Part shown: in pieces, positions 1 to 64,000 of the stretch
How the letters are laid out: each line of letters opens with the position of its first letter
Numbering within the stretch: position 1 is the stretch's first letter
NCBI GenBank assembly: GCA_021813725.1
Contig: JAKAJN010000001.1
Coordinates: forward strand, 12,990 to 76,989
Direction of reading: 5' to 3'
Length of the DNA: 64,000 nucleotides
From: a bacterium
GTDB lineage: Bacteria; Gemmatimonadota; Gemmatimonadetes; Gemmatimonadales; Gemmatimonadaceae
Notes under the pieces: generated by a model
Seen by the model: the letters and a program-made list of their open reading frames with translations, nothing else
What the model was told of the DNA's origin: nothing
The model's database searches: none
Program-made: the position numbers and the translations under genes

Positions 1-737
1 CGGCGCGGTATGTGCGCATCGAGGTCTCGCGCCTCGACCGGCTGGTCAACTTGATTGGCGAGCTGCTGCATGCGCGCGACCAGCTCACGACGCTCGTGGA
101 TGAGCGCGCCGACGCCACCCTCGACGCGGCGATGCAGCGCGCGTCGCAGCTCATCGCCGACCTCCAGGCGGAGGTGATGGCGAGCCGACTGGTGCCGGCC
201 TGGCACCTCTTCGACCGCTTCCCGCGCCTCGTGCGGGATGCGGCGCGGGCGCTGCACAAGGAAATCGAATTCACCATCGAGGGGCGCGACCTCGAAGTGG
301 ACCGATTCCTGCTCGACGAACTCGGCGAGCCGGTGGTGCATTTGCTGCGCAACGCGGTGGACCATGGCATCGAGGCGCCCGATTGGCGCGAAGCGTCGGG
401 CAAGCCGCGCGCGGGTCGCGTGGTGCTGAGCGTCGTGCGCGACGGCGCCGCGGTGCTCGTGCGCGTGCGGGACGACGGACGCGGCATCGATCGCGAGCGG
501 GTGCGCGAGCGGGCGCGCGAGCTTCACCTGCTCGCCGACGACGCACGCGCGTTGGACGACGACGCGCTGCTGCAGGTGATTGCCACGCCCGGCTTCTCGC
601 TCGCCCCCGAAGTCAGCGACCTCTCGGGACGCGGCGTCGGGATGGATGCGGTGCTCTCGCGCGTGCGCCATCTCGGAGGCGCGGTGCAGTTGGCGTCGGC
701 GCTGGGAGAGGGGACCACGATGACTCTTCGCTTCTGA
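1..737 (+). CDS. cheA: CheA-type histidine kinase, 5'-truncated by the window edge. It has P3 dimerisation and P4 HATPase domains only, with no P5 (CheW-like) domain.
   Basis: The frame is open from nt 3 (..ARYVRIEVSRLDRLVNLIGELL is P3-like). N box HLLRNAVDHGIE, G1 box DDGRGID and G2 box SGRGVGMDAV are present. The ORF stops right after the ATPase domain (GEGTTMTLRF*). Confidence 0.8.
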   Translation, partial: ARYVRIEVSRLDRLVNLIGELLHARDQLTTLVDERADATLDAAMQRASQLIADLQAEVMASRLVPAWHLFDRFPRLVRDAARALHKEIEFTIEGRDLEVDRFLLDELGEPVVHLLRNAVDHGIEAPDWREASGKPRAGRVVLSVVRDGAAVLVRVRDDGRGIDRERVRERARELHLLADDARALDDDALLQVIATPGFSLAPEVSDLSGRGVGMDAVLSRVRHLGGAVQLASALGEGTTMTLRF

Positions 738-747
738 GGGCGGCACC

Positions 748-1368
748 ATGGACGACGTCCGGAACCTCAGCACCCGCCAGCTCGACGCGCTGCGCGAAGT
801 CGCGAACATCGGCGCGGGCCACGCGGCGACGGCGCTCTCGCAGATGACCGACCAGACCATCATGATCAGCGTGCCGCGACTCAGCGCGTACCCGCTGAGC
901 GAGGGCGCGCATCAGGTGGCCGGCAGCGAGGAGCGGGTGGTGGCGGTGAACATGGGGATGGCCGGCGACCTGGCGGGCGCCACGACGCTCGTCTTCCCGC
1001 AGGGAAGTGCGCTGCGCGTCGCCGAAATGATGGCGCGGCGCCCGGCCGGCAGCTTCACGAGCATTGGCGCGTTCGAGCAGTCGGCGATCCAGGAGGCGGG
1101 GAACATCCTCGGCTCCGCCTTCCTCAATGCCCTCGCGGAGTTCATGGGGATGACGCTGCTTCCCACGCCGCCCTCGTTCGAGGTGGACACGGCGAGCGCG
1201 GTGATGGGCGCGTTCGGTCGCGCACTGCCCGGCCTGGGCTCGCTCGCGTTCGTCATCGAGACCGAGTTCTTCCTCAAGGAACGGCAGGAGCCCCTGCACG
1301 GCTTCTTCTTCATGCTTCCCGACGCGGCGTCGCTCGACCAGATCCTCAAGGCGGTGCGGTTGGCATGA
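748..1368 (+). CDS. cheC: CheC-family CheY-P phosphatase
   Basis: Both D/S-x3-E-x2-N-x22-P active-site motifs are intact (DALREVAN..22..P and SAIQEAGN..22..P). The gene starts 10 nt after the cheA stop. Confidence 0.8.
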   Translation: MDDVRNLSTRQLDALREVANIGAGHAATALSQMTDQTIMISVPRLSAYPLSEGAHQVAGSEERVVAVNMGMAGDLAGATTLVFPQGSALRVAEMMARRPAGSFTSIGAFEQSAIQEAGNILGSAFLNALAEFMGMTLLPTPPSFEVDTASAVMGAFGRALPGLGSLAFVIETEFFLKERQEPLHGFFFMLPDAASLDQILKAVRLA

Positions 1369-4076
1369 GCCGCGCGACGCTCGCCTCCTCCCGGGACCGC
1401 GACGTCCTGCGGGCGCTGGCGCGCCGCATCGATCCCTCCGATGCCGGCGCGCACAACAATCTCGGCGTGCTCTTCTACAACAAGGGGCTCCCCGAGGAGG
1501 CCGTGCAGGCGTTCACCAAGGCGCTCGAGCTCGACCCCAAGATGCCGGTGGCGCAGCGCAACCTCGAGATCGCCTACTACAACACCGGCTACTACGACCG
1601 CCACGTGGCGGACCTCAGGGAGCGACTGCGGCTGCGCGCCGACGATCGCGATGCGCGCTGGGAGCTGGGGCGCACCTTCGCCCAGCTCGGCGAGAGCGAG
1701 GAGGCGATTCGCGAGTTCGAGGAGCTGCTGCGGTACGACGGCACCGACCTCGGCGCCATCGTGCAGCTGGCGTTGGCCCAGAAGGCGGTGGGGCGGCTCG
1801 ACGAGGCGCAGCGATGGTTCGTGCATGCGCTCGAGATGGATCCCACCAGCTCGGTGGTCGCCTTCTACCTGGGTGAGACGCTGTACAACCAGGGGCTGAT
1901 GGACGAGGCGCTGGTCTCGCTGCAGCGCGCCATCCAGTTGAACCCGGAGAACCCCGATGCACACTATCTGCTCGGCTTCGTCTATGGGGACATGGGACGG
2001 GCCGAGGAGGCGCGCGCGGCGAGCAAGCGCGCGGTGCAGCTGAATCCGGCGCTGTCGCGCGAGCAGGCCAACCTGGCCATCGCCAAGTACGATCCCGGCG
2101 CGCACGAGGCGCTGCTCGCCGCGCGCCACACGCGCGCGTCGCAGCGGATGCTGGTCGCGGAGCACGACGGACTCGCGCACTACAACCTCGGGCTTGCCTT
2201 TCGGCAGAAGGGGTACTTCACCGAGGCGCTGCGCGAGTACCAGATGGCGCTCGACCGCGGGGAGGAGCGCCCGCTGGTGCAGCAGGCGATGGCCGAGGTG
2301 CACCTGCTGCGTCAGGATCCCGCGGCGGCGCTCGCGCTCTACGACGCGCTGCTCGCCGAGCGGCAGGACAGCCCGAAGCTGTGGAACGAGCACGGCGTGG
2401 CGCAGCACCAGCAGGGACATCACGCCGAGGCGGCCGCCGACTACCGGCGCGCACTGGGGCTCGACCCGCGCTATGCGCTTGCCTCCAACAACCTGGGGGT
2501 CGCGCTCTTTCACGCGGGTGACCGCGACGCGGCGATCGGCGCCTTTCGCACGGCAATCGCCGCCAACCCGGGCTTCGTCAAGGCGCGACTGAACTTCGCG
2601 CTGCTGCTCGCCCGTGCCAAGCGTGCGCAACTCGCGCTGGAAGCGTATCGGCAGGTGCTGGTCACCGACGGCGAGAATCCCGTGGCGTGGAACGGCGTCG
2701 GGCTCGTGCTCGCCGAACTGCGGAAGTTTGAGGATGCGCGCAACTCGTTCGCGCGCGCCATCCAGGCGCGACCGGAGTTTGCCGAGGCGCACTACAACAT
2801 GAGCTTCGCGCTCTCCAATCTCGGCGACTTCGAAGGGGCGTTGCGCGAGACGCGCCGCGCGCTGGAGCTCGACCCGTACTACGTGCCGCAGAAGTTCTCG
2901 CTGGCCATCGACCTCGAGTACGAAGATCCCGACCTGTCGGTCGTTCCCGACCTCGGCGGCGAACAGCGAATGAGCACGGAAGTCGGGCAGTTCGCATTCG
3001 ATCCAACGCTGCTCGACACCCTGTTCAAGGAACTCGCTCCACCACCGGTGCCGGCCGCGGCGGTCGTGCTCGAGGCCGAGCCGTACGCGATGGCCGCGGA
3101 TTACCTCACCAAGGGGCTGTACGACCGTGCCACGGCGGAGACCAGCCGCGCGATGGCACGCGGCGCCGACCTGGCCGACGGATACGCCTTGCTGGGCGAC
3201 GTGCTGTATCGGCAGGGCGCGTACGGCGACGCGCTGGAGCGATTCCGCGCGGCGAGCCGCACGCGCGCCGGCCACCGGCGTGCGCTGCAGGGGGAAGCGC
3301 AGTCGCTGATGATGCTCGGACGCGGCACCGAGGCGCGCCTCGTGGCCGAGCAGATCCTGAGCACGGCGCCGGACGACGTGGACGCACTGATGCTCGCGGC
3401 ATCGGCGCGCTTCGAGGCCGGGGACCCGGCCGCCGCGCTTGAGGCGCTGGAGCGTGCGCGCCGCCTCGCGCCGCAACGCGCCGAGGTGCTGCGCTGGATC
3501 GGCAACATCGCCCGTTCCGTCGGCGATCTCGAGGGCGCGATCTCGGCGTACCGACATGCCCTCGCGCTCGACAAGGACTTTGCCGCGGTGCGGTTCGAGT
3601 TGGCGCGCCTGCTCGTGCGGAAGTCGGCGTGGGAGGAGGCCGAGCGCGAGCTGTTGACGGCGCTCGATTCGGTGCCGACGTACGCCGAGGCGACACTCGA
3701 ACTGGCGAGCCTCAAGCGCGTCACGGGACGGCCGCGCGAGGCGGTGGACCTGCTCGTCGACCTGCTGCAGCGCGACCCGTACAACTTCGAGGCGCTGATT
3801 GCGCTCGGGGAGACGCTGCTGACGATGGGGCGCAGCGACGACGCACGCACCGCCTTCACGCGTGTGCTGCGCTTCGACCCGACGCACGTCGGCGCCATCT
3901 TCTACGACGGCGTGCTGGCGGCCGGAGCCAAGCGGTTCCGTGACGCGATCGCGGCCTGGCAGCGGGTCGTGGATCTCGAGCCGGCGGGCGAGTTCGCCCG
4001 CCGCGCGCGGCGCGAAATGCGCACGGCGCAGGACCTGCTGCAGGTGTTCGGCCGGCGCGCCGGAGGAGACGGCTGA
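1365..4076 (+). CDS. Large TPR-repeat protein (903 aa)
   Basis: TPR-like repeats run along the whole length (e.g. AHNNLGVLFYNKGLPEEAVQAFTKALELDP). The ATG overlaps the cheC stop (ATGA). Confidence 0.85.
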   Translation: MSRATLASSRDRDVLRALARRIDPSDAGAHNNLGVLFYNKGLPEEAVQAFTKALELDPKMPVAQRNLEIAYYNTGYYDRHVADLRERLRLRADDRDARWELGRTFAQLGESEEAIREFEELLRYDGTDLGAIVQLALAQKAVGRLDEAQRWFVHALEMDPTSSVVAFYLGETLYNQGLMDEALVSLQRAIQLNPENPDAHYLLGFVYGDMGRAEEARAASKRAVQLNPALSREQANLAIAKYDPGAHEALLAARHTRASQRMLVAEHDGLAHYNLGLAFRQKGYFTEALREYQMALDRGEERPLVQQAMAEVHLLRQDPAAALALYDALLAERQDSPKLWNEHGVAQHQQGHHAEAAADYRRALGLDPRYALASNNLGVALFHAGDRDAAIGAFRTAIAANPGFVKARLNFALLLARAKRAQLALEAYRQVLVTDGENPVAWNGVGLVLAELRKFEDARNSFARAIQARPEFAEAHYNMSFALSNLGDFEGALRETRRALELDPYYVPQKFSLAIDLEYEDPDLSVVPDLGGEQRMSTEVGQFAFDPTLLDTLFKELAPPPVPAAAVVLEAEPYAMAADYLTKGLYDRATAETSRAMARGADLADGYALLGDVLYRQGAYGDALERFRAASRTRAGHRRALQGEAQSLMMLGRGTEARLVAEQILSTAPDDVDALMLAASARFEAGDPAAALEALERARRLAPQRAEVLRWIGNIARSVGDLEGAISAYRHALALDKDFAAVRFELARLLVRKSAWEEAERELLTALDSVPTYAEATLELASLKRVTGRPREAVDLLVDLLQRDPYNFEALIALGETLLTMGRSDDARTAFTRVLRFDPTHVGAIFYDGVLAAGAKRFRDAIAAWQRVVDLEPAGEFARRARREMRTAQDLLQVFGRRAGGDG

Positions 4077-5041
4077 TGGCAATCGAAGGCCCGCTCCGCG
4101 AACTCGGCATCCACGACGTCTTCCAGCTCCTCGACCTGAGCCGGAAGTCCGGCGTGCTTCGCGTCGTCTCGCGGTTGCGCGACAACGAGGGGGTGGTGGC
4201 CTTCCACGCCGGGCGCATCGCGTACGCGTCCATCCGCAGCAATCCGCACCCGATCGGCGAGATGCTGCTGAAGGCCAGCAAGATCACGGCGGCCGAGCTG
4301 GATGCCGCCCGCGAGCAACAGACGCAGCACGGCGACCGGCGGCGTATCGGCGAGATCCTGATCGAGATGGGTGCTATCACGCCACGTGACATTGAGCAAT
4401 ATGTGCGTCGGCAAGCCGAGGCGGTGGTGTTCGAGCTGATGAGCTGGCGCGAGGGGCACTTCCGCTTCGAAGAGGCGAGCGCCGACGAACTCCCCGACAA
4501 CCCCTCGGTCGCGGTGTCCACCGAGTCGGTGCTGATGGAGGCGGCGCGCCGCATCGACGAATGGTCGCGCATCGCCGACCGCGTGCCCAGTCTCGCGGTG
4601 ATCCCGGAGTTCGCCGAGGCCGCCGAGGAGCACAGCGGCCAGCTCGACCTGCTGCCGGGCGAGTGGGAAGTGCTGACGCTGATTGACGGCGCGCGGGACC
4701 TGCGCCGGATGGCCGTCGATCTCGCGCGCAGTGAATTCGACGTGGCCAAGATCGTCTATGGACTGGTGAGCACCGGCGTGGTGGTGCTGCGCGAGCCCGA
4801 CCGGCGGTCGCGCGCGGTGGCGATGGACAGCGACGCCGAGGCGGAGCGGCAAGCGAACATCCGGGCGCAGGTGCTGCAGGGGCTGGCGGCGGTGACGGGT
4901 GGGCGGCTCGACGACGCCATTCGCGTCTGGTCGCACTATCTCGGGGCGCACGCCGGCGACAAGGACGCGCCCGCGGTGCGCGAGGCGGTGGAGGCGGCGG
5001 AGCGGCTGCGGCGATCGGTGGAGGTGTTGCGTGGCGAGTGA
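4076..5041 (+). CDS. PATAN (DUF4388) domain protein with a T2SSE_N/MshEN-like segment
   Basis: The N-terminus GPLRELGIHDVFQLLDLSRKSGVLRV is DUF4388-like. It is followed by PIGEMLLKASKITAAELDAAREQQ..RIGEILIEMGAITPRDIEQYVRRQ. The start overlaps the previous stop (TGATG). Confidence 0.7.
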   Translation: MAIEGPLRELGIHDVFQLLDLSRKSGVLRVVSRLRDNEGVVAFHAGRIAYASIRSNPHPIGEMLLKASKITAAELDAAREQQTQHGDRRRIGEILIEMGAITPRDIEQYVRRQAEAVVFELMSWREGHFRFEEASADELPDNPSVAVSTESVLMEAARRIDEWSRIADRVPSLAVIPEFAEAAEEHSGQLDLLPGEWEVLTLIDGARDLRRMAVDLARSEFDVAKIVYGLVSTGVVVLREPDRRSRAVAMDSDAEAERQANIRAQVLQGLAAVTGGRLDDAIRVWSHYLGAHAGDKDAPAVREAVEAAERLRRSVEVLRGE

Positions 5042-5954
5042 CGACATTCGCGCCCTCAGCGAGGCACTGGCCGCCGATCCGGCAAGTCTGGCGTTTGTGC
5101 CGCTGGGCGAGGCGCTGCGGCGCCGCGGCGACCTCGAGGTCGCGCTCCGCGTGGCGCTGCGCGGCGCGGAGCGCCACGGCACGCGCCCCGACGCGCACGA
5201 TCTCGTCGCGCGGATTGCGGTGGACCTCGGCGACCTCGAACGCGCCATCGTCGAGTGGGAGACCGTGCTGCGCATCGACCCCGCGCACGCTGGCGCGCGG
5301 AAGGGACTCGGCTTCATCTGCTTCCAGCTCGGTCGGCTCGAAGAGGCCGCATCGCACCTGTCGGTGGCGCTCTCGCTGAGTCCGGGGGATGGCTCGCTCG
5401 CCGCCGCCCTGCAGACGGTGCGCGACGAGCTGGCGGTGCGCGAGGAGTCGTCGGGGCGCTCGACGATGCAGTTCTCGCGCGAGGCGATGGCCGCGGACCC
5501 CGGGGGCGCTGCGGTGCGGCAGCGCCAGACCGCGGATCCACCCGCGCGACCGACGCTGGGTCTGGCCGCGGTGCGCGAGCAACCCGACGCCGACGCGGGC
5601 GCGCTCTTCGACGACCTGCTCGAGGGACAGCGCAGCGCGGCAATGCTGCTCGACGGCGACGGCCTGGTGCTCGCCGGCCGATACGTCTCGGCCGACGGTC
5701 GCGACCTCGCGGCCCTCATTGGCGCGCAACTGTCGGGCGTGAGCGACGAGGCGACGCGCGCCATGCGGCACCTGGGCCTCGGGGGGTGGCGGCAGATCGT
5801 CTTCGAGACGGAAGCGGCGTCGGTGGCGATGGCGCCGAGTCGGGACGGCGTGCTGCTGGTGGCGGCGGCGCGGCCGATTCCCCTCGGCTTCGTGCGGCGC
5901 GTGCTCGAGCGCGCGCTCGCGCGCGCCGTCGAGTGGCTGGGAGGTGCGGCGTGA
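5031..5954 (+). CDS. TPR + Roadblock/LC7 fusion protein
   Basis: The GTG at 5031 is in the frame of track ORF 4899..5954. The N-terminal half is TPR-like. The C-terminal half (AAMLLDGDGLVLAGRYVSADGRDLAALIGAQLSGV...VLLVAAARP) looks like a Roadblock/LC7 fold. Confidence 0.6.
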   Translation: MASDDIRALSEALAADPASLAFVPLGEALRRRGDLEVALRVALRGAERHGTRPDAHDLVARIAVDLGDLERAIVEWETVLRIDPAHAGARKGLGFICFQLGRLEEAASHLSVALSLSPGDGSLAAALQTVRDELAVREESSGRSTMQFSREAMAADPGGAAVRQRQTADPPARPTLGLAAVREQPDADAGALFDDLLEGQRSAAMLLDGDGLVLAGRYVSADGRDLAALIGAQLSGVSDEATRAMRHLGLGGWRQIVFETEAASVAMAPSRDGVLLVAAARPIPLGFVRRVLERALARAVEWLGGAA

Positions 5955-6298
5955 GTTCCGTCTTCTCGACGCTCACCGAATCGTTGATCCGGCACCGCGG
6001 GGTGCTCGGGGCCATGGTCGTGGGACTCGACGACGGACTGATCGTGGAGTCGACGCTGCAAATCGGCGTCAACGGCAACGCCTTCGCGGCGCTCACGGCG
6101 TCACTCTATCGCAAGGCGCGGCGGTCGGCCGCGGCGGCGGGCTTCGGGGCCACCGGGTTCCTGGAGCTGACGGCGGAGCAGGGACGCGTCTGCACGGCGG
6201 GAGGCCAGGAGCTCGTGCTTGTGGTCGTGTGCGAGTCGCGCGTCAACGTCGGCATGCTGCGGGTGGAGCTGCTGCGCGCCGCGGAGCAGCTGCCGTGA
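5951..6298 (+). CDS. Roadblock/LC7 domain protein (115 aa)
   Basis: The GTG at 5951 overlaps the previous stop (GTGA). The sequence HRGVLGAMVVGLDDGLIVES...ELVLVVVCESRVNVGMLRVEL is typical of single-domain Roadblock proteins. Confidence 0.65.
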   Translation: MSSVFSTLTESLIRHRGVLGAMVVGLDDGLIVESTLQIGVNGNAFAALTASLYRKARRSAAAAGFGATGFLELTAEQGRVCTAGGQELVLVVVCESRVNVGMLRVELLRAAEQLP

Positions 6299-6768
6299 GG
6301 TTCTCCGTCGTCGCCTCGTGGGTGGAGACGCCCCTCAAGCAGTTCGTGGACGATGCCCGTGTGGAGATCGCCGTGCTGATGCATCCGAACGGCCAGGTGC
6401 TCGGACAGTACGGCTTTGCGCGCTCGGTGGACGTGATGACGGCGTGCGCGCTGGCATCGGCCATCCACGCCTCGTCGTCCGAACTCGGCCGTCAGCTCGA
6501 GGGGCAGCCGTTTTCGACCCTGCACTACATGGGGCGCGACCGCCAGATCTTTCTTGGTTCCATTGCTGCCCCGTCGGGCGCGCTGCTGCTGCTCGCGGTG
6601 TTCGACCGCGAGAGTTCGCTCGGGCTCGTGCAACTGTTCCTGGAGGAGTTCCGCGCCCGCGTGGCCGTCTCGGCGCCGCCGCCCGTCCTGGACGGGCCGC
6701 CGGTGATGCAGGAGAACTTCGAGCGTGACCTCAATCGCAATCTCGCCCAGCTATTCGGACGGGCATAG
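6295..6768 (+). CDS. mglB: MglB-like Roadblock/LC7 protein (probable MglA GAP)
   Basis: The GTG at 6295 overlaps the previous stop (GTGA). VLMHPNGQVLGQ...LLLLAVFDRESSLGLVQLFLEEF resembles the MglB FD..TSLGLVRL signature as I recall it. The gene lies immediately upstream of mglA. Confidence 0.7.
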   Translation: MRFSVVASWVETPLKQFVDDARVEIAVLMHPNGQVLGQYGFARSVDVMTACALASAIHASSSELGRQLEGQPFSTLHYMGRDRQIFLGSIAAPSGALLLLAVFDRESSLGLVQLFLEEFRARVAVSAPPPVLDGPPVMQENFERDLNRNLAQLFGRA

Positions 6769-6804
6769 GCCGATGCCTTCCCACTTCTCGTCGCCGGTGC
6801 CGAC

Positions 6805-7401
6805 ATGAGCCTGGTCAACTACGCCACCCGAGAGATCACGTGCAAGATCGTCTACTACGGACCCGGGCGGTCCGGAAAGACGACGAACCTGCATTACATT
6901 TACGGGCAGGTGCCGTCCGACCGGAAAGGGCAGATGGTGTCGCTTGCCACGCAGACCGACCGGACGCTGTTCTTCGACTTCCTGCCGCTCGATCTGGGGA
7001 CGATCTCTGGCTTCACGACGCGGTTCCAGTTGTACACGGTTCCGGGGCAGGTCTACTACCAGACGACGCGCAAGCTCGTGCTGCAGGGGGCGGACGGCGT
7101 GGTCTTCGTGGCCGACAGCCAGTCGCGCCAGCTCGACGAGAACATCGAGAGCTTGCAGGACCTGCACGCCAACCTGGCGGAGCACGGGGTGGACGCGCGC
7201 AGCATCCCGCTGGTGCTGCAGTACAACAAGCGCGACCTTCCAGGGGAGCTGCTGCTGCCGGTGACAACGCTCGAGGACGCGCTCAATTTCCGTGGCGTGC
7301 CGTCGTTCGAGGCGGACGCACTGCACGGGACGGGCGTTTTCGAGACGCTGCGTTCCATCTCCGAACTGGTGCTGCGCCGGCTGGGCGCATCGAAGGGGTG
7401 A
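6805..7401 (+). CDS. mglA: MglA, Ras-like polarity GTPase
   Basis: P-loop GPGRSGKTT, intrinsic Arg in TDRTLFFDF, catalytic Gln in YTVPGQV and an NKRD box (LQYNKRDL) are all present. The protein aligns along its full length with Myxococcus MglA as I recall that sequence. Confidence 0.93.
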   Translation: MSLVNYATREITCKIVYYGPGRSGKTTNLHYIYGQVPSDRKGQMVSLATQTDRTLFFDFLPLDLGTISGFTTRFQLYTVPGQVYYQTTRKLVLQGADGVVFVADSQSRQLDENIESLQDLHANLAEHGVDARSIPLVLQYNKRDLPGELLLPVTTLEDALNFRGVPSFEADALHGTGVFETLRSISELVLRRLGASKG

Positions 7402-7402
7402 T

Positions 7403-9259
7403 GTGGTGACCGACGCGCGCGAGACATTCGGGCGGTTCGTGGTCGGGGCGAACAATCGTCTCGCCGCCGCGGCCGCGCGCGCGGTGGCCGAATCGCCGGG
7501 GGCGACGTACAACCCGCTCTTCATCTACGGCGCGCATGGACTGGGGAAGTCGCATCTGCTCGGTGCGGTGGCCGACCTTGCGGCGGGACTCTGGCCGGAG
7601 CTCGAGATACGGCGCGACGACGGCGCGCACTTCGTGGCCGGGCACGCGGCCTCGGTCGCGTCCGGCTCCGCCGAGGGGTTCCTCGCTGCGCACGCCCGCG
7701 CCGGGATGCTGCTGCTCGACGACGTGCACGCGCTCGAGGGGCATCCGTCCGCGCAGCTCGCGCTCGCGGCGCTGATTGACGGACTCGTGAGCGCCGGACG
7801 TCAGGTGGTGCTGGCCGCCGACCGGCTGCCCGCGGGGATCGCCGAGGTCGAGGAAGCGCTGGCGAACACCCTTTCGCAGGGGTTGCTCGTGGATGTCGCC
7901 GCCCCCGACTACGAGACGCGCGCGGCCATCCTGCAACGGATGGCCACGGAGCAGGGGCTCGAGCTTACGAACGACGTGGTGCAGGACCTCGCGGCGCGTG
8001 AGTATCGGGACATCGACGAGCTGCGCGCGGCGCTGGCGCCGATCGCCTCCGGCCAGCGAAAGCCGGCACCCAAACTCGACGCCGGCGAGTTCGAGAGCTT
8101 CCTGAGCGACGTGCAGGTGGTGGTGCAGCAGCACGTGGAGTCGTGGCGCGGCCGGCTCAAGGAAGCCATTGCCTACTGGCAGGCCGAGGGCTTCCGCACC
8201 GGCGTGCTGGAGCGCGCGCTCGACCTGCCCCGCGCTCCCGACGTGGCCGGACTCACCGCCACCTTCACCGCCGCGGTGGAGCACCTGCGCAACCTCGAAC
8301 GGCAGGCGCGTCAGGTGGATCCGTCGCTCGTGGGGCACGCGGTCTTCCGCGATCCGGAGCGCATGGAAGCGGCCGAAGATCTCGTGGAGCGCGCGCTGTC
8401 GGGGGAGGCGCGGGCCAAGGGCCCGAGCCCGGCCTTCGTCCGCGAAGGCTTCGAGGTGGGCGCGTCGAACCAGCTGGCGGTGCACGCCGCCGACGCGGTC
8501 GTTGCGGAGCCGGCGCACCGCTACAACCCGCTCGTGCTCTACGGCCCGAGCGGCGTCGGCAAGACGCACCTCGCCAACGCGATCGGCAACGCCCTGCAGC
8601 TGCGCGGCGACCGGCACGGGGTGGCGTGCGTCAACGCGCAGCAGCTCGTCGATGAACTCATCGAGGCGGTGCATCGCGGCGACGTCGACCGCTGGCGCGC
8701 GCGCTATCGCGCCGCCGGTGCGCTGATCGTGGATGACATTCAATTCCTCGGCGGCAAGGAGCGCACGCAAGAAGAGTTCTTCGGCATCTTCAACACGATG
8801 ATCGAGCACGGGCGACAGGTGGTCGTCACCAGCGACCGCGTGCCGGCGGACATCACCGACCTCGAGGCGCGCCTGCGCTCACGGTTCGAGGGCGGCCTCG
8901 TGGTTCCCATCCAGTCGCCCGACCGCACGCTGCGCGAGCGGCTCTTCGCGCGCTATCTCGCCGACGCCGGCCGCGCCGCTGACGAGGAGGTCCTGCACCT
9001 CCTCGGAGACCACCCGGTGCAGAGTGTGCGCGAGATCATCGGCCTCGTCACGCGCCTGGGAGCCGCGGCGGAGCTGCACGGCGCGGACATCACGGTGGCG
9101 TTCGTGCAGGGCGAGCTGGGCGATGCGGTCGCCGCGGCGGCGCCGCGCGCGCCGCGCATTTCAGCCGCCGTGTCCATCGGCGATCCGTTCCTCGACCACG
9201 AGAAGACCGTCTTCGAGTGGCCGGATGCGGGCGCGCGTCTCATCGAGGAGATGCGCTGA
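7403..9259 (+). CDS. Tandem DnaA-domain-III (Hda-like) AAA+ ATPase lacking DnaA domains I, II and IV
   Basis: Module 1 (about 7424-8041) reads TFGRFVVGANNRLA..YNPLFIYGAHGLGKSHLL..LLLDDVH..VVLAADR. Module 2 (about 8435-9106) reads GFEVGASNQLA..YNPLVLYGPSGVGKTHLA..LIVDDIQF..VVVTSDR..LEARLRSRFEGGLVV..SVREIIG. The GTG start lies 1 nt after the mglA stop. Confidence 0.8.
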   Translation: MVTDARETFGRFVVGANNRLAAAAARAVAESPGATYNPLFIYGAHGLGKSHLLGAVADLAAGLWPELEIRRDDGAHFVAGHAASVASGSAEGFLAAHARAGMLLLDDVHALEGHPSAQLALAALIDGLVSAGRQVVLAADRLPAGIAEVEEALANTLSQGLLVDVAAPDYETRAAILQRMATEQGLELTNDVVQDLAAREYRDIDELRAALAPIASGQRKPAPKLDAGEFESFLSDVQVVVQQHVESWRGRLKEAIAYWQAEGFRTGVLERALDLPRAPDVAGLTATFTAAVEHLRNLERQARQVDPSLVGHAVFRDPERMEAAEDLVERALSGEARAKGPSPAFVREGFEVGASNQLAVHAADAVVAEPAHRYNPLVLYGPSGVGKTHLANAIGNALQLRGDRHGVACVNAQQLVDELIEAVHRGDVDRWRARYRAAGALIVDDIQFLGGKERTQEEFFGIFNTMIEHGRQVVVTSDRVPADITDLEARLRSRFEGGLVVPIQSPDRTLRERLFARYLADAGRAADEEVLHLLGDHPVQSVREIIGLVTRLGAAAELHGADITVAFVQGELGDAVAAAAPRAPRISAAVSIGDPFLDHEKTVFEWPDAGARLIEEMR

Positions 9260-10881
9260 TGGCCATTCGCGGCAGTCTCAAGGAAGCGAGCCTTCCCGAC
9301 GTCCTGCAGCTCCTGTCGATGGGCAAGAAGACCGGCTGCCTGTCGGTCACGCATCGCTCCAACTTCGGGTCGATCTACTTCGACAAGGGCAAGATCTCGT
9401 ACGCCTCGATCGTGAATCGCCGCGACCGCCTCGGCGACATCCTGATGAAGAGCGGCGTGATCACGCAGGTCCAGCTCGAGGAGGGAATCGCCGCCCAGGC
9501 GCACGAGCGCGACAAGCGCCTCGGCGAGATTCTCGTCGATCGCCGCATCATCACGCGCGAGGAGCTGCACCGGCAGATTCGGCTGCAGATCGAGGAGGCG
9601 GTGTTCTTCCTGTTCACCTGGACGCAGGGGACGTTCAACTTCGAGGCCGAGATTCGCCCCGAGGAACAGGACTTCCTCGTCTCCATCAACCCCGAGTCGC
9701 TGCTCCTCGAGGGGGCGCGCCGCGTGGACGAGTGGAGCCTGATCGAGAAGAAGATTCCCGGCTTCGACATCGTCTTCGAGATTGACCGCAAGCGCCTGGC
9801 CGACAGCGGCGTGGCGCTCACGGCGGAACAGGAGGCCGTGGTGCCGCTCATCGACGGGCGACGCGACGTGGCGGCGATCGTGGACGAGACCGGGATGGTC
9901 GAGTTCGAGGTGGGGAAGGCACTCTACGGTCTCGTCACCGCCGGCTTCCTGCACCGCGTCGGCAAGACGACGAAAGTGGCGGAGACGGCCGCCCCGGATG
10001 CGCGCGTGGAAGAGCACCGCAACCTCGGGACGGCATTCTACAAGGCCGGCATGCTGGACGAGAGCGTGCGCGAGTTCCGTCGGGTGCTCGAGCTGCGGAG
10101 CACCGACGTGCAGGCCCGCTTCTACCTCGGGCTCGTGCACATCCGGCAGGGCAAGTTCGCCGACGCGGTGACGGATTACCAGGAGATTGCGTCGGCGCGC
10201 GCCGCCAAACCGGCCGTCTTCCACAACCTCGCGCTGGCGCTCGAGGCGCTCGGCCGCTGGGACGAGGCGCGGCAGGCGCTGCAGGAGGCGGTGAAGCGGG
10301 GCGGTGCGCAGGATGCGCGCGTGCTGATGGGGCTTGGCATTCTGCACCTGCGCGCCGGCGACGCGACTGCCGCCGACGCGGCGCTGATGGAGGCGCGCCC
10401 ACTTTTCACCCAGCGCGCGCCGGGCGCGGTCTGGTTCCACTACGCGGCGCTCGCTGCCGCACTCGGCGGGCACCTCGACAAGGCCATTTCGCTGCTCGGC
10501 GAAGGGACGCAGACGCATCCGCACGCCGCCACGCTGTTCAACAACCTCGCCGTCGCGCTCGAGGCCAAGGGGCGTGCCGACGAGGCGCGGGCGGCCGTGG
10601 AGAACGGCGTGCACGAGGATGCGGGCCTGCCGCAACTGCACAAGAACCTGGGCGACCTGTGCTATCGCGCCGGGCAGCTCGACGATGCGCTCGAGGCCTA
10701 TCTCCGCGCGGTGAAGTTCAATGAGCGGCTCGGACCGGACGTGTGGCGCAAGCTCGGCAACATCCGGTTCAAGCGCGAGGAGAAGGACGAGGCGATCCGC
10801 TGCTGGGAGACGGCCCTGGCCATCGATCCCACCGACGCGCGCCTGCAGGCCAATCTTGAGACGGTGCGGGGGACGCAGTGA
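9259..10881 (+). CDS. PATAN (DUF4388) + double MshEN-type motif + C-terminal TPR protein
   Basis: The N-terminus GSLKEASLPDVLQLLSMGKKTGCLSV is DUF4388-like. It is followed by RLGDILMKSGVITQVQLEEGIAAQ and RLGEILVDRRIITREELHRQIRLQ, and then by TPR repeats. The ATG overlaps the previous stop (TGATG). Confidence 0.75.
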   Translation: MAIRGSLKEASLPDVLQLLSMGKKTGCLSVTHRSNFGSIYFDKGKISYASIVNRRDRLGDILMKSGVITQVQLEEGIAAQAHERDKRLGEILVDRRIITREELHRQIRLQIEEAVFFLFTWTQGTFNFEAEIRPEEQDFLVSINPESLLLEGARRVDEWSLIEKKIPGFDIVFEIDRKRLADSGVALTAEQEAVVPLIDGRRDVAAIVDETGMVEFEVGKALYGLVTAGFLHRVGKTTKVAETAAPDARVEEHRNLGTAFYKAGMLDESVREFRRVLELRSTDVQARFYLGLVHIRQGKFADAVTDYQEIASARAAKPAVFHNLALALEALGRWDEARQALQEAVKRGGAQDARVLMGLGILHLRAGDATAADAALMEARPLFTQRAPGAVWFHYAALAAALGGHLDKAISLLGEGTQTHPHAATLFNNLAVALEAKGRADEARAAVENGVHEDAGLPQLHKNLGDLCYRAGQLDDALEAYLRAVKFNERLGPDVWRKLGNIRFKREEKDEAIRCWETALAIDPTDARLQANLETVRGTQ

Positions 10882-11762
10882 CGGCTCCGAATCTGGAATC
10901 GCTGGCGGCGCAGTTCGCCGCAATCGAGCGGCGGCTCGACGCCGGCGTGGGCGCGGGTGAGCGCGATGCGACGCGCCAGGAGATCATCACCCTGTTCCGC
11001 ACGCTGGAGCAGGGGATCGCCGACCTCACGGAAACGGTGTCGGCCCTCTCGACCCTGAAGGAGGACGTCAAGCGCCTGGTGGACAAGTTCAAGGCGCAGG
11101 GCGCCGAAGCCGCGACCAACCACCCCGAGTTCAGCGGCGAGAAGCCCGTCGTGCACGCCGACCACATCGGCGCCTCGACGTTCATCGAAAAGGGTTGGAG
11201 CCGCCTCTCGCTGGGCGACTACGAGGCAGCGGAGACCGCACTGCATCGCGCGCTTGAGCTCTCGCCGAACGATCCGCAGAGCGAAGCGCTGCTCGGCTGG
11301 GCGCAGATGCTGCAGGAGAAGTACGACGAGGCGCTGATGAACTTCCAGAAGGTGCTGATGCGCCAGCCGTCCAACGCACTCGCGCGCATCAACGTCGGCT
11401 ATATCTGCCTCAAGAAGAAGATCTTCGGCGAGGCCATCGAGCACCTCTCCAAGGCGATTCGCCTCGACAACGACAAGAAGGCGACGCTCTACGCGCACTT
11501 CTACCTCGGCCTCGTCTACCTCGAGCGCGAGATGTTCGAGGATGCGCAGACATTCTTCCGCAAGACACTCGCGCTGGGACCGAACCTCATCGAGGCGTAC
11601 TACGAACTGGGCCGCGCGCACTGGTACAACGGCGAGCGGGACGAGGCGAAGGAGGCGTGGCGCACGGGGCACGCGACCAACAAGTTCAACCCGTGGGGCA
11701 AGCGATGCGCCGAGGTGCTGCAGACGGTGGAGGCGGGCGGCGAGCCGCCGCGCTCGCCGTGA
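10878..11762 (+). CDS. Coiled-coil + TPR protein
   Basis: The GTG overlaps the previous stop (GTGA). The C-terminal 180 aa are TPR-like (YEAAETALHRALELSPNDPQSEALLGWAQ...). Confidence 0.7.
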   Translation: MTAPNLESLAAQFAAIERRLDAGVGAGERDATRQEIITLFRTLEQGIADLTETVSALSTLKEDVKRLVDKFKAQGAEAATNHPEFSGEKPVVHADHIGASTFIEKGWSRLSLGDYEAAETALHRALELSPNDPQSEALLGWAQMLQEKYDEALMNFQKVLMRQPSNALARINVGYICLKKKIFGEAIEHLSKAIRLDNDKKATLYAHFYLGLVYLEREMFEDAQTFFRKTLALGPNLIEAYYELGRAHWYNGERDEAKEAWRTGHATNKFNPWGKRCAEVLQTVEAGGEPPRSP

Positions 11763-12775
11763 TCGATCGGCGGGCGGACGCCGCGCGGTGCTCGCGCCGC
11801 GTTCGCCGCGCGCTCGTCCTGCTGGGCGCGGGCCTGCTCACGAGCGTGGCGATCCCCGCGCGCGCACTCCCGCAGGTGGGGGACGACGGGCTTCGGGTGC
11901 TCGAACGCGGCCGTTTCACCGTTCGCTACGCGCCGACCGACGAGCGGCTGGCCAACGCGCTCGCGGCGTCGGCAGCGGCGCGCGACACCTTTCCGGGCCT
12001 GCCGCGGCCGCGGGTGCACGTCGAAATCTGGGTGGCGCCGGACGACAACACCTTTCGCCAGTGGGCGGGAGACGGTGCACCGGAATGGGGCAACGCCTTT
12101 GCCTTTCCGGTGGAACGGCGCGTCGTGCTGCACGGCCACCGCAGCGGCAAGGGGGGCGACGCCCTCGAGGTGCTGCGGCACGAACTCGCGCATCTCGCGT
12201 TGCACGAGGCGCTCGGCGACATGCCGCCGCGCTGGTTCGACGAAGGGTACGCGTCCTATGCGGCCGGCGAGTGGGGACGAGACGAAGTGCTGGCCACGAA
12301 CTTCGCGCTCGCCATCGCCCTCGGACGCCTCCCGACATTTGCCGGCCTCGATTCAAGCTTTTCGCAGGGCGCCACCACGGCGCAGGCGGCGTACGCCTTC
12401 TCGTTTCGCGCGGTGGCAGAACTCGCTGCCATCGACCGCGCGCGAGGCCTCACGCTCTTCTTCGCGTATTGGCGGCGCGACCGATCGCTCGAAATGGCGA
12501 CGCGCCAGGCGTATGGCTTGACCCTCGGCGGGTTCGAGGAGTACTGGCAGCGGGCGACGCGCCGGCGCTACGGCGGACTCGCGCTGGTCACCGATCTCAG
12601 CCTCGGTGCCATCCTGGTGGTGGCGATGGTCGGTCCGCTGTGGATCATCCGCCGCCGTCGCGATCGGCGACGGCTTGAGGCCATGCGCACGGCCGACGCG
12701 GCACAGGCCGAGCGGGAACGCGCGAGCGCGCTCGCGGCACTCCTCGGTGAACAGGGGGAAGGGCCGCCGGATTAG
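11759..12775 (+). CDS. Predicted exported HExxH zinc metalloprotease (peptidase-MA-like) with a C-terminal TM anchor
   Basis: The GTG at 11759 overlaps the previous stop (GTGA). A signal-like N-terminus (RRALVLLGAGLLTSVAIPARA), the motif HELAHLALHE...WFDEGYASY and a C-terminal hydrophobic helix followed by RRRRDRRR are present. Confidence 0.55.
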   Translation: MIDRRADAARCSRRVRRALVLLGAGLLTSVAIPARALPQVGDDGLRVLERGRFTVRYAPTDERLANALAASAAARDTFPGLPRPRVHVEIWVAPDDNTFRQWAGDGAPEWGNAFAFPVERRVVLHGHRSGKGGDALEVLRHELAHLALHEALGDMPPRWFDEGYASYAAGEWGRDEVLATNFALAIALGRLPTFAGLDSSFSQGATTAQAAYAFSFRAVAELAAIDRARGLTLFFAYWRRDRSLEMATRQAYGLTLGGFEEYWQRATRRRYGGLALVTDLSLGAILVVAMVGPLWIIRRRRDRRRLEAMRTADAAQAERERASALAALLGEQGEGPPD

Positions 12776-12851
12776 GATTCGATTATAGTCCGGGACGCCC
12801 CGGGCGCCGTTCCTTGACAGCATCGCCCAACTGGAATAACCTCAATCGCTT

Positions 12852-13025
12852 ATGGCGAACGCACAGGACCAGCGGGTATCTGGCGCGGTATGGTGGTGGG
12901 GGGCGGCGGTTGTGACGCTTGTCCTCGGCTACGCGGACCTCGCACGCGGGGGCGAAACAATAGCCCCCATCCTGCTCGTGCTGGGCTACTGCGTGTTGGT
13001 GCCGCGGGCGATTCTCGCGCGATAG
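12852..13025 (+). CDS. Possible 57-aa two-helix membrane protein (below the ORF-track size cutoff)
   Basis: The ORF runs from ATG 12852 to TAG 13023-13025 and translates to MANAQDQRVSGAVWWWGAAVVTLVLGYADLARGGETIAPILLVLGYCVLVPRAILAR. A perfect TTGACA lies upstream at 12814-12819. Confidence 0.3.
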   Translation: MANAQDQRVSGAVWWWGAAVVTLVLGYADLARGGETIAPILLVLGYCVLVPRAILAR

Positions 13026-13048
13026 GTTCGGCACTGGCAGGGTGCTTC

Positions 13049-13122
13049 GGGCGAATAGCTCAGTTGGTTAGAGCACCTGCCTTACACGCAGGGAGTCGGG
13101 GGTTCGAGTCCCTCTTCGCCCA
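13049..13122 (+). tRNA. tRNA-Val (anticodon TAC)
   Basis: A cloverleaf was folded by hand. The acceptor stem is GGGCGAA/TTCGCCC and the D stem is GCTC/GAGC. The anticodon stem is CCTGC/GCAGG with loop CTTACAC, and the T arm is GGGGG-TTCGAGT-CCCTC. The discriminator is A and no CCA is encoded. Confidence 0.9.
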
Positions 13123-13192
13123 CTGTTAAGGGACGGCCTCGATGGATCGCGCACCGGCCGTTGCGGGTAGAAGGATTCAACGTTCGGAGGAG

Positions 13193-14950
13193 ATGACTGT
13201 GAAGTCTCGGCTTGGCACCGCTCGTTCGATGGTCGCGGCTACCGTCCTGCTCATTGGCTCTGCCCCCGTGGCGCAGGCCCAAGGAGTCCGGACCCCGAAC
13301 CCGAATGCCCCCCGGCTCGTGGTCGGCACGTTCCGGAGCAGCGACAAGAAGCTCTCCGTGCAGGCGTCGGAGGAGTTGCGCAGCCGGCTGAGCGCGGACA
13401 TTCCGTTCCGCTCGCTGACGGTCATTTCGTCGGCCGACTACAAGCAGGTCGTGGAGCAGTCCGGCTACCCCTACGACGAAGCCCTGACGTCCGGCGACCT
13501 CGCGAGTCTCGCGAAGCTGCTGCGCACGGATGAGTTCCTCGAGGGGATGGTGGAAAAGACCGCCACCGGCTTCCTGATCAACGCCCGGCTCGTGCTGACG
13601 CGCGACGGCGACCTGTCGCAGCCCCTGCCGCCTGCCGAAGGCGACAAGCTCGCGCGCGCCGCGTCCGTGCTGTCGAAGAGCCTGCAGGACGCGCGCAAGC
13701 AGCTCGAGTCGGAGAAGAAGTGCAACATGCTTGGTCGCGAGAACAAGCCGGCCGAAGCGATCACCGCGGCCCGCGCCGGCGTGGCGGCCTATCCGCAGGC
13801 GACGTTGGCCCGCCTTTGCGAGCTGCAGGTGCGCGTCGGCTTCAAGCAGTCGCCGGACTCGATCATTGCGATTGCCCTCGACATCATCAAGGTCGATCCC
13901 AAGAGCAAGATCGCGCTCGGTGCGGCCGCTGATGCCTATAAGGCCAAGGGCGACCAGGACAAGAACACCGAGATGCTGGTCGCGCTGCTCGCGACCGACC
14001 CGACCAATACCCGTCTGCTCGACGACGTGGTCAACGCGCTCGCCTCCGCCGGCAAGTCGGAGATGGCGAAGCCGATTATCGCGCAGGCCATCAAGGACAA
14101 CCCGGGCGACGTGCGGCTGATGAAGCTCGGCTTTCTCATCTACCTCGCCACCAAGGACATTGCCAACGGCACCGCCCTCGGCGAGGAGATGGTGAAGATT
14201 GACACGTCGGCGGCCGACACGACGTTCTTCATCAAGATGATCGGCGCGTACGAGACCGACACCGCCTTCCAGAAGGCGGCGGACGTGGCCGCCCGCGGCG
14301 TGGCGAAGTTCCCGACGAACATCACGCTTCTCTCGGCGCTGGGCTCGGAACAGCTCAAGACCGGGCAGCAGCAGCAGGCCATCGTGACCTTCCGCAAGAT
14401 TCTGGCGATCGACCCGAAGGCGCCGTCGGTCCGGATGCTGATCGCGCGCACGTTCGACGAGCTCAAGATGGCGGACAGTGCGCTGGCGGCGCTGCGCGAC
14501 GCGAAGGCGGCGGCCGAAGACGGCCAGGCGGTCGGCGGCTACGCGCTCAGCATCGGCAATCGGCTCTTCAAGGTGGGCCAGGAAGCGCTGAACAAGGCCC
14601 AGCAGAGCAAGAGCTCCGAGGACTACGCGGCGGCGATCGCCGCCAACGAGCAGGTGTTGCCGTGGGTGATCTTTGCCGACGAGACGGTGACGTCGCCGGA
14701 AAGCAGGAACCAGGCGAAGTTCCTCCGCGGGGTGGCGACGTTCCAGATTTCGGTCGCCGCCGTCAGCGACGCGCCGAAGACGAAGTCGTGCGAGCTCGCG
14801 AAGCTGGCCCAGGAGCATATCGCGGTGGCGCAAGTGAACCTGCCGGCCGGCGGCCGTTTTGCACCTGACGCGGTGTCGCAGCTCATGCCGATCATTCCGC
14901 AGATCATGACAGGCGCCGAGTCGATGGTGAAGGCGTACTGCAAGCCGTAG
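13193..14950 (+). CDS. Secreted helical/TPR-like repeat protein
   Basis: The ATG at 13193 lies a few nt downstream of the Shine-Dalgarno-like sequence GGAGGAG. The signal peptide is SMVAATVLLIGSAPVAQAQG. The protein is Lys/Ala-rich with helical repeats. Confidence 0.7.
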   Translation: MTVKSRLGTARSMVAATVLLIGSAPVAQAQGVRTPNPNAPRLVVGTFRSSDKKLSVQASEELRSRLSADIPFRSLTVISSADYKQVVEQSGYPYDEALTSGDLASLAKLLRTDEFLEGMVEKTATGFLINARLVLTRDGDLSQPLPPAEGDKLARAASVLSKSLQDARKQLESEKKCNMLGRENKPAEAITAARAGVAAYPQATLARLCELQVRVGFKQSPDSIIAIALDIIKVDPKSKIALGAAADAYKAKGDQDKNTEMLVALLATDPTNTRLLDDVVNALASAGKSEMAKPIIAQAIKDNPGDVRLMKLGFLIYLATKDIANGTALGEEMVKIDTSAADTTFFIKMIGAYETDTAFQKAADVAARGVAKFPTNITLLSALGSEQLKTGQQQQAIVTFRKILAIDPKAPSVRMLIARTFDELKMADSALAALRDAKAAAEDGQAVGGYALSIGNRLFKVGQEALNKAQQSKSSEDYAAAIAANEQVLPWVIFADETVTSPESRNQAKFLRGVATFQISVAAVSDAPKTKSCELAKLAQEHIAVAQVNLPAGGRFAPDAVSQLMPIIPQIMTGAESMVKAYCKP

Positions 14951-14953
14951 CGG

Positions 14954-15144
14954 CAGAGCGACAACAGAGAAAAAGCAGAGAGAAAACAGAGAGACAACAG
15001 ACGGGCGGGCGACCTTGAGTTGCTCGTCCGTCTGTTGTCTCTCTGCTTTCTTTCTGTTTTCTCTCTGTTTTCTCTCTGTTTTCTCTCTGTTTTCTCTCTG
15101 TTTTCTCTCTGTTTTCTCTCTGTTGTTTCTCCGTTGTCTCTCTG
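14954..15144. repeat. 11-bp tandem array with an embedded hairpin
   Basis: Four purine-strand copies (CAGAGAGAAAA-like) occupy 14954-14997. An 18-bp perfect stem pairs 14987-15004 with 15028-15045. Ten pyrimidine-strand copies occupy 15035-15144, including six perfect TTTTCTCTCTG units at 15057-15122. Confidence 0.95.
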
Positions 15145-15177
15145 TCGTCAATTCCTTGCTCCCCCGCACCCACTCCC

Positions 15178-16185
15178 GTGCCCACCCGCTACGACTCCGC
15201 CTACCACGCTCCGGTGCTGGTCGAGGAGGTCCTCGCCCTGTTCACCGGCGCCTCGCGTGCGCTGGACTGCACGCTCGGGGGCGGCGGACACTCGGCCGCC
15301 ATGCTTGACGCCGGGATGGACGTAACGGGCATCGATCGCGACCCGGCGGCCATCGCCGAGGCGTCGCGCCGACTTCAGCCGGCCATCGCGGACGGTCGCT
15401 TTCACGCCATTCGCGGCAACTACGCGGACGCCGAGTCCCTGCTTCCCGCGGACGTCACCTACGACGCGATCCTGCTCGACCTTGGCGTGTCCTCGCATCA
15501 GCTCGACGAGCCGGCGCGCGGATTCTCGTTTCGCGAGGGGGAGCGGTTGGGGGGGGCGATGGAGCAGCTGGGCGGGCACGAGACGGTCGACAGTGGATGG
15601 CAGACGGTGGATCCGTCGACCGTCGACCGTCGACCGTCAACCGTCGCTCCCTGGCACTCCGCCGCCCACTTCCTCAACGAGGCCTCTCTCGCGGACCTGA
15701 CCTCAGCGTTCCGTGAATACGGTGACGAACCCCGCGGCGCGCGCCTCGCCACGGAGGTCATCCGTCGACGGGAACGCCGCCCCTTTGCGCTCAGCGACGA
15801 CCTGGTCGGCGCCATTCGCGCCGTCCTCGGCGCACGCAGCGGCCCATCCGATTTCGCGCGACTGTTTCAAGCCGTCCGGATCGCCGTGAATGACGAACTG
15901 TCCGGGCTCGCGCGTGCGCTCCCGGCCCTGCGTGACCGACTCGCCCCGCAGGGAGTCCTCGCAGTGATTGCGTACCACTCGGGCGAGGACCGGCGCGTGA
16001 AGCTGGCCTTCCGCGAGTGGGCGTCGTCGTGCGTCTGTCCACCCAAGCAGCCCGTCTGTACCTGCCGAGGACGCCCGTTGGGTACCCTGCTGACCCGCAA
16101 GCCGATCACCGCCGGCGACGCCGAGCTCGCGCACAACGTGCGGGCGCGGAGCGCGCACCTGCGCGCCTTCCGCCGGGAGGCCTGA
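15178..16185 (+). CDS. rsmH: 16S rRNA (cytosine1402-N4)-methyltransferase RsmH/MraW, with an internal repeat-derived insertion
   Basis: YHAPVLVEEV, GIDRDP, LLDLGVSSHQLD..RGFSF, FQAVRIAVNDEL and AYHSGEDRRVK are present. It is the first gene of the dcw cluster and starts with GTG. Confidence 0.9.
   Translation: MPTRYDSAYHAPVLVEEVLALFTGASRALDCTLGGGGHSAAMLDAGMDVTGIDRDPAAIAEASRRLQPAIADGRFHAIRGNYADAESLLPADVTYDAILLDLGVSSHQLDEPARGFSFREGERLGGAMEQLGGHETVDSGWQTVDPSTVDRRPSTVAPWHSAAHFLNEASLADLTSAFREYGDEPRGARLATEVIRRRERRPFALSDDLVGAIRAVLGARSGPSDFARLFQAVRIAVNDELSGLARALPALRDRLAPQGVLAVIAYHSGEDRRVKLAFREWASSCVCPPKQPVCTCRGRPLGTLLTRKPITAGDAELAHNVRARSAHLRAFRREA
15613..15647 (+). repeat. Five tandem 7-bp units (CCGTCGA x3, CCGTCAA, CCGTCGC) inside the rsmH coding sequence
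   Basis: Read directly from the sequence. The inverted partner GACGGTCGAC lies at 15582-15591. Confidence 0.9.
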
Positions 16186-16186
16186 A

Positions 16187-16474
16187 ATGCGCGGACGATC
16201 GATGGTCTTTCTCGCGCTGGCCGGGTTCGTGGTGATCGCCACGGGCGTGATCTGGCGGCGCAGCCTCGGCGTCACGCGCGCCCGCGCCATCGAGCAGATC
16301 GAGACGCGCCGCACGGCCCTGGCGGCACAACGAGCCAAGCTCGACGGCGACATCCGGACCGCGATGAGCATGGAGCGGCTCGGCCGCGTCGCCGAAGAAC
16401 GCCTGCATCTGCGCGTGCCGAGCGACAGTCTCGTGGTCACCCTGCGCCGCTCGCCCCGTGTCGCTGTTCGCTGA
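16187..16474 (+). CDS. ftsL: Cell division protein FtsL
   Basis: The 95-aa protein has a single TM helix (MVFLALAGFVVIATGVIW) followed by a coiled coil. It sits between rsmH and ftsI. Confidence 0.6.
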   Translation: MRGRSMVFLALAGFVVIATGVIWRRSLGVTRARAIEQIETRRTALAAQRAKLDGDIRTAMSMERLGRVAEERLHLRVPSDSLVVTLRRSPRVAVR

Positions 16475-18428
16475 CCGTCCGCGGCTCATTCACGGTGCGC
16501 TCGCGCTCTTTGCGCTGGCGGTGATCGGACGCGCCGCCAAGGTGCAGTTGCTTGACGCCGACCGGTGGCGGGCGCGCGCGCACGACCAGCAGGTGGCCGC
16601 CGCCCCGCTTCCCGCACCGCGCGGTGCGATTCAGGATGCCGGCGGTGAGGTATTGGTGGAGAGCCGCGAAATGGTGCGCCTGCGGGTGGCGCCGCGTGAA
16701 GTCCGCGAACCGCGGCAGCTCGCCGCGTTGATGCGCCGCGCATTGGTCGGCGATGAGTGGGTGCGGCGGTCCACGGACACGGCGTACAAGTGGGTCGAGG
16801 TGCCGGGACTGTATCTCCCCACCGATGTGGCGATGCTCACCGCGCTGCGCGGCGTGCATCCAGAGCCGGTGCTCAATCGCGTCGCGCCGCCCTCGGAAGG
16901 GTTGCGGCGCATCATCGGCCGCACCGCGGATGGCGGCGTGCCGGTCGACGGGGTGGAGTTGGCGCTCGACGGCTTGTTGCGCGGCCAGCCGGGACGCGAC
17001 GCCCGGGTGCGCGACAGCCGCGGTCGGCTGTTCGACTCCCCCTCGGTCGATGGCGACGCGGCGCGCCCTGGGCACCGCGTCACGCTCACCATCAACGCCG
17101 GGCTGCAAGACATCGCCGAGCGCTCGCTCGCCGATGCGGTCACGGCGCAGGGTGCCTCGGGGGGCGACATCGTGGTGCTCGATGCGCGGTCCGGCGAGGT
17201 ACGCGCGATGGCGAGCCGTCGCGCCGATCCACGCTCGACGGCGGCCACCGCCCTCACGGAACCGTACGAACCGGGCTCGACGCTCAAGCCGTTCATCGCC
17301 GCGTGGCTGTTGGGCCACGGTCGCGCCCGCGTGGACGACGTGGTGAACGGACACAACGGAACGTGGGTGCTCGACGGACGGACGATCCGCGACGATCACA
17401 AGGGGGCGTCGTTCACGCTGGCGGACGTCATTCGCTATTCGAGCAACATTGGGATCATCCAGTTCGCGCAGCGACTCTCGCCACGCGAGCAGTTCGAAGT
17501 GCTGCGCGATGCGGGCTTCGGCGCGCCGACCGGCGTCACGTATCCGTCGGAATCGCCCGGACGCCTTTCCACGCCCAGTCGCTGGTCGCGGCAGACGGCG
17601 GCGTCGCTGGCGATGGGGTATGAGGTGCTGGTGACCCCGATGCAGCTGGCGACCGCGTACGCGGCGATTGCGAACGGCGGCGAACTGCTGCAGCCGGCGC
17701 TGGTTCGCGAGGTGCGCGCCCCCGACGGCCGCGTCGTCTATCGGCACGAGCGGCAGGTGGTGCGCCGGCTGATGACGTCGGAGACGGCGCGCACGATGCG
17801 CGCGCTGCTCAAGGGCGTCACGGAGAGCGGCACGGCGGCCGGCACGTCGCTCGCGACGTTCGAGGTGGCGGGCAAAACCGGAACAGCCCAGGTGGCGCGC
17901 GATCGGCATTACGTGAGGGGAGAGTACACGGCGTCGTTCGTCGGCATGTTTCCCGCTGACGATCCACAGGTCGTGATCCTCGTGAAGCTCGACAGTCCGC
18001 GAAAGTCCATCTACGGCGGCAAGGCGGCGGCCCCGGTGAGCAAGACCGTGCTCGAGGCGGCGATCGCCGCGCGCGACGCGGCGCTCGATCGCCGCAGCTT
18101 GGCGAGCGCGCCGCAGCGTGCGGCAGCGGCGCCACCCGCCGACGAGCCCGTGCGCGACGCCGCCGAGGACTCGGTCGTGGTCACCGAGAGCGCGGGGAGC
18201 GTGCCGTACGAAGTGGCGCTCGACCATCCGCCGCGTCCGTCGCGCGTGGTGGCCGGTGCGCGCGCGGTGCCCGCGGTGCAGGGGCTGTCGCGTCGCGCGG
18301 CCGCGCGCGTCCTGCATCGCGCTGGCTTCCGCGTCGTCTTCCGCGACGGCGCGCCGTCGGGGCAGTGGCCCGCCGCCGGGACGATGGCCGTGTCGGGAAG
18401 TCGCGTCACGGTGGCGGTGGCGCCGTGA
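16458..18428 (+). CDS. ftsI: Penicillin-binding protein FtsI (class B transpeptidase) with a C-terminal PASTA-like domain
   Basis: A PBP dimerisation region is followed by the transpeptidase motifs (STLKP, SSN, KTGTA). The tail VPAVQGLSRRAAARVLHRAGFRVVF..WPAAGTMAVSGSRVTV is PASTA-like. Confidence 0.88.
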   Translation: MSLFADRPRLIHGALALFALAVIGRAAKVQLLDADRWRARAHDQQVAAAPLPAPRGAIQDAGGEVLVESREMVRLRVAPREVREPRQLAALMRRALVGDEWVRRSTDTAYKWVEVPGLYLPTDVAMLTALRGVHPEPVLNRVAPPSEGLRRIIGRTADGGVPVDGVELALDGLLRGQPGRDARVRDSRGRLFDSPSVDGDAARPGHRVTLTINAGLQDIAERSLADAVTAQGASGGDIVVLDARSGEVRAMASRRADPRSTAATALTEPYEPGSTLKPFIAAWLLGHGRARVDDVVNGHNGTWVLDGRTIRDDHKGASFTLADVIRYSSNIGIIQFAQRLSPREQFEVLRDAGFGAPTGVTYPSESPGRLSTPSRWSRQTAASLAMGYEVLVTPMQLATAYAAIANGGELLQPALVREVRAPDGRVVYRHERQVVRRLMTSETARTMRALLKGVTESGTAAGTSLATFEVAGKTGTAQVARDRHYVRGEYTASFVGMFPADDPQVVILVKLDSPRKSIYGGKAAAPVSKTVLEAAIAARDAALDRRSLASAPQRAAAAPPADEPVRDAAEDSVVVTESAGSVPYEVALDHPPRPSRVVAGARAVPAVQGLSRRAAARVLHRAGFRVVFRDGAPSGQWPAAGTMAVSGSRVTVAVAP

Positions 18429-19897
18429 GCCGCAGCGTCGCGGTGGCACAGCTCGCGAATGCGCTCGAGGCGGCGGGACTGCTCGCCGAGCGCCGCGGCA
18501 CGATACCCGAGCGCGTGACGGGCCTCACCGATGACTCGCGCTCCGTCGTGCGCGGCGGTGCATTCGTCGCCGTCCGCGGCACACAGCGCGACGGTCACGC
18601 GTACCTCGAAGCGGCGGCACAGGCCGGTGCGACGTTGGCGATCGTGGAAGACGGCACGGCCACCACACTGCCGGCGTTCATCGTGCGCGAGGGCCGTCGC
18701 GCCGCGGCGGTGGCGGCGGCCGCCTTCTACGGCGAGCCGGCCTCCTTCCTGCGCCTGGTTGCCGTCACCGGCACCAACGGCAAGACGACGACGGTCGGAA
18801 TGCTGCGGCACCTGCTCGACGCGCCCCACGCGCGATCGGCGAGCATCGGCACGCTCGGTGTGCTGGTCGGCAGTGCGGGCGAGCCGCTCCCGGGGGGCGG
18901 CGGCCTCACGACCCCTGGTCCGATCGAGCTGCAGCGGCTGCTGCGCGCACTCGTGGACGCAGGCGTGCGATCGGTGGCAATGGAGGCCTCGTCGCATGCG
19001 CTCGATCAGGGGCGTATGGTCGGATTGCGCTTCGCGGCGGCGGTCTTCACCAACCTGACGCGCGACCATCTCGACTACCATCGGACCTTCGAGGCGTATT
19101 TCCAGGCGAAGGCATCGCTGGCGGATCTGCTCACCGACGGCGGGACGCTCGTGTCCAACGCGGACGACCCGGTATGGGCCGACCTGCCGCGCGTCCCGCG
19201 CGCCCTCACCTTCGGCGTGTCGTCGGCGACGGCGGACGTGCGGGCCGAGGCGGTGACGTTCCATCCGCGCGGGAGCCGCTGGGTGCTGGCACGCGGGGAC
19301 GAACGGAGCGCGGTCGCCCTGCCGCTGATCGGCGACTTCAACGTTGCCAACGCACTTGGCGCGGCGGCGGCGGCGATTGCGGTCGGCGTTGCGCTCCCCG
19401 AGGTCGCGCGCCTGCTTGGTTCGCTGCCGCAGGTGCCGGGGCGTCTCGAGATCCTCAGCGAGCATCCCACGGTGCTGCGCGATTACGCGCACACGCCCGA
19501 CGCGTTGGAGCGCGCCCTGCGCGCCCTGCGGCCGTTTACGCCGGGGCGGCTGATTGCGGTCTTCGGTTGCGGCGGCGACCGCGACCGGGGGAAGCGCCCG
19601 ATGATGGCGGAGGTCGCCCACCGCCTTGCCGACGCGGTAGTGGTGACGAGCGACAATCCGCGCACCGAGGATCCGGAGCGCATTCTCGACGAGATCTGTG
19701 CGGCGCTCCCGCTCGGGAGCTACGAACGCATCGAAGATCGGCGCACGGCCATCGCCGCGGCGATCGCGATGGCCGACGCGGCGCGCGACGTCGTGCTGCT
19801 GGCGGGCAAGGGGCACGAGACGTATCAGATACGCGGGACCACGTCGTATCCCTTCGACGAGGCGGCCATTGTCCGTGGCCTGCTCGGGGCGGAATAA
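18425..19897 (+). CDS. murE: UDP-MurNAc-L-Ala-D-Glu:meso-DAP ligase MurE
   Basis: GTNGKTTT P-loop and the DNPR motif (TSDNPRTEDP) are present. The GTG overlaps the ftsI stop. Confidence 0.9.
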   Translation: MSRSVAVAQLANALEAAGLLAERRGTIPERVTGLTDDSRSVVRGGAFVAVRGTQRDGHAYLEAAAQAGATLAIVEDGTATTLPAFIVREGRRAAAVAAAAFYGEPASFLRLVAVTGTNGKTTTVGMLRHLLDAPHARSASIGTLGVLVGSAGEPLPGGGGLTTPGPIELQRLLRALVDAGVRSVAMEASSHALDQGRMVGLRFAAAVFTNLTRDHLDYHRTFEAYFQAKASLADLLTDGGTLVSNADDPVWADLPRVPRALTFGVSSATADVRAEAVTFHPRGSRWVLARGDERSAVALPLIGDFNVANALGAAAAAIAVGVALPEVARLLGSLPQVPGRLEILSEHPTVLRDYAHTPDALERALRALRPFTPGRLIAVFGCGGDRDRGKRPMMAEVAHRLADAVVVTSDNPRTEDPERILDEICAALPLGSYERIEDRRTAIAAAIAMADAARDVVLLAGKGHETYQIRGTTSYPFDEAAIVRGLLGAE

Positions 19898-19900
19898 GCG

Positions 19901-21262
19901 ATGGAGCACGACTTCTGGACGCTCTCGCGCGTGGCGCGGGCCCTCGGCCTGCCGGCCTATCGCGCGACCGATAGAACGTTACGTGGCATAATAACCGACA
20001 CCCGCACACTCCGCCCCGGCGACCTCTTCGTGGCGCTGGCCGGCGAACGTTTCGACGCGCACGACTTCCTCGCCGAGGCCGTGCAGGCGGGGGCAGCGGC
20101 GGTCGTTGTGCGCGACGCCGCGCGCGCGGCGGGACTCGGCGTGCCGGCGTTCGCGGTGGATGACACCCTGCACGCGCTGGGGGCGCTCGCCCGGTTCTAT
20201 CGGGCCGCGTGGACCATTCCCGTCGTTGCCGTCGGCGGCTCCAATGGCAAGACGTCCACCAAGGAACTGCTCAAGGCGGCGCTCGGCGCGCGGTTCAGCG
20301 TGCACGCTACCAGCGGCAACCTCAACAACCAGGTGGGCACGCCGCTCACGCTGCTTTCGTTGCCCGTCGGCGCGGAGTGCGCCGTCGTCGAAGTCGGCAC
20401 CAACATGCCCGGAGAAATCCCGCTCCTGCGCGCGATCGTCGCGCCCGACGTGGCGCTCGTGACCTGTGTGCAGGAGGAACACCTTGAGGGCTTTGGCGAT
20501 CTCGCCGGCGTCCTCGCGGAGGAGGCGGCCCTGCTGGACACCGTCGAGCTTGCGGTCGTTCCGGAGCACGAGGTGGCTCTGGTGGCGGAGGCGCGGCGGC
20601 GCGCACGCCGCGTGGTCACGGCCGGGCTCGCAGCCGGCGACCTCGCGACAACGGGGCACGGCCTCAACGCCGACGGCACGGGGTGGATGGAGGTGGAGGG
20701 GGTGCGCGTCGCGGTGCCGTTGCGGGGCGAGCACAACCTGCGCAACGCGATGCTGGCGCTGGCGCTGGCGCGCGAGTTGGGCGTGCCGCTGGCCGAGGCG
20801 GCGCGCGGCATCGCCGCGATGCCGCAGCCGTCCATGCGCTCGGCGGTGGAGCCGCTCGGACGCGCGCTGCTCATCAACGACGCGTACAATGCGAACCCCG
20901 GCTCGATGCGTGCGGCGCTCGCGTTGCTCGCCGCCGTTGGGGCCGGGCGACAGCGCGCGGCGGTGCTCGGCACGATGCGCGAGCTGGGCCCGTCGGCGGC
21001 GCAATTGCACCGCGACATCGCCCGCGTGGCGCTGGCCAGCGGCGCCGATGTGGTGGCGGGAATCGGCGAGTTCGGGCCCGCGCTCCAGGCGGAGGGGGCG
21101 GGGGACGCCCGCGTCATCACCGCCGGTGACGTGGATGACCTGTGGCCCGTCCTCCAACAGAGACTGCAGCCGGACGCCGCGATCCTGCTCAAGGCATCGC
21201 GCGGCGTGCGGCTGGAGCGCTTGCTCCCCCATCTCCAGTCCTGGGCGACGCCCGCCGTCTGA
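19901..21262 (+). CDS. murF: UDP-MurNAc-tripeptide:D-Ala-D-Ala ligase MurF
   Basis: GSNGKTSTKE P-loop, Mur ligase architecture and position in the dcw cluster support the call. Confidence 0.9.
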   Translation: MEHDFWTLSRVARALGLPAYRATDRTLRGIITDTRTLRPGDLFVALAGERFDAHDFLAEAVQAGAAAVVVRDAARAAGLGVPAFAVDDTLHALGALARFYRAAWTIPVVAVGGSNGKTSTKELLKAALGARFSVHATSGNLNNQVGTPLTLLSLPVGAECAVVEVGTNMPGEIPLLRAIVAPDVALVTCVQEEHLEGFGDLAGVLAEEAALLDTVELAVVPEHEVALVAEARRRARRVVTAGLAAGDLATTGHGLNADGTGWMEVEGVRVAVPLRGEHNLRNAMLALALARELGVPLAEAARGIAAMPQPSMRSAVEPLGRALLINDAYNANPGSMRAALALLAAVGAGRQRAAVLGTMRELGPSAAQLHRDIARVALASGADVVAGIGEFGPALQAEGAGDARVITAGDVDDLWPVLQQRLQPDAAILLKASRGVRLERLLPHLQSWATPAV

Positions 21263-22395
21263 TGCTCTACGAGCTCTTCTACCCGCTGCGCGATCATTTC
21301 AGCCCGCTGAACATCTTCCGCTACATCTCGGTGCGCGCGGCCGGGGCGGCGGTCACCGCGCTGCTGGTCTCGTTCATCTTCGGGCCGATGATCATCAATC
21401 GCCTGAAGCACATGGCCCTGCACCAGGTGGTGCGCGAAGGGACGCCGGATTCGCACGCCGGCAAGGGGACGACGCCGACGATGGGCGGGCTGATCATCCT
21501 CACGGCGACGTTGATTCCGACGCTGCTCTGGATGCGGCTCGACAACAAGTATGTCTGGATTGCGCTGATCGTCACCCTGTGGATGGGCGGCATCGGCTTT
21601 CTGGACGACTACCTCAAGCTGAAGCAGAAGCGGGAAGGGAAGGAGAACACGGGGCTCGTGGAGCGCTGGAAGCTTGCGGGGCAAATCACCATCGGGCTCG
21701 CGCTCGGGCTGTACCTCTGGCACTACCCGATCAGCAACCTGCCGGGCGCCTCCACGACGCTGCCATTCTACAAGTACCTCCTGATCGTGCCGACCTTCGG
21801 CCTGCTCTACGTGGCGTTCGTCACCTTCGTGATGACGGGGACGAGCAACGCGGTGAACCTCACCGACGGCCTCGATGGCCTGGCGGCGGGCCTGATGGCG
21901 ATCGCGATGGCGACGCTGGCGATCTTCGCGTACGTGATGGGACGCTACGACACGTCGCAGGCGCTGCTGGTCTTCTACCTGCGCGGCTCCGGCGAGCTGA
22001 CGGTCTTCTGCTCCGCGGTCTTTGGCGCGTCGGTCGGCTTTCTCTGGTACAACTGCTTCCCGGCGCAGGTCTTCATGGGCGACACGGGATCGCTCTCGCT
22101 TGGCGGGGCGCTGAGTTCGGTGGCGATCCTGCTGAAGAGCGAGTTTCTCGTGCTCATCATTGGCGGCGTCTTCGTGGCCGAAACGACGTCGGTGATCCTG
22201 CAGCGCGCGATGTTCAAGTGGCGCAAGCGGCGGTACGGCGTCGAGTACGCACGGGTCAACCGCGTCTTCAAGCGCGCCCCGATCCACCATCACTTCGAAT
22301 TGTCCGGATGGCCGGAGGCGCAGGTGGTGGTGCGATTCTGGATTCTCGGCATCCTGTGCGCCTTCCTGGCGCTGAGCACGCTGAAGCTGCGGTGA
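21262..22395 (+). CDS. mraY: Phospho-MurNAc-pentapeptide translocase MraY
   Basis: The motif NAVNLTDGLDGLA is present in a polytopic membrane protein. The ATG overlaps the murF stop. Confidence 0.95.
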   Translation: MLYELFYPLRDHFSPLNIFRYISVRAAGAAVTALLVSFIFGPMIINRLKHMALHQVVREGTPDSHAGKGTTPTMGGLIILTATLIPTLLWMRLDNKYVWIALIVTLWMGGIGFLDDYLKLKQKREGKENTGLVERWKLAGQITIGLALGLYLWHYPISNLPGASTTLPFYKYLLIVPTFGLLYVAFVTFVMTGTSNAVNLTDGLDGLAAGLMAIAMATLAIFAYVMGRYDTSQALLVFYLRGSGELTVFCSAVFGASVGFLWYNCFPAQVFMGDTGSLSLGGALSSVAILLKSEFLVLIIGGVFVAETTSVILQRAMFKWRKRRYGVEYARVNRVFKRAPIHHHFELSGWPEAQVVVRFWILGILCAFLALSTLKLR

Positions 22396-23765
22396 TCGGC
22401 GACGCGATTGCCCGCGGCGAGATCGCGGTCATCGGGCTGGGCCGCAGCGGCACCGCTGCCGCCCGGCTCCTCGCGCGTGAGGGGGGGCGCGTCTATGCGT
22501 CCGACGCGGGCGGCGGGGCGGCGGTCGCGCAGGCGGCCGCCGCGTTGCGCGCCGATGGCATCGACGCGGACGCCGGCCGGCACGACCTCGCGCGCATTCG
22601 GGGCGCGGCGCTCGTCATTGCGAGCCCGGGCGTGCCGCCGTCGGCGGAGCCGCTGGGCGCCGCGCGCGAGGCGGGCGTGCGCGTGGTGGGAGAGCTGGAG
22701 GTCGCCCTGCACGCGCTGCGCGGCGTGCCGTACATCGCCATCACCGGGACCAACGGCAAGAGCACGGTCACCGCGCTCGTCGCGCACCTGCTGACGGCGC
22801 TGGGGCATCGCGCGGTGGCCGCCGGCAACATTGGACGTGCCCTCAGCGACGTGGCGCTGTCGGCAGAACGGCCCGCGTGGATTGCGCTCGAAGTTTCGTC
22901 GTTCCAGCTGCACGACACGCCGAGCCTGCGACCGGCAGTCGGCGTGTTGACGAACCTGAGTCCCGATCACCTGGATCGCTACGCGACGATCGACGACTAC
23001 TATGCCGACAAGGCCCTGCTGTATCGCAACGCGGGGCCGGCGTCGCGCTGGGTGCTGAACGCAGACGATGATGCGGCGTTGCGCCTCGCGCGCGGGGCCG
23101 CCGGCGAGCGCTGGATGTTCTCGCGGCGCGACGCGTCGGCCGCCGCGCATTTCGACGCGGCGCTCGACGCCCTCGTCCTGTTCGACGAACGCTTCGTGGC
23201 CCGCGGATCGCTGCCGCTGCTGGGCTGGCACAACGTCGAGAACGTGCTTGCAGCGGCGCTCGCGGTGTCGGTGGCCGACGCGGCGCATCGAACGCCGAAC
23301 GCCCGGGCGGCGCTGGCCGTTGGCGCCGCGACGTTCGGCGGACTGCCGCATCGACTCGAGGTCGTCGCCGAGTCGCACGGTGTGCGCTGGATCAACGATT
23401 CCAAGGCGACCAACGTGTCCTCGGCGCGCGTCGCCATCGAGGCGATGGACCGGCCGACGATCGTCCTGCTGGGGGGCAAGCACAAGGGCGAGCCGTATAC
23501 GTCGCTCATTGATCCACTCGTCGCGCACGCGAAGCTGGTGATCGCCTACGGCGCCGCCGAGTCCATTGTGGCGGCCGATCTGGAAGGGCGCGTGCCGATC
23601 GAGCGTGGCGGATCGTCCTTTGAGGACGTCATGCAACGCGCGCGCGCGGCGGCCTCGCCGGGCGACGCGGTGTTGCTCGCCCCGGCCTGCTCGAGCTTCG
23701 ACATGTTCACCAACTACGAGGCGCGCGGCGACGCCTTCCGCCGACTGGCGCGGGAGGGCGCATGA
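22392..23765 (+). CDS. murD: UDP-MurNAc-L-Ala:D-Glu ligase MurD
   Basis: VIGLGRSGTAAARLL and ITGTNGKSTVT are present. The GTG overlaps the mraY stop (GTGA). Confidence 0.9.
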   Translation: MIGDAIARGEIAVIGLGRSGTAAARLLAREGGRVYASDAGGGAAVAQAAAALRADGIDADAGRHDLARIRGAALVIASPGVPPSAEPLGAAREAGVRVVGELEVALHALRGVPYIAITGTNGKSTVTALVAHLLTALGHRAVAAGNIGRALSDVALSAERPAWIALEVSSFQLHDTPSLRPAVGVLTNLSPDHLDRYATIDDYYADKALLYRNAGPASRWVLNADDDAALRLARGAAGERWMFSRRDASAAAHFDAALDALVLFDERFVARGSLPLLGWHNVENVLAAALAVSVADAAHRTPNARAALAVGAATFGGLPHRLEVVAESHGVRWINDSKATNVSSARVAIEAMDRPTIVLLGGKHKGEPYTSLIDPLVAHAKLVIAYGAAESIVAADLEGRVPIERGGSSFEDVMQRARAAASPGDAVLLAPACSSFDMFTNYEARGDAFRRLAREGA

Positions 23766-24979
23766 CCGCCCCCGCCGCCGTGCGCGCCGGCGTGGCGCGC
23801 GCCGCCGTCGGTGCGTCGCGCGAGCGCTGGCGCACCAGCTGGGAAGCGCGTGCGCTCATCATGTGCACTGCCGCCCTCGTCGCGTTCGGAGTCGCAACGC
23901 TGTACAGCGCCAGCGCGATGGTGGCGATGCAGTCGGGTTTCGCGAGTACCCACTTTCTGACGCGTCAGTTGGCCGGCATAGCCGTCGGCCTCGTGCTCTT
24001 CGTGCTCGCGGCCAAGCAGGACGCCGAATGGTGGCGCGACGCGGCGTGGCCGCTGATGCTCGGCGCGCTCGTGCTGATGTTGCTCTGCGTGCTGCCGTTC
24101 ACCCGGGCCATCGCGCCGCCGATCCACGGCTCGCGACGATTCCTCTTCGGCGGCTCGATCCAGCCGTCGGAGTACGCCAAGCTGGCGGTGATCGCGTGGA
24201 CGGCGATGCTGACGGTCAAGAAGGGGGAGCAATTGCGGCGCCTGACCAAGGGGATGCTGCCAATCCTGCTCGTCGTCGGCGCGCTGGCGGTGCTCGCGGC
24301 GCTCGAGCCCGACCTGTCGGTGGCGGTGTACTACCTGCTGCTGATGGGCGTGATCCTGTTCGCCGGCGGCGTGCGCATCGGTCACTTCGTCTTCCTGGGC
24401 CTCATCGCCATGCCGGTGCTCTGGAGCCAGGTGCAGCGACTGCAATACGTGCTCGAGCGGCTCCTCGGCTTCACCGAGGCCGGAGCGGTGCACCGCGAGG
24501 TGAACTTCCAACTGCAGCAGTCGCTGATCGCCGTCGGGTCTGGTGGTCTCTTCGGCGTCGGATACGGCGAGGGGCGGCAGCAATACGGATTCTTGCCGCT
24601 GCCGTACAATGATTTCATCGGCGGCAATATCGGCGAAGAGTGGGGCTTCATCGGACTGACGGGCGTGACGCTGCTCTTTGCGGCGTACTGTTGGTTGGGC
24701 TTTCGCATCGCCGCGCAGGCCCGCACGCCCTTCCAGCGCCTGCTCGCGATCGGCGTGACGTTCACGATGGTCACCACGGCGTACCTGCACCTCGGCGTCG
24801 CCATCGGGTTGCTGCCGACGACGGGACTCACGCTGCCATTCATCTCGTACGGCCGTTCCAATCTGTTGCTCTCGATGCTGATGACCGGTATCCTCGTGAA
24901 TATCGGCAGCGCGAACGAGCGCGTGTACGGCGAGTCGGCCACCGACCCGATGCGCGTTGCGCCGGGGGTGGCGCGATGA
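23762..24979 (+). CDS. ftsW: SEDS-family peptidoglycan polymerase FtsW
   Basis: This is a polytopic SEDS protein (..LPFISYGRSNLL..). The ATG overlaps the murD stop. Confidence 0.9.
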   Translation: MTAPAAVRAGVARAAVGASRERWRTSWEARALIMCTAALVAFGVATLYSASAMVAMQSGFASTHFLTRQLAGIAVGLVLFVLAAKQDAEWWRDAAWPLMLGALVLMLLCVLPFTRAIAPPIHGSRRFLFGGSIQPSEYAKLAVIAWTAMLTVKKGEQLRRLTKGMLPILLVVGALAVLAALEPDLSVAVYYLLLMGVILFAGGVRIGHFVFLGLIAMPVLWSQVQRLQYVLERLLGFTEAGAVHREVNFQLQQSLIAVGSGGLFGVGYGEGRQQYGFLPLPYNDFIGGNIGEEWGFIGLTGVTLLFAAYCWLGFRIAAQARTPFQRLLAIGVTFTMVTTAYLHLGVAIGLLPTTGLTLPFISYGRSNLLLSMLMTGILVNIGSANERVYGESATDPMRVAPGVAR

Positions 24980-25013
24980 TCGGCGTGACGCCGAACGACC
25001 AGGGCGTCGCGCG

Positions 25014-26108
25014 ATGACGACCGTCTGGTTCGCCGGTGGCGGCACGGGTGGACACCTGTATCCTGGGCTCGCCATCGCCCGCGCACTGCGCCAGGCGCGC
25101 CCGGAGATACGGGCACATTTCATCGGCGCCCGGCGCGGCATCGAGCGCGATGTGCTGCCGGCGACGGAGTTCGATCACACACTGCTCGACCTGCATCCGC
25201 TGTACCGGCCTCGACTCTGGAAGAACTGGCGCACCCTTCTCGGGGCGGTGGGGGCGTGGCGGGCGCTGGCGCGGCTCGAACGCGAACAGCACCCGCGCCT
25301 CGTCGTCGGCACCGGAGGGTACGCCTCCGGTCTGACGATGTTGTTCGCGTGGCAGCGCGGCATTCCCATCGTTCAGCACATCGGCGACGCGCATCCCGGC
25401 ATCACGGCGCGCCTGAGCGCGCGCTTCACGCGCGAGGCGTACCTCGGCTTTCCCGAGGCCGCCGACACGCTGCCACACGGAGCGTGCCGCTATCTCGACA
25501 CCGGCAACCCGATATCACCGCCCCCCGCGATTCATCCCGATCCGCGCCGGGCGCGCGAGCGATGGGGCTTTCCGGCGAGTGCGCGCGTGCTGCTGGTCTT
25601 CGGGGGAAGCCAGGGGGCACGGGCGCTCAACCGGACGATGGCGTCGTGGGTGGAGGCCGGAATCCCGGCCGAGCTGTGCGTCATCTGGGCGACGGGGAAG
25701 GGGCAGCATGAGGCCTTCGCGCAGCATGATCGCGCCGACGTGCGCGTCGTCCCGTACCTCGATCCGATTGCCGATGCCTACGCGGCGTGCGATCTCGCGC
25801 TGGTGCGGGCCGGGATGATGGGGACGAGCGAGCTGTCGGCGTGGGGCATCCCGATGATCCTCGTGCCACTCCCGTCAGCGGCGGCCGATCATCAGACGAA
25901 GAACGCCGAGGCGATTGCGCGTGCCGGCGCGGGAGTGCACCTGCCGCAGCGAGAACTTGATGTCGCGCGGCTCGATGGCCTCGTGCGGGACCTGCTGGGC
26001 GCACCGAACCGACTGCAGGCGATGGCCGACGCGGCACGGACGCGGGGCCGTCCGCACGCGGCCGCGGAGATTGCGCAGCGCATCAGCGCACTGCTGGGGC
26101 CTCAGTAG
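25014..26108 (+). CDS. murG: Lipid II synthase MurG
   Basis: The N-terminus is MTTVWFAGGGTGGHLYPGLAIA and a GT28 C-terminal domain is present. The start was chosen at the internal ATG of track ORF 24957..26108. Confidence 0.9.
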   Translation: MTTVWFAGGGTGGHLYPGLAIARALRQARPEIRAHFIGARRGIERDVLPATEFDHTLLDLHPLYRPRLWKNWRTLLGAVGAWRALARLEREQHPRLVVGTGGYASGLTMLFAWQRGIPIVQHIGDAHPGITARLSARFTREAYLGFPEAADTLPHGACRYLDTGNPISPPPAIHPDPRRARERWGFPASARVLLVFGGSQGARALNRTMASWVEAGIPAELCVIWATGKGQHEAFAQHDRADVRVVPYLDPIADAYAACDLALVRAGMMGTSELSAWGIPMILVPLPSAAADHQTKNAEAIARAGAGVHLPQRELDVARLDGLVRDLLGAPNRLQAMADAARTRGRPHAAAEIAQRISALLGPQ

Positions 26109-27518
26109 ATGCCACTCGTTGATCGCACCGACCCGCGTCCCGTCCACTTCATCGGCGTTGCCGGTGCCGGGATGAGCGCGCTGGCGGAACTGCTGGTGCG
26201 GCGCGGAATGCGCGTCACCGGCTGCGATCAGAACGTTGCCGGCGCAGGCGATCTCGAGCAGCTGGGCGTTCCCGTGCTGACCGGGCACGACGTGGCGCAT
26301 CTCGATGGGGCGCGCGCGGCGGTGTTCACCAGCGCGATGCCGAAAGACCATCCGGAACTTGTCGGCGCCCGCGCGCGCGGCGTGCCGCTTGTGCGGCGCG
26401 CGGAGGCGCTGGCCGAATGCTGCGCGGGCGGCACGCTGATTGGCATCGCGGGAACGCACGGCAAGAGCACCACGACGGTGATGACCACGGAGGTGCTGAC
26501 GGCGGCCGGACTCTCGCCCACGGGCGTGGTGGGCGCGCGGGTCACCGCGTGGGGCGGCAACCTCAAGTACGGCGGCGAGTCGGCGTTCGTGGTGGAGGCC
26601 GATGAGTACGACCGGTCGTTTCTCGCGCTGTGGCCGCAGGTGGCCGTGGTGACGAATGTCGAAGCCGATCATCTCGACATCTACGCCGACCTCGACGACA
26701 TCACGCGCACGTTCGCCGAGTTCGTCGGACGTGCGCGCTGGGTGGTGCTGTGCGCCGACGACCCTGGCGCGAATGCGATGCCATCGCCGGCGACGTCCGA
26801 AGTGATCCGCTACGGCATCACCAGTCCCGATGCGCGTCTGCGGGCCGTCAACCTGCGCCCGGCGGCGGGGGGCACGACGTTCGATGTCGAGTTTGACGGC
26901 AAGGCGCTCGGGGCGGTGGCGCTCGCGCTGCCCGGGGAGCACAACGTGCGCAACGCGCTGGCCGCACTCGCGGTGGGCATTGGCACGTTCGGCCTGCAGG
27001 TGTCGCAGATGGCTCCCGGGCTTGCGGCGCTCGCCGGCGCCGAGCGGCGCTTCCAGCGGCTGGGTGCGGTGCGCGGCGTCGAGCTTATTGACGATTACGC
27101 CCATCATCCCACCGAACTGCGCGCCACGCTCGCGGCCGCCCGCGGCGCCTTCCCGGGCCGTCGCATCGTGGCCTGCTTCCAGCCGCACCTCTTCAGTCGC
27201 ACGCGCGACTTTGCCACCGAGTTCGGCGAGGCACTCGCGGCGGCCGATGCGCTGTTTCTGTGCGATATCTATCCGGCGCGCGAGCAGCCGATGCCCGGTG
27301 TGACGTCACAGCTGATTGCGGACGCCATGGTGCGCTTCTCGCATGCCCCCACGTGGATGGGGCCGCGCCCGGATGTGGCCGCGGCGATCGCCCGATTTGT
27401 GCAGACCGGGGACGTCGTGCTGACGATTGGGGCGGGGGATGTGACGAAGACGGGGCCGGAGCTCCGTGCGCTCCTGTCGAGCCCGCTGTTTCCGCCTCGC
27501 GGCGCGAGTCGTCTATAG
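26109..27518 (+). CDS. murC: UDP-MurNAc:L-Ala ligase MurC
   Basis: HFIGVAGAGMSALAE and GIAGTHGKSTTT are present. Confidence 0.9.
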   Translation: MPLVDRTDPRPVHFIGVAGAGMSALAELLVRRGMRVTGCDQNVAGAGDLEQLGVPVLTGHDVAHLDGARAAVFTSAMPKDHPELVGARARGVPLVRRAEALAECCAGGTLIGIAGTHGKSTTTVMTTEVLTAAGLSPTGVVGARVTAWGGNLKYGGESAFVVEADEYDRSFLALWPQVAVVTNVEADHLDIYADLDDITRTFAEFVGRARWVVLCADDPGANAMPSPATSEVIRYGITSPDARLRAVNLRPAAGGTTFDVEFDGKALGAVALALPGEHNVRNALAALAVGIGTFGLQVSQMAPGLAALAGAERRFQRLGAVRGVELIDDYAHHPTELRATLAAARGAFPGRRIVACFQPHLFSRTRDFATEFGEALAAADALFLCDIYPAREQPMPGVTSQLIADAMVRFSHAPTWMGPRPDVAAAIARFVQTGDVVLTIGAGDVTKTGPELRALLSSPLFPPRGASRL

Positions 27519-27523
27519 ATGTC

Positions 27524-28234
27524 ATGCCCGACTCTGCCGCCGCTCCCTCCGCGTTTCGCCGACATGCGCGGCGCGCGCTGGTCGTCGTGGCGGGGATTGC
27601 CGTCCTGGCGCTTCCCTTCGCCGCGCGCGAAGTCGCGCGTCACCTAAGCTTCTTCCGGGCGCGCACGGTGGAGATCGAGGGGGCGCGTTACATCGCCCCC
27701 GACCAGATCGTTTCGCGAATGAGGGTGGATACCGCGGCGTCCATCTGGGACGACGCGGCGGGATGGGAACGACGGATCGCGTCGCATCCGCAGGTGCGCG
27801 AGGTGCGCATTTCGCGGCAGCTGCCCGGAACGCTCGTGGTGCACATCACCGAGGTGCCGCCGGTGGCGTTGGTGCCGGGCGGGGCGGGGCTGACGCCGTA
27901 CGACGCGTCGGGCCGTCCGCTGCCGATCGATCCGACGGCGGTGGATCTCGACCTTCCCGTCGTGCCGGCCCGCGACGTGGCGGCGTTGCGCCTGCTGGGC
28001 GAGGTGCGCGATTCCGCCCCGCAGCTGTATGCGCGCATCAACGACGTGCGGCGTCTGCCGCGCGGCGAGCTCCTGCTGCAAGTGGACTCACTGAACGTGC
28101 TCGGCGCCCGCGATCTGTCGGCGGCGCGCCTGTCGGACATCCTGCCGGTCGAACGCGACCTCGCGCGCCGTGGGCGCCGCGCCGTCGAGCTCGACCTGCG
28201 CTACCGTGACCAGGTCATCGCCAGACTCCCATGA
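27524..28234 (+). CDS. ftsQ: Cell division protein FtsQ (POTRA)
   Basis: A TM helix (ALVVVAGIAVLALPF) is followed by a POTRA-like segment, FRARTVEIEGARYIAPDQI. The gene sits between murC and ftsA. Confidence 0.7.
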   Translation: MPDSAAAPSAFRRHARRALVVVAGIAVLALPFAAREVARHLSFFRARTVEIEGARYIAPDQIVSRMRVDTAASIWDDAAGWERRIASHPQVREVRISRQLPGTLVVHITEVPPVALVPGGAGLTPYDASGRPLPIDPTAVDLDLPVVPARDVAALRLLGEVRDSAPQLYARINDVRRLPRGELLLQVDSLNVLGARDLSAARLSDILPVERDLARRGRRAVELDLRYRDQVIARLP

Positions 28235-29496
28235 ACCTCGACCGCCTCGTCGCCGGACTCGACATCGGCTCGGCCAAGACCACCGCGATCATCGCGGAAG
28301 TCGTGGGCGACCTGCCCAAGCATCCCACGGTCAACATCCTTGGCGTCGGCCAGGCGCGCACCACCGGCATGCGCCGCGGGGTCGTGGCCGACATCGAGGA
28401 GACGACGCGCTGCATCAACAAGGCGCTCGCCGACGCTGAGCAAATGGCGGGGGCGAAGGTGGAGCACGTCTTCTGCGGCATCGCCGGCGAGCATGTGCAG
28501 GCGGTGACCAGCAAGGGGATCGCCTCGGTCACTGGCGCGGAGATCTCGCGCAACGACGTGGAGCGCGCCAATGCGGTCGCGCGCGCGCAGCCGATCGCGC
28601 AGGATCGCGAGCTGATCCACGCGATTCCGCAGGAATACACCGTGGACAAGAACCTCGGCATCCGCGATCCGATCGGGATGATCGGGACGCGGCTGGAGAC
28701 CGAGATGTACCTGGTGACGATTGGCTCCTCGCCGGCGATGAACCTGCGCAAGAGCGTGGAACGGGCCGGGTACAAGGTGCAGGAACTGGTGCTCGAGCCG
28801 CTGGCGGCCGCGCTCAGCGTGCTGACCGAGGACGAGAAGGAGCTGGGCGTCGCGCTCGTCGAAGTGGGGGCCGGCACCACCGACCTCGCCGTCTTCCACG
28901 AGGGGAAGATCCGACACCTCGGCACCATCGGGTACGGCGGCAACAATGTGTCGAGCGACATCGTGCACGGCCTCGGGGTGACGCAGACCGATGCCGAGCG
29001 CCTCAAGGAGGCGTACGGCTGTGCGTACGAGCCGATGGTGCAGCACGGCGACGTGATTCGCCTGCCGAGCACGGTGGCGCAGGGCGACCGCCAGATACCG
29101 CGCGAACTGCTGGCGCACATCATCCATCAGCGGACGAGCGAGATCTACGAGCTGGCGGTGCGCGACATCGAGGAGGCCGGCTTCCTGAAGCGCCTGGCCG
29201 CGGGAGTGGTGGTGACGGGGGGCGTGGCGGCGATGCCCGGCATGGCCGAGCTCGCCAGTGAAGTGTTCGGCATCGGGACGCGGGTGGGGCTGCCGGGCGA
29301 GTTCCTCGGCGGTCTGGCCGACAGCGTGCAGGCGCCGCGCTATGCCACGGCGGTGGGGCTCGTGCAGTACGGTGCGGGGCGCGTGGCGCAGGGGGCGATG
29401 TCGGCGAAGGGGAAGCGGCTCAGCATGAGCGACGCGGCGCCGACGTTTGCGGGGTTGGCGGGGAAGGTGAAGAACTATCTGCAGGATTTCTTCTAG
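28231..29496 (+). CDS. ftsA: Actin-like cell division protein FtsA
   Basis: GLDIGSAKTTAIIAEV, VEVGAGTTDLAVF and VVVTGGVAAMPG are present. Confidence 0.9.
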   Translation: MNLDRLVAGLDIGSAKTTAIIAEVVGDLPKHPTVNILGVGQARTTGMRRGVVADIEETTRCINKALADAEQMAGAKVEHVFCGIAGEHVQAVTSKGIASVTGAEISRNDVERANAVARAQPIAQDRELIHAIPQEYTVDKNLGIRDPIGMIGTRLETEMYLVTIGSSPAMNLRKSVERAGYKVQELVLEPLAAALSVLTEDEKELGVALVEVGAGTTDLAVFHEGKIRHLGTIGYGGNNVSSDIVHGLGVTQTDAERLKEAYGCAYEPMVQHGDVIRLPSTVAQGDRQIPRELLAHIIHQRTSEIYELAVRDIEEAGFLKRLAAGVVVTGGVAAMPGMAELASEVFGIGTRVGLPGEFLGGLADSVQAPRYATAVGLVQYGAGRVAQGAMSAKGKRLSMSDAAPTFAGLAGKVKNYLQDFF

Positions 29497-29551
29497 AGAA
29501 ACAGCAGAGATACAACCGAGAGAAAACCGAGAGAAAGCAGAGCGAGCGAGG
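29497..29551. repeat. Five degenerate 11-bp purine-rich tandem units starting at the first nt after the ftsA stop
   Basis: The units are AGAAACAGCAG, AGATACAACCG, AGAGAAAACCG, AGAGAAAGCAG and AGCGAGCGAGG. They resemble the complement of the array upstream of rsmH. Confidence 0.85.
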
Positions 29552-29573
29552 GATTGCGCGGGGGCAGTTATCA

Positions 29574-29591
29574 TTCTAACATTCGTTAGAA
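29574..29591. promoter_or_regulatory. Candidate ArsR-type operator: perfect inverted repeat TTCTAAC-ATTC-GTTAGAA overlapping the ATG of the ArsR-rhodanese gene
   Basis: Read directly from the sequence. It lies in a locally AT-rich patch in an otherwise high-GC region. Confidence 0.4.
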
Positions 29592-30307
29592 TGAAAGATC
29601 ATCGCGGCGGGAGTCGCGCGGCGAAGGCCGCGTTGTACGAACAGTTCGCGCGCATTGGCCAGGCGCTCGCCAGCCCCGCGCGCATGGAGCTGATCGACCT
29701 GCTGGCACAGGCCGAGCAGCATGTGGAGCAGCTCAGTCGGCAGGCGAACCTGTCGGTGAAGAACACCAGCGCCCATCTGCGCGTGCTGCGCGCGGCGCGT
29801 CTCGTCGACTCGCGGCGCGAGGGAAAGTTCGTCATCTACCGGCTCGCCGGCCCGGATGTCGGCGCCCTCGCGCGCGCGCTCATTGCGGTCGCGCGCGACC
29901 GGCTCGCCGAGGTGGCGCAGATCTCCAACGCATTCTTCCACGCCCGTGACACGTTGAACCCGGTCGGCTTGGGCGAGTTGCGGCGCCTGATGCGCCGGGC
30001 CGATGTCGTGCTCCTCGACGTGCGGCCCGGCGAAGAATTCGCGGCCGGGCACCTGCGTGGCGCGCGCAATGTGCCCCTGGCCCGCCTGCGCGCCACGCTC
30101 GCCGAATTGTCCCCCGCGTGCGAGATCGTGGCGTACTGCCGCGGCCCGTACTGCGTCCTGGCCCCGGACGCTGTGGCATTGCTCCGCCGCCGGGGCTTTC
30201 ACGCCCGGAGACTCGACGTCGGGTTTCCCGAGGCGCGCGACGCCGGATTCGCCGTCGCGGTCCTGCCGGCCGCATCGCCGTCTTCCCCTGCCGTCACCCC
30301 GCCATGA
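29591..30307 (+). CDS. ArsR/SmtB-family transcriptional regulator fused to a rhodanese domain
   Basis: The winged HTH reads ARMELIDLLAQAEQHVEQLSRQANLSVKNTSAHLRVLRAARLV..FVIYRL. The C-terminal rhodanese reads VVLLDVRPGEEFAAGHLRGARNVP..AYCRGPYC. Confidence 0.8.
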   Translation: MKDHRGGSRAAKAALYEQFARIGQALASPARMELIDLLAQAEQHVEQLSRQANLSVKNTSAHLRVLRAARLVDSRREGKFVIYRLAGPDVGALARALIAVARDRLAEVAQISNAFFHARDTLNPVGLGELRRLMRRADVVLLDVRPGEEFAAGHLRGARNVPLARLRATLAELSPACEIVAYCRGPYCVLAPDAVALLRRRGFHARRLDVGFPEARDAGFAVAVLPAASPSSPAVTPP

Positions 30308-30654
30308 AAACCTTGTTCATCCTGAATGACCCGCCCTACGGCACCGAACGCACGTACAATGGGCTGCGCCTCGCCAACTCGTTGGCGAAGCGGCCCGGCG
30401 AGGACGTGCGCGTCTTTCTCATGGGCGATGCCGCCAGCGCGGCCAAGGCGGGCCAGCAAACGGCGAACGGATTCTACAACCTCGAGCGCATGCTCGCGGG
30501 AGCGGCGCGGGCCGGCGTGTCCATTGGCATCTGCGGCACCTGCATGGACGCCCGGGGCATCGGCGCTGCCGAACTCGTTGCCGGCGCCACCCGCAGTTCA
30601 CTCGACGAACTGACCGACTGGACGCAGTGGTCCGATCGCGTGCTGGTGTTCTGA
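30304..30654 (+). CDS. DsrE/DsrF/TusD-like sulfur-relay family protein
   Basis: MKTLFILNDPPYGTERTYNGLRLA...ICGTCMDARG is present. The start overlaps the previous stop (ATGA). Confidence 0.75.
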   Translation: MKTLFILNDPPYGTERTYNGLRLANSLAKRPGEDVRVFLMGDAASAAKAGQQTANGFYNLERMLAGAARAGVSIGICGTCMDARGIGAAELVAGATRSSLDELTDWTQWSDRVLVF

Positions 30655-30657
30655 CCC

Positions 30658-31827
30658 ATGCCCACGCGCCGTGTGATCGTGGTCGGGGCGGGAGTGGGCG
30701 GCGTGGTGGCCGCCCGCCGCCTGCGCAAATTGCTCTCCGCGCGCGACGAGATCGTCGTCGTCGATCGCGCGGCCGAGGCGGCATTCGCGCCGTCGTTCCC
30801 GTGGCTCGTGACCGGGGCGCGGACGGCGTCGGCGGTGACGGCTCGGCTTGGCACGCTGCTGGGGCGCTCCATCCGCGTCGTGCATGGCGAAGTCGTGGCG
30901 CTCGACCCCGTCGCGCGGCGCGTCACCGTCGGCGACCGTGAGCTCGATGCCGATGCGCTGATCGTGGCGTTGGGCGCGGAACTCGCCCCCGAGACTATTC
31001 CGGGGCTGGCCGCGTTCGGCCACAACCTGTACGACGCTGCCGGCGCCACGGCGATGCACGCGGCGTTGCGGCAGTTGCGATCCGGTCGTGTCGTGATCCT
31101 GACCGCTGCACCGGCGTACAAGTGCCCGGCGGCACCGTACGAGACGGCCATGCTGATCGACGCCTGGCTGCGGCGCCAGGGACGACGAGCGCAGGTGGAG
31201 GTGGACGTCATCGCCGCGGAGGCCGCGCCGATGCCGGCGGCTGGTCCCGCGATCGGCGTCGCGGTCAGCGGCATGCTGGCCGCCAAGCGCATCGGATACA
31301 CTCCGGGACGGCAGGTCGTCCACGTGAATCCCGCCGCGGGTTCGCTGCAGTTCGACGATGGACGTGTGGAGCAGGTGGACCTGCTCGGCTACGTGCCGCC
31401 GCACCGGGCGCCCGGGTGCGTGCGAGGGTCGGTGCTTGCCGGCGCCGGGGGCTGGATTGCCGCCGACCGCGCGACGTTGGAGACGACGTTTCCGGGCGTG
31501 TACGCAATTGGCGACGTGACGAGCATTCCGCTCGCGAGCGGCCGGCCGCTCCCGAAGGCCGGCGTGTTCGCGCACCGCCAGGCGGACGTCGTCGCGGCGA
31601 ACCTCGCCCACGCCTGGACCGGGCGTGGTGCTCCTGCCGCGTTCGACGGACACGGCGCCTGTTTCGTCGAGACCGGCGACGGCCGCGCCGGCTACGGCGC
31701 CGGGAACTTCTACGCGGAACCGGCGCCGGGCATTGTCCTGCGGCAACCGTCGCGCATTGCCCACTGGGGCAAGGTCGCGTACGAACGTCTCTGGCTGCGC
31801 GGCATTGTGGTGGGACTTCCGGGATAG
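30658..31827 (+). CDS. Sulfide:quinone oxidoreductase-like FAD-dependent oxidoreductase
   Basis: Rossmann motif VIVVGAGVGGVVAA, candidate redox cysteines in YKCPAAPYE and GHGACFVE, and the sulfur-gene context support the call. Confidence 0.7.
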   Translation: MPTRRVIVVGAGVGGVVAARRLRKLLSARDEIVVVDRAAEAAFAPSFPWLVTGARTASAVTARLGTLLGRSIRVVHGEVVALDPVARRVTVGDRELDADALIVALGAELAPETIPGLAAFGHNLYDAAGATAMHAALRQLRSGRVVILTAAPAYKCPAAPYETAMLIDAWLRRQGRRAQVEVDVIAAEAAPMPAAGPAIGVAVSGMLAAKRIGYTPGRQVVHVNPAAGSLQFDDGRVEQVDLLGYVPPHRAPGCVRGSVLAGAGGWIAADRATLETTFPGVYAIGDVTSIPLASGRPLPKAGVFAHRQADVVAANLAHAWTGRGAPAAFDGHGACFVETGDGRAGYGAGNFYAEPAPGIVLRQPSRIAHWGKVAYERLWLRGIVVGLPG

Positions 31828-31871
31828 ACGCGCCCGCAAACGCCGCGGGGCCGGTCGTCCAGCGACATCTC

Positions 31872-31907
31872 ACAAATCTGCGCCACGACTTCGGCGCGTG
31901 GATTTGT
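31872..31907 (+). terminator. Candidate intrinsic terminator of the sulfur operon
   Basis: The composite stem is ACAAATC/GATTTGT plus GCGCC/GGCGC around the loop ACGACTTC. A T-rich stretch (..GCTTTT) follows. Confidence 0.45.
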
Positions 31908-31942
31908 CTCGATTGCTTTTCCGTCCGTCGCTCGTCCACTCA

Positions 31943-31971
31943 TTGGTACGATACGCGCCGAAGCGTATATT
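31943..31971 (+). promoter_or_regulatory. Candidate sigma70-like promoter for ftsZ
   Basis: TTGGTA, a 17-nt spacer and TATATT are present, with the -10 element ending 48 nt upstream of the ftsZ ATG, in an AT-enriched intergenic region. Confidence 0.35.
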
Positions 31972-32019
31972 TCCGCGTCCGATCTCGTCCCCTGAACATC
32001 GCGACGGAGCCAACCCCGC

Positions 32020-33225
32020 ATGCCACTGAACTTCGAACTCGAGCAGAGTGCGCCCACTGGCGGCGCCCGCATGAAGGTGGTGGGCGTGGGAGGCGGCGGC
32101 GGTAATGCGGTCAACCGCATGATCGAGGAGCAGCTCGAGGGCGTGGAGTTCATCTCCGTCAACACCGACGCGCAGGCGCTGCTCAACTCGAAGTCCGACG
32201 TCAAGATCCAGATCGGCAAGAAGCTCACCCGCGGACTCGGCGCCGGCGCGCGCCCCGAGATCGGACGTCAGGCCATTGAGGAGAATCGCGACGAAGTCGC
32301 GCGCGTGATGAGCAACAGCGACCTCGTGTTCGTGACCTGCGGCATGGGGGGCGGCACGGGCACGGGCGCGGCACCGGTTGTCGCCGAGCTCGCGCGCGAG
32401 TCGGGCTCGCTCGTCGTCGGCATTGTCACGAAGCCCTTCCTGTTCGAGGGGCGCAAGCGGATGCGGCAGGCCGAAGAGGGGATCGAGGAGCTCCGCAAGT
32501 ACGTCGACACGATGATCGTCGTCCCCAATGAGCGGCTGCTCGCGGTGGTCGGCAAGAACATCCCGTTCCAGGACGCGCTCAAGAAGGCCGACGAAGTGCT
32601 GCTGCGCGCCACGGAGGGCATCTCCGGTCTTGTGACGAAGTGCGGCATCATCAACGTCGACTTCGCCGACGTACGCACCGTGATGAAGGACGGCGGCGCC
32701 GCCATCATGGGCACTGGCGTGGGCTCGGGCGAGAACCGCGCGGTGGAAGCCGCGCAGATCGCCCTCTCGAGCCCGCTCCTCGACAACGTCTCCATTGCCG
32801 GCGCCACCGGCGTGCTGGTCAACATCACGGGCGGCGATGGCGAGCTGAGCTTCACCGACTTCACGACGGTTGGGCAGATCGTGCAGGAAGCGGTGGGCGA
32901 GGAGTCAAACATCATCATTGGGGCCGGGGTGGAGCCGGCAATGGTGGGGCAGGTGCGCGTCACCGTCGTGGCGACGGGCTTCGAACGCGCCGCCGCGCAG
33001 ACGGGGCGCGGCGTGCAGGGGCGCGGCGTGCAGGGGCGCGCGGGTGCCACGCCGGTCATTCCGATTACCGAGGCCGGGGTGCGCCCGCGTCCCGTCATCG
33101 GTGGCTCGTATCAGGGCGGCTCGGCCATGCCGGCGCCGCGCGCGCGCCCCGCGGCTGAACCGCGCCGCATCGAGGATCTCAGCGACATGGAGATCCCGAC
33201 CTTCATCCGGAGACAGATGGACTGA
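32020..33225 (+). CDS. ftsZ: Cell division GTPase FtsZ
   Basis: GVGGGGGNAVNRM, GGGTGTGAAPVVA and the C-terminal peptide DMEIPTFIRRQ are present. Confidence 0.95.
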   Translation: MPLNFELEQSAPTGGARMKVVGVGGGGGNAVNRMIEEQLEGVEFISVNTDAQALLNSKSDVKIQIGKKLTRGLGAGARPEIGRQAIEENRDEVARVMSNSDLVFVTCGMGGGTGTGAAPVVAELARESGSLVVGIVTKPFLFEGRKRMRQAEEGIEELRKYVDTMIVVPNERLLAVVGKNIPFQDALKKADEVLLRATEGISGLVTKCGIINVDFADVRTVMKDGGAAIMGTGVGSGENRAVEAAQIALSSPLLDNVSIAGATGVLVNITGGDGELSFTDFTTVGQIVQEAVGEESNIIIGAGVEPAMVGQVRVTVVATGFERAAAQTGRGVQGRGVQGRAGATPVIPITEAGVRPRPVIGGSYQGGSAMPAPRARPAAEPRRIEDLSDMEIPTFIRRQMD

Positions 33226-34466
33226 TGCGATTCGCACGGCGTGCCGCCATCGTGGTGGTGGCGGTGGTCGCCGCCGTGCTGGCGCTGACGAGGATTCCTC
33301 GGCCGACGCCACTCGCGCGCTCCCCGGCCGAACGCCTGGGACTGGACCGCTGGCATGCGAGCGACACCCTCGGGCAGGGGGAGTCGCTCGTCGCGCTTCT
33401 GGCCCGCCGCGGGCTCGAGGCAGCGGATGCCGCCATGGCCGTGCAGTCACTGCACGGGCTGGTGGATGACCGCCGCATCCCCGCCGGCCTTCAGGTGAAC
33501 GTGCACGGCGACACGGCGAGCGCGCGGGCCACCGACGTGGAGCTGCTGCTCAACGACGACAAGGTCATCCGGCTGCATCGCGACGGCGAGGTCTGGACCG
33601 CGACGGAGGAGATCATCCCGTGGGTCACCGACACGCTGGTCGTGCGGGGCGCCGTGCACACCAACCTGTATGACGCGGTCGACGAGGCGGGCGGCGCCTT
33701 CCTCTCGAAGGGCGCGCGGACGCAGCTGGCGTGGGAAATCGCCGATGTCTACGAGTATCGCGTGGACATGTCGCGCGACTTGCAGGACGGCGACAGCGTG
33801 CGCGTCCTCTTTGAGCGCGCGACCAATCCGTCGAACGTGAACCGGATCGGGCGCATTCTCGCCGCGGGGTTGGAGCGTGGAGGCCAGGAGATCACGGCCG
33901 TTCGCTTTGTGCACCCGGACGGCAAGGCCGAGTACTTTGACGAGAAGGGGAAGTCGCTGCGCGCGTCGTTCCTGCGCGCCCCGCTCTCCTTCCGTCGCAT
34001 CTCCAGCGTCTTCGGGCGGCGCAAGCACCCGATCCTCGGCATTTGGCGCCAGCACGCGGGCACGGACTACTCGGCGGCGTCGGGGACGCCCGTGCGCAGC
34101 ATCGGCGACGGCGTGGTGATCTACGCCGGCCGCAAGGGCGGCTACGGCAACGTGCTCGAGATTCGCCACCGCAATGGCTTCGTGACGCGCTACGGTCATT
34201 TGCGCGGCTTCGCGAAGGGGATTCGTCGCGGCACGTCGGTGACGCAGGGACAGACGGTGGCGTACGTCGGCATGACCGGGCTGGCGACGGGCCCGCACCT
34301 GCACTTCGAGGTGCTCGTCAATGGCGTACAGCGCAACCCGAGCACAGCGCTGCGTCAGTCGGCCGCGGTGGCGCTCGGCGGCCGGGAACGGGCCGCGTTC
34401 GACTCGGTGGCGCGCGTCGCGTTGGCGGAACTGGGTCGTGCGCCGGGCGTGATGCTGGCGCCCTGA
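33225..34466 (+). CDS. M23-family peptidoglycan endopeptidase
   Basis: An N-terminal TM helix is present, with HAGTDYSAASGTPV...GPHLHFEV. The ATG overlaps the ftsZ stop. Confidence 0.85.
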   Translation: MRFARRAAIVVVAVVAAVLALTRIPRPTPLARSPAERLGLDRWHASDTLGQGESLVALLARRGLEAADAAMAVQSLHGLVDDRRIPAGLQVNVHGDTASARATDVELLLNDDKVIRLHRDGEVWTATEEIIPWVTDTLVVRGAVHTNLYDAVDEAGGAFLSKGARTQLAWEIADVYEYRVDMSRDLQDGDSVRVLFERATNPSNVNRIGRILAAGLERGGQEITAVRFVHPDGKAEYFDEKGKSLRASFLRAPLSFRRISSVFGRRKHPILGIWRQHAGTDYSAASGTPVRSIGDGVVIYAGRKGGYGNVLEIRHRNGFVTRYGHLRGFAKGIRRGTSVTQGQTVAYVGMTGLATGPHLHFEVLVNGVQRNPSTALRQSAAVALGGRERAAFDSVARVALAELGRAPGVMLAP

Positions 34467-34569
34467 GCGTGCGCGAGACGGGCGTGCGAGACGGGCGTGC
34501 GAGAGACGGGCGTGCGAGAGACGGGCGTGCGAGAGACGGGCGTGCGAGAGACGGGCGTGCGAGAGACGG
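34467..34569. repeat. Seven tandem copies of a 15-bp unit GCGTGCGAGAGACGG (the first two are variants) starting at the first nt after the M23 stop
   Basis: Read directly from the sequence. The array fills the gap between the convergent M23 peptidase and fdhD genes. Confidence 0.95.
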
Positions 34570-34577
34570 GCGCGCCC

Positions 34578-35435
34578 TTATCGGTCGGCGGGCGGTCGGT
34601 CGGCGAGCAGGCGCTCGGGATGCGTGTAGACGTCCACGGCGTCGCGCCCGACGACGGCCACGGTGATGCCGGCGCGCTCGGCGAGGCGGATCGCCAGCCC
34701 AGTCGGGCGCGAGCCCGCGGCGATGAGGGGAACACCCGCCACGGCCACCTTCTGCACCAGCTCGTAGCTCAGCCGGCTCGTGACCACCACGAAGCCACGG
34801 GACGGTTCCACGCCGCCTCGCCACAGAGCGCCAAGCAGCTTGTCGACGGCGTTGTGGCGGCCAACATCCTCGCGCACGACCACTGACCCGCCGTTGCCCG
34901 GCACCCACGCTGCCGCGTGGGCGGCGCGGGTGGCCTGATGCACCGTTTGCTGGTCGAAAAGCGCCTCACTGGCACGCTGCAGCGACGCGGCATCGGTCTG
35001 CAGCGTGGCATGCACCACGGGGATGGTGCGCACCACTTCGTCGATGGCCTCCACGCCACAGAGGCCGCATCCGGTGCGCCCGGGAAGGCCGCGCGCCCGC
35101 GCGGCAAGTCGTGCGTGCGCCGCCTCGGGCACGGCGATCCGCAATTCGACGCCGCGGCTATGCTGGGAGATCCGCACGCCCTGCACGTCGGCGGCGGTGG
35201 CCACGATCCCCTCGGAGACCGAGAAGCCGACGGCCAGATCCTCGAAATCGAGCGGCGTGCACATCATCACGGCGTGCGGTCGATTGCCGTAGACCATGGC
35301 CACCGGTACTTCCTCGGCCAGATGGCCTTCCCCCGCCGTCGCGCTGTCGCCCACGATGCGCAGGAAGGGACGCGGCGCATGCGGCCCGCCGTAGCCGAGC
35401 CCGGGGTCGGCGCCGAGCACGTAATCCGCGGTCAC
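34578..35435 (-). CDS. fdhD: Formate dehydrogenase accessory sulfurtransferase FdhD
   Basis: VAMVYGNRPHAVMMCTPLDFEDLAVGF, GCGLCG and REDVGRHNAVDKLLG are present. The GTG at 35435 overlaps the upstream stop (GTGA). Confidence 0.85.
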   Translation of the reverse strand: MTADYVLGADPGLGYGGPHAPRPFLRIVGDSATAGEGHLAEEVPVAMVYGNRPHAVMMCTPLDFEDLAVGFSVSEGIVATAADVQGVRISQHSRGVELRIAVPEAAHARLAARARGLPGRTGCGLCGVEAIDEVVRTIPVVHATLQTDAASLQRASEALFDQQTVHQATRAAHAAAWVPGNGGSVVVREDVGRHNAVDKLLGALWRGGVEPSRGFVVVTSRLSYELVQKVAVAGVPLIAAGSRPTGLAIRLAERAGITVAVVGRDAVDVYTHPERLLADRPPADR

Positions 35436-36418
35436 TCGGCGGCTCGCGCCGGGGCGGTCGAGGCGGTCGCCGCCTCCGGCTGCACGTGCTGCCAGCCGAA
35501 CCGCCCTTTGATGCATAGGTTACCTTGCGTAATACCATGCGCGAACGGCGACGTCGCCTTCACGATCACGTTGTCCTGCACGTGCAGGCTCACGGTGCAA
35601 CCGACGCCGCAGTACGGGCAGATCGTGTCGGTCACGGCCTGCTCCTCCGGCCGCCAGGCGCCGGCGGCGCGCAGGTCGAACTCGGGCACCGCCATCAGCG
35701 CCCCCGTCGGGCAGACGGCCACGCAATTGCCGCAATACACGCAGGCCGAATCCGGCAGCCCAACCGAGAGTTCGGTCGAGATGCGCGCGGCGAAACCGCG
35801 TCCGGCGAGGGCGATCGCGAACGAGTTCTGGTGATCGACGCCGCACGCCTGCACGCATCGGTAGCACAGCACGCACTTGGCGTAGTCGCGGACGAACAGT
35901 TCGTTGTCGCGCAGCACCGGCTGCGCCACGGTGGCGGCGTGCGCGGTGTCGGGCGGTTCGTGATGACCGACGCCGACCGCGGCGCGCTCGGCCGTGCTCT
36001 GCGGCTCCGCGCTCGCGCCGAAGCGCTCGGGGTGGCACCCGTACTCGACGAGCAGCTCCGCCATGCCGGGCGTCGTCGACAAGTCCACGCTCGACGCGAG
36101 GAACTCGAGCACCAGACGGCGCGCGTGCCGGACGCGCGGAGAGTTCGTGTGCACCACCATCCCGGCTTCGACTTCGCGGGAGCACGACGGCACCAGCACG
36201 CGGGCGCCCTCGACCTCCACGACGCAGAGCCGGCAGACATTCGCCGGCGTCAACGTCTCCAGAAAGCAGAGCGTCGGAATCTCGAGGCCGGCGGCGCGGC
36301 AGGCCGCAAGGAGGGTCACACCCGCTTCGGCAGTGACCGTGCGGCCGTCGATGGTCAGAGCGACCGGCGGCCGCGACGTGCGCGCCGGGCGCGTGATCGG
36401 AATGAGCGTGGCAGTCAT
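35432..36418 (-). CDS. Formate dehydrogenase Fe-S subunit. It matches the N-terminal part of fused FdsA/NuoG-type subunits, including the Mo-proximal 4Fe-4S domain.
   Basis: A 2Fe-2S domain (LTIDGRTV..CRLCVVEV), 4Fe-4S ferredoxin motifs (CVLCYRCVQAC, CVYCGNCVAVCP) and a MopB-type cluster (CPYCGVGC..26..CIKGRFGW) are present. The ATG at 36418 overlaps the upstream stop (ATGA). Confidence 0.8.
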   Translation of the reverse strand: MTATLIPITRPARTSRPPVALTIDGRTVTAEAGVTLLAACRAAGLEIPTLCFLETLTPANVCRLCVVEVEGARVLVPSCSREVEAGMVVHTNSPRVRHARRLVLEFLASSVDLSTTPGMAELLVEYGCHPERFGASAEPQSTAERAAVGVGHHEPPDTAHAATVAQPVLRDNELFVRDYAKCVLCYRCVQACGVDHQNSFAIALAGRGFAARISTELSVGLPDSACVYCGNCVAVCPTGALMAVPEFDLRAAGAWRPEEQAVTDTICPYCGVGCTVSLHVQDNVIVKATSPFAHGITQGNLCIKGRFGWQHVQPEAATASTAPARAAE

Positions 36419-38334
36419 TGGGCGGTCGTCGCAAAGAGTCCGAGCCGGCGAACCGCGGAGTCGACGGCCGCTGCCGCCGACTGTCCGAGCCCGCAGATCG
36501 ATGCGTCGCGCATCGCGCGCCCGATGTCGTCGAGCAGAGCCAGCTCCGCGGTGACACCGCCGAGCGGCGCACCGGTCGCGAGACGGTGCAGCGCCTCTTC
36601 CTGCCGCACCGTGCCGACGCGGCACGGGACGCACTGGCCGCACGACTCATCGCGGAAGAAGGCCGCAATGCGGAGGACGGCTTCACGCAGATCGTCCGGA
36701 TCGTCGAACGCCATGATCACGCCGGACCCGAGCGTGGCGTCGGCGGCGCGTGCGTGCTCGAGCGTCAGCGGCAGGTCCGTCTCGTCGGCCCTGATGAATC
36801 CGCCCGCCGCGCCACCGAGCAGGACCGCGCTCAGGCGAGGCGATACTCCCGCCTGCTGCAGCAGGGCGCGCAGCGATGTGCCGCACGGTGCCTCGTACAC
36901 GCCGGGGCGGGCGACGGCGCCGCTGAGGCAGAAGAGCCGCGTCCCGGTGGACTGCGGCGTGCCCTTGGCCGCGTAGGCGGCGCCACCTTCGAGCACGATG
37001 GGCAGAACGTTCGCGAGCGTCTCGACGTTGTTCACCACGGTGGGCTTGCCGAACAGCCCCACCTGCACCGGGAACGGGGGCTTCGTGCGTGGTTCGCCGC
37101 GCTTCCCCTCGATGGATTCAAAGAGCGCCGTCTCCTCGCCGCAGATGTAGGCACCGGCGCCACGGCGAATCTCGATGTCGAATCGCACGCCGCGTCCCAT
37201 CACGTCGTCGCCGAGCAGACCGGCGGCGCGCGCCGCCTCGACGGCGCCGTGCAGACGCTGGTGTGCCAGCGGATACTCGGCGCGCAGGTAGACGAAGCCC
37301 TTGGTGCTCCCGGTCGCGAACCCCGCAATGGTCATCGCTTCAACGACGGCGAACGGATCGCCGGCGATCAACACGCGATCCTTGAACGTCCCCGGTTCGC
37401 TCTCGTCTGCGTTGCAGACCACGTAGTGTGGCGTCGCCTCCTGCCGGCGCACCGCGTCCCATTTGCGCCCGGTCGGGAACGCGGCGCCGCCGCGTCCGAC
37501 GAGCCCCGACGCGGTCACCTCGGCAATCACGGCCTCGGCGCCGAGGTCGAGGGCGCGCGCGAGCGCGCGATAGCCGCCCGCGTCGCGATACGCGGCGAGC
37601 GACGTTGGATCCACGACCCCGACACGGCGGAGCAGGACCAGCGAGGCGTCGCCTTGCTGCGGCACGCGCGTGTCGGCCAGCGCATCGGCGCCCGGCGCAG
37701 CGCCCGTCAGGAGCGCGCGGATGACATCGTCGGTGACACCGCCGAGTTGGCGTTCCTCGGGCACCGCGCCGGCGTCGGTGACCAGAACGGCCGGCGCCTG
37801 GTCGCAGAGTCCGAGGCAGGGCGAAGGCATCCACCCTGGCGCTTGCGTCGCGCTTCCGGCGGCGTCGCCCGCCGGGTGGCCCGGCGCGTCTCCCTCTGCC
37901 GCTGTGGCGTGCGCGTGGCCAAGGTGAGCGCCGGCCACTGCCGTGGCCGCGGCGATGACATCTCGCGCGCCGCGATTGCGGCAGCCGATGTCGTCGCAGA
38001 CGTGGACGACGCGCCGTGGACGCGGCGCGGTGGCCAGCAGCGCATAGAAGGTGGCGACACCCCACGCCTCGGCGGGCGGCACGTGGAGTCGCTCGCAGAC
38101 GTAGCGCAGTCCGCCGGGGCTGATCCATCCGTGGCGCGACTGCAGCGCCTGGAGTGCCGGCACAAGCTCGGTGCGACGCTGGCGCATCGCGCGACCGCCA
38201 TGCCCGACGTGCGTGTCGTGCTGCCACTGGTCGCGCGCGCCGCCATGCCAGCGGCTGGTTGGCGCGCCGAGCACGGCATCGACCGCCTCGCGTTCGGCGT
38301 CCGTCGGGTCGGCGTCGGGAAGGCGAATATCCAT
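36415..38334 (-). CDS. Fused NuoE-like/NuoF-like NAD(H)-binding diaphorase subunit (FdsG-FdsB type)
   Basis: NuoE-type cysteines are present (CDDIGC ... CLGLC). NuoF motifs are present (GRGGAAFPTGRKW, YVVCNADESEPGTFKDR, ESCGQCVPCR). The start overlaps the upstream stop (ATGA). Confidence 0.85.
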   Translation of the reverse strand: MDIRLPDADPTDAEREAVDAVLGAPTSRWHGGARDQWQHDTHVGHGGRAMRQRRTELVPALQALQSRHGWISPGGLRYVCERLHVPPAEAWGVATFYALLATAPRPRRVVHVCDDIGCRNRGARDVIAAATAVAGAHLGHAHATAAEGDAPGHPAGDAAGSATQAPGWMPSPCLGLCDQAPAVLVTDAGAVPEERQLGGVTDDVIRALLTGAAPGADALADTRVPQQGDASLVLLRRVGVVDPTSLAAYRDAGGYRALARALDLGAEAVIAEVTASGLVGRGGAAFPTGRKWDAVRRQEATPHYVVCNADESEPGTFKDRVLIAGDPFAVVEAMTIAGFATGSTKGFVYLRAEYPLAHQRLHGAVEAARAAGLLGDDVMGRGVRFDIEIRRGAGAYICGEETALFESIEGKRGEPRTKPPFPVQVGLFGKPTVVNNVETLANVLPIVLEGGAAYAAKGTPQSTGTRLFCLSGAVARPGVYEAPCGTSLRALLQQAGVSPRLSAVLLGGAAGGFIRADETDLPLTLEHARAADATLGSGVIMAFDDPDDLREAVLRIAAFFRDESCGQCVPCRVGTVRQEEALHRLATGAPLGGVTAELALLDDIGRAMRDASICGLGQSAAAAVDSAVRRLGLFATTAQ

Positions 38335-40268
38335 CAGAGCGACTCCTTCCGGCTGCCATTCACCCGCTCCACGCGCACGGCGGCCGACTTGAAGGCGGCC
38401 GTCCCCGACCGATGGTCGTGGGCGTCGTGCGTGAGCAGGTTCGTGTTGACGACATCCGGAGAGTGGAACGTCATGAAGACGAGGCCCGCGCGCAGGCCGT
38501 GATCGACGCGGGCCGGCACGAGCACCGCGCCGCGCCGCGACGAGACGCGCATCACGTCGCCGTCGCGGACTTCGAGCCGCGCCGCGTCCTCGGGCGACAA
38601 GTCAATGGTCTCTTCGGTGTGCAGCGGCGATTGGTACGCGCCGGTCTGTACTCCCGTGTTGTACGACTCCAGGCGGCGTCCGGTGGTGAGCAGGAACGGG
38701 AAGTCGGCGTCCGGCACTTCGTACGGCATCGACGGTTGCACGACCGAGAACGGGACTCGCGGTCCGCGCAGCGGCGTCTCCCAGAGCCGCCCGTGCAGGA
38801 AGGCCTCGCCCGGGTGCGACTCGTCGGGGCAGGGCCACTGCAGTCCACCATGCGTGGCGAGGCGCTCATAGCTCATTCCGCCCGCCAGATGCGGCGCCAC
38901 CACGCGGAACTCGTTCCAGACTTGCTCCGCATTCGGCGCGCCGATGTCTACGCCGAGCCGGCTGGCAAGTTCGTTGAAGATCCACAACTCGTCGCGCGCC
39001 CCCGCCGGCGGTTCCTTCGCCTTGCGGATGCGCTGCACCCGGCGCTCGGAGTTGGTGACGGTGCCGTCCGCCTCGCACCAACTTGCGGTAGCGGGCAGGA
39101 CCACGTGGGCGAGCTTCGCCGTCGCCGTCAGAAAGATCTCCTGGACGACCAGGTGATCGAGCCGGCCGAGCGCGTCGGCCACGCGGTGACCGTCGGCGTC
39201 GCTCTGCACCGGATTCTCGCCCGCGCAGAGCAGGGCAGACATCTCACCGTCGGCCATCGCCTCGAGCATTTCGGTCAGGTTCCGGCCGTGCTTGGGCTGG
39301 ATCGGCACGCCGTAGTGGCGCTCGAAGCGGGCGCGCGTGTCGTCGTTGAGGATGTCCTGGAATCCCGGCAGGCGGTTGGGCAGCGCCCCCATATCACCGC
39401 CGCCTTGCACGTTGTTCTGGCCGCGCAACGGATTGCAGCCACACGCCCAGCGGCCCACATGCCCCGTGAGCAGGGCCAGGTTGATGAGCGCCAGCACGTT
39501 GTCCACCGAGTTGTGATGCTCGGTGATGCCCAGCGTCCACGCGATCATGGCCTTGTCGGCCGTGGCGAAGGTGTGCGCCGCCTCGCGGATCACGGCCGCC
39601 GGCACGCCGGTGAGCCGCTCACCCTCGGCGAGGGTGTACGGCTCGACCGCGGCGGCGTACGCCTCGAAGCCCGTGGTCGCGTGTTCAATGAATGTGCGGT
39701 GGGCAAGCCCCGCGTGGATGATTTCGCGCGCGAGGGTGTTGGAGAGCGCCACGTCGCTCCCCGAGTGCAGCCCCATCCAGACGTCGGCCCAGGCGGCCGA
39801 CGCGGTGCGGCGCGGGTCCATCACATAGAGCCGCGTGCCGCGATGCACGCCTTTCAGCAGGTGGTGGAACCAGATCGGATGCGCATGGCGCGCGTTGGAG
39901 CCCCACAGGAACACGACGTCCGCGTCCTCCACCTCGGCATACGAGTTGGTGGACCCGCCCGCTCCAAAGACCGTCGCCAGACCGACGACGCTAGGTGCGT
40001 GTCACGTTCGGTTGCAGCTGTCGATGTTGTTCGTGCGGAAGGCGACGCGCGCGAGCTTCTGCGCGAGGTAGTTCATCTCGTTCGTCGACTTCGAGCAGCT
40101 GAAGATGCCCACCGCGTCCGGGCCGCGCGTGTCGAGCACGCGGCGAAAGCCGTCGGCGGCCGCGTCGAGCGCTTCGTTCCACGTCGACTCGTGCAGGGTA
40201 CCGTGCCGGCGCACGAGGGGAACGGTCAGGCGGGCGTAGGCACCGCTGGAAGCGTAGGGAGAGGTCAT
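38334..40268 (-). CDS. fdhA: Selenocysteine-containing formate dehydrogenase catalytic (Mo/W-bisPGD) subunit lacking its own N-terminal Fe-S domains. It has an in-frame TGA at 40004-40002.
   Basis: Track ORFs 40002..40268 and 38334..39932 join in frame to give ..NNIDSCNRT-[TGA]-HAPSVVGLATVFGAGG... This is the conserved Sec/Cys position of FdhF/FdsA-type enzymes. A MopB core and a C-terminal molybdopterin-binding domain follow. Confidence 0.85.
39972..39990 (-). promoter_or_regulatory. SECIS-like hairpin in the mRNA: CGUCGUC-GGUCU-GGCGACG, beginning 11 nt after the UGA
   Basis: A 7-bp stem was folded by hand. The GGUCU loop and the 11-nt spacing resemble the E. coli fdhF SECIS as I recall it. 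Confidence 0.6.
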
Positions 40269-40390
40269 GGCACAGGCGGGCTGGCAGGCCCGGGCAGAGT
40301 GGGAATCCTTGGAGTCTTGCCTTGGTACCTGCTGGCGGCAAGGGCTGGCGACCGATCAACGTCGTGTCGCCCTGCTACGTTTCAGCACGC

Positions 40391-42187
40391 ATGCTTTCCT
40401 GGCTTCTTGGCCTCGTCGCCGGCACGGCTGCGGCGGCAGCGCTCTACGGTCCGCACCTCCCCACTGGCGGCTATCGCCGCGCCCTCGTTGCGCTGCGCGC
40501 GGTCGCCGTTGCGCTGATCGTCGCGCTGCTGCTCGACGCACCGCTTGGCGCGCGCGTCGCGCCGCGGCCGTTGACGGCGCTCGACGTCTCGGCCAGTTGG
40601 GGACAAGGCGGCGCCGGGCGATTCGCCGAGGCGGTCACGCGGGCACGACGCGCCGCGGGCGACGTGGTGCTCTTCGGCGATTCACTGCGCGTCGGGCCTC
40701 CGCCGTCCGTCCCCAGCGATGCGCAGACGCACGTTGGCCCGGCGGTGGACCGGGCCTCGGCGCTGGGGCGGCCGCTCCGAGTGATCACCGACGGTCAACT
40801 GGCCGATCCGGAAGCGCTCGCCTCGCTGCCGGCGGGGTCAACGGTGGAGGTGCTTCCCGCGCCGCTTGCCGTGGACGTCGCGGTGCAGTCGCTCGACCTG
40901 CCCCCCAGCGCGGCGCCCGGCGACACCATCGACCTGCGGGCGCTCGTCGTGAGCGCGGGCACTGCGGTGCCGGCCGTCACGATGGCGGCGCGGCTTGCCG
41001 ACGGCACGGTGTTGGCCACGGCGCCGCTCGGCGCGCTGGCACCGTGGAGCGAACGCGAATGGCGTGCGCGCGTGCGCGTGCCGGAGCGGCGTGGCGCGCT
41101 GGTGGTGCAGGTGGCCGCGACCGCGGCCGGCGACGCGCAGGCGCGCAACGATACGGTCACCACCGTGCTCGACCTGCGGGGCGGGCCGTCCGCGGTGTTC
41201 GTGTCGACCGCGCCGGACGAGGATGCGCGCTACGCCCTGGCCCTGATGCGCGGCGCGCTCGCTTTCGGGGTGAAGGGCTACCTGCGCGTCGCGCCGGGGC
41301 AGTGGCGCGAGGACGGGACGCTGTCGCGCGTGGACGAAGGGGCGGTGCGCGAAGCGCTCGCGCGCGCCCCCCTTGCGGTATTACACGGTGATACGTCATT
41401 GTTTGGCACCCCGCGGGCCATCGGCCGGGGCGCGCTCGCCCTCGTGCCGGCGCCCGATGCCGACGCCGGCGAGTATTTCACGGAGACGGCCGGGGCGTCG
41501 CCGCTGGCGCCAGCCCTCGCGGGCGTACCCTGGGACTCGCTCCCCCCCGTGCTCGTCGGTCCGGCACCCGTCGGCACCAATTGGACCGCGCTGGGCGCCC
41601 GTCGGGCACGGCGCTTCGACGAGCGCACCGTGGTTGCGGGCTACGACGCGCCGCGTCGCGTCGCCGTGCTGCCGGTGCGTGGACTCTGGCGGTGGCAGTT
41701 CCGCGGCGGCCGTTCCGCCGATGCGTTCGCGGCGCTCTGGGGCGGTGTATTCGACTGGCTCGCCGAAGGTGGTGTCGAGGAGCGTGCCGTGCTCGTCTCG
41801 TCGCCGTGGGTGCGGGAGGGCGATCCGATCACGTGGCGCCGCGGGGCCACGGCCGATTCGGCCGTCGTGGTGCGACTGCGTCGCGATGGCGCCCGAGGTG
41901 AAACCGTGGATACGCTTCGCTACTCAGACGCGGCGGGCGTTGCGACCTCGCCTCCGCTTCCGGCGGGCATCTGGCGGGCTTCGGTGCAGGGCGGCGACGT
42001 CGCCTTCGCGGTGAATGCGTCGTCCGAGTGGCTACCACGCCGCCCCATCGTGTCGCGCGGTGCGGTTCCCGGCGTGGGCGCCGCGGGCGCGCGCCCCAGC
42101 GTGCGCGATCAATGGTGGTGGTTCGCGCTGGCGCTCGCCCTGCTCTGCGCGGAGTGGTGGATGCGGCGTCGGATCGGCCTGCGGTAG
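40391..42187 (+). CDS. Membrane protein with an N-terminal double-TM region and a C-terminal TM helix; function unknown
   Basis: MLSWLLGLVAGTAAAAAL..ALVALRAVAVALIVALLL is at the N-terminus and WWWFALALALLCAEWW at the C-terminus. The start was chosen at the internal ATG. Confidence 0.55.
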   Translation: MLSWLLGLVAGTAAAAALYGPHLPTGGYRRALVALRAVAVALIVALLLDAPLGARVAPRPLTALDVSASWGQGGAGRFAEAVTRARRAAGDVVLFGDSLRVGPPPSVPSDAQTHVGPAVDRASALGRPLRVITDGQLADPEALASLPAGSTVEVLPAPLAVDVAVQSLDLPPSAAPGDTIDLRALVVSAGTAVPAVTMAARLADGTVLATAPLGALAPWSEREWRARVRVPERRGALVVQVAATAAGDAQARNDTVTTVLDLRGGPSAVFVSTAPDEDARYALALMRGALAFGVKGYLRVAPGQWREDGTLSRVDEGAVREALARAPLAVLHGDTSLFGTPRAIGRGALALVPAPDADAGEYFTETAGASPLAPALAGVPWDSLPPVLVGPAPVGTNWTALGARRARRFDERTVVAGYDAPRRVAVLPVRGLWRWQFRGGRSADAFAALWGGVFDWLAEGGVEERAVLVSSPWVREGDPITWRRGATADSAVVVRLRRDGARGETVDTLRYSDAAGVATSPPLPAGIWRASVQGGDVAFAVNASSEWLPRRPIVSRGAVPGVGAAGARPSVRDQWWWFALALALLCAEWWMRRRIGLR

Positions 42188-42190
42188 TCC

Positions 42191-43300
42191 TTACGGCTTC
42201 GGCAGCTTGCCGCGCGTCCATTTGTCGAAGACTTCGAGCACCGGCAGCGCATTCCCTGCGTCGTCGAACATCCCGCGCGACCGGATGGGACTCGGCTCGA
42301 CCGCCGGCTCCCACCACATCACGCCCTTGCCCAGGCCGTAGGGCGTGTCGAGGACGAGTTGGTGAATGGTTTCGAGGAAATCGCGCTGGCCGGCGGGCGT
42401 TTCGGGGAACGGCGCGCGTTTCCCAACGTACTCTGACGGCCGGTAGTTGTACGCGACCTCCACGAGGATGATGGGCTTGCGGTAGCGCTCGGCCATCATC
42501 GCGAGGTTGTCGCGCAGCTCGAGCAGCGTGCCGTGCCACCACGGATAATATGACTGGCCGATCACGTCGAACTCGACGCCGCGCTGGAGCACGTTGTCGA
42601 ACCACCACCGTGTCCTTGCCGCATCGCCACCCTTGTCGATGTGGAGCATGATGAGCGGCGGCGGCGCGCTCCCCGCGCCCGCCTTCACCCCCCTGATCCC
42701 GGCCTTCAGCAGTTCCGCCAGCGTGTCCCAGTGCTCCGGCAGCTTGCCGGCGGGAAACATCATGCCCGGCGCGATCTCATTGCCCACCTGCACCATGTCG
42801 GGCATCGCGCCGCCGTCGCGCAGGGCGGCGATGGTCACGCGCGTGTACGCCTCGACGGCGCGCACGAGTTCAGCGGTGCCGAGCGTCTCCCAGGCCTTCG
42901 GCATGATCTGCTTGTCGCCGTCGGCCCAGGTGTCGGAGTAGTGGTAGTCGAGCAGGAACTTGTATCCCATCGCCTTCGCCTGCCGTGCCAGCGCCATCGT
43001 GTATGCGAGGTCATTCGGCAACGGCCACGGACTATTCGCCACGGTGTGAAACAGCCGCAGGCGGATCCAGTTGTAGCCGTGGTCGCGGAAGAGCTGCAGT
43101 CCCGGCTTCACCACGCCTGAATCCTTGAACGGCACGCCGCGCGCCTCAGCCTGCGCGAGGAAAGACAGATCGGCGCCGATGGCATAGTCGAGTGCGGGAC
43201 GGAGCGGTAGCGGCGCGTGCTGGGCGCGGGCGACGGCGGGTGGCGTCGCGACAACTGCAAGCGCGAGGCATGAACGCACGGCCATGGATGTCAGGCGCAT
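42191..43300 (-). CDS. GH53 arabinogalactan endo-beta-1,4-galactanase, secreted
   Basis: GADLSFL, YNWIRLRLF, LLDYHYSDTWADGDKQ..PKAW and MVQVGNEI are present. The signal peptide begins at MRLTSMAV... and the start is uncertain. Confidence 0.8.
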   Translation of the reverse strand: MRLTSMAVRSCLALAVVATPPAVARAQHAPLPLRPALDYAIGADLSFLAQAEARGVPFKDSGVVKPGLQLFRDHGYNWIRLRLFHTVANSPWPLPNDLAYTMALARQAKAMGYKFLLDYHYSDTWADGDKQIMPKAWETLGTAELVRAVEAYTRVTIAALRDGGAMPDMVQVGNEIAPGMMFPAGKLPEHWDTLAELLKAGIRGVKAGAGSAPPPLIMLHIDKGGDAARTRWWFDNVLQRGVEFDVIGQSYYPWWHGTLLELRDNLAMMAERYRKPIILVEVAYNYRPSEYVGKRAPFPETPAGQRDFLETIHQLVLDTPYGLGKGVMWWEPAVEPSPIRSRGMFDDAGNALPVLEVFDKWTRGKLPKP

Positions 43301-43479
43301 CGGGGCAGGGAGAAGGGAGATTGCGTGCGGGGCAGCCAGCCGAACCACTGCGTCCGGAGTATGAGCACACGCGGCGCGCGCCGCCACAGCGGGGTGCCGA
43401 CGCTGTCGGGGAGCCACGCACCCCGCGTGAATGCCTTGCCGACTCATCTTGAGGTTGCACCCTACATTTCGCGGCGCCC

Positions 43480-43495
43480 CCAAACGCTAGTTTGG
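43480..43495. promoter_or_regulatory. Perfect 16-bp palindrome CCAAACGCTAGTTTGG, ending 52 nt upstream of the hoxF ATG (candidate operator)
   Basis: Read directly from the sequence. No binding-protein family is assigned. Confidence 0.25.
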
Positions 43496-43547
43496 CGACA
43501 CGGTACGGAGACACCCGTGCCGATGGCCAACGGCCAGGGAGTCGGAC

Positions 43548-45410
43548 ATGTGGCGTGAGGAAGCGCCCCCCGCCTTGGATGCCGTTCACGAGATTCTCGG
43601 ATCCCACGAACGCGACCCCGGCGAGCTGCTGCAGGTGCTCATCAAGGTGCAGCACTGCTACCACTACGTGCCGGACGGCGCGGTGGCGCTGATCGCCGAA
43701 CACCTGCGGGTCACGCGCGCCCATGTGCGCGGCGTCACCGGATTCTACTCGTTCCTCAGCGACCACTATCTGGGCGAGTACGTCGTGTATTGCAGCGACA
43801 ACATCACGGATCGCATGCAGGGGAGCACGGGGCTCGCCACGTATCTCTGCAACCGCCTCAACGTAAAGTTGGGCGACACGCGTGCCGACGGGCGCGTCAG
43901 TGTGCACTACACCTCGTGCACCGGCCTGTGCGATCAGGGGCCGGCGGCGCTGGTCAACGGCCTGGCCGTGACGCGCCTCACGCGGCTGCGGATGGACTTG
44001 ATCGCCGAGCTCATCAACAAGCGCGCGCCGCTCGGGACGTGGCCCTCGGAGCTCTTCCTGGTGGAGGACAACTTCCGGCGGTCGGACGTGATGTTTCGGC
44101 GCTCCTTCGAGCCCGGCGCGGCGCTGCAGGCGGCGATGCGCCGGGGCGGCGACGACACACTGCGCGACATCCAGCACGAGGAGGCCGTGGATCCGTCGTC
44201 AGGCCATGCCTGGCGCCGCGGTGCCGACGAGACGCTCAAGGAACTCTATCGCTCGGACCTGCGCGGCCGCGGTGGGGCAGGCTTCAAGGCGGCGATCAAG
44301 TGGGAGACGTGCCGCGACATCTCCGCGCCGGAGCGGTACGTCGTCTGCAACGCCGACGAGGGTGAACCCGGCACGTTCAAGGATCGCGTGCTTCTCACCA
44401 CGTACACGGACATGGTCTTCGAGGGCATGACGGTCTGCGGCTATGTGGTCGGCGCGACGCGCGGCATCCTCTACATTCGGCAGGAGTACTGGTACCTCAA
44501 GTCGCACCTCGAGGAGGTCATTGCGCGGCGGCGCGACGCGAACCTGCTCGGTCGCAACATCCTCGGCACCGGCTTCGCGTTCGACATAGACATTCACTGG
44601 GGGGCGGGGGCGTACATCGCCGGGATGGAGACGGCGCTCATCGAGAGCATCGAGGGGCGCCGCGCCAAGCCGCGCAAGCGCTGGCCCCTACCCGTGGTCG
44701 CCGGCCTCAACCGCCGTCCCACGGTCGTCAACAACGTCGAGACCTTCGCTGCGGCGGCGATGATCGCCCTGAAGGGCGGCGCCTGGTTCGCCGGGCACGG
44801 CACCGCGCATTCGGCGGGGACGAAGCTCTTCTGCGTCTCCGGCGACTGCGAGCGTCCGGGAATCTACGAGTATCCGTTCGGCGTCAGCGTGCGGGAGGTG
44901 CTGCGCGACTGCGGCGGACTCGACGCGCAGGCCGTGCAGGTCAGCGGGCCGTCGGGCGTGACGATCACGCGCATCGAGTTCGATCGCAACCTGGCGTTCG
45001 AGGACCTGTCGACGGTCGGGACGTTCATGATCTTCGGCCCGCAGCGCGACCTGTTTGACGTCGTCTGCAACTTCACGCACTTCTTCCGGCACGAGAGCTG
45101 CGGACTGTGCACGCCGTGCCGCGTGGGCACCAGCCTGCTGGCGAACCTCGTGGACAAGGTGGCGGCGGGAAAGGGGAGTCCGATGGACATCGCCGAGGTC
45201 GAGCGCATCAGCCAACTGCTCAAGACCACGGCGCACTGCGGCCTCGGACAGACCGCGCCGAACCACCTGATCGACAGCCTGCTGAAGTTCCGCGCCGAGT
45301 GGGACAAGCGGATGGTGACCACCGACTTCGTGCCGGCCTTCGATCTCGATGCTGCGCTCCACGAAGCGCGTCAGCTGACCGGGCGCGACGACGCCCTGGC
45401 GCACTTGTGA
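43548..45410 (+). CDS. hoxF: NAD-reducing [NiFe] hydrogenase diaphorase subunit HoxF (NuoE-like + NuoF-like)
   Basis: The ATG is preceded by AGGGAG. GRGGAGFKAAIKW, YVVCNADEGEPGTFKDR and ESCGLCTPCR are present. Confidence 0.85.
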   Translation: MWREEAPPALDAVHEILGSHERDPGELLQVLIKVQHCYHYVPDGAVALIAEHLRVTRAHVRGVTGFYSFLSDHYLGEYVVYCSDNITDRMQGSTGLATYLCNRLNVKLGDTRADGRVSVHYTSCTGLCDQGPAALVNGLAVTRLTRLRMDLIAELINKRAPLGTWPSELFLVEDNFRRSDVMFRRSFEPGAALQAAMRRGGDDTLRDIQHEEAVDPSSGHAWRRGADETLKELYRSDLRGRGGAGFKAAIKWETCRDISAPERYVVCNADEGEPGTFKDRVLLTTYTDMVFEGMTVCGYVVGATRGILYIRQEYWYLKSHLEEVIARRRDANLLGRNILGTGFAFDIDIHWGAGAYIAGMETALIESIEGRRAKPRKRWPLPVVAGLNRRPTVVNNVETFAAAAMIALKGGAWFAGHGTAHSAGTKLFCVSGDCERPGIYEYPFGVSVREVLRDCGGLDAQAVQVSGPSGVTITRIEFDRNLAFEDLSTVGTFMIFGPQRDLFDVVCNFTHFFRHESCGLCTPCRVGTSLLANLVDKVAAGKGSPMDIAEVERISQLLKTTAHCGLGQTAPNHLIDSLLKFRAEWDKRMVTTDFVPAFDLDAALHEARQLTGRDDALAHL

Positions 45411-45420
45411 GGACCATACG

Positions 45421-46161
45421 ATGAGTCCGGACCCCAGGAAGACCTTTCGGCTGGACGGTCGCGAGATTCCGTTCCGCGAGGGGCAGTCGGTGTTCGACGC
45501 GGCGATGGCCGCCGGCGTCTACATCCCGCACCTGTGCCACAATCCCGACTTTGAACCGCACAGCAGCTGCCGGCTCTGCACGGTGATCGTGAACGGGCGC
45601 CCGTTCGCGTCGTGCACGCAGCCGGCGGTGGCGGGGCAGGATGTGAAGAGTGACACGCCCGAACTCAACGAGATGCGGCGCTCGCTCACGGAGATGCTGC
45701 TGGTGGAGGGCAACCACTACTGCCCCGCCTGCGAGAAGAGCGGAAGCTGTCGTTTGCAGGCCACCGCTTACGCGCTGGGGCTGCAGGACACCCACTTCCC
45801 GCAGTTCTTTCCGCATCGTGACGTGGATGCCTCGCATCCCGACATCATCCTCGACCGCGACCGCTGCATTCTGTGCGGCCTCTGCGTCCGCATCAGCCGC
45901 ACGGTGGACCGCAAGAACGTCTTTGCCATGACGGGGCGGGGGATCGCCACGACGATCGTCGTGGATTCTCCCTCGGGCCTGCTCGCCGACAGCCGCGTGT
46001 CGCGTGACGACGAGTCGGTGAAGCACTGTCCGGTCGGCGCCCTGATGATGAAGGGCGAGGCGTTCAAGATCCCCATTGGGGAGCGCCCGTACGACAAGGC
46101 ACTCATCTCGGAAGACAGCGTGGCGCAATTCCAGGCGCGGGAGGCCGCCGCCCATGGCTAG
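45421..46161 (+). CDS. hoxU: Diaphorase Fe-S subunit HoxU (NuoG N-terminal-like)
   Basis: CHNPDFEPHSSCRLC (2Fe-2S), HYCPACEKSGSC and CILCGLCVRIS are present. Confidence 0.85.
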   Translation: MSPDPRKTFRLDGREIPFREGQSVFDAAMAAGVYIPHLCHNPDFEPHSSCRLCTVIVNGRPFASCTQPAVAGQDVKSDTPELNEMRRSLTEMLLVEGNHYCPACEKSGSCRLQATAYALGLQDTHFPQFFPHRDVDASHPDIILDRDRCILCGLCVRISRTVDRKNVFAMTGRGIATTIVVDSPSGLLADSRVSRDDESVKHCPVGALMMKGEAFKIPIGERPYDKALISEDSVAQFQAREAAAHG

Positions 46162-46696
46162 CAAGCGCAAGATCGCCACCTGCTCGCTGGCGGGATGCTT
46201 CGGATGCCACATGTCGCTGCTCGACATCGACGAGCGGCTCCTCGACCTGCTCGAGCTGGCCGAGTTCGACCGCAGTCCGATCAACGACATCAAGGAGATC
46301 AAGGGGATGGTGGACATCGGGCTCGTCGAGGGCGGCCTGTGCAATGCCGAGACGGTGCGCGTGCTCCATCACTTCCGCGACCACTGCCGCGTGCTCGTGT
46401 CGGTGGGCGAATGCGCGCTGACCGGCGGCATTCCGTCCATGCGCAACCATCACAGCCTGAAGGCCTGCCTCGAGGAGTCATACATCCGCGGCGTCGGAGT
46501 CGAGAATGCGCACATCCCCGACGACCCCGAACTGCCGCTGCTGCTCGACAAGGTCTATCCGCTGCACGAGGTGGTGACGGTGGACTATCACGTCCCGGGG
46601 TGCCCTCCATCGGCCGATGCGCTCTGGCACGTGCTGAGCGCACTCGTCGCGGGGCGCGACCCGCACCTGCCCCCTGCGCTGCTGAAGTACGACTGA
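46154..46696 (+). CDS. hoxY: [NiFe] hydrogenase small subunit HoxY
   Basis: MASKRKIATCSLAGCFGCHMSLLD and GCPP near the C-terminus are present. The gene overlaps hoxU by 8 nt. Confidence 0.85.
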   Translation: MASKRKIATCSLAGCFGCHMSLLDIDERLLDLLELAEFDRSPINDIKEIKGMVDIGLVEGGLCNAETVRVLHHFRDHCRVLVSVGECALTGGIPSMRNHHSLKACLEESYIRGVGVENAHIPDDPELPLLLDKVYPLHEVVTVDYHVPGCPPSADALWHVLSALVAGRDPHLPPALLKYD

Positions 46697-46708
46697 CGGG
46701 AGACGTCC

Positions 46709-48202
46709 GTGACTCACGTGCTGGAGACCGCCGCCCATCCCCGCGCCCTGCGCCGCGTGGCCATCGAACCGCTCACGCGGGTGGAAGGGCACGGCAAGGT
46801 GACGATTCTCCTCGACGAGCAGCACCGCGTGCATCAGGCACGGCTGCATATCGTCGAGTTCCGCGGCTTCGAGAAATTCATCCAGGGCCGGCCCTACTGG
46901 GAGGTGCCGGTGCTGGTGCAGCGGCTCTGCGGCATCTGCCCCGTGAGCCACCATCTGGCCGCCGGCAAGGCGGTGGACATGCTGGTTGGCGCGCGTCAAC
47001 TCACGCCGAGCGCCGAGAAGCTCCGCCGCCTGCTGCACAAGGGGCAGCTGCTGCAGTCGCATGCGCTGCATTTCTTCCACCTCGCGAGCCCCGACCTGCT
47101 CTTCGGCTTCGAGGCGGAGCCGGAGCGGCGCAACATCATCGGCGTGATCGGCGAGCATCCCGAACTCGCCGTGCGCGGCGTGAAGCTCCGCAAGTTCGGG
47201 CAGGAGGTCATCCGCGCCGTCGCGGGCAAGCGCATCCACGGCACCGCGTGCGTGCCCGGCGGGATGAACAAGCCGCTGGCCGCCGCCGATCGCGACGCCC
47301 TGCGCGGCGAGGTCGCGCAGATCGTCCGGTGGAGCCAGGAGGCGGTGCGGACGTGTCGCGACCTGCTCGACGCGAGTCCGCATGCGCCGATCTTTGGCGT
47401 CTTTCCGTCGAACTTCCTCAGTCTCATCCGGCCCGACGGCGCGCTCGACTTCTACGACGGCGGGTTGCGCGCCCGCAGTGCGAGCGGGGAGCTGATCTTC
47501 GACCACGTCGACTACACGCACTACAACCGCTTCATCCACGAAGAAGTGAAGTCGTGGTCGTACATGAAATTCCCCTTCATCATCAACCTCGGCGATGAGG
47601 ACGGCTGGTACCGCGTCGGTCCGCTGGCGCGACTGAACAACTGCGACGCACTCGACACCGTCTTCGCCGAGCACGAGCGGCAGCTATTCCGACAGGCGGC
47701 CAACGGCGGGATGCAGCATGCCACGCTGGCGTACCACTGGGCGCGGATGATCGAAATGCTCCACGCCGCGGAGGGGATCGAGCGCCTGCTGGACGATCCG
47801 GAGATCCTCGGCACCGACCTCGTGACGCGCGGCGAGCGTGCCTTCGAGGGGGTGGGCGTAATCGAGGCGCCGCGCGGCACGCTGTTCCATCACTATCGCG
47901 TGGACGAGAACGACGTCGTGGTGCGCGCCAACCTCATTGTCAGCACCACCAACAACAACCAGGCGATGAACGAGGCGGTGCGGCAGGTGGCGGCCAGCTA
48001 TCTCGACGGCCAGCAGCTCACGGAAGGGTTGCTCAATCACATCGAGGTGGCTGTGCGCGCCTTCGATCCGTGCCTCTCGTGCGCGACGCACGCGTTGGGC
48101 CGCATGCCACTGCGGGTGGAGCTCGTGGATGCGGACGGGGTGGTGGTGGACCGGCTGGTCAAGGGAAGCGACGGCCGGTGCACGCGGGACGACGCCGTCT
48201 GA
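46709..48202 (+). CDS. hoxH: [NiFe] hydrogenase large subunit HoxH
   Basis: RVEGHGKV, RLCGICPVSHH and the C-terminal DPCLSCATH are present. Confidence 0.9.
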   Translation: MTHVLETAAHPRALRRVAIEPLTRVEGHGKVTILLDEQHRVHQARLHIVEFRGFEKFIQGRPYWEVPVLVQRLCGICPVSHHLAAGKAVDMLVGARQLTPSAEKLRRLLHKGQLLQSHALHFFHLASPDLLFGFEAEPERRNIIGVIGEHPELAVRGVKLRKFGQEVIRAVAGKRIHGTACVPGGMNKPLAAADRDALRGEVAQIVRWSQEAVRTCRDLLDASPHAPIFGVFPSNFLSLIRPDGALDFYDGGLRARSASGELIFDHVDYTHYNRFIHEEVKSWSYMKFPFIINLGDEDGWYRVGPLARLNNCDALDTVFAEHERQLFRQAANGGMQHATLAYHWARMIEMLHAAEGIERLLDDPEILGTDLVTRGERAFEGVGVIEAPRGTLFHHYRVDENDVVVRANLIVSTTNNNQAMNEAVRQVAASYLDGQQLTEGLLNHIEVAVRAFDPCLSCATHALGRMPLRVELVDADGVVVDRLVKGSDGRCTRDDAV

Positions 48203-48693
48203 TGGCGCCGCGCATCGTCCTGCTCGGGTGCGGCAATCCCAGTCGCGGCGACGACGCGCTCGGGCCTGCGCTGCTGGCGCGGGTCCGTCAGTGGCTGTGC
48301 GATCGTCCTGACCTGAACGTGCGCGTGGTGGAGGACTACCAACTGCAGGTGGAGCACGCGCTCGATCTCGCCGAGGCCGATCTCGTGCTCTTCATTGATG
48401 CCGATGTCGCGGCGCACGCCCCCTTTGTCCTGCGACGCACGACGGGGCGGCGTGACGCGTCGTTCACGACGCACGCCCTCTCGCCGGAGGCGGTGCTGCA
48501 CGTGGCGCGCGAGGTGCTGGGACGCGAGCCGCCGCCCGCCTGGGTGCTTGGCGTGCGTGGCGAGGAGTTCGCGCTGGGCGCGCCGCTCAGCACCAACGCG
48601 CTGGGGCATCTCGAAGTCGCGTGGGACGAAGTGCTGGAACTGCTGGATGACGCCCGCGCCCGGGCGTGGGACGCGCGGGCGGCCGGATGGTGA
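48202..48693 (+). CDS. hoxW: Hydrogenase maturation endopeptidase HoxW/HybD family
   Basis: IVLLGCGNPSRGDDALGPAL is present. The ATG overlaps the hoxH stop. Confidence 0.8.
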   Translation: MAPRIVLLGCGNPSRGDDALGPALLARVRQWLCDRPDLNVRVVEDYQLQVEHALDLAEADLVLFIDADVAAHAPFVLRRTTGRRDASFTTHALSPEAVLHVAREVLGREPPPAWVLGVRGEEFALGAPLSTNALGHLEVAWDEVLELLDDARARAWDARAAGW

Positions 48694-48748
48694 CATCCGG
48701 ATGCCGGCCAGGGACGCCGCGCGCCGCGAGCGTGACTAGCTTGCAGTC

Positions 48749-49465
48749 GTGACGATCTACGGCTGGATGGCGGCAGTACTCATCATCGCAGTGGGCGCGG
48801 CGGTGCAGGGTTCGGTGGGATTCGGACTCGGCGTCGTCGGTGCGCCCATCCTGATCCTCATCGAGCCGCGGCTGGTGCCGGGTCCCATTCTGCTCGATGC
48901 GCTGCTGCTCACCTTCCTCGTCACGGTGCGCGAGTGGAGGCACGTGCGCGTCTCCGACCTGGGCTGGTCCGTGCCCGGGCGACTGCTGGGCACGGTGCTC
49001 GCCGTCTGGATCCTCAAGGTCGTTCCGGCGGCGCGCCTCGAGTTCACGATGGGTCTCTTCATGCTGCTCGCCGTCGCGATGACGATGGTCGGTCCGCGCG
49101 TGAAGGTCGGGCGTCGCAGCCTGTTTGGTGCCGGCACGCTGGCGGGTGTGATGTCCACCATCACGTCCATGGGCGGACCGCCGATGGCCCTGCTGTATCA
49201 GCACGAAGAGGGGGCGCGCCTGCGCGGCACGCTCGCCGCCTTCTTCGCCCTCGGGGTGCTGCTCTCACTCGCTGGCCTCGCCGCCGTCGGCCGCTTCGGA
49301 TGGGTCGAGGTGCGTCTGGCCGGGCTGCTGCTGCCCGGCGTCCTGCTCGGCTTTGCCCTGTCCGCCTGGACGGCGGATCGGCTCGACAAGCGCCACACGC
49401 GCGCCGTCGTGCTCACCACCTCCGCCGTCGCCGGCGCCATCGTGGTGCTGAAGGGACTGCTTTAG
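48749..49465 (+). CDS. TauE/SafE-family anion exporter membrane protein
   Basis: This is a polytopic protein with AVQGSVGFGLGVVGAPILI and SMGGPPMALLY. Confidence 0.75.
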   Translation: MTIYGWMAAVLIIAVGAAVQGSVGFGLGVVGAPILILIEPRLVPGPILLDALLLTFLVTVREWRHVRVSDLGWSVPGRLLGTVLAVWILKVVPAARLEFTMGLFMLLAVAMTMVGPRVKVGRRSLFGAGTLAGVMSTITSMGGPPMALLYQHEEGARLRGTLAAFFALGVLLSLAGLAAVGRFGWVEVRLAGLLLPGVLLGFALSAWTADRLDKRHTRAVVLTTSAVAGAIVVLKGLL

Positions 49466-51051
49466 CGTCGCGGCGTCGCCTCGTCGATGAACGTGCGCAG
49501 GTCGGCCCGCAGCTTCTGCATCGACGCGGCGTCGATGTACATCATGTGGCCCGCGGTGAAGTGATCGACCTGGATGCGGTTTCTCCGCACTCCGTCCTCC
49601 AGCGTCATATGGTCGAGGGTGTACTGCACAGCCCAGTACGGCGTCGCCATGTCGTAGTAGCCCATCGCCACGTACAAGTGCATGTCGGGGTTCTTCGCGA
49701 ACGCGCGCTCCAGGCTCGGCACGACGTTCGGATAACTTCCCTCGTCGTACCGCCAGCGACCGACGCCGCCCCCGAGGATGTAGTACAGGTCGTCGCTCTT
49801 GTAGCCCAGCTCGCGGCGCACGTAGTCGTTGAGCACCGGCGTGAACGAGTTGCGGATGCTCGCGTCGCTCGGGTCGAAGTTGGTGCGACCGCCCAGCGGA
49901 TCCTGCATGAACGCGGTGAGCCGGCTGTCGAGGCGTCCGCTCATCCGGCGCTGGTCGCGCAGCAGTTCGACGCTGAAGCGGCCGAGTTCGAGCCGCAGGT
50001 CGGCATCACTGACGATCTGCTCGGTCATGCCCGTGAAGCGCGCGATCTTGCGCCCGACCGCTTGGCGGTCGGCAGCGGGAAGCGCGTCGCCCTTCATCAG
50101 GGCGGCGGCGTACTCGCCGCTTGCGAACTGCTCGGCCTGCCGCGCGAACTCCTCAAGGGGAAGCCGCTGCAAGTCGGGCGCCGCCTTCTTGTGGTAGTAC
50201 GCGGTCATCGCGAACGACGGGAAGAATCCCACGTAGGCGACGTCGTTGCCGCGGTGGGGGCGCGAGTTCTCGAAGTTCAGCACGGCGCTCAGCAGGATCA
50301 CGCCGTTGAGGGCGATGCCGTTGTCCGTGAGGTATCCCGCCAAGTGCGCGGCGCGCGTCGTACCGTAGCTCTCGCCGGCGATGAATTTGGGGCTCGTCCA
50401 GCGTCCGTTGCGTGACAGATATAGGCGAATGAACTCCGCCACCGACCGCATGTCCTCGTCGAGTCCCCAGAACTTCGGGCCATTCGCTGCCGAGGTGGCG
50501 CGACTGTAGCCGGTGCCCACGGGATCGAGGAAGACCAGATCGGTCTGGTCGAGCAGAGTGTTGGGATTGTCCACGTAACTGGCCGGCGGCGGCGGATTGG
50601 TGCCGTCGGGGTTCAGCTTGACCACCTTCGGACCGAACGCCCCCATGTGCAGCCAGACGGTTGCCGATCCCGGCCCGCCGTTGAAAACGAAGGTGATCGG
50701 GCGCGTGGCCGACTCCGCGCCATCCTTGGTGTACGCGACGTAGAAGATGTTGCCTTCGGTCTCGCCGCCCTGCGGATTGCGAATCGGCAGCATCGCCGCC
50801 GTGGCGGTGTACCGGAAGTCGCCGGCGCCGCGCAGCGTGTGGTGCGTGACCGCCGGCGTCTCGTCATCGGCGCGGCGCGACGGCGCGGCGGCACGTGCGG
50901 TGGTCGAATCCGGGCGCGCGGCGGGCGCGACCGCCGCCGTCGGTGGCACCTCCGCCGTCGGGCGCACGGCGCCGCCACGTCCGCCCGGCCGGGCGCCGCC
51001 CTGGGCGAAGAGAGGAGTCGCGACCAGCAACAGCAGGGACAGTGGACGCAT
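49462..51051 (-). CDS. Secreted S10-family serine carboxypeptidase-like protein
   Basis: The signal peptide is MRPLSLLLLVATPLFAQG. FNGGPGSATVW and the catalytic GESYG are present. Only the 3' part of the 1050-aa track ORF is used. Confidence 0.8.
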   Translation of the reverse strand: MRPLSLLLLVATPLFAQGGARPGGRGGAVRPTAEVPPTAAVAPAARPDSTTARAAAPSRRADDETPAVTHHTLRGAGDFRYTATAAMLPIRNPQGGETEGNIFYVAYTKDGAESATRPITFVFNGGPGSATVWLHMGAFGPKVVKLNPDGTNPPPPASYVDNPNTLLDQTDLVFLDPVGTGYSRATSAANGPKFWGLDEDMRSVAEFIRLYLSRNGRWTSPKFIAGESYGTTRAAHLAGYLTDNGIALNGVILLSAVLNFENSRPHRGNDVAYVGFFPSFAMTAYYHKKAAPDLQRLPLEEFARQAEQFASGEYAAALMKGDALPAADRQAVGRKIARFTGMTEQIVSDADLRLELGRFSVELLRDQRRMSGRLDSRLTAFMQDPLGGRTNFDPSDASIRNSFTPVLNDYVRRELGYKSDDLYYILGGGVGRWRYDEGSYPNVVPSLERAFAKNPDMHLYVAMGYYDMATPYWAVQYTLDHMTLEDGVRRNRIQVDHFTAGHMMYIDAASMQKLRADLRTFIDEATPRR

Positions 51052-51255
51052 GGCAACAGCCTCACGGGAGCGGGATGGCGCGCCGGTGCGCGGCGCGCAG
51101 GTCGAGCAGCGACCATACCGGTACGACGTGTGACCCCGAAACGTTGGCGTCTCGACGCCGTCGCCTCGAGCGGGCGCACGTCGCACCCATCGGCCACGGC
51201 GATCGCTATATTCTCCCGGTTCGCGCGCCAGCAGTCGACCCCGGAGGATCACCGC

Positions 51256-52497
51256 ATGAGCATCAAGCTGCGCCTGACGGTCCTGAACTTCCTGCAATTC
51301 TTCGTCTGGGGAGCGTGGCTCATCTCGCTCGGCGGCTACATGATCGTCACGCTGGGGTTCACCGGCGGCGAGGTCGGCAGCATCTACGCCACGATGGGCA
51401 TTGCCTCGCTCTTCATGCCGGGTCTGCTCGGCATCGTCGCCGACCGGTGGGTGAATGCGGAACGCGTGTACGGCATCTGCCACCTCATCGGCGCCGGCCT
51501 GCTGCTCTGGGCGTCCACGGTGAAGGACTTCCCGACGCTCTACACCATCATGCTGCTGAACGCGATGGTGTACATGCCGACCATCGCGCTCGGCAACACC
51601 GTCTCGTATGAGGTGCTCGAGCAGAAGGGGCTCGATGTCATCACGAGCTTCCCGCCGATCCGCGTGTGGGGCACCATCGGGTTCATTGCGTCCATGTGGA
51701 TGGTGGACCTGGCGGGCTGGACCAAGAGTCCGTTGCAACTCTACATCAGCGCCGCCTCGGCCGCGGTGCTCGGCCTCTACGCGTTCACGATGCCGAAGTG
51801 TCCGCCCGCCAAGTCCGAGGGCAAGCGCTCGCTCGCGTCGGCGCTCGGGCTGGATGCCTTCGTGCTCTTCAAGCGTGGGCAGATGCTCGTCTTCTTCCTG
51901 TTCGCGATGATGCTGGGCGCGGCGTTGCAGATCACCAACGCCTTCGGCGGCGCCTTCCTCGACGACTTCAAGACGGTCTTTCCCGACAGCTTCGGCGTGC
52001 GGCATCCCAACCTGCTGCTGTCCATCTCGCAGATATCCGAGACGCTCTTCATCCTCACCATTCCGTTCTTCCTGCAGCGCTTTGGCATCAAGAAGGTGAT
52101 GCTGCTGAGCATGTTCGCCTGGGTCTTCCGCTTTGGGCTCTTCGCCGTCGGCGATCCGGGTGGCGGACTCTGGATGCTCGTGCTCTCGATGATCATCTAC
52201 GGCATGGCCTTCGACTTCTTCAACATCTCGGGCTCGCTGTTCGTGGACCGCGAAGCCGAAGGCCCTATCCGGGCGAGCGCGCAGGGGCTGTTCATGATCA
52301 TGACCAACGGCCTGGGCGCCTTCATCGGCGGCACCGCCAGTGGCTGGGTGGTGGATCACTTCACCAGCGGTGGCGTAAAGGATTGGCGGAGCATTTGGTT
52401 CACGTTCGCCGCGTACGCGCTGGTGCTGGGCGTGACCTTCCCGTTCGTCTTCAAGTACGAGCATCGCGGAGATGGGCGGATGCGCGCGCATGGGTGA
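51256..52497 (+). CDS. NupG/XapB-family nucleoside:H+ symporter (MFS)
   Basis: GGAGGA lies 7 nt upstream of the ATG. LNFLQFFVWGAWLISLGGYM, LLGIVADRW and FPPIRVWGTIGFI align with E. coli NupG as I recall it. Confidence 0.8.
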   Translation: MSIKLRLTVLNFLQFFVWGAWLISLGGYMIVTLGFTGGEVGSIYATMGIASLFMPGLLGIVADRWVNAERVYGICHLIGAGLLLWASTVKDFPTLYTIMLLNAMVYMPTIALGNTVSYEVLEQKGLDVITSFPPIRVWGTIGFIASMWMVDLAGWTKSPLQLYISAASAAVLGLYAFTMPKCPPAKSEGKRSLASALGLDAFVLFKRGQMLVFFLFAMMLGAALQITNAFGGAFLDDFKTVFPDSFGVRHPNLLLSISQISETLFILTIPFFLQRFGIKKVMLLSMFAWVFRFGLFAVGDPGGGLWMLVLSMIIYGMAFDFFNISGSLFVDREAEGPIRASAQGLFMIMTNGLGAFIGGTASGWVVDHFTSGGVKDWRSIWFTFAAYALVLGVTFPFVFKYEHRGDGRMRAHG

Positions 52498-52560
52498 GGG
52501 CAGACGGGAGACGGGAGACGGGAGACGGGAGACCGGAGATCGGAGATCGGAGACCCGACA
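52498..52560. repeat. About nine tandem 7-bp units (CGGGAGA x4, then CCGGAGA, TCGGAGA x2 and degenerate ends) starting at the first nt after the transporter stop
   Basis: Read directly from the sequence. Confidence 0.9.
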
Positions 52561-52575
52561 GACTGGAGAGAGAAG

Positions 52576-52606
52576 CGAAGGCCCCGGCATCTTGCCGGGG
52601 CCTTCG
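52576..52606. terminator. 13-bp perfect-stem hairpin CGAAGGCCCCGGC-ATCTT-GCCGGGGCCTTCG between convergent genes
   Basis: Folded by hand. No strong T-run follows, so it may act bidirectionally or as a stabiliser. Confidence 0.55.
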
Positions 52607-52630
52607 TGTTGCATGCGTGGCCGCGATGCC

Positions 52631-53749
52631 CTAGGGGTTCTGCATGCCGGGATGGCCGTACTCGTTCGACTGGATGTGCTGGATGCGTTCCACGTACTCC
52701 CGGTCGCTGATCCTGCTCTGCCACGCCCCGGAGGCGCGCGCGCCGACGTAACTGGCGAGGAAGAGCACCACCACGGCCGCGGCGTACGCCACGGGACTCA
52801 CAGCATGGCGCCCCACTTTCATCGCGAGGGCTCCCTTCACCGGACAGACGGCGACGCAGTCCATGCAACCCGAGCAGTCAGGGCTGCTGATGCGGAGCTT
52901 GCTGGCCACCGGGAGACGCGACGGACAGGCCTTGTCGCACAGGCCGCAATCGACACAGCGCGTCGCGTCGCGGCGAATGCGCGACGGCGACGCCCAGGAG
53001 AAGAGTCCGAGCAGCGCGCCGTACGGGCACAGGTAGCGGCACCAGAGCCCCTGGATAAACACCGATCCGACGACGAGCACGCCGACGATGCCGAGCCCAA
53101 CGGGGCTCATCTGTGTGAAGAAGAGCCCCATCTTCACGTCGGCAACCTTGTTGTATGGCGAGGTCAGAAATGCCGTCAGCGCGTCGCGCCCCATCGCGGC
53201 GATCGACAGCAGGAAGAACCCCATCAGCAGGTACTTGAGTCCGCGCAGCGGCACGTCGAGCCACTTCGTCGGCTTGAAGTTCCGCCCGAAGGCGGCGCGT
53301 CCCAACCGCGCCAGCAGCTCGGAGAGGAAGCCGATGGGACAGATCCACGAGCACAAGGACTTGCGCATCAGCAGGGCGAGCGCGATGGCGATCAGCACCA
53401 GCACCGTGGCGGCGGGGTGCACCACATTCAGCGATCCTCGGTAGATCCAGTCGAGCAGTCCCATCAGGCCGCTGATCGGCAGGAACGCCTCGACTCCCGC
53501 CGGTCGCGCCGGCAGTGGCAGCGTGCCCTCGCGCGCCGCACCGACCCAGTGCGCGAACTGCAGGCCCAGGGCCACGCAGGTCAGCGCGAACAGCGATTGC
53601 ACCGCGATCCGCGCGCGGAACGTGCGCGCGCCCCGCTTGCCGTAACGGCCGCCGAGCCACTCGACCAGCGAACGCGCCACGTTCACCGACGGCGGCGCAG
53701 CGTCGACGCCGCGCCCTGAAATTGGTATGGGAGATGTCGCTTTGCACAT
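52631..53749 (-). CDS. NapH/MauN/CcoG-like membrane-bound 4Fe-4S ferredoxin-type protein
   Basis: TM helices carry CSWICPIG and WCRYLCPYG. Two ferredoxin motifs are present (CVDCGLCDKACP and CSGCMDCVAVCP). Confidence 0.75.
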   Translation of the reverse strand: MCKATSPIPISGRGVDAAPPSVNVARSLVEWLGGRYGKRGARTFRARIAVQSLFALTCVALGLQFAHWVGAAREGTLPLPARPAGVEAFLPISGLMGLLDWIYRGSLNVVHPAATVLVLIAIALALLMRKSLCSWICPIGFLSELLARLGRAAFGRNFKPTKWLDVPLRGLKYLLMGFFLLSIAAMGRDALTAFLTSPYNKVADVKMGLFFTQMSPVGLGIVGVLVVGSVFIQGLWCRYLCPYGALLGLFSWASPSRIRRDATRCVDCGLCDKACPSRLPVASKLRISSPDCSGCMDCVAVCPVKGALAMKVGRHAVSPVAYAAAVVVLFLASYVGARASGAWQSRISDREYVERIQHIQSNEYGHPGMQNP

Positions 53750-53987
53750 GAACGCAACCTAAAGGTCCGCCGATCGTTCGGCGTCGGGACATTCGCGCGC
53801 GGCAGGCGAGGGAACTCCGTACGCAATCGCCGTAATGCGGGTCGGGCGATTCGCGCCGTGGTTGGGAACTGTCCGCGACGGCGCCTCCGGTTGGTCCCGC
53901 CCCGGCCATCGCGTACTATTACCGCAATCGGAATCCGGACTCGAGCTCGTGAATCTAGATTCGGATTTCACGTCCCCAATCGCCTCG

Positions 53988-54902
53988 ATGCCCCTTTTCA
54001 AGCCCAAGCGCTCGCTCTGGCAGCGGCTCAAGGATGTCGCTCTGCTCGACGTCGCCGTGCTCGCGCGCGGTGGGGTCAACGCGGGCTCGCTCGAGCAGCT
54101 CGAGGCCCTGCTGCTCGAGGCCGACTTCGGCGTGCCGGTGACGATGCGCCTCATCGAGCAGGTGGAGCGCCAGGCCAAACGCGGTGCCGTGAAGACCGAG
54201 GCCGAGTTCCTCGCTGCGCTCGAGTCGGGCGTCCTCTCCGCGCTCACGGCGGGAAACTCCGATCCGTCCTTCGCGCTGCCGGCCGAGAAGCCAGCCGTGG
54301 TGCTCGTGCTCGGCGTCAACGGCGCCGGCAAGACCACCTTCATCGGCAAGCTCGCCACTCGCCTGCGCGCGGAGGGAAAGCGGGTGATGGTGGCGGCCGG
54401 CGACACCTTTCGTGCTGGCGCCATCGACCAGCTCAGGGTGTGGGCGGAGCGCAGCGGCAGCGACTTCGTCGGCGCGCAGTCCGGCGGCGATCCGGCCGCC
54501 GTGGCCTATTCGGCCATCGATGCGGCGGTGACACGCGGTGTCGACGTCGTGATCATTGACACCGCCGGCCGGCTGCACACCAGCGAAGGGCTGATGGAGG
54601 AGCTGCGCAAAGTGGCGCGCGTCATCGCCAAGCGGCTGCCGGGCGCGCCGCACGAGGCCCTGCTCGTGCTCGACGGCAGCATCGGCCAGAATGCGGTGCA
54701 ACAGGCGAAGAGCTTCGCCGAAGCCGTGCCGGTGACCGGTCTCGTGATCACGAAGCTCGATGGCACCGCGCGCGGCGGCGTCGTGGTGGCGGTGCACGAG
54801 GCGATCAACGTGCCGGTGAAGTTCGTCGGCGTCGGCGAGCAGGCGGCGGACCTCCGGCCGTTCGACGCGGCCGCCTTCGCGCACGACCTCGTGGAGGGGT
54901 GA
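53988..54902 (+). CDS. ftsY: SRP receptor FtsY (short form, NG domain only)
   Basis: GVNGAGKTTFIGKLA, DTAGRL and TKLDGTARGG are present. Confidence 0.9.
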   Translation: MPLFKPKRSLWQRLKDVALLDVAVLARGGVNAGSLEQLEALLLEADFGVPVTMRLIEQVERQAKRGAVKTEAEFLAALESGVLSALTAGNSDPSFALPAEKPAVVLVLGVNGAGKTTFIGKLATRLRAEGKRVMVAAGDTFRAGAIDQLRVWAERSGSDFVGAQSGGDPAAVAYSAIDAAVTRGVDVVIIDTAGRLHTSEGLMEELRKVARVIAKRLPGAPHEALLVLDGSIGQNAVQQAKSFAEAVPVTGLVITKLDGTARGGVVVAVHEAINVPVKFVGVGEQAADLRPFDAAAFAHDLVEG

Positions 54903-56986
54903 CGCCAGCATCGCGCCCTCCCGCCCGCGTGCTCGACACCCCGATCACGTTCCTCAAAGGGGTGGGGGAGCGGCGCGCCGAGGCCTTTCGACGGCTCGGT
55001 GTGCTCAGTGCCCGCGACCTGCTCTTCCACATCCCGCACCGGTACGAAGACGCCTCCACCGTGCGCCGCATCAGCACGCTGCGCATCGGCGAGGACGCCA
55101 CGGTGATCGGCACGGTGGTGAGCAAGGGCGTGCTCCCCACGCGCAAGGGACTGCGAATCTTCCAGGCGGTGGTGCAGGACGCGAGCGGACTCATCGAGGC
55201 CTCCTGGCCTGGACAGCCGTTCCTCGACCGCGCCATCACCAAGGGTGATGTGCTGCTGCTCAATGGATCGGTGCGCTTCTACCACGGGCGCCAGCTGATG
55301 CCGCGCGAGTGGGTGAACCTTGGCGCCGACGACGCCGGGACGGCGGAGGGGCGGGTGCTCGCGGTCTATCCCGCCACCGAGGGGCTCTCCTTCAAGCAGA
55401 TCCGCGCGATCATTGACAAGCACCTTGACGCGCTGGTCCCCGCGTTCGACGAATACTTGCCGGCCGATCTTCTGCGCGAGACCTCGCTCCCTGGCATTCA
55501 GGACGCGTTGCGGCGCGTTCATCGTCCGGCGAGCGTCGCCGAGGCCGTTCGTGGACGCGACCGCCTGGCGTACGACGAGTTGCTCTGCGTGCACCTGCTG
55601 CAGCGGCGCGCCAATGCGCTGGCGCGTCAGGTGCGGGCCGGCATCGCGTTCGCGAACAAGCGAAAGCTGACGTCGCAGCTCAAGGCAGCACTGCCGTGGG
55701 AACTGACCGGCGCGCAGGTGCGGGCGACGCGCGAGATCGTGGCGGACATGACGAGCCCGTTGCGCATGCACCGGCTGTTGCAGGGCGACGTCGGGAGCGG
55801 CAAGACGATTGTCGCGCTGTTCGCCTGTTGCCTGGTGCTCGAGAACGGATACCAGGCGGCGGTGATGGCGCCCACCGAACTGCTGGCCGAGCAGCACTTC
55901 CGCACCTTCAGCCGCCTCCTCGCGCCGCTGGGCGTGGAGCCGGTGCTCGTGGTGGGCGCGATGAGCGCCAAGGCGCGCAAGGCCGCGGCGGCGCGGCTCG
56001 CCGAGGCGGGGCCGGTGCTCGTGGTCGGGACGCACGCGCTGGTGCAGGAGGGGACGCAATTTGCGCGGCTCGGCCTCGCGGTGATTGACGAGCAGCACCG
56101 CTTCGGCGTGGAACAACGCGCGATGCTTGGCGAGAAGGGCGCCTCACCCGATGTGCTGTTGATGTCGGCGACGCCGATTCCGCGCTCGCTGGCGTTGACG
56201 CTCTACGGCGACCTCGACGTGAGCGTGCTCGACGAGCGGCCGCCGGGACGGCGTCCCGTCACGACCGCCCTGCGCGGCGAGAGCGGACGCGAGCGCGTGC
56301 TCGAATTCATCGAGACGCAGCTCGCGGCGGGGCGGCAGGCGTACCTGGTGTATCCCATCATCGAGGAGTCCGACAAGATCGCGCTGAAGGCGGCGACGAC
56401 CGCCTTCGAGGCGCTGGCGGCGGGGCCGTTCCAGCATCGTCGGGTCGCCCTGCTGCACGGCCGCCTGTCGAGCGAAGAGAAGGATGGCATCATGCGCGCC
56501 TTCCGCGACGGCGCCATCGACCTGCTGGTCAGTACGACGGTCATCGAAGTTGGCATCGATGTCCCGAACGCCACGGTGATGGTGATCGAGCATCCCGAGC
56601 GCTTCGGCCTGTCGCAACTGCACCAGCTGCGCGGTCGCGTGGGGCGGGGGGGCGAAGAATCGTTCTGCATTCTCCTGGGCGATGTGGGCGGGGAGTCGCG
56701 CGAGCGCCTGCGTCACCTGATTGAAACGGAAGACGGCTTTGCGATCGCGCGCGCCGACCTGCGCTTGCGCGGCATGGGCGACCTGTTTGGCAAGCAGCAG
56801 AGCGGGGTGCCGGCATTCCGCATTGCCGATCCCGTCCGGGATGAGGAACTGAGCGAGATGGCGCGCCGCGCCGCGGAGCGTCTGCTCGCCGCGGATCCCA
56901 TGCTCGAGTCGTCCCCCAATCGGGCGCTGCAGCGGATGCTGAAGGCGCGCTACGGGCGGGCGCTGGAGCTGTTCCGCGTGGGCTGA
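54899..56986 (+). CDS. recG: ATP-dependent DNA helicase RecG
   Basis: A wedge/OB N-terminus, GDVGSGKT, a DEQHRFG box and QLHQLRGRVGRG are present. The GTG overlaps the ftsY stop. Confidence 0.9.
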   Translation: MTPASRPPARVLDTPITFLKGVGERRAEAFRRLGVLSARDLLFHIPHRYEDASTVRRISTLRIGEDATVIGTVVSKGVLPTRKGLRIFQAVVQDASGLIEASWPGQPFLDRAITKGDVLLLNGSVRFYHGRQLMPREWVNLGADDAGTAEGRVLAVYPATEGLSFKQIRAIIDKHLDALVPAFDEYLPADLLRETSLPGIQDALRRVHRPASVAEAVRGRDRLAYDELLCVHLLQRRANALARQVRAGIAFANKRKLTSQLKAALPWELTGAQVRATREIVADMTSPLRMHRLLQGDVGSGKTIVALFACCLVLENGYQAAVMAPTELLAEQHFRTFSRLLAPLGVEPVLVVGAMSAKARKAAAARLAEAGPVLVVGTHALVQEGTQFARLGLAVIDEQHRFGVEQRAMLGEKGASPDVLLMSATPIPRSLALTLYGDLDVSVLDERPPGRRPVTTALRGESGRERVLEFIETQLAAGRQAYLVYPIIEESDKIALKAATTAFEALAAGPFQHRRVALLHGRLSSEEKDGIMRAFRDGAIDLLVSTTVIEVGIDVPNATVMVIEHPERFGLSQLHQLRGRVGRGGEESFCILLGDVGGESRERLRHLIETEDGFAIARADLRLRGMGDLFGKQQSGVPAFRIADPVRDEELSEMARRAAERLLAADPMLESSPNRALQRMLKARYGRALELFRVG

Positions 56987-57157
56987 GACGCCGTGGCGGG
57001 GCAGGGAACAGGACCGGTCCTGCGCCCGAGAAGTACGCCATCACCGCTCCCCCCCGCGGGACGCGCTTGCTATCCTTATATGTTTGCCCGGAACCGCCCG
57101 ATCGTTTTGGGCAAAGCGTCGACCCCACCCGCAGCTTGAACCATCCCTTGGAGGACC

Positions 57158-59728
<2,571 letters not shown>

Positions 59729-59749
59729 TCGCCGACCATCGTTGCCGGA

Positions 59750-59777
59750 CGAAGGCCCGCCGCCTGGCGGGCCTTCG
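59750..59777. terminator. 12-bp-stem hairpin CGAAGGCCCGCC-GCCT-GGCGGGCCTTCG downstream of hppA
   Basis: Folded by hand. It shares CGAAGGCCC...GGGCCTTCGTGTTGC with the hairpin at 52576-52606. Confidence 0.55.
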
Positions 59778-59910
59778 TGTTGCGGGGGCTCGTGTTGCGC
59801 GCTCAATTCTGCCTGGGCTCATCGCAAGACCCCGCTTCCAGACTCGGAGCATGCTCGTGCGTGTCACCACCCCACGACGGGATTCTCGCGTCATGCTGAC
59901 GGAGCGCTAA

Positions 59911-62331
59911 GTGCCGATGCCGCGTGTCACTCGCACGGTCCTGCTTCCGACCCTGCTGGTGCTGGCGATCGCCAGTCTCGTCGGATCGGGCGTGGTGCGC
60001 TGGTATGCGCGCAACAGTCTCGAGGCCGAGCGGCAGCACGTGCGCGCCTCGATCGAGCCCCATGCCAATCGCGTGGCGGCAGTACTCGGCCAGCGGATCG
60101 CCCAGCTCGTGGCGCTCAAGACCTTCGTGGAACTGGTGCGAAACTCCGAGGAGCTGGAGCGGGAATTTTCGCTCTTCAGCGCCGGGTTGCTCGCGACGGG
60201 GCACGGCCTGCGGGCGGTCGAGGTGGTGCGCGATGGGCGCATCGTGCTCGTGAGCCCGACGGCGGGGAACGAGCCGGCGTTGGGGCTCCATTTTCCGGAA
60301 CATGTGGACGAAGTGGTCCGCTCGGGCTATGCCCGCGCGCGCCGGAGCGAGCAGCCGACGATCGTCGGTCCCGTCCGACTCGCGCAGGGCGGACTCGGCC
60401 TGCTCGTCTTCCATCGCGTGCGGGTCGCATACGATCCCGCGGTCGAGTTGGTGGAGCTGGTCATCGACCTGCCCGTGCTGCTGCAGGAGGTCTACCTCGC
60501 CGAGCCTCCCGAGGGAATCGCCGTGGCGTTGCGCGACCGTCGTGGCGGCGTGGTCGCGTCCACGCACGACCAGCTGGATGCGGATCCGGTGACGGTCGTC
60601 GTTCCCGGCTTGATCGGCGGGTGGGTGCTCGGCGGCGCTCCCTTGAACGGATGGGACGCCGCCGTCGCGGCGCGCGTGGCCCCGGTGCGCGTGGCCGCGG
60701 TTACCATCGTCCTGCTCATCACGCTCGTGGCCGCCTTGCTGGTCGACCGCGACGCGCGCCTGACGCGCAAGGTGGCGGCGCGCACGGCGTCGCTCGCCGC
60801 GAGCGAGGAGCGCCTGCGCTTCGCGCTGGCGGCGTCGCGCAGCGCCACCTTCGAAGAGGACGCGGTGACGGGCGCGGTCACCTGGTCCGTGGAGGCCGCG
60901 GCGATCCTGGGGCGCGCGCTCACGGACACGCTGGGCGGTGTCGCTGAACTGCAGGAGTACCTCTCCGACGTGGACGCGCAGCGCGTGGCGCAGGCCTTTC
61001 AGCAGGCGCGCCAGGCGCCGTCGCAGGCCACGTTCGAGTTGCGCACCACGGACACTGAGGGCGGTGCCCGGTGGGTCGCCCTGCATCTGCTGTCGCGCGC
61101 CGATGCGAGCGGTGCGGTGCGGCGCGTGGTGGGGACCCTCACCGACGTCACGGAGCGCCGCCGGCTCGAGGAACAGTTCCTGCACGCACAGAAGATGCAG
61201 GCGATGGGCGTGCTCGCCGGCGGCATCGCCCATGACTTCAACAACCTGCTCACGGTGATCCTCAGCGCGGGGCACATGGCGCGCGCCTCAGCCGACGAGC
61301 CCGGCGTGCCCGACTCGATGCGCACCGATCTCGACGATGTGCTCTCGGCGGGCGAGCGGGCGGCGGTGCTCACGGGCCAGCTGCTCGCCTTCGCGCGACG
61401 ACAGGTCGTGCAGCTGCAGCGGCTCGACCTGCGCGAACTCGTCCTGGGCATGGAACCGATCGTCCGGCGACTGGTGGGCGCGCCCGTGCGGGTGGACCTG
61501 GAACTCACCGACGCCCCCGTACGGGTCTATGCCGACCACGGCCAACTCACGCAGATCCTGCTCAACCTGGCCATCAATGCGCGCGATGCGATGCCGAAGG
61601 GCGGCGTCGTGCGCGTCGCCCTTTCCGTCGGCCCGCCTCCAATGGGACCAGTGCGTCCCGACGAGGTGCTCACCGCCGAGCAGTATGCGGTGCTCGAGGT
61701 GAGCGACACGGGAACGGGGATCGCGCCGGAGGTGCAGCCTCGCATTTTCGATCCATTCTTTACCACAAAACCCGTTGGACAGGGCACGGGGCTCGGGCTG
61801 ACCACGGTCTACGGGATCGTGCGTCAGTGCGGCGGCACGGTGCGATTCGACACCGCGGCGGATCGCGGTACCACATTCCGCGTCTATCTCCCGATTGACG
61901 CCGAGGCGGACGGGATAAACGGAGTGGAACCCGTCCGGCGCGAGCCCGGCGCGGCGGGCGAACGCACGATCCTGCTCGCGGAAGGTGAGGCGAGTCTGCG
62001 GACGCTGGTGGCCCGCGCCCTGGGCAAGGTGGGGTACCGTGTGCTCGTGGCCGAGGACGGCGCCTCGGCGGTGAGTACGGCCCGAGACTACACCGGCGAC
62101 ATCGACCTCGTCATCAGCGACGTCAGCATGCCCGGCCTCGGCGGCGTCGAGTTGGCGCGAACGCTGCTTGCCGAGCGACCGGAGATGCGCGTCCTGCTCA
62201 TGTCGGGCCTGGGCCAGCAGGAAGAGTGGTATGCCGCGGCCGCGCTCCGCGACCTGAGCTTCATCGCCAAGCCGTTTCTCCCTTCCGATCTGGTCGCGGC
62301 GGTCGAACGCGCACTGGCCGCCAAGCGATAG
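59911..62331 (+). CDS. Hybrid sensor histidine kinase (2 TM + periplasmic sensor, PAS, HisKA, HATPase, REC)
   Basis: H box GGIAHDFNNLLTVI, N box LNLAINARDAM, DTGTGI, GTGLGL and a C-terminal receiver (LVISDVSMPGLGG) are present. Confidence 0.85.
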   Translation: MPMPRVTRTVLLPTLLVLAIASLVGSGVVRWYARNSLEAERQHVRASIEPHANRVAAVLGQRIAQLVALKTFVELVRNSEELEREFSLFSAGLLATGHGLRAVEVVRDGRIVLVSPTAGNEPALGLHFPEHVDEVVRSGYARARRSEQPTIVGPVRLAQGGLGLLVFHRVRVAYDPAVELVELVIDLPVLLQEVYLAEPPEGIAVALRDRRGGVVASTHDQLDADPVTVVVPGLIGGWVLGGAPLNGWDAAVAARVAPVRVAAVTIVLLITLVAALLVDRDARLTRKVAARTASLAASEERLRFALAASRSATFEEDAVTGAVTWSVEAAAILGRALTDTLGGVAELQEYLSDVDAQRVAQAFQQARQAPSQATFELRTTDTEGGARWVALHLLSRADASGAVRRVVGTLTDVTERRRLEEQFLHAQKMQAMGVLAGGIAHDFNNLLTVILSAGHMARASADEPGVPDSMRTDLDDVLSAGERAAVLTGQLLAFARRQVVQLQRLDLRELVLGMEPIVRRLVGAPVRVDLELTDAPVRVYADHGQLTQILLNLAINARDAMPKGGVVRVALSVGPPPMGPVRPDEVLTAEQYAVLEVSDTGTGIAPEVQPRIFDPFFTTKPVGQGTGLGLTTVYGIVRQCGGTVRFDTAADRGTTFRVYLPIDAEADGINGVEPVRREPGAAGERTILLAEGEASLRTLVARALGKVGYRVLVAEDGASAVSTARDYTGDIDLVISDVSMPGLGGVELARTLLAERPEMRVLLMSGLGQQEEWYAAAALRDLSFIAKPFLPSDLVAAVERALAAKR

Positions 62332-62349
62332 TCGGTTAGCCGGGCGCGC

Positions 62350-62772
62350 CTACCGGCAGAGCCAGGCCGTTCCTTCGACGCGCTGGCGTGCCTTCCGGTT
62401 GGTGGTCGAGTCAGTGATGACCACGAAGACCGGACGCGCCGCGTCTTCCTGCACCGGCGTCGAGCACTCGAGGTCGTCCTTCTTGAACGAGATCTTCCCG
62501 TCCTTGTCCGCCTCGATTCGGCCGAGATCGAGCTCCGTGGCCGTTCCCGGGAGCGACGTCGTGTTGATGAACACGGGGCCATTGGGAGTGAACTTCTTGC
62601 CGCTGATGGTGATCTTGACGCGGTTGCGGCCGAGCTGCTCGGCTTCCACGCCAATCGAGAGCTTGTCCTGCCGCGGCGTGGCGCGCGTGGCCGACGCGTT
62701 GCTGGCGAGGACGATGATGGCCAGCGCGGACGCGGCCAGGGAGGCGGCACGGGCGGTCGGAAAAGGTGTCAT
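62350..62772 (-). CDS. Small secreted protein of unknown function (140 aa)
   Basis: GGAG lies upstream of the ATG. The signal peptide is AASLAASALAIIVLASNASA. There are two Cys near the C-terminus. Confidence 0.5.
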   Translation of the reverse strand: MTPFPTARAASLAASALAIIVLASNASATRATPRQDKLSIGVEAEQLGRNRVKITISGKKFTPNGPVFINTTSLPGTATELDLGRIEADKDGKISFKKDDLECSTPVQEDAARPVFVVITDSTTNRKARQRVEGTAWLCR

Positions 62773-62914
62773 CGGAGTGCTCCGGCGAGTTTGAGTGATC
62801 TCGGGGCTGCGTCGCTCATACTATATTGGTTGCGTGCGCGGGCAAGGGGCGTCGTCGCCGGGCCCGCGAAGGTTCTTACCCCGCGCGGGACCGTCCGATT
62901 CAGCCCAAGCATTC

Positions 62915-64000
62915 ATGCGACCCTCCCCCCGACTTCGTCCCCTCCTCGCGGCGGCCCTGACGGCGCCCGTCGCGCTCGCGGCCCAGCGACCCTCCGCGGT
63001 GTGCGACGCCGACCTGCGCGTTCCCGCCGGCTTCTGCGCCCAGGTGGTGGCCGATCGACTCGGCGCGCCGCGTCATCTGGTGGTGGCGCGCAACGGCGAC
63101 GTGCTCATCAACACGAATCCGTCGCGCGGCGGCGCCGAGAGCGGCACGGGAGCGGGGCCGGGCGGCGGGGTCATCCTGCTGCGTGACACGAATCGCGATG
63201 GGCGCGCCGATGTCGTGCGCAAGCTGGGCGGCAGCGGCGGCACGGGGATCGCGTTGGGCGATGGCTACCTCTGGGCGACGGACCGAAACAACGTGGTGCG
63301 CTACCGCTACAGCGTGGGCGACACCGTGCTTGGCGCGGCCGACACGATTGTGGCGAACATGCCCACGGGGGGACACAGCGCGTACAACTTTGTCGTGCGC
63401 GGCAGCGTCCTGTACGTGAACGTCGGTTCGCGAACGAACTCGTGTCAGGAGCGCGATCGCCAGCCGCGGTCGAAGGGCGTGGATCCGTGTGACGAGCTGG
63501 CGAGTCGTGCGGGCATCTGGGCCTTCGACGCCAACAAGCCGGGACAGCGGCCGGGGGACGGCCGGCGCTATGCCACCGGCATCCGCAACGCGGTTGCGCT
63601 CGCGTGGAACGAGCCGGCGAACGAACTGTGGACCATGATGCACGGCCGCGACCAGCTCGGCATGAACTGGGGATTCGACGATCGCTATAACGCGGAGAAC
63701 CCCGGGGAAGAACTGCTGCAGATCAGGGAGGGTGACGACTTCGGCTGGCCGTACTGCTTCTACTCGACGGACGAGAAGAAGCTGGTGCTCGCGCCGGAGT
63801 ACGGTGGCGACGGTCGCGACGTCGGGCGCTGTGCGTCGAAGAAGGCGCCGGTCTACGCCTTCCCCGGCCATTGGGCGCCGAACGCGACGCTCTTCTACAC
63901 GGGGCGCTCGTTCCCGGCCGAGTATCGGCGCGGGGTCTTCGTGGTCTTCCACGGCTCGTGGAACCGCGCCCCGCTCGTGCAGGATGGATTTCGCGTGTCG
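62915..64000 (+). CDS. PQQ-dependent sugar (glucose/sorbosone) dehydrogenase-like beta-propeller protein, 3'-truncated by the window edge
   Basis: This ORF is not in the track because no stop is reached. My own translation from ATG 62915 gives MRPSPRLRPLLAAALTAPVALAAQ (signal peptide). Downstream motifs include YVNVGSRTNSC, YATGIRNAVALAW, LWTMMHGRDQLG and GDDFGWPYC. Confidence 0.65.
   Translation, partial: MRPSPRLRPLLAAALTAPVALAAQRPSAVCDADLRVPAGFCAQVVADRLGAPRHLVVARNGDVLINTNPSRGGAESGTGAGPGGGVILLRDTNRDGRADVVRKLGGSGGTGIALGDGYLWATDRNNVVRYRYSVGDTVLGAADTIVANMPTGGHSAYNFVVRGSVLYVNVGSRTNSCQERDRQPRSKGVDPCDELASRAGIWAFDANKPGQRPGDGRRYATGIRNAVALAWNEPANELWTMMHGRDQLGMNWGFDDRYNAENPGEELLQIREGDDFGWPYCFYSTDEKKLVLAPEYGGDGRDVGRCASKKAPVYAFPGHWAPNATLFYTGRSFPAEYRRGVFVVFHGSWNRAPLVQDGFRVS

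Follow-up and report, generated by a model that had tools for sequence, protein, structure and literature searches.

An operon in Gemmatimonadales joining Che components, an MglA/MglB pair, PATAN proteins and a tandem DnaA-like ATPase

The window (the whole 64,000-nt stretch of Gemmatimonadaceae DNA analyzed here) opens with twelve ORFs on the plus strand, which extend from position 1 to 12775 (Table 1). The ORF and translation check located all twelve, with the translationally coupled junctions at the positions given in the initial annotation. An ATGA stop/start overlap at 1365 connects cheC with the 903-aa TPR gene, TGATG junctions lie at 4076 (TPR/PATAN 1) and 9259 (ATPase/PATAN-TPR), and GTGA junctions are located at 5951, 6295, 10878, and 11759. 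The genes of PATAN 1 and the TPR-Roadblock fusion overlap by 11 nt at 5031, a start chosen by the gene caller on identical contigs, with an alternative GTG at 4899. cheA ends at 737 and cheC starts at 748, a 36-nt gap precedes mglA (6768 to 6805), and a 1-nt gap at 7403 separates mglA from the tandem ATPase gene. Of the eleven junctions, eight either overlap or leave a gap of no more than 1 nt. No consensus intrinsic terminator was found inside the unit, except for a weak 5-bp match at 12384. While the twelve ORFs stand, the operon does not begin at the window start as annotated: the window edge truncates it, identical contigs place its true start at cheY outside the window, and it comprises at least 14 genes with cheY first. 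The domain assignments of all products were upheld in Pfam, NCBIfam, and PDB searches, and the key domains were not reassigned.

Table 1 Features of the operon within the window.
Feature	Position	Strand	Basis
cheA, 3' part (dimerisation + HATPase_c)	1..737	+	Pfam H-kinase_dim + HATPase_c, NCBIfam CheA
cheC (CheY-P phosphatase family)	748..1368	+	Pfam CheC 5e-24, two stretches; NCBIfam CheC_Thtogales 1e-41, at 143 bits under the curated cutoff of 250 bits
903-aa all-TPR protein	1365..4076	+	Pfam TPR families
PATAN (DUF4388) protein 1 with MshE-type c-di-GMP motif insert	4076..5041	+	PF14332 1e-32
PATAN protein 1, perfect 24-mer, residues 90-113	4343-4414
TPR + Roadblock/LC7 fusion	5031..5954	+	Pfam TPR_19, TPR_2, Robl_LC7 (34.9 bits)
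115-aa Roadblock/LC7 protein	5951..6298	+	Pfam Robl_LC7
mglB (Roadblock GAP of MglA, predicted)	6295..6768	+	Orthologue profile against PDB
mglA (Ras-like polarity GTPase)	6805..7401	+	Match to M. xanthus MglA 5ymx
Tandem DnaA-domain-III AAA+ ATPase, 618 aa	7403..9259	+	Pfam Bac_DnaA twice
ATPase N-module, residues 1-222	7403-8068
ATPase family-specific helical linker domain, residues 227-332	8081-8398
ATPase C-module, residues 336-575	8408-9127
ATPase disordered stretch + conserved tail ...FEWPD..RLIEEMR	9128-9256
PATAN + tandem MshE-type c-di-GMP motifs + C-terminal TPR array	9259..10881	+	PF14332 3e-38, TPR families
PATAN-TPR protein, tandem MshE-type motifs, residues 57-110	9427-9588
294-aa TPR protein	10878..11762	+	Pfam TPR families; synteny
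HExxH Peptidase_MA_2 protein (MA clan), last gene of unit	11759..12775	+	PF13485 3e-12

On the identical contigs (L001-L004), rluD precedes cheY and cheA, and the full CheA has 480 residues in an Hpt-P2-dimerisation-HATPase arrangement. CheY, about 118 residues long from a corrected GTG start, has the acidic DD pocket plus D and K, and the CheC translation contains both E-x2-N motifs. The cluster hence encodes a Che core consisting of the CheA kinase core, CheY with its acidic pocket, and CheC with its phosphatase motifs. A complete core (CheA P1-P5, CheW, and a chemoreceptor) is not present in the window cluster, which lacks P5, CheW, and an MCP, CheA stopping right after the kinase domain without a P5/CheW-like domain. 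In the relatives, CheA has about 135 extra C-terminal residues, which form the P5 domain, and in most of them cheR-cheD-cheB-cheW lie between the genes of the PATAN-TPR and 294-aa TPR proteins; an MCP is also absent from the cluster in the relatives that have P5 and CheW. CheA had been annotated as lacking P5, which is correct for this genome but reflects a recent lineage loss rather than the design of the system. P5 and cheR-cheD-cheB-cheW were lost together, and recently, in the window's lineage. Since CheA P5, CheW, CheR, CheB, and CheD are deleted in this genome and its close relatives, the relay would be uncoupled from chemoreceptors.

Group 1 MglA proteins are recognized by a PM3 motif (TxxGQ) in which Thr replaces Asp, together with an intrinsic arginine finger and the catalytic Gln82. 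The MglA of the cluster aligns without gaps to residues 1-150 of M. xanthus MglA (5ymx, 1.6e-74) and keeps the arginine finger R53 (TDRTLFF), T78 and the catalytic Q82 (YTVPGQ), and NKRD, which identifies it, at the sequence level, as a bona fide Group 1 MglA. Its mglB lies directly upstream. With a profile of 12 MglB orthologues, all PDB matches are MglB chains (5e-15 for M. xanthus and 5e-9 for T. thermophilus), and the single sequence scores 1.7e-5; the profile assigns this product as a true MglB with a predicted GAP role. The profile of the 115-aa Roadblock protein (11 orthologues) matches Robl/LC7 chains at 3e-10 and MglB at only 0.014 in the PDB, marking this protein as generic and LC7/LAMTOR2-like, not MglB-type.

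Both PATAN proteins combine PF14332 with the MshEN-type motif, defined by the 24-residue pattern RLGxx(L/I/V)2xxG(L/I/V)2x4Lx3Lx2Q, and the motifs also match in orthologues. PATAN protein 1 and the PATAN-TPR protein score 44.9 and 44.5 bits, respectively, against NCBIfam NF053729 (cutoff 38), and both are predicted c-di-GMP sensors. The 903-aa TPR protein shows 38-86% identity among relatives, and the Peptidase_MA_2 gene is syntenic among them. By reading only, the N-terminal part of the 294-aa TPR protein looks helical; hydrophobic segments were seen by eye at the N- and C-termini of the Peptidase_MA_2 protein.

In the tandem ATPase, two DnaA domain III modules flank the linker domain. The AF2 model matches DnaA domain III in Foldseek with a TM of 0.83-0.87, and the linker, modeled with a pLDDT of 87.6, has no PDB match. 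In PDB searches, both modules come closest to domain III of genuine DnaA (identity of 37-46%, E values from 1e-34 to 1e-44), and the identity between the N- and C-modules (30.5%) is lower than that of either to DnaA domain III. Pfam searches found neither Bac_DnaA_C nor DnaA_N (domains IV and I) in the ATPase at E <= 0.01; the chain ends about 40 residues past the lid, and its conserved C-terminal tail is acidic. Hda/HdaA proteins have just one AAA+ module and carry a beta-clamp-binding motif at the N-terminus. Hda chains score 6e-8 versus 4e-34 for DnaA, the NCBIfam Hda model gives 168 bits, under its cutoff of 195, and no clamp-binding motif was seen by eye at the N-terminus. The two modules, the weaker Hda scores, and the lack of a visible clamp motif set the protein apart from Hda/HdaA.

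A motif census of 153 members found the Walker A Lys in 100% of both modules. The C-module has all the motifs of DnaA domain III, with Walker A/B, sensor I/II, and the box VII arginines 90-100% conserved and the Arg finger present in 95% of members. Equivalents of the DnaA residues that contact ssDNA are also kept, namely I420 (B. subtilis I190) in 84%, K452 (K222) in 83%, and R454 (E. coli R245) in 90% of members. The initial annotation had called this ATPase DNA-binding-less, which holds for the absence of domain IV but not for these contact residues of the C-module. Walker A/B are conserved in the N-module; in the window's clade the module has lost the arginine finger (T156) and the neighboring box VII arginine (A152), as well as the sensor-II arginine according to our reading of the alignments. 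These losses suggest that the N-module of this clade is probably catalytically inert. Our searches found the tandem ATPase family only in Gemmatimonadota and only in the mglA/PATAN-TPR context.

The neighborhood is conserved beyond this genome: the same order and tight junctions occur in about 20 independent contigs of related genomes, all from the order Gemmatimonadales, with ATPase identity down to 33%. The fixed order is rluD-cheY-cheA-cheC-TPR-PATAN-TPR/Robl-Robl-mglB-mglA-2xDnaA-PATAN/TPR-(cheRDBW)-TPR-peptidase (loci L007, L008, L010-L012, L016, L018, L019, L022-L024, L087, and L088). The ATPase gene is always located between mglA and the PATAN-TPR gene, which it overlaps by T[GA]ATG in 15 of 21 loci, with a 0-nt gap in 2 more. 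A subclade (L013/L015) that has none of the three Roadblock genes and no c-di-GMP insert still retains the mglA-ATPase-PATAN/TPR core. The recurrence of this order with tight junctions in about 20 contigs is more than expected by chance.

The polarity module of Myxococcus xanthus comprises MglA/MglB, MglC, RomR/RomX, and RomY, is driven by the Frz chemosensory system, and includes SgmX, a TPR effector of MglA. The Gemmatimonad cluster resembles it in MglA (R53/T78/Q82), the MglB partner, an extra Roadblock paralogue, a large TPR protein, and input from a Che-type kinase and response regulator. It differs in that all parts lie in one operon, of which the tandem ATPase and the PATAN proteins with their c-di-GMP motifs are integral members, and in that receptor coupling is missing in the window's lineage. 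No RomR/RomX-type exchange factor is encoded in the cluster, where the single-domain CheY is the only receiver protein. In Bdellovibrio bacteriovorus, MglA, the TPR protein Bd2492, RomR, and CdgA form a hub that controls type IV pili at one pole, and MglA there likewise works with a TPR protein and a receptor for c-di-GMP (PMC3983030). However, Bdellovibrio lacks MglB, the Che genes, and the AAA+ ATPase, its genes are dispersed, and a degenerate GGDEF protein takes the place of PATAN/MshEN as c-di-GMP receptor. The cyanobacterial Tax/Pil systems with PatA-type (PATAN-REC) proteins also tie a PATAN domain with an alpha-helical insert to a Che-type phosphorelay, whereas the Gemmatimonad PATAN stands alone or is TPR-fused, has no receiver, and occurs together with MglA/MglB and the ATPase. 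As in the actinobacterial conservons (CvnA-D), a kinase, Roadblock proteins, and an MglA-family GTPase share one operon (PMC4316618), but the kinase is CheA-type, not CvnA-type, and the GTPase belongs with M. xanthus MglA rather than with conservon Group 2. No cluster product matched DUF742 (CvnC) in Pfam or NCBIfam, and the cluster is not a conservon. Both ATPase modules share the domain III fold and motifs with DnaA, Hda, DnaC, and IstB, the C-module completely; unlike that clade, the protein has two modules per chain, a helical linker, a place in a GTPase/Che operon, and a distribution limited to Gemmatimonadota. We found no report linking a DnaA-like ATPase to MglA, in agreement with the earlier statement that no described system wires these parts to a double DnaA-like ATPase.

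The joined Che relay, MglA/MglB, PATAN proteins, and double ATPase are best read as a polarity/motility signaling module in which the ATPase is a new component. We think it somewhat likely that the cluster is one co-expressed Gemmatimonadales module that sets or switches cell polarity for a machine at the pole, type IV pili being the most probable one. Phosphorylation and c-di-GMP would be the inputs, and MglA-GTP, turned off by MglB, would be the switch. The TPR-Roadblock/Roadblock pair may act as a co-regulator or scaffold, and the TPR and PATAN proteins as effectors and adaptors. In Bdellovibrio, as with SgmX in Myxococcus, MglA has TPR proteins as its effectors. From its position and motifs, we propose the tandem ATPase as an ATP-dependent assembly platform. 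Its C-module would bind and hydrolyze ATP and oligomerize head-to-tail as DnaA does, and the helical linker and acidic tail may dock partners, the tail being a candidate TPR ligand. To our knowledge, every characterized member of the DnaA/DnaC/IstB clade acts on DNA, and a scaffold role of the ATPase fits poorly with this. In Synechocystis, the PATAN domain serves as the output and binds the pilus motor PilB1/PilC (10.1101/2021.06.11.447907). The precedents named in the initial annotation are correct: PATAN genes occur near MglA/MglB genes (PMC4316618), and the Bdellovibrio hub combines MglA with a TPR protein and the receptor CdgA (PMC3983030). Type IV pilus genes are common across Gemmatimonadota (PMC10581226; PMC7844134); none were found in the window or its flanks. 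Since synteny in this one order extends to the flanking housekeeping genes, gene order alone is no proof of functional coupling.

The same module may have another output and, instead of acting on pili, determine where polar growth, budding, or division takes place, a reading that we regard as possible but unlikely. In all relatives, the cluster is flanked by yggS-divIVA-ileS-lspA-rluD on one side and the dcw cluster (ftsZ) on the other, and this conserved place beside divIVA and ftsZ, together with the budding reported in Gemmatimonas (PMC7844134), is consistent with such an output. The dropped chemoreceptor coupling also suits housekeeping polarity better than taxis. However, the MglA and PATAN systems characterized so far have motility or pilus machines as their targets, and the CheR/CheB/CheD/CheW proteins of most relatives suggest a stimulus-adapting behavior.

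It is quite unlikely, in our judgment, that the Gemmatimonadota-only double ATPase is an MglA effector acting on DnaA or single-stranded origin DNA, placing replication or chromosome handling under the MglA switch. Such an ATPase might co-assemble with or cap DnaA filaments on ssDNA, or stimulate DnaA-ATP hydrolysis as Hda does. The closer similarity of both modules to genuine DnaA domain III than to each other or Hda argues for this coupling, as do the ssDNA-contact residues, sensor II, and the two box VII arginines kept in the C-module across the 153 members. The position between the divIVA and dcw genes and the division of Gemmatimonas species by both fission and budding (PMC7844134) also point to it. 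On the other hand, domains I and IV and a visible clamp-binding motif are absent, dnaA and an origin are both missing from the vicinity (the cumulative GC skew climbs steadily over the 20 kb profiled), and the DnaA-like residues may be kept merely for ATP-dependent oligomerization. The initial annotation had derived a cell-cycle link from the dcw cluster, and mraW indeed begins 2.4 kb downstream of the operon. The argument is one of adjacency, and the interval holds a conserved 57-aa ORF, tRNA-Val, and a TPR gene encoding 602 aa, as well as a strong terminator of 20 bp, so that a tRNA and a terminator lie between the units. Since the rluD and mraW flanks are syntenic in all relatives, the dcw adjacency is indistinguishable from inherited gene order, and the link is speculative. 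If it is true, chromosome replication or placement in these fission-and-budding bacteria would come under the gating control of cell polarity, c-di-GMP, and a Che-type phosphorelay.

The equal synteny of these flanks in all loci, and the origin of the loci from one order, would also be expected if the genes formed separate small operons without a common function, held side by side by slow gene-order change in Gemmatimonadales. We consider this very improbable, given the conserved overlaps and tight junctions, the known cooperation of the components' pathways in other phyla, the restriction of the ATPase family to this gene context, and the joint loss of P5 and cheRDBW in one lineage. An anti-phage defense or mobile island, which the mix of AAA+ ATPase, TPR proteins, GTPase, and protease superficially resembles, is effectively refuted by just generic P-loop and TPR matches in PADLOC, the uniform G+C across the region (0.65-0.76), and the fixed chromosomal place between core genes in all relatives.

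Just as reported in the initial annotation, twelve plus-strand ORFs with overlapping or nearly abutting stop and start codons occupy positions 1‒12775, and profile searches confirmed its domain calls for each of the twelve products. The G+C content is even across the unit (0.65‒0.76), and no consensus terminator was found inside it, except for one weak 5-bp match at 12384. A sigma-70 promoter scan returned zero sites, a result that is uninformative for Gemmatimonadota. Several metagenome-assembled contigs, including GCA_027418145.1, carry an identical CheC and make the upstream side of the window visible. The order there is ftsH, yggS, divIVA, a PNP_UDP_1-family (nucleoside phosphorylase) gene, ileS, a dksA-like gene, lspA, and rluD, followed by cheY and a 480-aa cheA with Hpt, P2, dimerisation, and HATPase domains and without the CheW-like C-terminal domain P5. 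Since cheY and the rest of cheA precede the window start, the unit has at least 14 genes. The cheY start as called is too short, and an upstream GTG brings back the N-terminal acidic pocket (VLICDDAIFMR...).

The Che-Mgl operon sits between the ftsH...rluD block and the mraW...ftsZ block of the division cluster (dcw). We take the block ftsH-yggS-divIVA-ileS-dksA-like-lspA-rluD (1‒8000 of L001, one of the contigs with the identical CheC) to resemble the end of the division cluster in Gram-positive bacteria. No mraZ was seen in this region, and the gap between the 602-aa TPR gene and mraW is only ~230 nt. The 57-aa ORF behind the peptidase gene is hydrophobic by eye and has a counterpart at L088:11766‒11939, in a relative with 72% ATPase identity; the last 33 residues of the two copies are nearly identical, with one conservative substitution.

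Features of the Che-Mgl operon, its downstream flank, and other parts of the window
Feature	Coordinates	Strand	Remark
CheA dimerisation + HATPase_c	3-737	+	profile search
CheC	748-1368	+	profile search
TPR protein, 903 aa (TPR903)	1365-4076	+	profile search
PATAN/DUF4388 + MshE-related c-di-GMP motif (PATAN1)	4076-5041	+	NF053729, 44.9 bits (cutoff 38)
TPR + Roadblock	5031-5954	+	profile search
Roadblock	5951-6298	+	profile search
Roadblock, weak match	6295-6768	+	profile search
Small GTPase	6805-7401	+	profile search
Two Bac_DnaA domains, without DnaA_N and Bac_DnaA_C (tandem ATPase)	7403-9259	+	profile search
PATAN + c-di-GMP motif + TPR (PATAN-TPR)	9259-10881	+	profile search
TPR protein (TPR294)	10878-11762	+	profile search
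Peptidase_MA_2	11759-12775	+	profile search
ORF, 57 aa, conserved	12852-13025	+	between peptidase gene and tRNA-Val
tRNA-Val(TAC)	13049-13123	+	
602-aa protein, few TPR repeats (TPR602)	13142-14950	+	syntenic in all relatives
Terminator, 20-bp stem	14993-15039		just 5' of mraW
mraW	15178 (start)		followed by PBP transpeptidase gene
ftsZ	32020		farther downstream of mraW
fdhD, formate-dehydrogenase-like molybdopterin oxidoreductase, NuoF-like subunit	within 34578-48202	-	
Second NuoF-like/NuoG-like set, NiFe-hydrogenase large subunit	within 34578-48202	+	
621-aa ORF	40322-42187	+	zero Pfam matches
GH53 galactanase	42191-43483	-	amid redox block
Hybrid histidine kinase (PAS, HisKA, HATPase_c, receiver)	59911-62331	+	near window end

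The GTPase aligns with M. xanthus MglA (5ymx) at an E-value of 1.6e-74, gap-free over residues 1‒150, and the family signatures R53, T78, and Q82 are all present. When the 157-aa protein was combined with 11 orthologues into a profile, the PDB search matched MglB chains alone (5e-15 for M. xanthus and 5e-9 for T. thermophilus), and this protein is therefore assigned as MglB. By the same kind of search, the 115-aa protein belongs to the generic short Roadblocks (LC7/LAMTOR2-like, 3e-10) and matches MglB at just 0.014. The third Roadblock domain belongs to the TPR-repeat fusion. PATAN1 has a single perfect MshE-type motif, RIGEILIEMGAITPRDIEQYVRRQ, and PATAN-TPR has two tandem 24-residue motifs, the first of which, RLGDILMKSGVITQVQLEEGIAAQ, is a perfect consensus match and the second is one position off. 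Most orthologues keep these motifs, and PATAN1 and PATAN-TPR are candidate c-di-GMP sensors as predicted from their sequences.

In the AF2 model of the tandem ATPase (pLDDT 76.9), two αβα AAA+ domains with lids flank a helical linker (residues 227‒332), and a disordered stretch (575‒607) leads to a short terminal helix. In Foldseek, both AAA+ parts match domain III of DnaA (TM 0.83 for B. subtilis 8bv3 and 0.87 for T. maritima 2z4r). The p97-like matches to the whole model were rejected as generic double-AAA+ similarity, with an rmsd >20 Å. The sequence matches DnaA at 3.6e-44 for the C-module and 3.9e-34 for the N-module, but Hda only at 6e-8; the modules share 37‒46% identity with canonical DnaA of other phyla and 30.5% with each other. 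Since it has no domains I and IV, the ATPase falls outside DnaA membership, and its two modules and the lack of a visible clamp motif place it outside Hda membership. The label 'chromosomal replication initiator protein DnaA', which public annotation often gives to the family, is misleading.

Across 153 aligned members of the family, the Walker A lysine is found in 100% and the Walker B acidic pair in 95‒99% of sequences for both modules, and the arginine finger in 69% for the N-module and 95% for the C-module. The equivalents of the DnaA ssDNA contacts are not retained in the N-module and present in the C-module as I420 (84%), K452 (83%), and R454 (90%). We take I420 and K452 to correspond to I190 and K222 of B. 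subtilis DnaA, and R454 to R245 of E. coli, all with ssDNA-contact roles. The N-module of the window clade has T156 at the arginine-finger site and A152 at the adjoining box VII position, and by our reading of the alignments it also lacks the sensor-II arginine.

The linker is strongly conserved in the ATPase alignment and, when modelled alone, is confidently helical (pLDDT 87.6, pTM 0.70). Foldseek found no significant PDB match to this model (best E-value 3.3). Among 1.84 billion representatives searched exhaustively with HMMER, just 227 proteins carry the linker, and all of those with a name are from Gemmatimonadota. The extreme C-terminus of the ATPase is conserved as well (...V[WF][ED]W......RLIEE.R). 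One linker-bearing protein, P0211, was considered as an ATPase-PATAN-TPR fusion but appears instead to be a frameshifted product that reads on into PATAN-TPR. The helical linker domain is also present in a second Gemmatimonadales family (P0136, P0151, P0189, P0195, and others), with genes beyond the window at L085:6100‒7872 and L086:8001‒9683. On its N-terminal side, this family has a Cys-rich domain, which is related to the C-terminal domain of the [FeFe]-hydrogenase large subunit, and a long linker rich in Pro and Ala, and at least two full-length members (P0136 and P0151) carry a similar C-terminal tail, ...LVYDWMMLEELLIEDM. Its gene is solitary and close to pntAB, with a Crp-like regulator in divergent orientation, and no Mgl link was found in the neighbourhoods of P0136, P0151, and P0189. 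Since the second family shares the helical domain and the tail, the module looks portable, perhaps for targeting or partner binding.

A full-length tandem match was found in at least 21 loci, only from Gemmatimonadota among the matches listed, with homologues labelled Gemmatimonas, Gemmatimonadaceae, or Gemmatimonadales; the rest of the matches listed are single-module canonical DnaA of other phyla. The conservation scan covered one genome per species and used an alignment of 14 ATPase sequences. When all window proteins were compared with the tandem-ATPase loci by tblastn, the genes followed a fixed order on a single strand: rluD, cheY, cheA, cheC, TPR903, PATAN1, TPR-Roadblock, Roadblock, mglB, mglA, tandem ATPase, PATAN-TPR, a variable insert, TPR294, peptidase, TPR602, and mraW. 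The lowest ATPase identity among the syntenic loci is 33%. The stop and start codons of the ATPase and PATAN-TPR genes overlap by 1 base in 15 of 21 loci and are separated by a 0-nt gap in two more.

In most relatives, the insert between PATAN-TPR and TPR294 spans 3.3‒4.4 kb and encodes CheR, CheD, CheB, and one or two CheW, and CheA continues for ~135 residues past the kinase domain as P5. The window CheA does end without P5, as the initial annotation stated, but most relatives possess this domain. Both P5 and the cheRDBW insert are missing from the window genome, L005, and L087 (a Gemmatimonas MAG with 81% ATPase identity); in L088, cheR-cheD-cheB and two cheW are present and cheA lies beyond the contig. 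Since the absence is confined to the window clade, it represents a recent loss of receptor coupling in this lineage rather than a property of the system. In the window genome, the kinase core of CheA still looks intact, as do CheY and CheC. In a second variant, the L013/L015 subclade (Gemmatimonadaceae/Gemmatimonas), TPR-Roadblock, Roadblock, and mglB are all missing between PATAN1 and mglA (L013:8044‒9147 and L015:8060‒9127, equivalent to 4076‒6768 of the window). Its PATAN1 has no alpha-helical c-di-GMP insert, and its MglA identity is just 63‒65%. Since this subclade retains PATAN1, mglA, the ATPase, and PATAN-TPR, these four genes form the core of the cluster.

MglA-GTP is a pole marker, and MglB turns MglA off. 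In Bdellovibrio, a TPR protein binds MglA, and a c-di-GMP receptor is part of the hub (PMC3983030). The PATAN domain is an output in Synechocystis, where it binds PilB1 and PilC (preprint 10.1101/2021.06.11.447907), and PATAN genes have been recorded next to mglA/mglB (PMC4316618). Type IV pilus genes are common in Gemmatimonadota, and flagella are patchy (PMC10581226). We lean slightly towards the operon being a polarity or motility module that includes the ATPase as an assembly platform. Phosphorylation and c-di-GMP would be the inputs to MglA/MglB, with output through the PATAN and TPR proteins. The ATP-dependent platform would be the tandem ATPase, whose gene always lies between mglA and PATAN-TPR. 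TPR co-chaperones bind EEVD peptides at the C-termini of their partners, and by analogy the acidic tail of the ATPase is a candidate ligand for TPR domains.

The same module could have the positioning of budding or division as its output. The divIVA/dcw neighbourhood is conserved, and budding has been reported in Gemmatimonas (PMC7844134); we consider this reading rather unlikely. Action of the ATPase on DnaA or origin ssDNA, to which the retained DnaA-specific residues point, appears more doubtful still. Gene order alone is not proof of function, since synteny extends equally to the housekeeping flanks and all loci come from a single taxonomic order. The conserved overlaps and the loss pattern add weight to the case beyond gene order, and mere synteny of functionally unrelated genes seems improbable. 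A defence island was rejected, as PADLOC gave only unspecific matches.

It is already known in outline that MglA/MglB are associated with PATAN proteins and that Che-type pathways and c-di-GMP are functionally tied to MglA. In the literature, we found no description of a single conserved operon uniting Che, c-di-GMP/PATAN, and MglA/MglB, of a TPR-Roadblock fusion, or, most notably, of an ATPase that combines tandem DnaA domain III modules with a helical domain of its own. We rate the tandem ATPase as a new protein family contained in the operon. To our knowledge, MglA/MglB polarity switching is known almost solely from Myxococcus, where the polarity parts are scattered over the genome, whereas the candidate circuit in Gemmatimonadales is one conserved operon. 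The link of the Frz chemosensory system to polarity in Myxococcus had to come from genetics. Gemmatimonadota are little studied and abundant in the environment, and some members have been cultured. As a polarity or motility module, the operon would offer a parts list of a phosphorelay, c-di-GMP sensors, a GTPase with its GAP, Roadblocks, and TPR/PATAN adaptors, ready for tests of input convergence on a small GTPase. The reduced variant (without P5 and CheW/R/B/D) and the Roadblock-less subclade form a natural deletion series. The ATPase represents an unstudied family that carries a duplicated replication-initiator motor domain in a signalling context; should it still contact DnaA or DNA, polarity and replication would be linked in a new way.

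Elsewhere in the window, the hybrid histidine kinase has no evident tie to the Che-Mgl operon, and a redox gene block extends over 34578‒48202.

Follow-up and report, generated by a model that had tools for sequence, protein, structure and literature searches.

The locus

The window (the whole 64,000-nucleotide stretch of DNA that was analysed) contains a translationally coupled ten-gene operon that encodes CheC, a TPR protein, a PATAN protein, three Roadblock proteins, MglA, a tandem AAA+ protein, a PATAN-TPR protein and a further TPR protein (Table 1). The tandem AAA+ gene lies in an open frame that runs from 7292 to 9259, within which an in-frame GTG at 7403 has GAAGGGG a short way upstream; this GTG begins 1 nt after the mglA stop codon (TGA, 7399-7401). 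The 618-aa product that starts there agrees in length and N-terminus with more than 110 full-length homologues.

Table 1. Features of the tandem AAA+ gene and its operon (window coordinates)
Feature	Residues (aa)	Position (nt)	Strand	Basis
CheA, C-terminal part; extends beyond window edge		12-737	+	Pfam H-kinase_dim/HATPase_c
CheC		748-1368	+	Pfam CheC; ATGA overlap with TPR gene
903-aa TPR protein		1365-4076	+	Pfam; synteny; overlapping start/stop
PATAN protein		4076-5041	+	Pfam; synteny; overlapping start/stop
TPR + Roadblock/LC7 (MglB-like)		5031-5954	+	Pfam Robl_LC7 1.7e-8; GTGA overlap
Roadblock/LC7 (MglB-like)		5951-6298	+	Pfam Robl_LC7 2.8e-5; GTGA overlap
Roadblock-like		6295-6768	+	Pfam Robl_LC7 1e-3
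mglA, small Ras-like GTPase, 198 aa		6805-7401	+	Pfam Arf/Ras/Roc
Tandem DnaA-type AAA+ gene, 618 aa		7403-9259	+	GTG start, TGA stop; ORF; Pfam Bac_DnaA x2; >110 full-length homologues
Module 1 (M1), DnaA domain III-like AAA+ core and lid	1-215	7403-8047	+	Alignment, motif table, AF2
M1 Walker A GAHGLGKSH	43-51	7529-7555	+	Motif table
M1 Walker B LLLDDVH	103-109	7709-7729	+	Motif table
M1 sensor I region VVLAADR	135-141		+	Motif table
M1 box VII equivalent VEEALANTLSQGL	149-161	7847-7885	+	Without arginines
M1 sensor II, Asp replacing Arg		8003-8035	+	Motif table
Disordered stretch between M1 and linker domain	218-244	8054-8134	+	AF2 pLDDT <50; poorly conserved
Family-specific helical linker domain	245-335	8135-8407	+	AF2; conservation in distant representatives
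Module 2 (M2), complete DnaA domain III-like AAA+ module	340-575	8420-9127	+	Match to B. subtilis DnaA, Foldseek, motifs
M2 Walker A GPSGVGKTH	381-389	8543-8569	+	Motif table
M2 Walker B LIVDDIQF	441-448	8723-8746	+	Motif table
M2 KERTQEEFF segment		8753-8782	+	Motif table
M2 sensor I VVVTSDR	473-479	8819-8839	+	Motif table
M2 box VII with Arg finger LEARLRSRFEGGL	487-499	8861-8899	+	Motif table
M2 sensor II SVREIIG	541-547	9020-9049	+	Motif table
Disordered tether (578-~593) and conserved C-terminal peptide		9134-9256	+	AF2, family alignments
C-terminal peptide DPFLDHEKTVFEWPDAGARLIEEMR-COOH	594-618	9182-9256	+	Motif conservation
PATAN (PatA_N/DUF4388)-TPR		9259-10881	+	Pfam DUF4388 3.5e-38 and TPR; ATG overlaps AAA+ stop (TGATG)
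294-aa TPR protein		10878-11762	+	Pfam; GTGA overlap with PATAN-TPR gene

Pfam Bac_DnaA matches two stretches of the 618-aa product (E = 4.8e-86), and Pfam gives no match to DnaA_N or Bac_DnaA_C in it. Searches by tblastn, with domains I/II and IV of E. coli and Myxococcota DnaAs as queries, detected neither region, whatever the frame, in the window or in 80 related loci that had been retrieved with a five-sequence alignment; thus no DNA-binding domain is hidden by a frameshift, a possibility that a preceding sequence-only reading of this DNA had named, and that reading's description of a tandem DnaA domain III protein without a DNA-binding domain stands, as do all the motif strings it quoted from the two modules. 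Is the gene nevertheless an artefact, either a frameshifted or mis-assembled dnaA or a gene pair fused in error? Its architecture is unusual and the automatic JGI and NCBIfam names are DnaA, but the homologues (594-648 aa) come from independent assemblies, 72 full-length orthologues are present among species-representative genome loci, domain IV is absent in every frame and the flanks are conserved, and we consider an artefact refuted and its probability vanishingly small. The layout M1, linker, M2, tail is common to family members at 27-88% identity, and every taxonomically labelled member is from Gemmatimonadota. An AF2 model of the full-length protein is good for the individual domains, and its pTM of 0.47 makes the relative geometry of M1 and M2 unreliable, so that the pseudo-dimer described in the sequence-only reading stands as a putative arrangement.

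Both modules are of the DnaA type

M1 and M2 align ungapped to B. subtilis DnaA at 35-37% identity (E = 4e-34 for M1 against domain III, and 1e-44 for M2). The AF2 pLDDT of M1 is about 90-97, and M2 gives a Foldseek TM of 0.93 to 8bv3. Both modules have the lid and, between beta2 and beta3, the two-helix insertion specific to the initiator clade of DnaA, Orc, Cdc6 and DnaC (in the AF2 model H74-87 and H90-98 in M1, H412-425 and H428-436 in M2), and no gap interrupts the alignment to DnaA in this region in either of them. The match of M1 to PDB Hda chains, on the other hand, has E = 6e-8, and the Hda models stay below their cut-offs (TIGR03420, 168.5 vs 194.8; PRK09087, 63 vs 297), as do those for DnaC and IstB relatives (IS21_help_AAA, 75 vs 200; DnaC, 22.6 vs 357; DnaI, 42 vs 228). 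Judged by these comparisons, both modules derive from DnaA rather than from Hda. The sequence-only reading had called them Hda-like, which is not upheld; it had also allowed for their belonging to another AAA+ clade, and the profile scores and a tree place both with DnaA. In the tree M1, M2 and canonical DnaA form one clade each, so the duplication is older than the family; among the matches retrieved, the canonical DnaAs nearest to M2 belong to other phyla, including Myxococcota, Chloroflexota and Acidobacteriota.

The protein exceeds the cut-off of the DnaA equivalog model TIGR00362 (407.9 vs 343.9, with a match that ends at model position 342 of 437) because the scores of its two domain III copies sum. 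It is recurrently mis-annotated in this way (the JGI name is 'chromosomal replication initiator protein'), a possible source of error when origins are predicted or gene content is surveyed in Gemmatimonadota. Unlike DnaA, it has two modules per chain, an extra linker domain and C-terminal peptide (below), and neither domain I/II nor the domain IV helix-turn-helix; as the latter is missing, it cannot recognise DnaA boxes. Its gene lies away from dnaN in a GTPase/PATAN/TPR operon, and the oriC-type context rnpA/dnaA/dnaN/recF is absent from the tandem AAA+ locus, which sets it apart from a genuine dnaA locus (L087, for example).

Hda consists of one module (~230 aa), at whose N-terminus lies a motif for binding the beta-clamp. 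The tandem protein resembles Hda and HdaA in being a DnaA-type AAA+ protein with no DNA-binding domain and with an arginine finger that could act in trans, but differs from Hda in its two modules, in its sub-threshold Hda scores and in the clamp motif: the family alignments show no conserved QL[SD]LF-like motif, a lone QLxL being intra-helical and not conserved. The N-terminus reads MVTDARETFGRF, and the family consensus there is M.LDPR..F. Type II tandem AAA+ proteins (p97/Cdc48, NSF, ClpB) also have two modules per chain, one of them often degenerate or slow to hydrolyse, but they belong to another AAA+ clade and form stacked hexameric rings; initiator-clade modules normally assemble as open spirals. 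Foldseek comparison with p97 gave an rmsd of 25-30 Å at 15-17% identity, so the inter-module arrangement is not shared. A DnaA-PilB3/T2SSE fusion (P0252), whose DnaA part is ~65% identical to clostridial DnaA, was considered as Rosetta-stone evidence and set aside as a singleton from one Thermoplasmata MAG and a possible chimera.

Catalytic motifs of the two modules

M2 has the complete set of DnaA domain III elements (Walker A and B, sensor I Asp, box VII Arg, arginine finger and sensor II Arg), and its catalytic motifs are invariant in 68 homologues of 52-100% identity. Equally invariant in these sequences are the residues that DnaA employs for ATP-dependent self-association, all of which are retained, the box VII arginine, the arginine finger, the equivalents of E. 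coli R227 and L290, and the KERTQEEFF segment. M1 of the 618-aa protein lacks both box VII arginines, so that its arginine finger is indeed absent as previously stated, and the sensor II arginine is also gone (IDEL, vs IREL in B. subtilis DnaA), a loss that the sequence-only reading had missed. That reading had moreover reported replacement of a sensor I threonine by Ala; there are T/S-to-A substitutions here, but they immediately precede the residue usually termed sensor I in DnaA, the Asp of SDR (E. coli D269), and this Asp is retained in M1 (ADR).

Comparison of the 72 full-length orthologues limits the degenerate M1 to a single subclade of 12 species (72% identity or more), and M1 is fully canonical in about 58 other species. 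By this sequence comparison the asymmetry of the modules arose within one narrow subclade and does not characterise the family; the asymmetric pair described at first is thus correct for the window's protein and its subclade but not beyond. Lineages with intact and degenerate M1 offer a natural experiment on the role of the arginine finger.

Might the AAA+ folds be no more than rigid, perhaps nucleotide-stabilised platforms, to which hydrolysis is irrelevant? That M1 in the window's clade has lost its arginine finger and sensor II would fit such a pseudo-ATPase scaffold, as would the variable loss of Walker A or sensor motifs from M1 or M2 in distant lineages and the rapid evolution of the gene, which diverges fastest in the operon (37-88% identity across loci, vs 81-98% for MglA). 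However, about 58 of the 72 species have all catalytic motifs in both modules, and the invariance of the M2 motifs points to catalysis being under selection across most of the family, so we think a scaffold of this kind unlikely. Because catalytic motifs decay in either module in distant lineages, ATP turnover is perhaps not universally required.

M2 also keeps the counterparts of two E. coli residues, V211 (as Ile) and R245 (the Arg of KERTQ), which together with the initiator-specific insertion in both modules could allow M2 to bind single-stranded DNA (or RNA) and so connect nucleoid and polarity module. Against this, the protein has a strongly negative net charge (about -29, with -9 for M2 alone), M1 has no basic residue at the R245 position, and there is neither a duplex-DNA-binding domain in the protein nor a DNA-metabolism gene in its context; nucleic acid binding therefore seems highly improbable.

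The linker domain and the C-terminal peptide

The helical linker that the sequence-only reading had placed between the modules is borne out by AF2, in which its first part is disordered and the remainder helical. This helical domain (~90 aa), modelled alone, has a pLDDT of 88.5 and a pTM of 0.76, and it carries the conserved motifs W..W..EGYRT..LE and VFRDPER..EAE (the latter at nt 8342-8377). Foldseek found no match to the model in the PDB at E < 1. The linker and tail were also considered as decayed DnaA domains I or IV and rejected (hhalign probability <2%, and 0.1% for the linker against domain I).

At the other end of the protein, the AF2 pLDDT is <50 over aa 578-607, and the chain terminates in a peptide with the family motif EKxVWxWPD...R[LI][IV]EE[LFM]R-COOH. 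This motif and the exact protein end are retained down to 27% identity, and also at loci that lack mglA (below). The linker domain and the C-terminal peptide are family hallmarks that had been overlooked in the sequence-only reading.

The C-terminal EEVD peptide of Hsp70 and Hsp90 is bound by TPR clamp domains. The tandem protein is similar in that a short acidic-hydrophobic peptide lies at its exact C-terminus (…IEE[LFM]R-COOH) on a disordered tether with TPR genes alongside, and different in that it usually ends in Arg rather than Asp and has a longer motif, with EKxVWxWPD upstream. Conservation and this analogy make docking of the peptide to a TPR domain a candidate interaction.

Conservation of the operon

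The order TPR-PATAN-Roadblock x3-MglA-AAA2-PATAN_TPR is present in 80 of 80 Gemmatimonadota loci with flanks, with mglA and Roadblock genes co-operonic throughout, and members at 31% and 44% identity have the same core order. The junction between mglA and the AAA+ gene is at most 5 nt in 73 of 74 loci, so that the tight coupling to mglA first noticed from the 1-nt spacing in the window is general, and that between the AAA+ and PATAN-TPR genes is -1 to +3 nt in 68 of 74. Two lineages are without mglA, and in these the tandem AAA+ gene is still paired with PATAN-TPR, which adjoins it at every locus examined; its most constant partner is the PATAN-TPR gene rather than mglA. Where the flank suffices, a second TPR gene is present 3' of PATAN-TPR, directly adjacent in a few cases and 3-6 kb off in most. 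At one locus (L083) the whole cluster is inside a cheA...cheR-cheD-cheB-cheW operon. The ten neighbours all belong to signalling or polarity, with no replication gene among them, and the window has no genes for pili, gliding or flagella. The cluster adjoins the dcw cell-division cluster, and a role in division or polar growth would fit this proximity equally alongside one in motility.

Could the protein still regulate DnaA, as Hda does? Its M2 finger could reach into DnaA-ATP, or the protein could cap the filament at oriC, which would let the chemosensory/MglA module tune initiation. The invariant M2 residues described above, the fact that both modules are related most closely to DnaA, and the adjacent dcw genes are in keeping with such a function. 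Yet the Hda model score is below its cut-off, there is no conserved clamp motif, the neighbours are those just listed, the nearest canonical DnaAs are from unrelated phyla, so that co-evolution with the host DnaA is not apparent, and M2 itself is without Walker A or sensor residues in distant lineages. We consider an Hda-like regulator quite unlikely. The more specific idea that the tandem protein hetero-oligomerises with genuine DnaA, or caps its filament at oriC, with the Che/MglA module in control, is conceivable because M2 retains the full set of DnaA-ATP docking and single-stranded DNA surfaces, but we rate it as very unlikely; if true, it would connect a polarity GTPase switch directly, at the molecular level, to replication initiation.

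Proposed function

The tandem protein most likely serves polarity or motility signalling and not the start of replication. We propose with moderate confidence that it is a non-replicative, ATP-dependent assembly subunit of the Gemmatimonadota Che/MglA/Roadblock/PATAN/TPR polarity/motility module. The sequence-only reading had offered two functions, and the genomic context favours its nucleotide-dependent scaffold of the GTPase module and disfavours its Hda-like regulator of DnaA. The protein would be a non-replicative DnaA descendant with two initiator-clade AAA+ modules, a helical domain and a tethered docking peptide, and with no origin-binding domain. It might work as follows: ATP on M2 (and on M1 in most lineages) would promote head-to-tail association of the DnaA kind, by way of box VII and the arginine finger; the C-terminal EKxVWxWPD...RLIEELR-COOH peptide would dock to a TPR domain, for which the coupled PATAN-TPR protein is the best candidate, so that ATP-dependent assembly clusters or orients PATAN/TPR output domains and is gated by MglA-GTP; and ATP hydrolysis would reset the assembly. 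In the window's subclade, which has lost the trans-acting and sensor II arginines, M1 probably binds nucleotide yet neither hydrolyses nor activates.

DnaA-type initiator-clade AAA+ modules are known from proteins that start replication (DnaA), inactivate the initiator (Hda), or take part in helicase loading or transposition (DnaC, IstB). Here a DnaA module has been duplicated, minus the DNA-binding domain, and fixed phylum-wide in a small-GTPase polarity operon with a chemosensory pathway. If our proposal is true, this would be a clear exaptation of the replication initiator's engine to cell-polarity signalling, and the first ATP-driven component of any MglA/PATAN/TPR module. The locus is like the Myxococcus MglA (SgmX) and cyanobacterial PATAN systems in bringing together MglA, a Roadblock GAP-type protein, TPR, PATAN and Che-like input; we know of no described MglA/PATAN system with an AAA+ ATPase or a DnaA-derived protein. 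Literature searches on tandem or paralogous DnaA, MglA-DnaA links and Gemmatimonas dnaA brought up no account of the tandem family, in agreement with the initial remark that the protein matched no described counterpart.

PilB1 and PilC, two proteins of the pilus motor, are binding partners of PATAN domains (10.1101/2021.06.11.447907), and MglA works on PilB via the TPR protein SgmX (PMC11580455). Wuichet and Sogaard-Andersen list 'PATAN>MglA>-PATAN>' for G. aurantiaca GAU_1409 (PMC4316618 supplement), and the unclassified '-' beside GAU_1409 is, judged by its position, most likely the tandem AAA+ gene.

Gene start and domain content

The open reading frame that holds the tandem AAA+ gene runs over 7292..9259, and within it an in-frame GTG at 7403, with GAAGGGG just 5' of it, follows the mglA TGA (7399-7401) by 1 nt in this ~69% G+C window. 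Translation from this GTG gives a 618-aa protein that agrees in length and N-terminus with more than 110 full-length database homologues, and the distance from the mglA stop to the AAA+ start is at most 5 nt in 73 of 74 loci, so the tight coupling to mglA that the sequence-only reading described is confirmed. Pfam finds Bac_DnaA twice in the protein (E=4.8e-86) and neither DnaA_N nor Bac_DnaA_C, and the NCBIfam DnaA model covers it only over model positions 100-342 of 437. A tblastn search with domain IV and domains I/II of canonical DnaAs, E. coli DnaA among them, gave no match in any frame of the window and 80 related loci, which excludes a hidden DNA-binding domain. The claim of two DnaA-type modules without a DNA-binding domain thus stands, the frameshift that might have concealed a domain IV was not found, and all of the motif strings originally quoted are present in their original order. 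The reading of the gene as an artefact, already refuted, is virtually impossible.

The protein scores 407.9 bits with the TIGR00362 DnaA equivalog model (cut-off 343.9), and it passes only because its two domain III copies sum, which creates a risk of systematic mis-annotation in Gemmatimonadota. Database names for the family are "DnaA/Hda family protein", "ATP-binding protein" or, wrongly, "chromosomal replication initiator protein DnaA" (JGI records). Free-living bacteria generally carry a canonical dnaA and the tandem protein is unable to read DnaA boxes, so a canonical dnaA is presumed to be present in the same genomes.

Modules, linker and C-terminal peptide

Are the modules closer to DnaA or to Hda, as had been proposed? 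Module 1 (M1, aa 1-215) aligns ungapped to B. subtilis DnaA domain III with E=4e-34 but reaches only 6e-8 against Hda structures, module 2 (M2, aa 340-575) matches the same B. subtilis domain with E=1e-44, and that domain is also the best Foldseek match of the AF2 model (TM 0.93), in which both modules have the two helices between beta2 and beta3 that constitute the initiator-specific insertion. (The full-length model has a pTM of 0.47, and M1-M2 packing is not readable from it.) The Hda-like description of the modules therefore fails. Action on DnaA in the manner of Hda would fit the intact arginine finger of M2, but is quite unlikely given sub-threshold Hda model scores, the absence of a clamp motif and the genomic context. 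Binding of single-stranded DNA is very improbable, as the protein is acidic.

M2 has Walker A, Walker B, the KERTQEEFF segment, the sensor I Asp, the box VII arginines and the sensor II Arg; we take the arginines to be the counterparts of E. coli DnaA R245 (in KERTQEEFF), R281 and R285 (box VII) and R334 (sensor II). M1 of the window protein retains Walker A (GKS), Walker B (DD) and the sensor I Asp (ADR), and has Ala at the R281 position, Thr at the R285 position and, a change absent from the sequence-only reading, Asp at the sensor II Arg position.

M1 is followed by a disordered stretch (aa 218-244) and then by a helical domain (aa 245-335) that, modelled alone, gives a confident structure (pLDDT 88.5, pTM 0.76). 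The helical linker noted earlier is thus real; a structure search of the PDB gave nothing similar to it (best E=2.7), and its profile does not resemble those of DnaA domains I and IV. After M2, a disordered tether leads to a C-terminal peptide, ...(S/R)xEK(M/V)VWxWP(D/E)....R(L/I)(I/V)EE(L/F/M/W)(R/x)-COOH, which almost all members carry, even at 27-35% identity, and which recurs as variants in lineages without mglA and Roadblock genes at the locus; the protein ends at the identical position throughout the family. This peptide is a family hallmark that had been overlooked. TPR clamps bind the EEVD peptides of Hsp70/Hsp90. With its fixed acidic-hydrophobic terminus, its flexible tether and the four TPR proteins encoded around its gene, the tandem protein's tail recalls these peptides by analogy.

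Family and the asymmetry of the modules

A search of 1.84 billion cluster representatives recovered the M1-linker-M2-tail layout from dozens of 50%-identity clusters, the most distant at 27-31% identity, and a scan with linker-specific patterns found 163 relatives in species-representative genomes. The best 80 of these 163 are all Gemmatimonadota MAGs except for one record labelled Planctomycetota, and the distant members that carry names are likewise Gemmatimonadota. A neighbour-joining tree places every M1 in one group, every M2 in a second and the canonical DnaAs (E. coli DnaA among them) in a third, so one ancient duplication came before the family radiated; the M1s of the window's clade lie on a long branch, and the canonical DnaAs closest to M2 come from several unrelated phyla.

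Among 72 full-length locus orthologues, only the window protein and 11 species at 72-84% identity combine loss of both M1 box VII arginines with loss of the sensor II arginine, and in this 12-member group the losses are accompanied by GKT to GKS and TSDR to (A/S)ADR changes in M1. Most of ~58 species at 37-58% identity have a complete M1, with DERL(I/V)SRLSGGL and NVRELQGAL, and a few of the most divergent among these ~58 (40-43% identity) also lack one or both M1 arginines. M2 catalytic motifs hardly vary down to ~46% identity; below that, either module may lack residues of Walker A or of the sensors. The M1 without an arginine finger, the headline of the sequence-only reading, is therefore correct for the window protein and lineage-specific: judged by sequence comparison, the asymmetry is real there and does not define the family. 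A purely structural pseudo-ATPase is unlikely, since the motifs are strictly conserved in most species. The tandem protein is a real, conserved variant within the DnaA AAA+ family that has not been described before, and its setting among signalling genes is unexpected.

The locus

Nearly all junctions in the ten-gene run from CheC to the 294-aa TPR gene are ATGA, TGATG or GTGA overlaps (the exceptions are the 1 nt before the AAA+ gene and 36 nt before mglA), an arrangement that suggests a single operon with translational coupling. Upstream of the run is a CheA fragment.

Features of the window around the tandem AAA+ gene
Feature	Position	Remark
Ten consecutive genes: CheC, TPR (903 aa), PATAN, TPR+Roadblock, Roadblock, Roadblock-like, MglA, tandem AAA+, PATAN-TPR, TPR (294 aa)	748-11762	
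Tandem AAA+ gene	7403-9259 (+)	
Peptidase_MA_2	11657-12775	downstream of cluster
tRNA-Val	13049-13123	between Peptidase_MA_2 and 602-aa TPR genes
TPR protein (602 aa)	13142-14950	downstream of cluster
dcw cluster (rsmH, ftsL-like, ftsI, murE, murF, mraY ... ftsZ)	15178-33225	~3.4 kb downstream of polarity cluster
Two NuoF-like (Complex1_51K) genes on opposite strands, molybdopterin oxidoreductase, NiFe-hydrogenase large subunit	36415-48202	unrelated to the tandem AAA+ finding

All 80 Gemmatimonadota loci with sufficient flanking sequence have the core gene order intact; across these loci MglA is 81-98% identical and the tandem protein only 37-88%. In 68 of 74 loci the AAA+ stop lies -1 to +3 nt from the PATAN-TPR start. 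The 294-aa TPR gene directly follows PATAN-TPR in the window but is found 3-6 kb downstream of it in most loci. The cluster recurs in a member at 31% identity, where a response regulator and CheC precede it, and at 44% identity (L083; GCA_964584905.1, CAZPCC010000424.1, 1-16186) the cluster sits inside a complete che operon, cheA-cheC-[cluster]-cheR-cheD-cheB-cheW-cheW. Two lineages (L086, 8001-12310, and a contig of JGI 3300056388) have AAA+ / PATAN-TPR / (TPR) / Peptidase_MA_2 without mglA or Roadblock genes, one of their AAA+ proteins being 897 aa long; as the pair persists there, PATAN-TPR is the most constant partner. Peptidase_MA_2 is conserved downstream in the distant loci L081 and L086 as well; L081 also has the dcw neighbourhood, and L086 has DivIVA/ileS/rluD upstream.

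Possible function

Neither a tandem DnaA-type protein nor a DnaA-like protein in an MglA system turned up in literature searches, in agreement with the sequence-only reading, which could match the protein to none described. The supplement of Wuichet and Sogaard-Andersen 2014 (PMC4316618) gives the neighbourhood of G. aurantiaca GAU_1409 as "PATAN>MglA>-PATAN>", in which the dash, by its position, is most likely the tandem AAA+ gene, left unclassified. G. aurantiaca T-27 encodes two MglAs: GAU_1115, which has only MglB as its partner, and GAU_1409, which belongs to the PATAN cluster (PMC4316618 supplement). The cluster of the window is therefore a second MglA system, and a specialised one. PATAN domains serve as output domains in PatA-type regulators, and in Synechocystis they bind both PilB1 and PilC (10.1101/2021.06.11.447907). 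In Myxococcus, the TPR protein SgmX is recruited by MglA-GTP and in turn delivers PilB to the pilus machine; the same study considered PATAN proteins among the candidate partners of SgmX (PMC11580455).

From the architecture, the fixed tail, the coupled operon and the residues for DnaA self-association and catalysis that M2 and, in most lineages, M1 retain, we infer a joint reading to which we give about an even chance. DnaA-style, ATP-dependent association of the tandem protein would build or remodel a complex with its tail bound to a TPR domain, that of PATAN-TPR being the most likely one; MglA-GTP and the Che-like pathway would control this assembly or remodelling; and in the window's clade M1 would now bind nucleotide without catalysis. 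Candidate outputs are pili, another motility machine, and polar growth and division.

Other proteins with DnaA modules

A different tandem protein (P0179, 673 aa, ENA) has two DnaA domain III modules and a recognisable domain IV end (…GRDHTTV…), so tandem domain III architectures also occur with a DNA-binding domain. An 806-aa protein of a Thermoplasmata MAG (P0252; L085, 8001-10421) fuses DnaA domain III to a PilB3_N/T2SSE ATPase in an archaeal pilus locus. Only one such protein was found, its DnaA part is ~65% identical to clostridial DnaA, and either chimeric assembly or very recent transfer may explain it. As a singleton it was set aside as evidence. In the metagenomic locus L084 (2681-16490), several proteins (921, 246 and 1876 aa) join MshEN to one or two DnaA-type AAA+ modules and adjoin a prepilin peptidase and an MshEN-T2SSE (PilB-like) ATPase; these may be a further case of DnaA modules serving outside replication, here in a pilus setting.

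Follow-up and report, generated by a model that had tools for sequence, protein, structure and literature searches.

All characterised NAD-linked metal formate dehydrogenases have a fused alpha subunit (PMC13397495). In FdsABG(D) of R. capsulatus and Cupriavidus necator (PDB 6TGA, 6TG9) and in MeFDH1 of Methylorubrum extorquens (7E5Z, 7VW6), alpha is one chain of ∼950 to 990 aa with Cys as the active-site ligand, and the cofactor chain runs through bisPGD, the proximal cluster FS0, two 4Fe-4S clusters, a 2Fe-2S cluster, and the 4Fe-4S cluster and FMN of a NuoE/NuoF-type diaphorase. The alpha subunit of R. capsulatus (RcFdsA) also holds A4, an off-pathway His-ligated [4Fe-4S] cluster at the dimer interface (His117/Cys121/124/130) whose role is described in PMC7171172. 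In FdhF-type subunits, such as FdhF of the T. kivui HDCR (7QV7) and E. coli FdhH (1AA6/1FDO), FS0 lies within the subunit's own first ∼60 residues. A MopB-superfamily catalytic chain with one domain set apart as a separate subunit is found in formylmethanofuran dehydrogenase, where FwdD is the detached C-terminal domain of FwdB (Methanothermobacter wolfeii, PMC7171172).

A split formate dehydrogenase, FDH3 (FdhA3/B3/C3), is in print for one cultured actinomycete, Actinomycetospora chiangmaiensis DSM 45062 (Rohwerder et al. 2020, PMC7176365, Suppl. Fig. S4). All three of its subunits were seen by proteomics, with 2-3 fold induction on a formate-yielding substrate, and the organism required selenium for formate removal (PMC7176365). 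That paper is silent on FS0 in the Fe-S protein, gene order, loss of A4, and distribution, and our literature searches, for published accounts of such a split and of FS0 acting in trans, yielded nothing besides it.

Here, we analysed a 64,000-nucleotide stretch of a Gemmatimonadaceae metagenome-assembled genome (GCA_021813725.1, contig JAKAJN010000001.1, positions 12,990 to 76,989), referred to below as the window. On the evidence of its sequence, the window very probably carries a functional operon for a three-subunit, cytoplasmic, NAD(H)-linked selenocysteine (Sec) Mo/W-bisPGD formate dehydrogenase of the FDH3 (FdhA3B3C3) type.

Operon layout

The open reading frames (ORFs) and their Pfam and TIGR family matches agree with the genes and domains given in an initial annotation of this DNA. 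The Mo catalytic gene comes first, followed by a NuoE-NuoF fusion, an Fe-S gene, and fdhD:

38334 to 40268, minus strand: fdhA-type catalytic subunit (alpha), 644 aa; PF00384 (Molybdopterin), PF01568 (Molydop_binding)
36415 to 38334, minus strand: NuoE-NuoF fusion (beta), 639 aa; PF01257, PF01512, PF10531, PF10589; TIGR01959 (nuoF_fam), 423 bits
35432 to 36418, minus strand: Fe-S protein (gamma), 328 aa; Fer2_4, two ferredoxin-type 4Fe-4S motifs, Molybdop_Fe4S4
34578 to 35435, minus strand: fdhD, sulfurtransferase/chaperone for the Mo cofactor; TIGR00129, 201 bits (cut-off, 140.9)

The domains of beta comprise a thioredoxin-like 2Fe-2S domain, an FMN/NAD(H) site, SLBB, and an N3-type 4Fe-4S cluster. 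All junctions had been described as 4-nt ATGA/GTGA overlaps. This holds for the NuoEF/Fe-S junction (ATGA), whereas the Mo/NuoEF genes overlap by 1 nt (TGATG), and a GTGA overlap at the Fe-S/fdhD junction requires fdhD to begin with GTG 35435 (285 aa); the longest fdhD ORF opens at ATG 35516 (312 aa). The end of fdhD at 34578 lies beyond the interval first set for the operon (35432 to 40268). No sigma-70 promoter or Shine-Dalgarno sequence was recognisable before the first gene, no promoter or terminator signal across the operon exceeded the shuffled expectation, and no fdsD was seen among the operon genes. An operon for an NAD-linked, bidirectional-type [NiFe] hydrogenase (Hox), with NuoE-NuoF and HoxU-like genes of its own, lies 3 kb away.

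A selenocysteine-containing, cluster-free catalytic subunit

Alpha is a Mo/W-bisPGD core from which both an Fe-S domain and a Tat signal are absent. It matches positions 52-672 of TIGR01591 with a score of 621.5, below the cut-off of 666.25; its best PDB match is T. kivui FdhF (525 bits), and its matches to the FdsABG(D)/MeFDH1 chains are strong. The active-site motifs of FdhF-type subunits are both found, as Sec89-His90 and as the conserved Arg in PLRGQNNVQG. The gene is a single ORF only when the TGA at 40004 to 40002 is decoded as Sec, on which the initial annotation was silent; a standard ORF caller splits it in two. Two features mark the site:

40002 to 40004, minus strand: in-frame TGA, Sec codon 89, in the motif CNRT-U-HAPSV; same position in 66/66 related loci
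39972 to 39990, minus strand: SECIS-like hairpin CGUCGUC-GGUCU-GGCGACG, beginning 11 nt past the UGA; kept in relatives

The hairpin accompanies the TGA in all 66 loci, and its stem covaries, being preserved by paired synonymous changes (GTC to GTG with GCG to GCC). Its shape and 11-nt spacing are similar to those of E. coli fdhF. The genome encodes SelA (544 bits) and SelB (315 bits), both above cut-offs; in this 94%-complete, 237-contig assembly, neither SelD (best match ThiL-like) nor tRNA-Sec (ARAGORN and RF01852 matches all tRNA-Ser) was found. Cys stands in place of Sec in three cultured actinomycetes that retain both the split and the gene order; the split is therefore not tied to Sec.

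The Fe-S subunit carries FS0 and lacks A4

Gamma corresponds by homology to the first 300 residues of fused FdsA, and its best PDB matches are the FdsABG(D)/MeFDH1 chains. Its 16 invariant Cys correspond to one 2Fe-2S cluster, two 4Fe-4S clusters, and FS0; these Cys and K304 are invariant in 88 and 49 family members. Two regions set this subunit's architecture:

35480 to 35638, minus strand: FS0 (Molybdop_Fe4S4) domain, gamma aa 261-313; ligands C267, C270, C274, C302, and conserved K304
36065 to 36106, minus strand: site of the A4 motif H-x3-C-x2-C-x5-C of fused FdsA, by alignment; here ASSVDLSTTPG, ligand-free

The stop codon falls 15 codons beyond the FS0 domain, and residues 265-313 match TIGR01591 positions 1-49. 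The A4 motif is replaced in 88/88 gamma sequences of the split family, which, judged by these alignments, has lost the cluster. An AF2 monomer model of gamma, built on a 49-sequence alignment, was of low confidence (mean pLDDT, 61.7; ferredoxin region, <40); Foldseek ranked FdsA-type chains first, but at a TM of about 0.38, in weak agreement with FdsA homology.

Position of the cut

The two pieces together cover RcFdsA end to end. Gamma aa 15-311 align to RcFdsA 21-302 and alpha aa 13-639 to RcFdsA 308-937, a clean break with a 5-residue gap (303-307); alpha also aligns with E. coli FdhH residues 61-692, its start being equivalent to FdhH residue 61. Fused homologues of ∼905 aa (including P0270 and P0254) are collinear with both halves at 37-43% identity. 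These alignments, with the division of TIGR01591 into positions 1-49 and 52-672, support the initial proposal that alpha is split between its Fe-S part and its Mo core, with the proximal [4Fe-4S] cluster in gamma and the Mo active site on another polypeptide, alpha. As to the exact breakpoint, the cut between FS0 and the Mo core stands, whereas its placement at the boundary of the HoxU-like and FdhF-like modules does not: it lies ∼55 residues inside the FdhF-like module, past the FS0 segment. Whereas FwdB/FwdD has its C-terminal domain detached, here it is the N-terminal cluster-binding segment that is detached and fused to an electron-transfer module.

Other candidates were rejected. A second, distant split family suggested by P0261 (318 aa, 40% identity) proved to be a truncated fused protein ending in RLTQPLIRRSD, and the matches of 360-440 aa, whose last residues are ARL, represent fused Sec forms truncated at the UGA. 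A split intein or similar rejoining was discarded because in 80/83 loci the gamma tail consists of 0-61 low-complexity residues and the N-terminal leader of alpha is short (12 residues here), which leaves no room for intein halves.

Proposed enzyme and alternatives

By published description, FDH3 matches this enzyme closely; the sequences that we aligned are those of other Pseudonocardiaceae homologues (Lentzea, Amycolatopsis, Saccharopolyspora), at 56-60% identity. The FDH3 alpha subunit has 640 aa with Sec at position 80, and its homology to fused alpha is confined to the C-terminal metallopterin part (here 644 aa, U89), its beta subunit is a NuoE+NuoF fusion of 614 aa (here 639 aa), and its "separate but homologous" Fe-S protein has 316 aa (here 328 aa). 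FDH3 is cytoplasmic with NAD+ as predicted acceptor, as we propose here, and its host belongs to a different phylum from that of the window's organism. FdsABG(D) and MeFDH1 share the cofactor chain and the diaphorase with FMN and 4Fe-4S, and MeFDH1 also the NuoE-NuoF fusion (PMC7176365 supplement); they differ from the window's operon in their uncut alpha, their gene order, their Cys ligand, and, for RcFdsA, the presence of A4.

We infer that the three chains form one complex. Formate would be oxidised at Mo(W)-Sec89 of alpha, which itself contains no Fe-S cluster. The C-terminal ∼55 residues of gamma, with FS0 and the conserved Lys, would dock onto alpha in trans, filling the place usually taken by the N-terminal segment of FdhF/FdsA. 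Next in the chain would come two ferredoxin-type [4Fe-4S] clusters and a [2Fe-2S] cluster, all in gamma; the NuoF-type [4Fe-4S] cluster and FMN, both in beta, would then deliver the electrons to NAD+, the likely nucleotide. FdhD is predicted to act in cofactor sulfuration and insertion.

The same complex might instead serve NADH-dependent CO2 reduction, since metal formate dehydrogenases are reversible, or ferredoxin electron bifurcation. A formate-THF ligase gene lies directly downstream of the operon in one relative, and the hydrogenase near the operon in the window is of the bidirectional type. However, HylABC-Fdh and HydABC bifurcating enzymes have an extra C-terminal 2x[4Fe-4S] domain on the HydB/HylB-type subunit and a separate NuoE-like subunit, whereas beta here ends in PF10589 with NuoE fused. 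Carriers among the matches listed are also mostly soil Gemmatimonadota, Acidobacteriota, and Actinomycetota, and the A. chiangmaiensis enzyme is linked to formate removal (PMC7176365). We consider these roles unlikely.

Less probable still, by a clear step, is that the pieces are not one enzyme, with NuoEF and the Fe-S protein forming a stand-alone diaphorase (e.g., for the Hox hydrogenase encoded 3 kb away) and the Mo protein using another partner. Functionless FS0-like domains do persist in NuoG, yet here the Lys and the four Cys of FS0 never vary, and HoxF and HoxU are both encoded within the Hox operon itself. The Mo protein lacks a cluster through which to hand electrons on, and a search of the genome found no fused FdsA-like paralogue or other FS0-bearing FdsA-like partner. 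Furthermore, the Mo gene accompanies the NuoEF and Fe-S genes wherever a locus extends far enough upstream to include it.

Distribution and origin of the split formate dehydrogenase

A survey of orthologous operons found the same fission in 83/83 related loci from at least eight phyla, each with a stop soon after FS0. The order Mo, NuoEF, Fe-S was kept in every one of these loci that reached far enough upstream, with the Mo gene on the same strand and, in a few, an insert of ∼2 kb between it and the other two; the 4-nt NuoEF/Fe-S overlap occurred in 50/76 scored loci. In none of the 83 did the Mo gene follow the Fe-S gene, in line with the claim that the genes are permuted with respect to a fused alpha. 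The layout is identical in the finished chromosome of Nocardiopsis dassonvillei and also in Amycolatopsis and Lentzea. That the window shows an assembly error, a frameshift, or a recent pseudogenising rearrangement of a fused fdsA, as a MAG in 237 contigs with a Mo gene called as two ORFs might suggest, can be dismissed, as initially argued, because stop, order, and junctions recur in 83 independent loci, long-read contigs and finished actinomycete DNA included, while the Mo gene owes its apparent "break" to a conserved Sec TGA and the accompanying SECIS, and no cluster ligand varies.

Among species-representative genomes, we confirmed at least 577 split loci. In a tree with nine fused comparators, the split family forms one clade (SH-aLRT, 100), within which phyla mostly cluster. 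The probable origin is a single ancient split, with reordering, of a gene for a fused alpha of ∼905 aa, followed by inheritance mostly within phyla.

Implications

The initial annotation held that its reading would fall if split homologues were already common and characterised; they are common, and one is in print, but they are not characterised. To our knowledge, no enzyme of the split FDH3 type has been purified or structurally solved. Because the layout is common to bacterial species by the hundred and had been noted before in an actinomycete in culture, the window's copy is an ordinary member, which nothing distinguishes from the many other carriers. Rohwerder et al. 2020 (PMC7176365) published the architecture, and the type is little studied.

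We raise, as a speculation that we think rather unlikely, that this is the first recognised Mo/W-bisPGD group in which an electron-transfer subunit supplies FS0 and the Lys in trans, and that selection favoured both the cut and a gene order with the catalytic gene in front, neither being neutral. If so, the split would be a natural fragment complementation of domain I. Possible advantages would be that an alpha without clusters could undergo cofactor or Sec maturation separately and that only an 88-aa peptide would be released when UGA read-through fails; fused Sec forms, truncated by gene callers at ∼360-440 aa, would in that event leave a cluster-bearing fragment of this size, which could occupy the diaphorase. 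The three Cys-using cultured actinomycetes with the same split and order count against a Sec-specific version of this idea.

Metal formate dehydrogenases are under intensive study for CO2 reduction. A widespread natural version, with a cluster-free catalytic subunit that would take its proximal cluster from a partner, marks a point at which the MopB fold can be cut and suggests a modular layout to enzyme engineers. In abundant soil phyla, split formate dehydrogenase is probably a main route of formate oxidation.

Operon organization and break point

The formate dehydrogenase (FDH) operon consists of four closely packed genes on the minus strand (window positions 34578-40268), with these features:

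40268..38334, minus strand: Mo gene (alpha), a single 645-codon frame with an in-frame TGA; Pfam Molybdopterin and Molydop_binding only
40004..40002, minus strand: in-frame TGA; read as selenocysteine (Sec), it gives CNRT-U-HAPSV, which is the formate dehydrogenase active-site motif Sec/Cys-His
38334..36415, minus strand: NuoE-NuoF fusion (beta), 639 aa; thioredoxin-like 2Fe-2S domain, FMN site, SLBB, NuoF 4Fe-4S
36418..35432, minus strand: Fe-S protein (gamma), 328 aa; Fer2_4, two ferredoxin 4Fe-4S motifs, Molybdop_Fe4S4 at residues 261-313
35435 or 35516 (start) to 34578, minus strand: fdhD; start codon a matter of choice, GTG at 35435 in one reading

The initial annotation described all junctions as 4-nt overlaps. 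This holds for nuoEF/Fe-S (ATGA) and, provided that fdhD begins at GTG, for Fe-S/fdhD (GTGA), but Mo/nuoEF is a 1-nt overlap (TGATG).

The Fe-S protein aligns to Rhodobacter capsulatus FdsA residues 21-302 and the Mo protein to FdsA 308-937 and Escherichia coli FdhH 61-692, a clean split that leaves five FdsA residues matched by neither. Against TIGR01591 (Fdh-alpha), Fe-S protein residues 265-313 cover positions 1-49 and the Mo protein covers positions 52-672 (621.5 bits, slightly below the 666.25 cut-off). The Mo protein has its conserved Arg within PLRGQNNVQG. In R. capsulatus FdsA, the first 250 residues form a HoxU-like module and the other 700 an FdhF-like one (PMC7171172); the cut therefore lies elsewhere than at this boundary, past the segment of the FdhF-like part that binds the proximal [4Fe-4S] cluster, FS0. 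All FS0 ligands (C267, C270, C274, and C302) and the neighboring Lys (K304) are on the Fe-S protein and the Mo protein is without any cluster, which bears out the proposal that proximal cluster and Mo active site reside on separate polypeptides. An AF2 monomer of gamma was of poor quality, and its fold matches weakly echo the sequence result. Domain I of FdhH is built from the ~60 N-terminal residues jointly with chain segments that come later. If that description holds, the gamma C terminus would have to complement alpha, much as a protein fragment does.

About 53 bp (40269-40321) separate the Mo-gene ATG from a divergent 621-aa open reading frame (ORF) (40322..42187, plus strand), and no Shine-Dalgarno-like sequence was seen in this gap. 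In the gap between fdhD and a convergent M23 peptidase gene (34467-34569), RETGV/SRTPV recurs in the translations, suggesting that the DNA here is a short tandem repeat with a 15-bp unit. On the plus strand at 43548-48202, opposite to the FDH operon and 3 kb away from it, is an operon for an NAD-linked [NiFe] hydrogenase. Its products include another NuoE-NuoF fusion, of 620 aa, the NiFeSe_Hases large subunit, and a 246-aa HoxU-like protein in which the His-ligated cluster motif of PF10588 is retained. A 467-aa ORF (46195..47598) overlaps the large-subunit ORF and had no match in a Pfam search.

Distribution and origin of the split layout

The split architecture is a family trait found in hundreds of species, of which the window is one further member. 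Among the matches listed, a search with the 328-aa protein gave 120 clusters at 66-76% identity, all ~300-365 aa with PF04879 present and PF00384 absent. Three contexts from independent assemblies, two on long contigs, share the gene content and order of the window operon. Surveying one genome per species for the same fission, we confirmed at least 577 loci, the best 80 of which fall in Gemmatimonadota, Acidobacteriota, Actinomycetota, Chloroflexota, Eisenbacteria, Rokubacteria, and Planctomycetota, plus one Saccharimonadales-labeled bin.

The Fe-S frame ends past the GWQ(H/F)V motif in all 83 loci analyzed, with a tail of 0-61 residues in all but three; these three have longer tails, and in one the Fe-S protein appears to be fused to FdhD. 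Wherever the contig extends far enough, the Mo gene and then nuoEF precede the Fe-S gene on its strand, and in none of the 83 loci is the Mo gene downstream of the Fe-S gene; gene order is thus permuted relative to the fused form, as initially annotated. The same stop and order across these loci, in independent assemblies and in the finished Nocardiopsis dassonvillei chromosome, also speak against a frameshift or assembly artifact. The split itself is confirmed, and its initial interpretation is supported.

Of 76 scored loci, 50 have a 4-nt overlap between nuoEF and the Fe-S gene. Mo and nuoEF overlap by 1 nt in 17 loci and lie within 50 nt of each other in most of the rest; in seven (L058, L064, L069, L076, L084, L092, and L102), an insert of 1.3-4.2 kb separates them, implying one or more additional genes between alpha and beta. 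Across the 83 loci, fdhD is variable in position or missing from the locus. In a Limnocylindrales metagenome-assembled genome (MAG) (L078:1193-~3050), the Fe-S frame reads on into FdhD sequence for 270 residues, which looks like either a gamma-FdhD fusion or a frameshift; in a Terriglobia MAG (L050:7001-~9230), it is prolonged by 424 residues at the C terminus.

Two fused homologues of ~905 aa (P0270 and P0254) match both halves collinearly, at 37-40% identity for the Fe-S part and 43% for the Mo part. Maximum likelihood analysis of the Fe-S part placed 88 split sequences and nine fused comparators on a tree in which the split ones make up a single clade on a long branch (SH-aLRT 100); phylum labels change 12 times there (minimum, 7; shuffled labels, 45.7). 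This single clade with few label changes fits one ancient fission, after which inheritance was mainly vertical and some transfer occurred. In a hypothetical model, the permuted order would arise if a beta-alpha unit duplicated in tandem and the ends were then lost. The window Fe-S protein (35432-36418, minus strand) has diverged further than its nearest relatives (terminal branch, 0.55 substitutions per site; family median, 0.2).

Selenocysteine and cofactor content

TGA occupies the active-site position in all 66 loci covering the site. A hairpin (CGUCGUC-GGUCU-GGCGACG) lies 11 nt downstream, in which several lineages pair GTC to GTG with GCG to GCC, both changes being synonymous and the base pair kept. 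SelA and SelB scored over cut-offs in the genome (Sec-machinery matches on contigs C38, C78, and C55). SelD and tRNA-Sec were not found there, the best matches being ThiL-like and tRNA-Ser genes, respectively; because the assembly comprises 237 contigs and is ~94% complete, we treat this as a data gap. Not every member of the wider family uses Sec: three cultured actinomycetes, Amycolatopsis (L105:2341-4257), N. dassonvillei (L106:1866-3809), and Lentzea xinjiangensis (L107:1309-3234), have the same split and order but carry CNRT-C-HAPSV. The Amycolatopsis Fe-S subunit is shortened (285 aa).

The 16 invariant Cys of the split family correspond to one 2Fe-2S, two 4Fe-4S, and FS0. Unlike R. capsulatus FDH, the family lacks the H-x3-C-x2-C-x5-C motif, which is replaced by an LASSVDLSTTP-like sequence in 88 of 88 members; the motif is missing from fused P0254 too. 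In the R. capsulatus enzyme, this motif is the binding site of A4, a [4Fe-4S] cluster at the dimer interface that is off the bisMGD-to-FMN path (PMC7171172). Without A4 the main chain is still complete, and the loss suggests that the oligomeric state differs.

Relation to known enzymes

Among alpha subunits of NAD-linked FDHs, recent reviews and the ForCE paper name none but fused ones. The split architecture is nevertheless already known, with protein-level support in one cultured strain, because Rohwerder et al. 2020 describe FDH3 of Actinomycetospora chiangmaiensis: FdhA3 (640 aa, U80) shares homology with fused alpha subunits solely over their C-terminal metallopterin domain, FdhB3 is a NuoE/NuoF fusion of 614 aa, and the third subunit is a separate 316-aa Fe-S protein homologous to the N-terminal domain of fused alpha (Suppl. 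Fig. S4, PMC7176365). All three subunits were seen in the proteome, 2.2-3.1-fold up on 2-hydroxyisobutyrate, and selenium was needed for formate removal (PMC7176365). By published description, FDH3 resembles the window enzyme in its Sec-bearing, metallopterin-only alpha and NuoE/NuoF fusion. Some database records label the small protein "NAD-dependent formate dehydrogenase iron-sulfur protein."

The initial annotation had allowed that split homologues might be common and characterized; they are common and noted in print, but our literature search found no purification or structure for a split-type FDH. It also found nothing on FS0 going with the Fe-S subunit, the permuted order, A4 loss, or the breadth of distribution. 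The remaining interest is in the mechanism, in which the proximal cluster would be delivered in trans.
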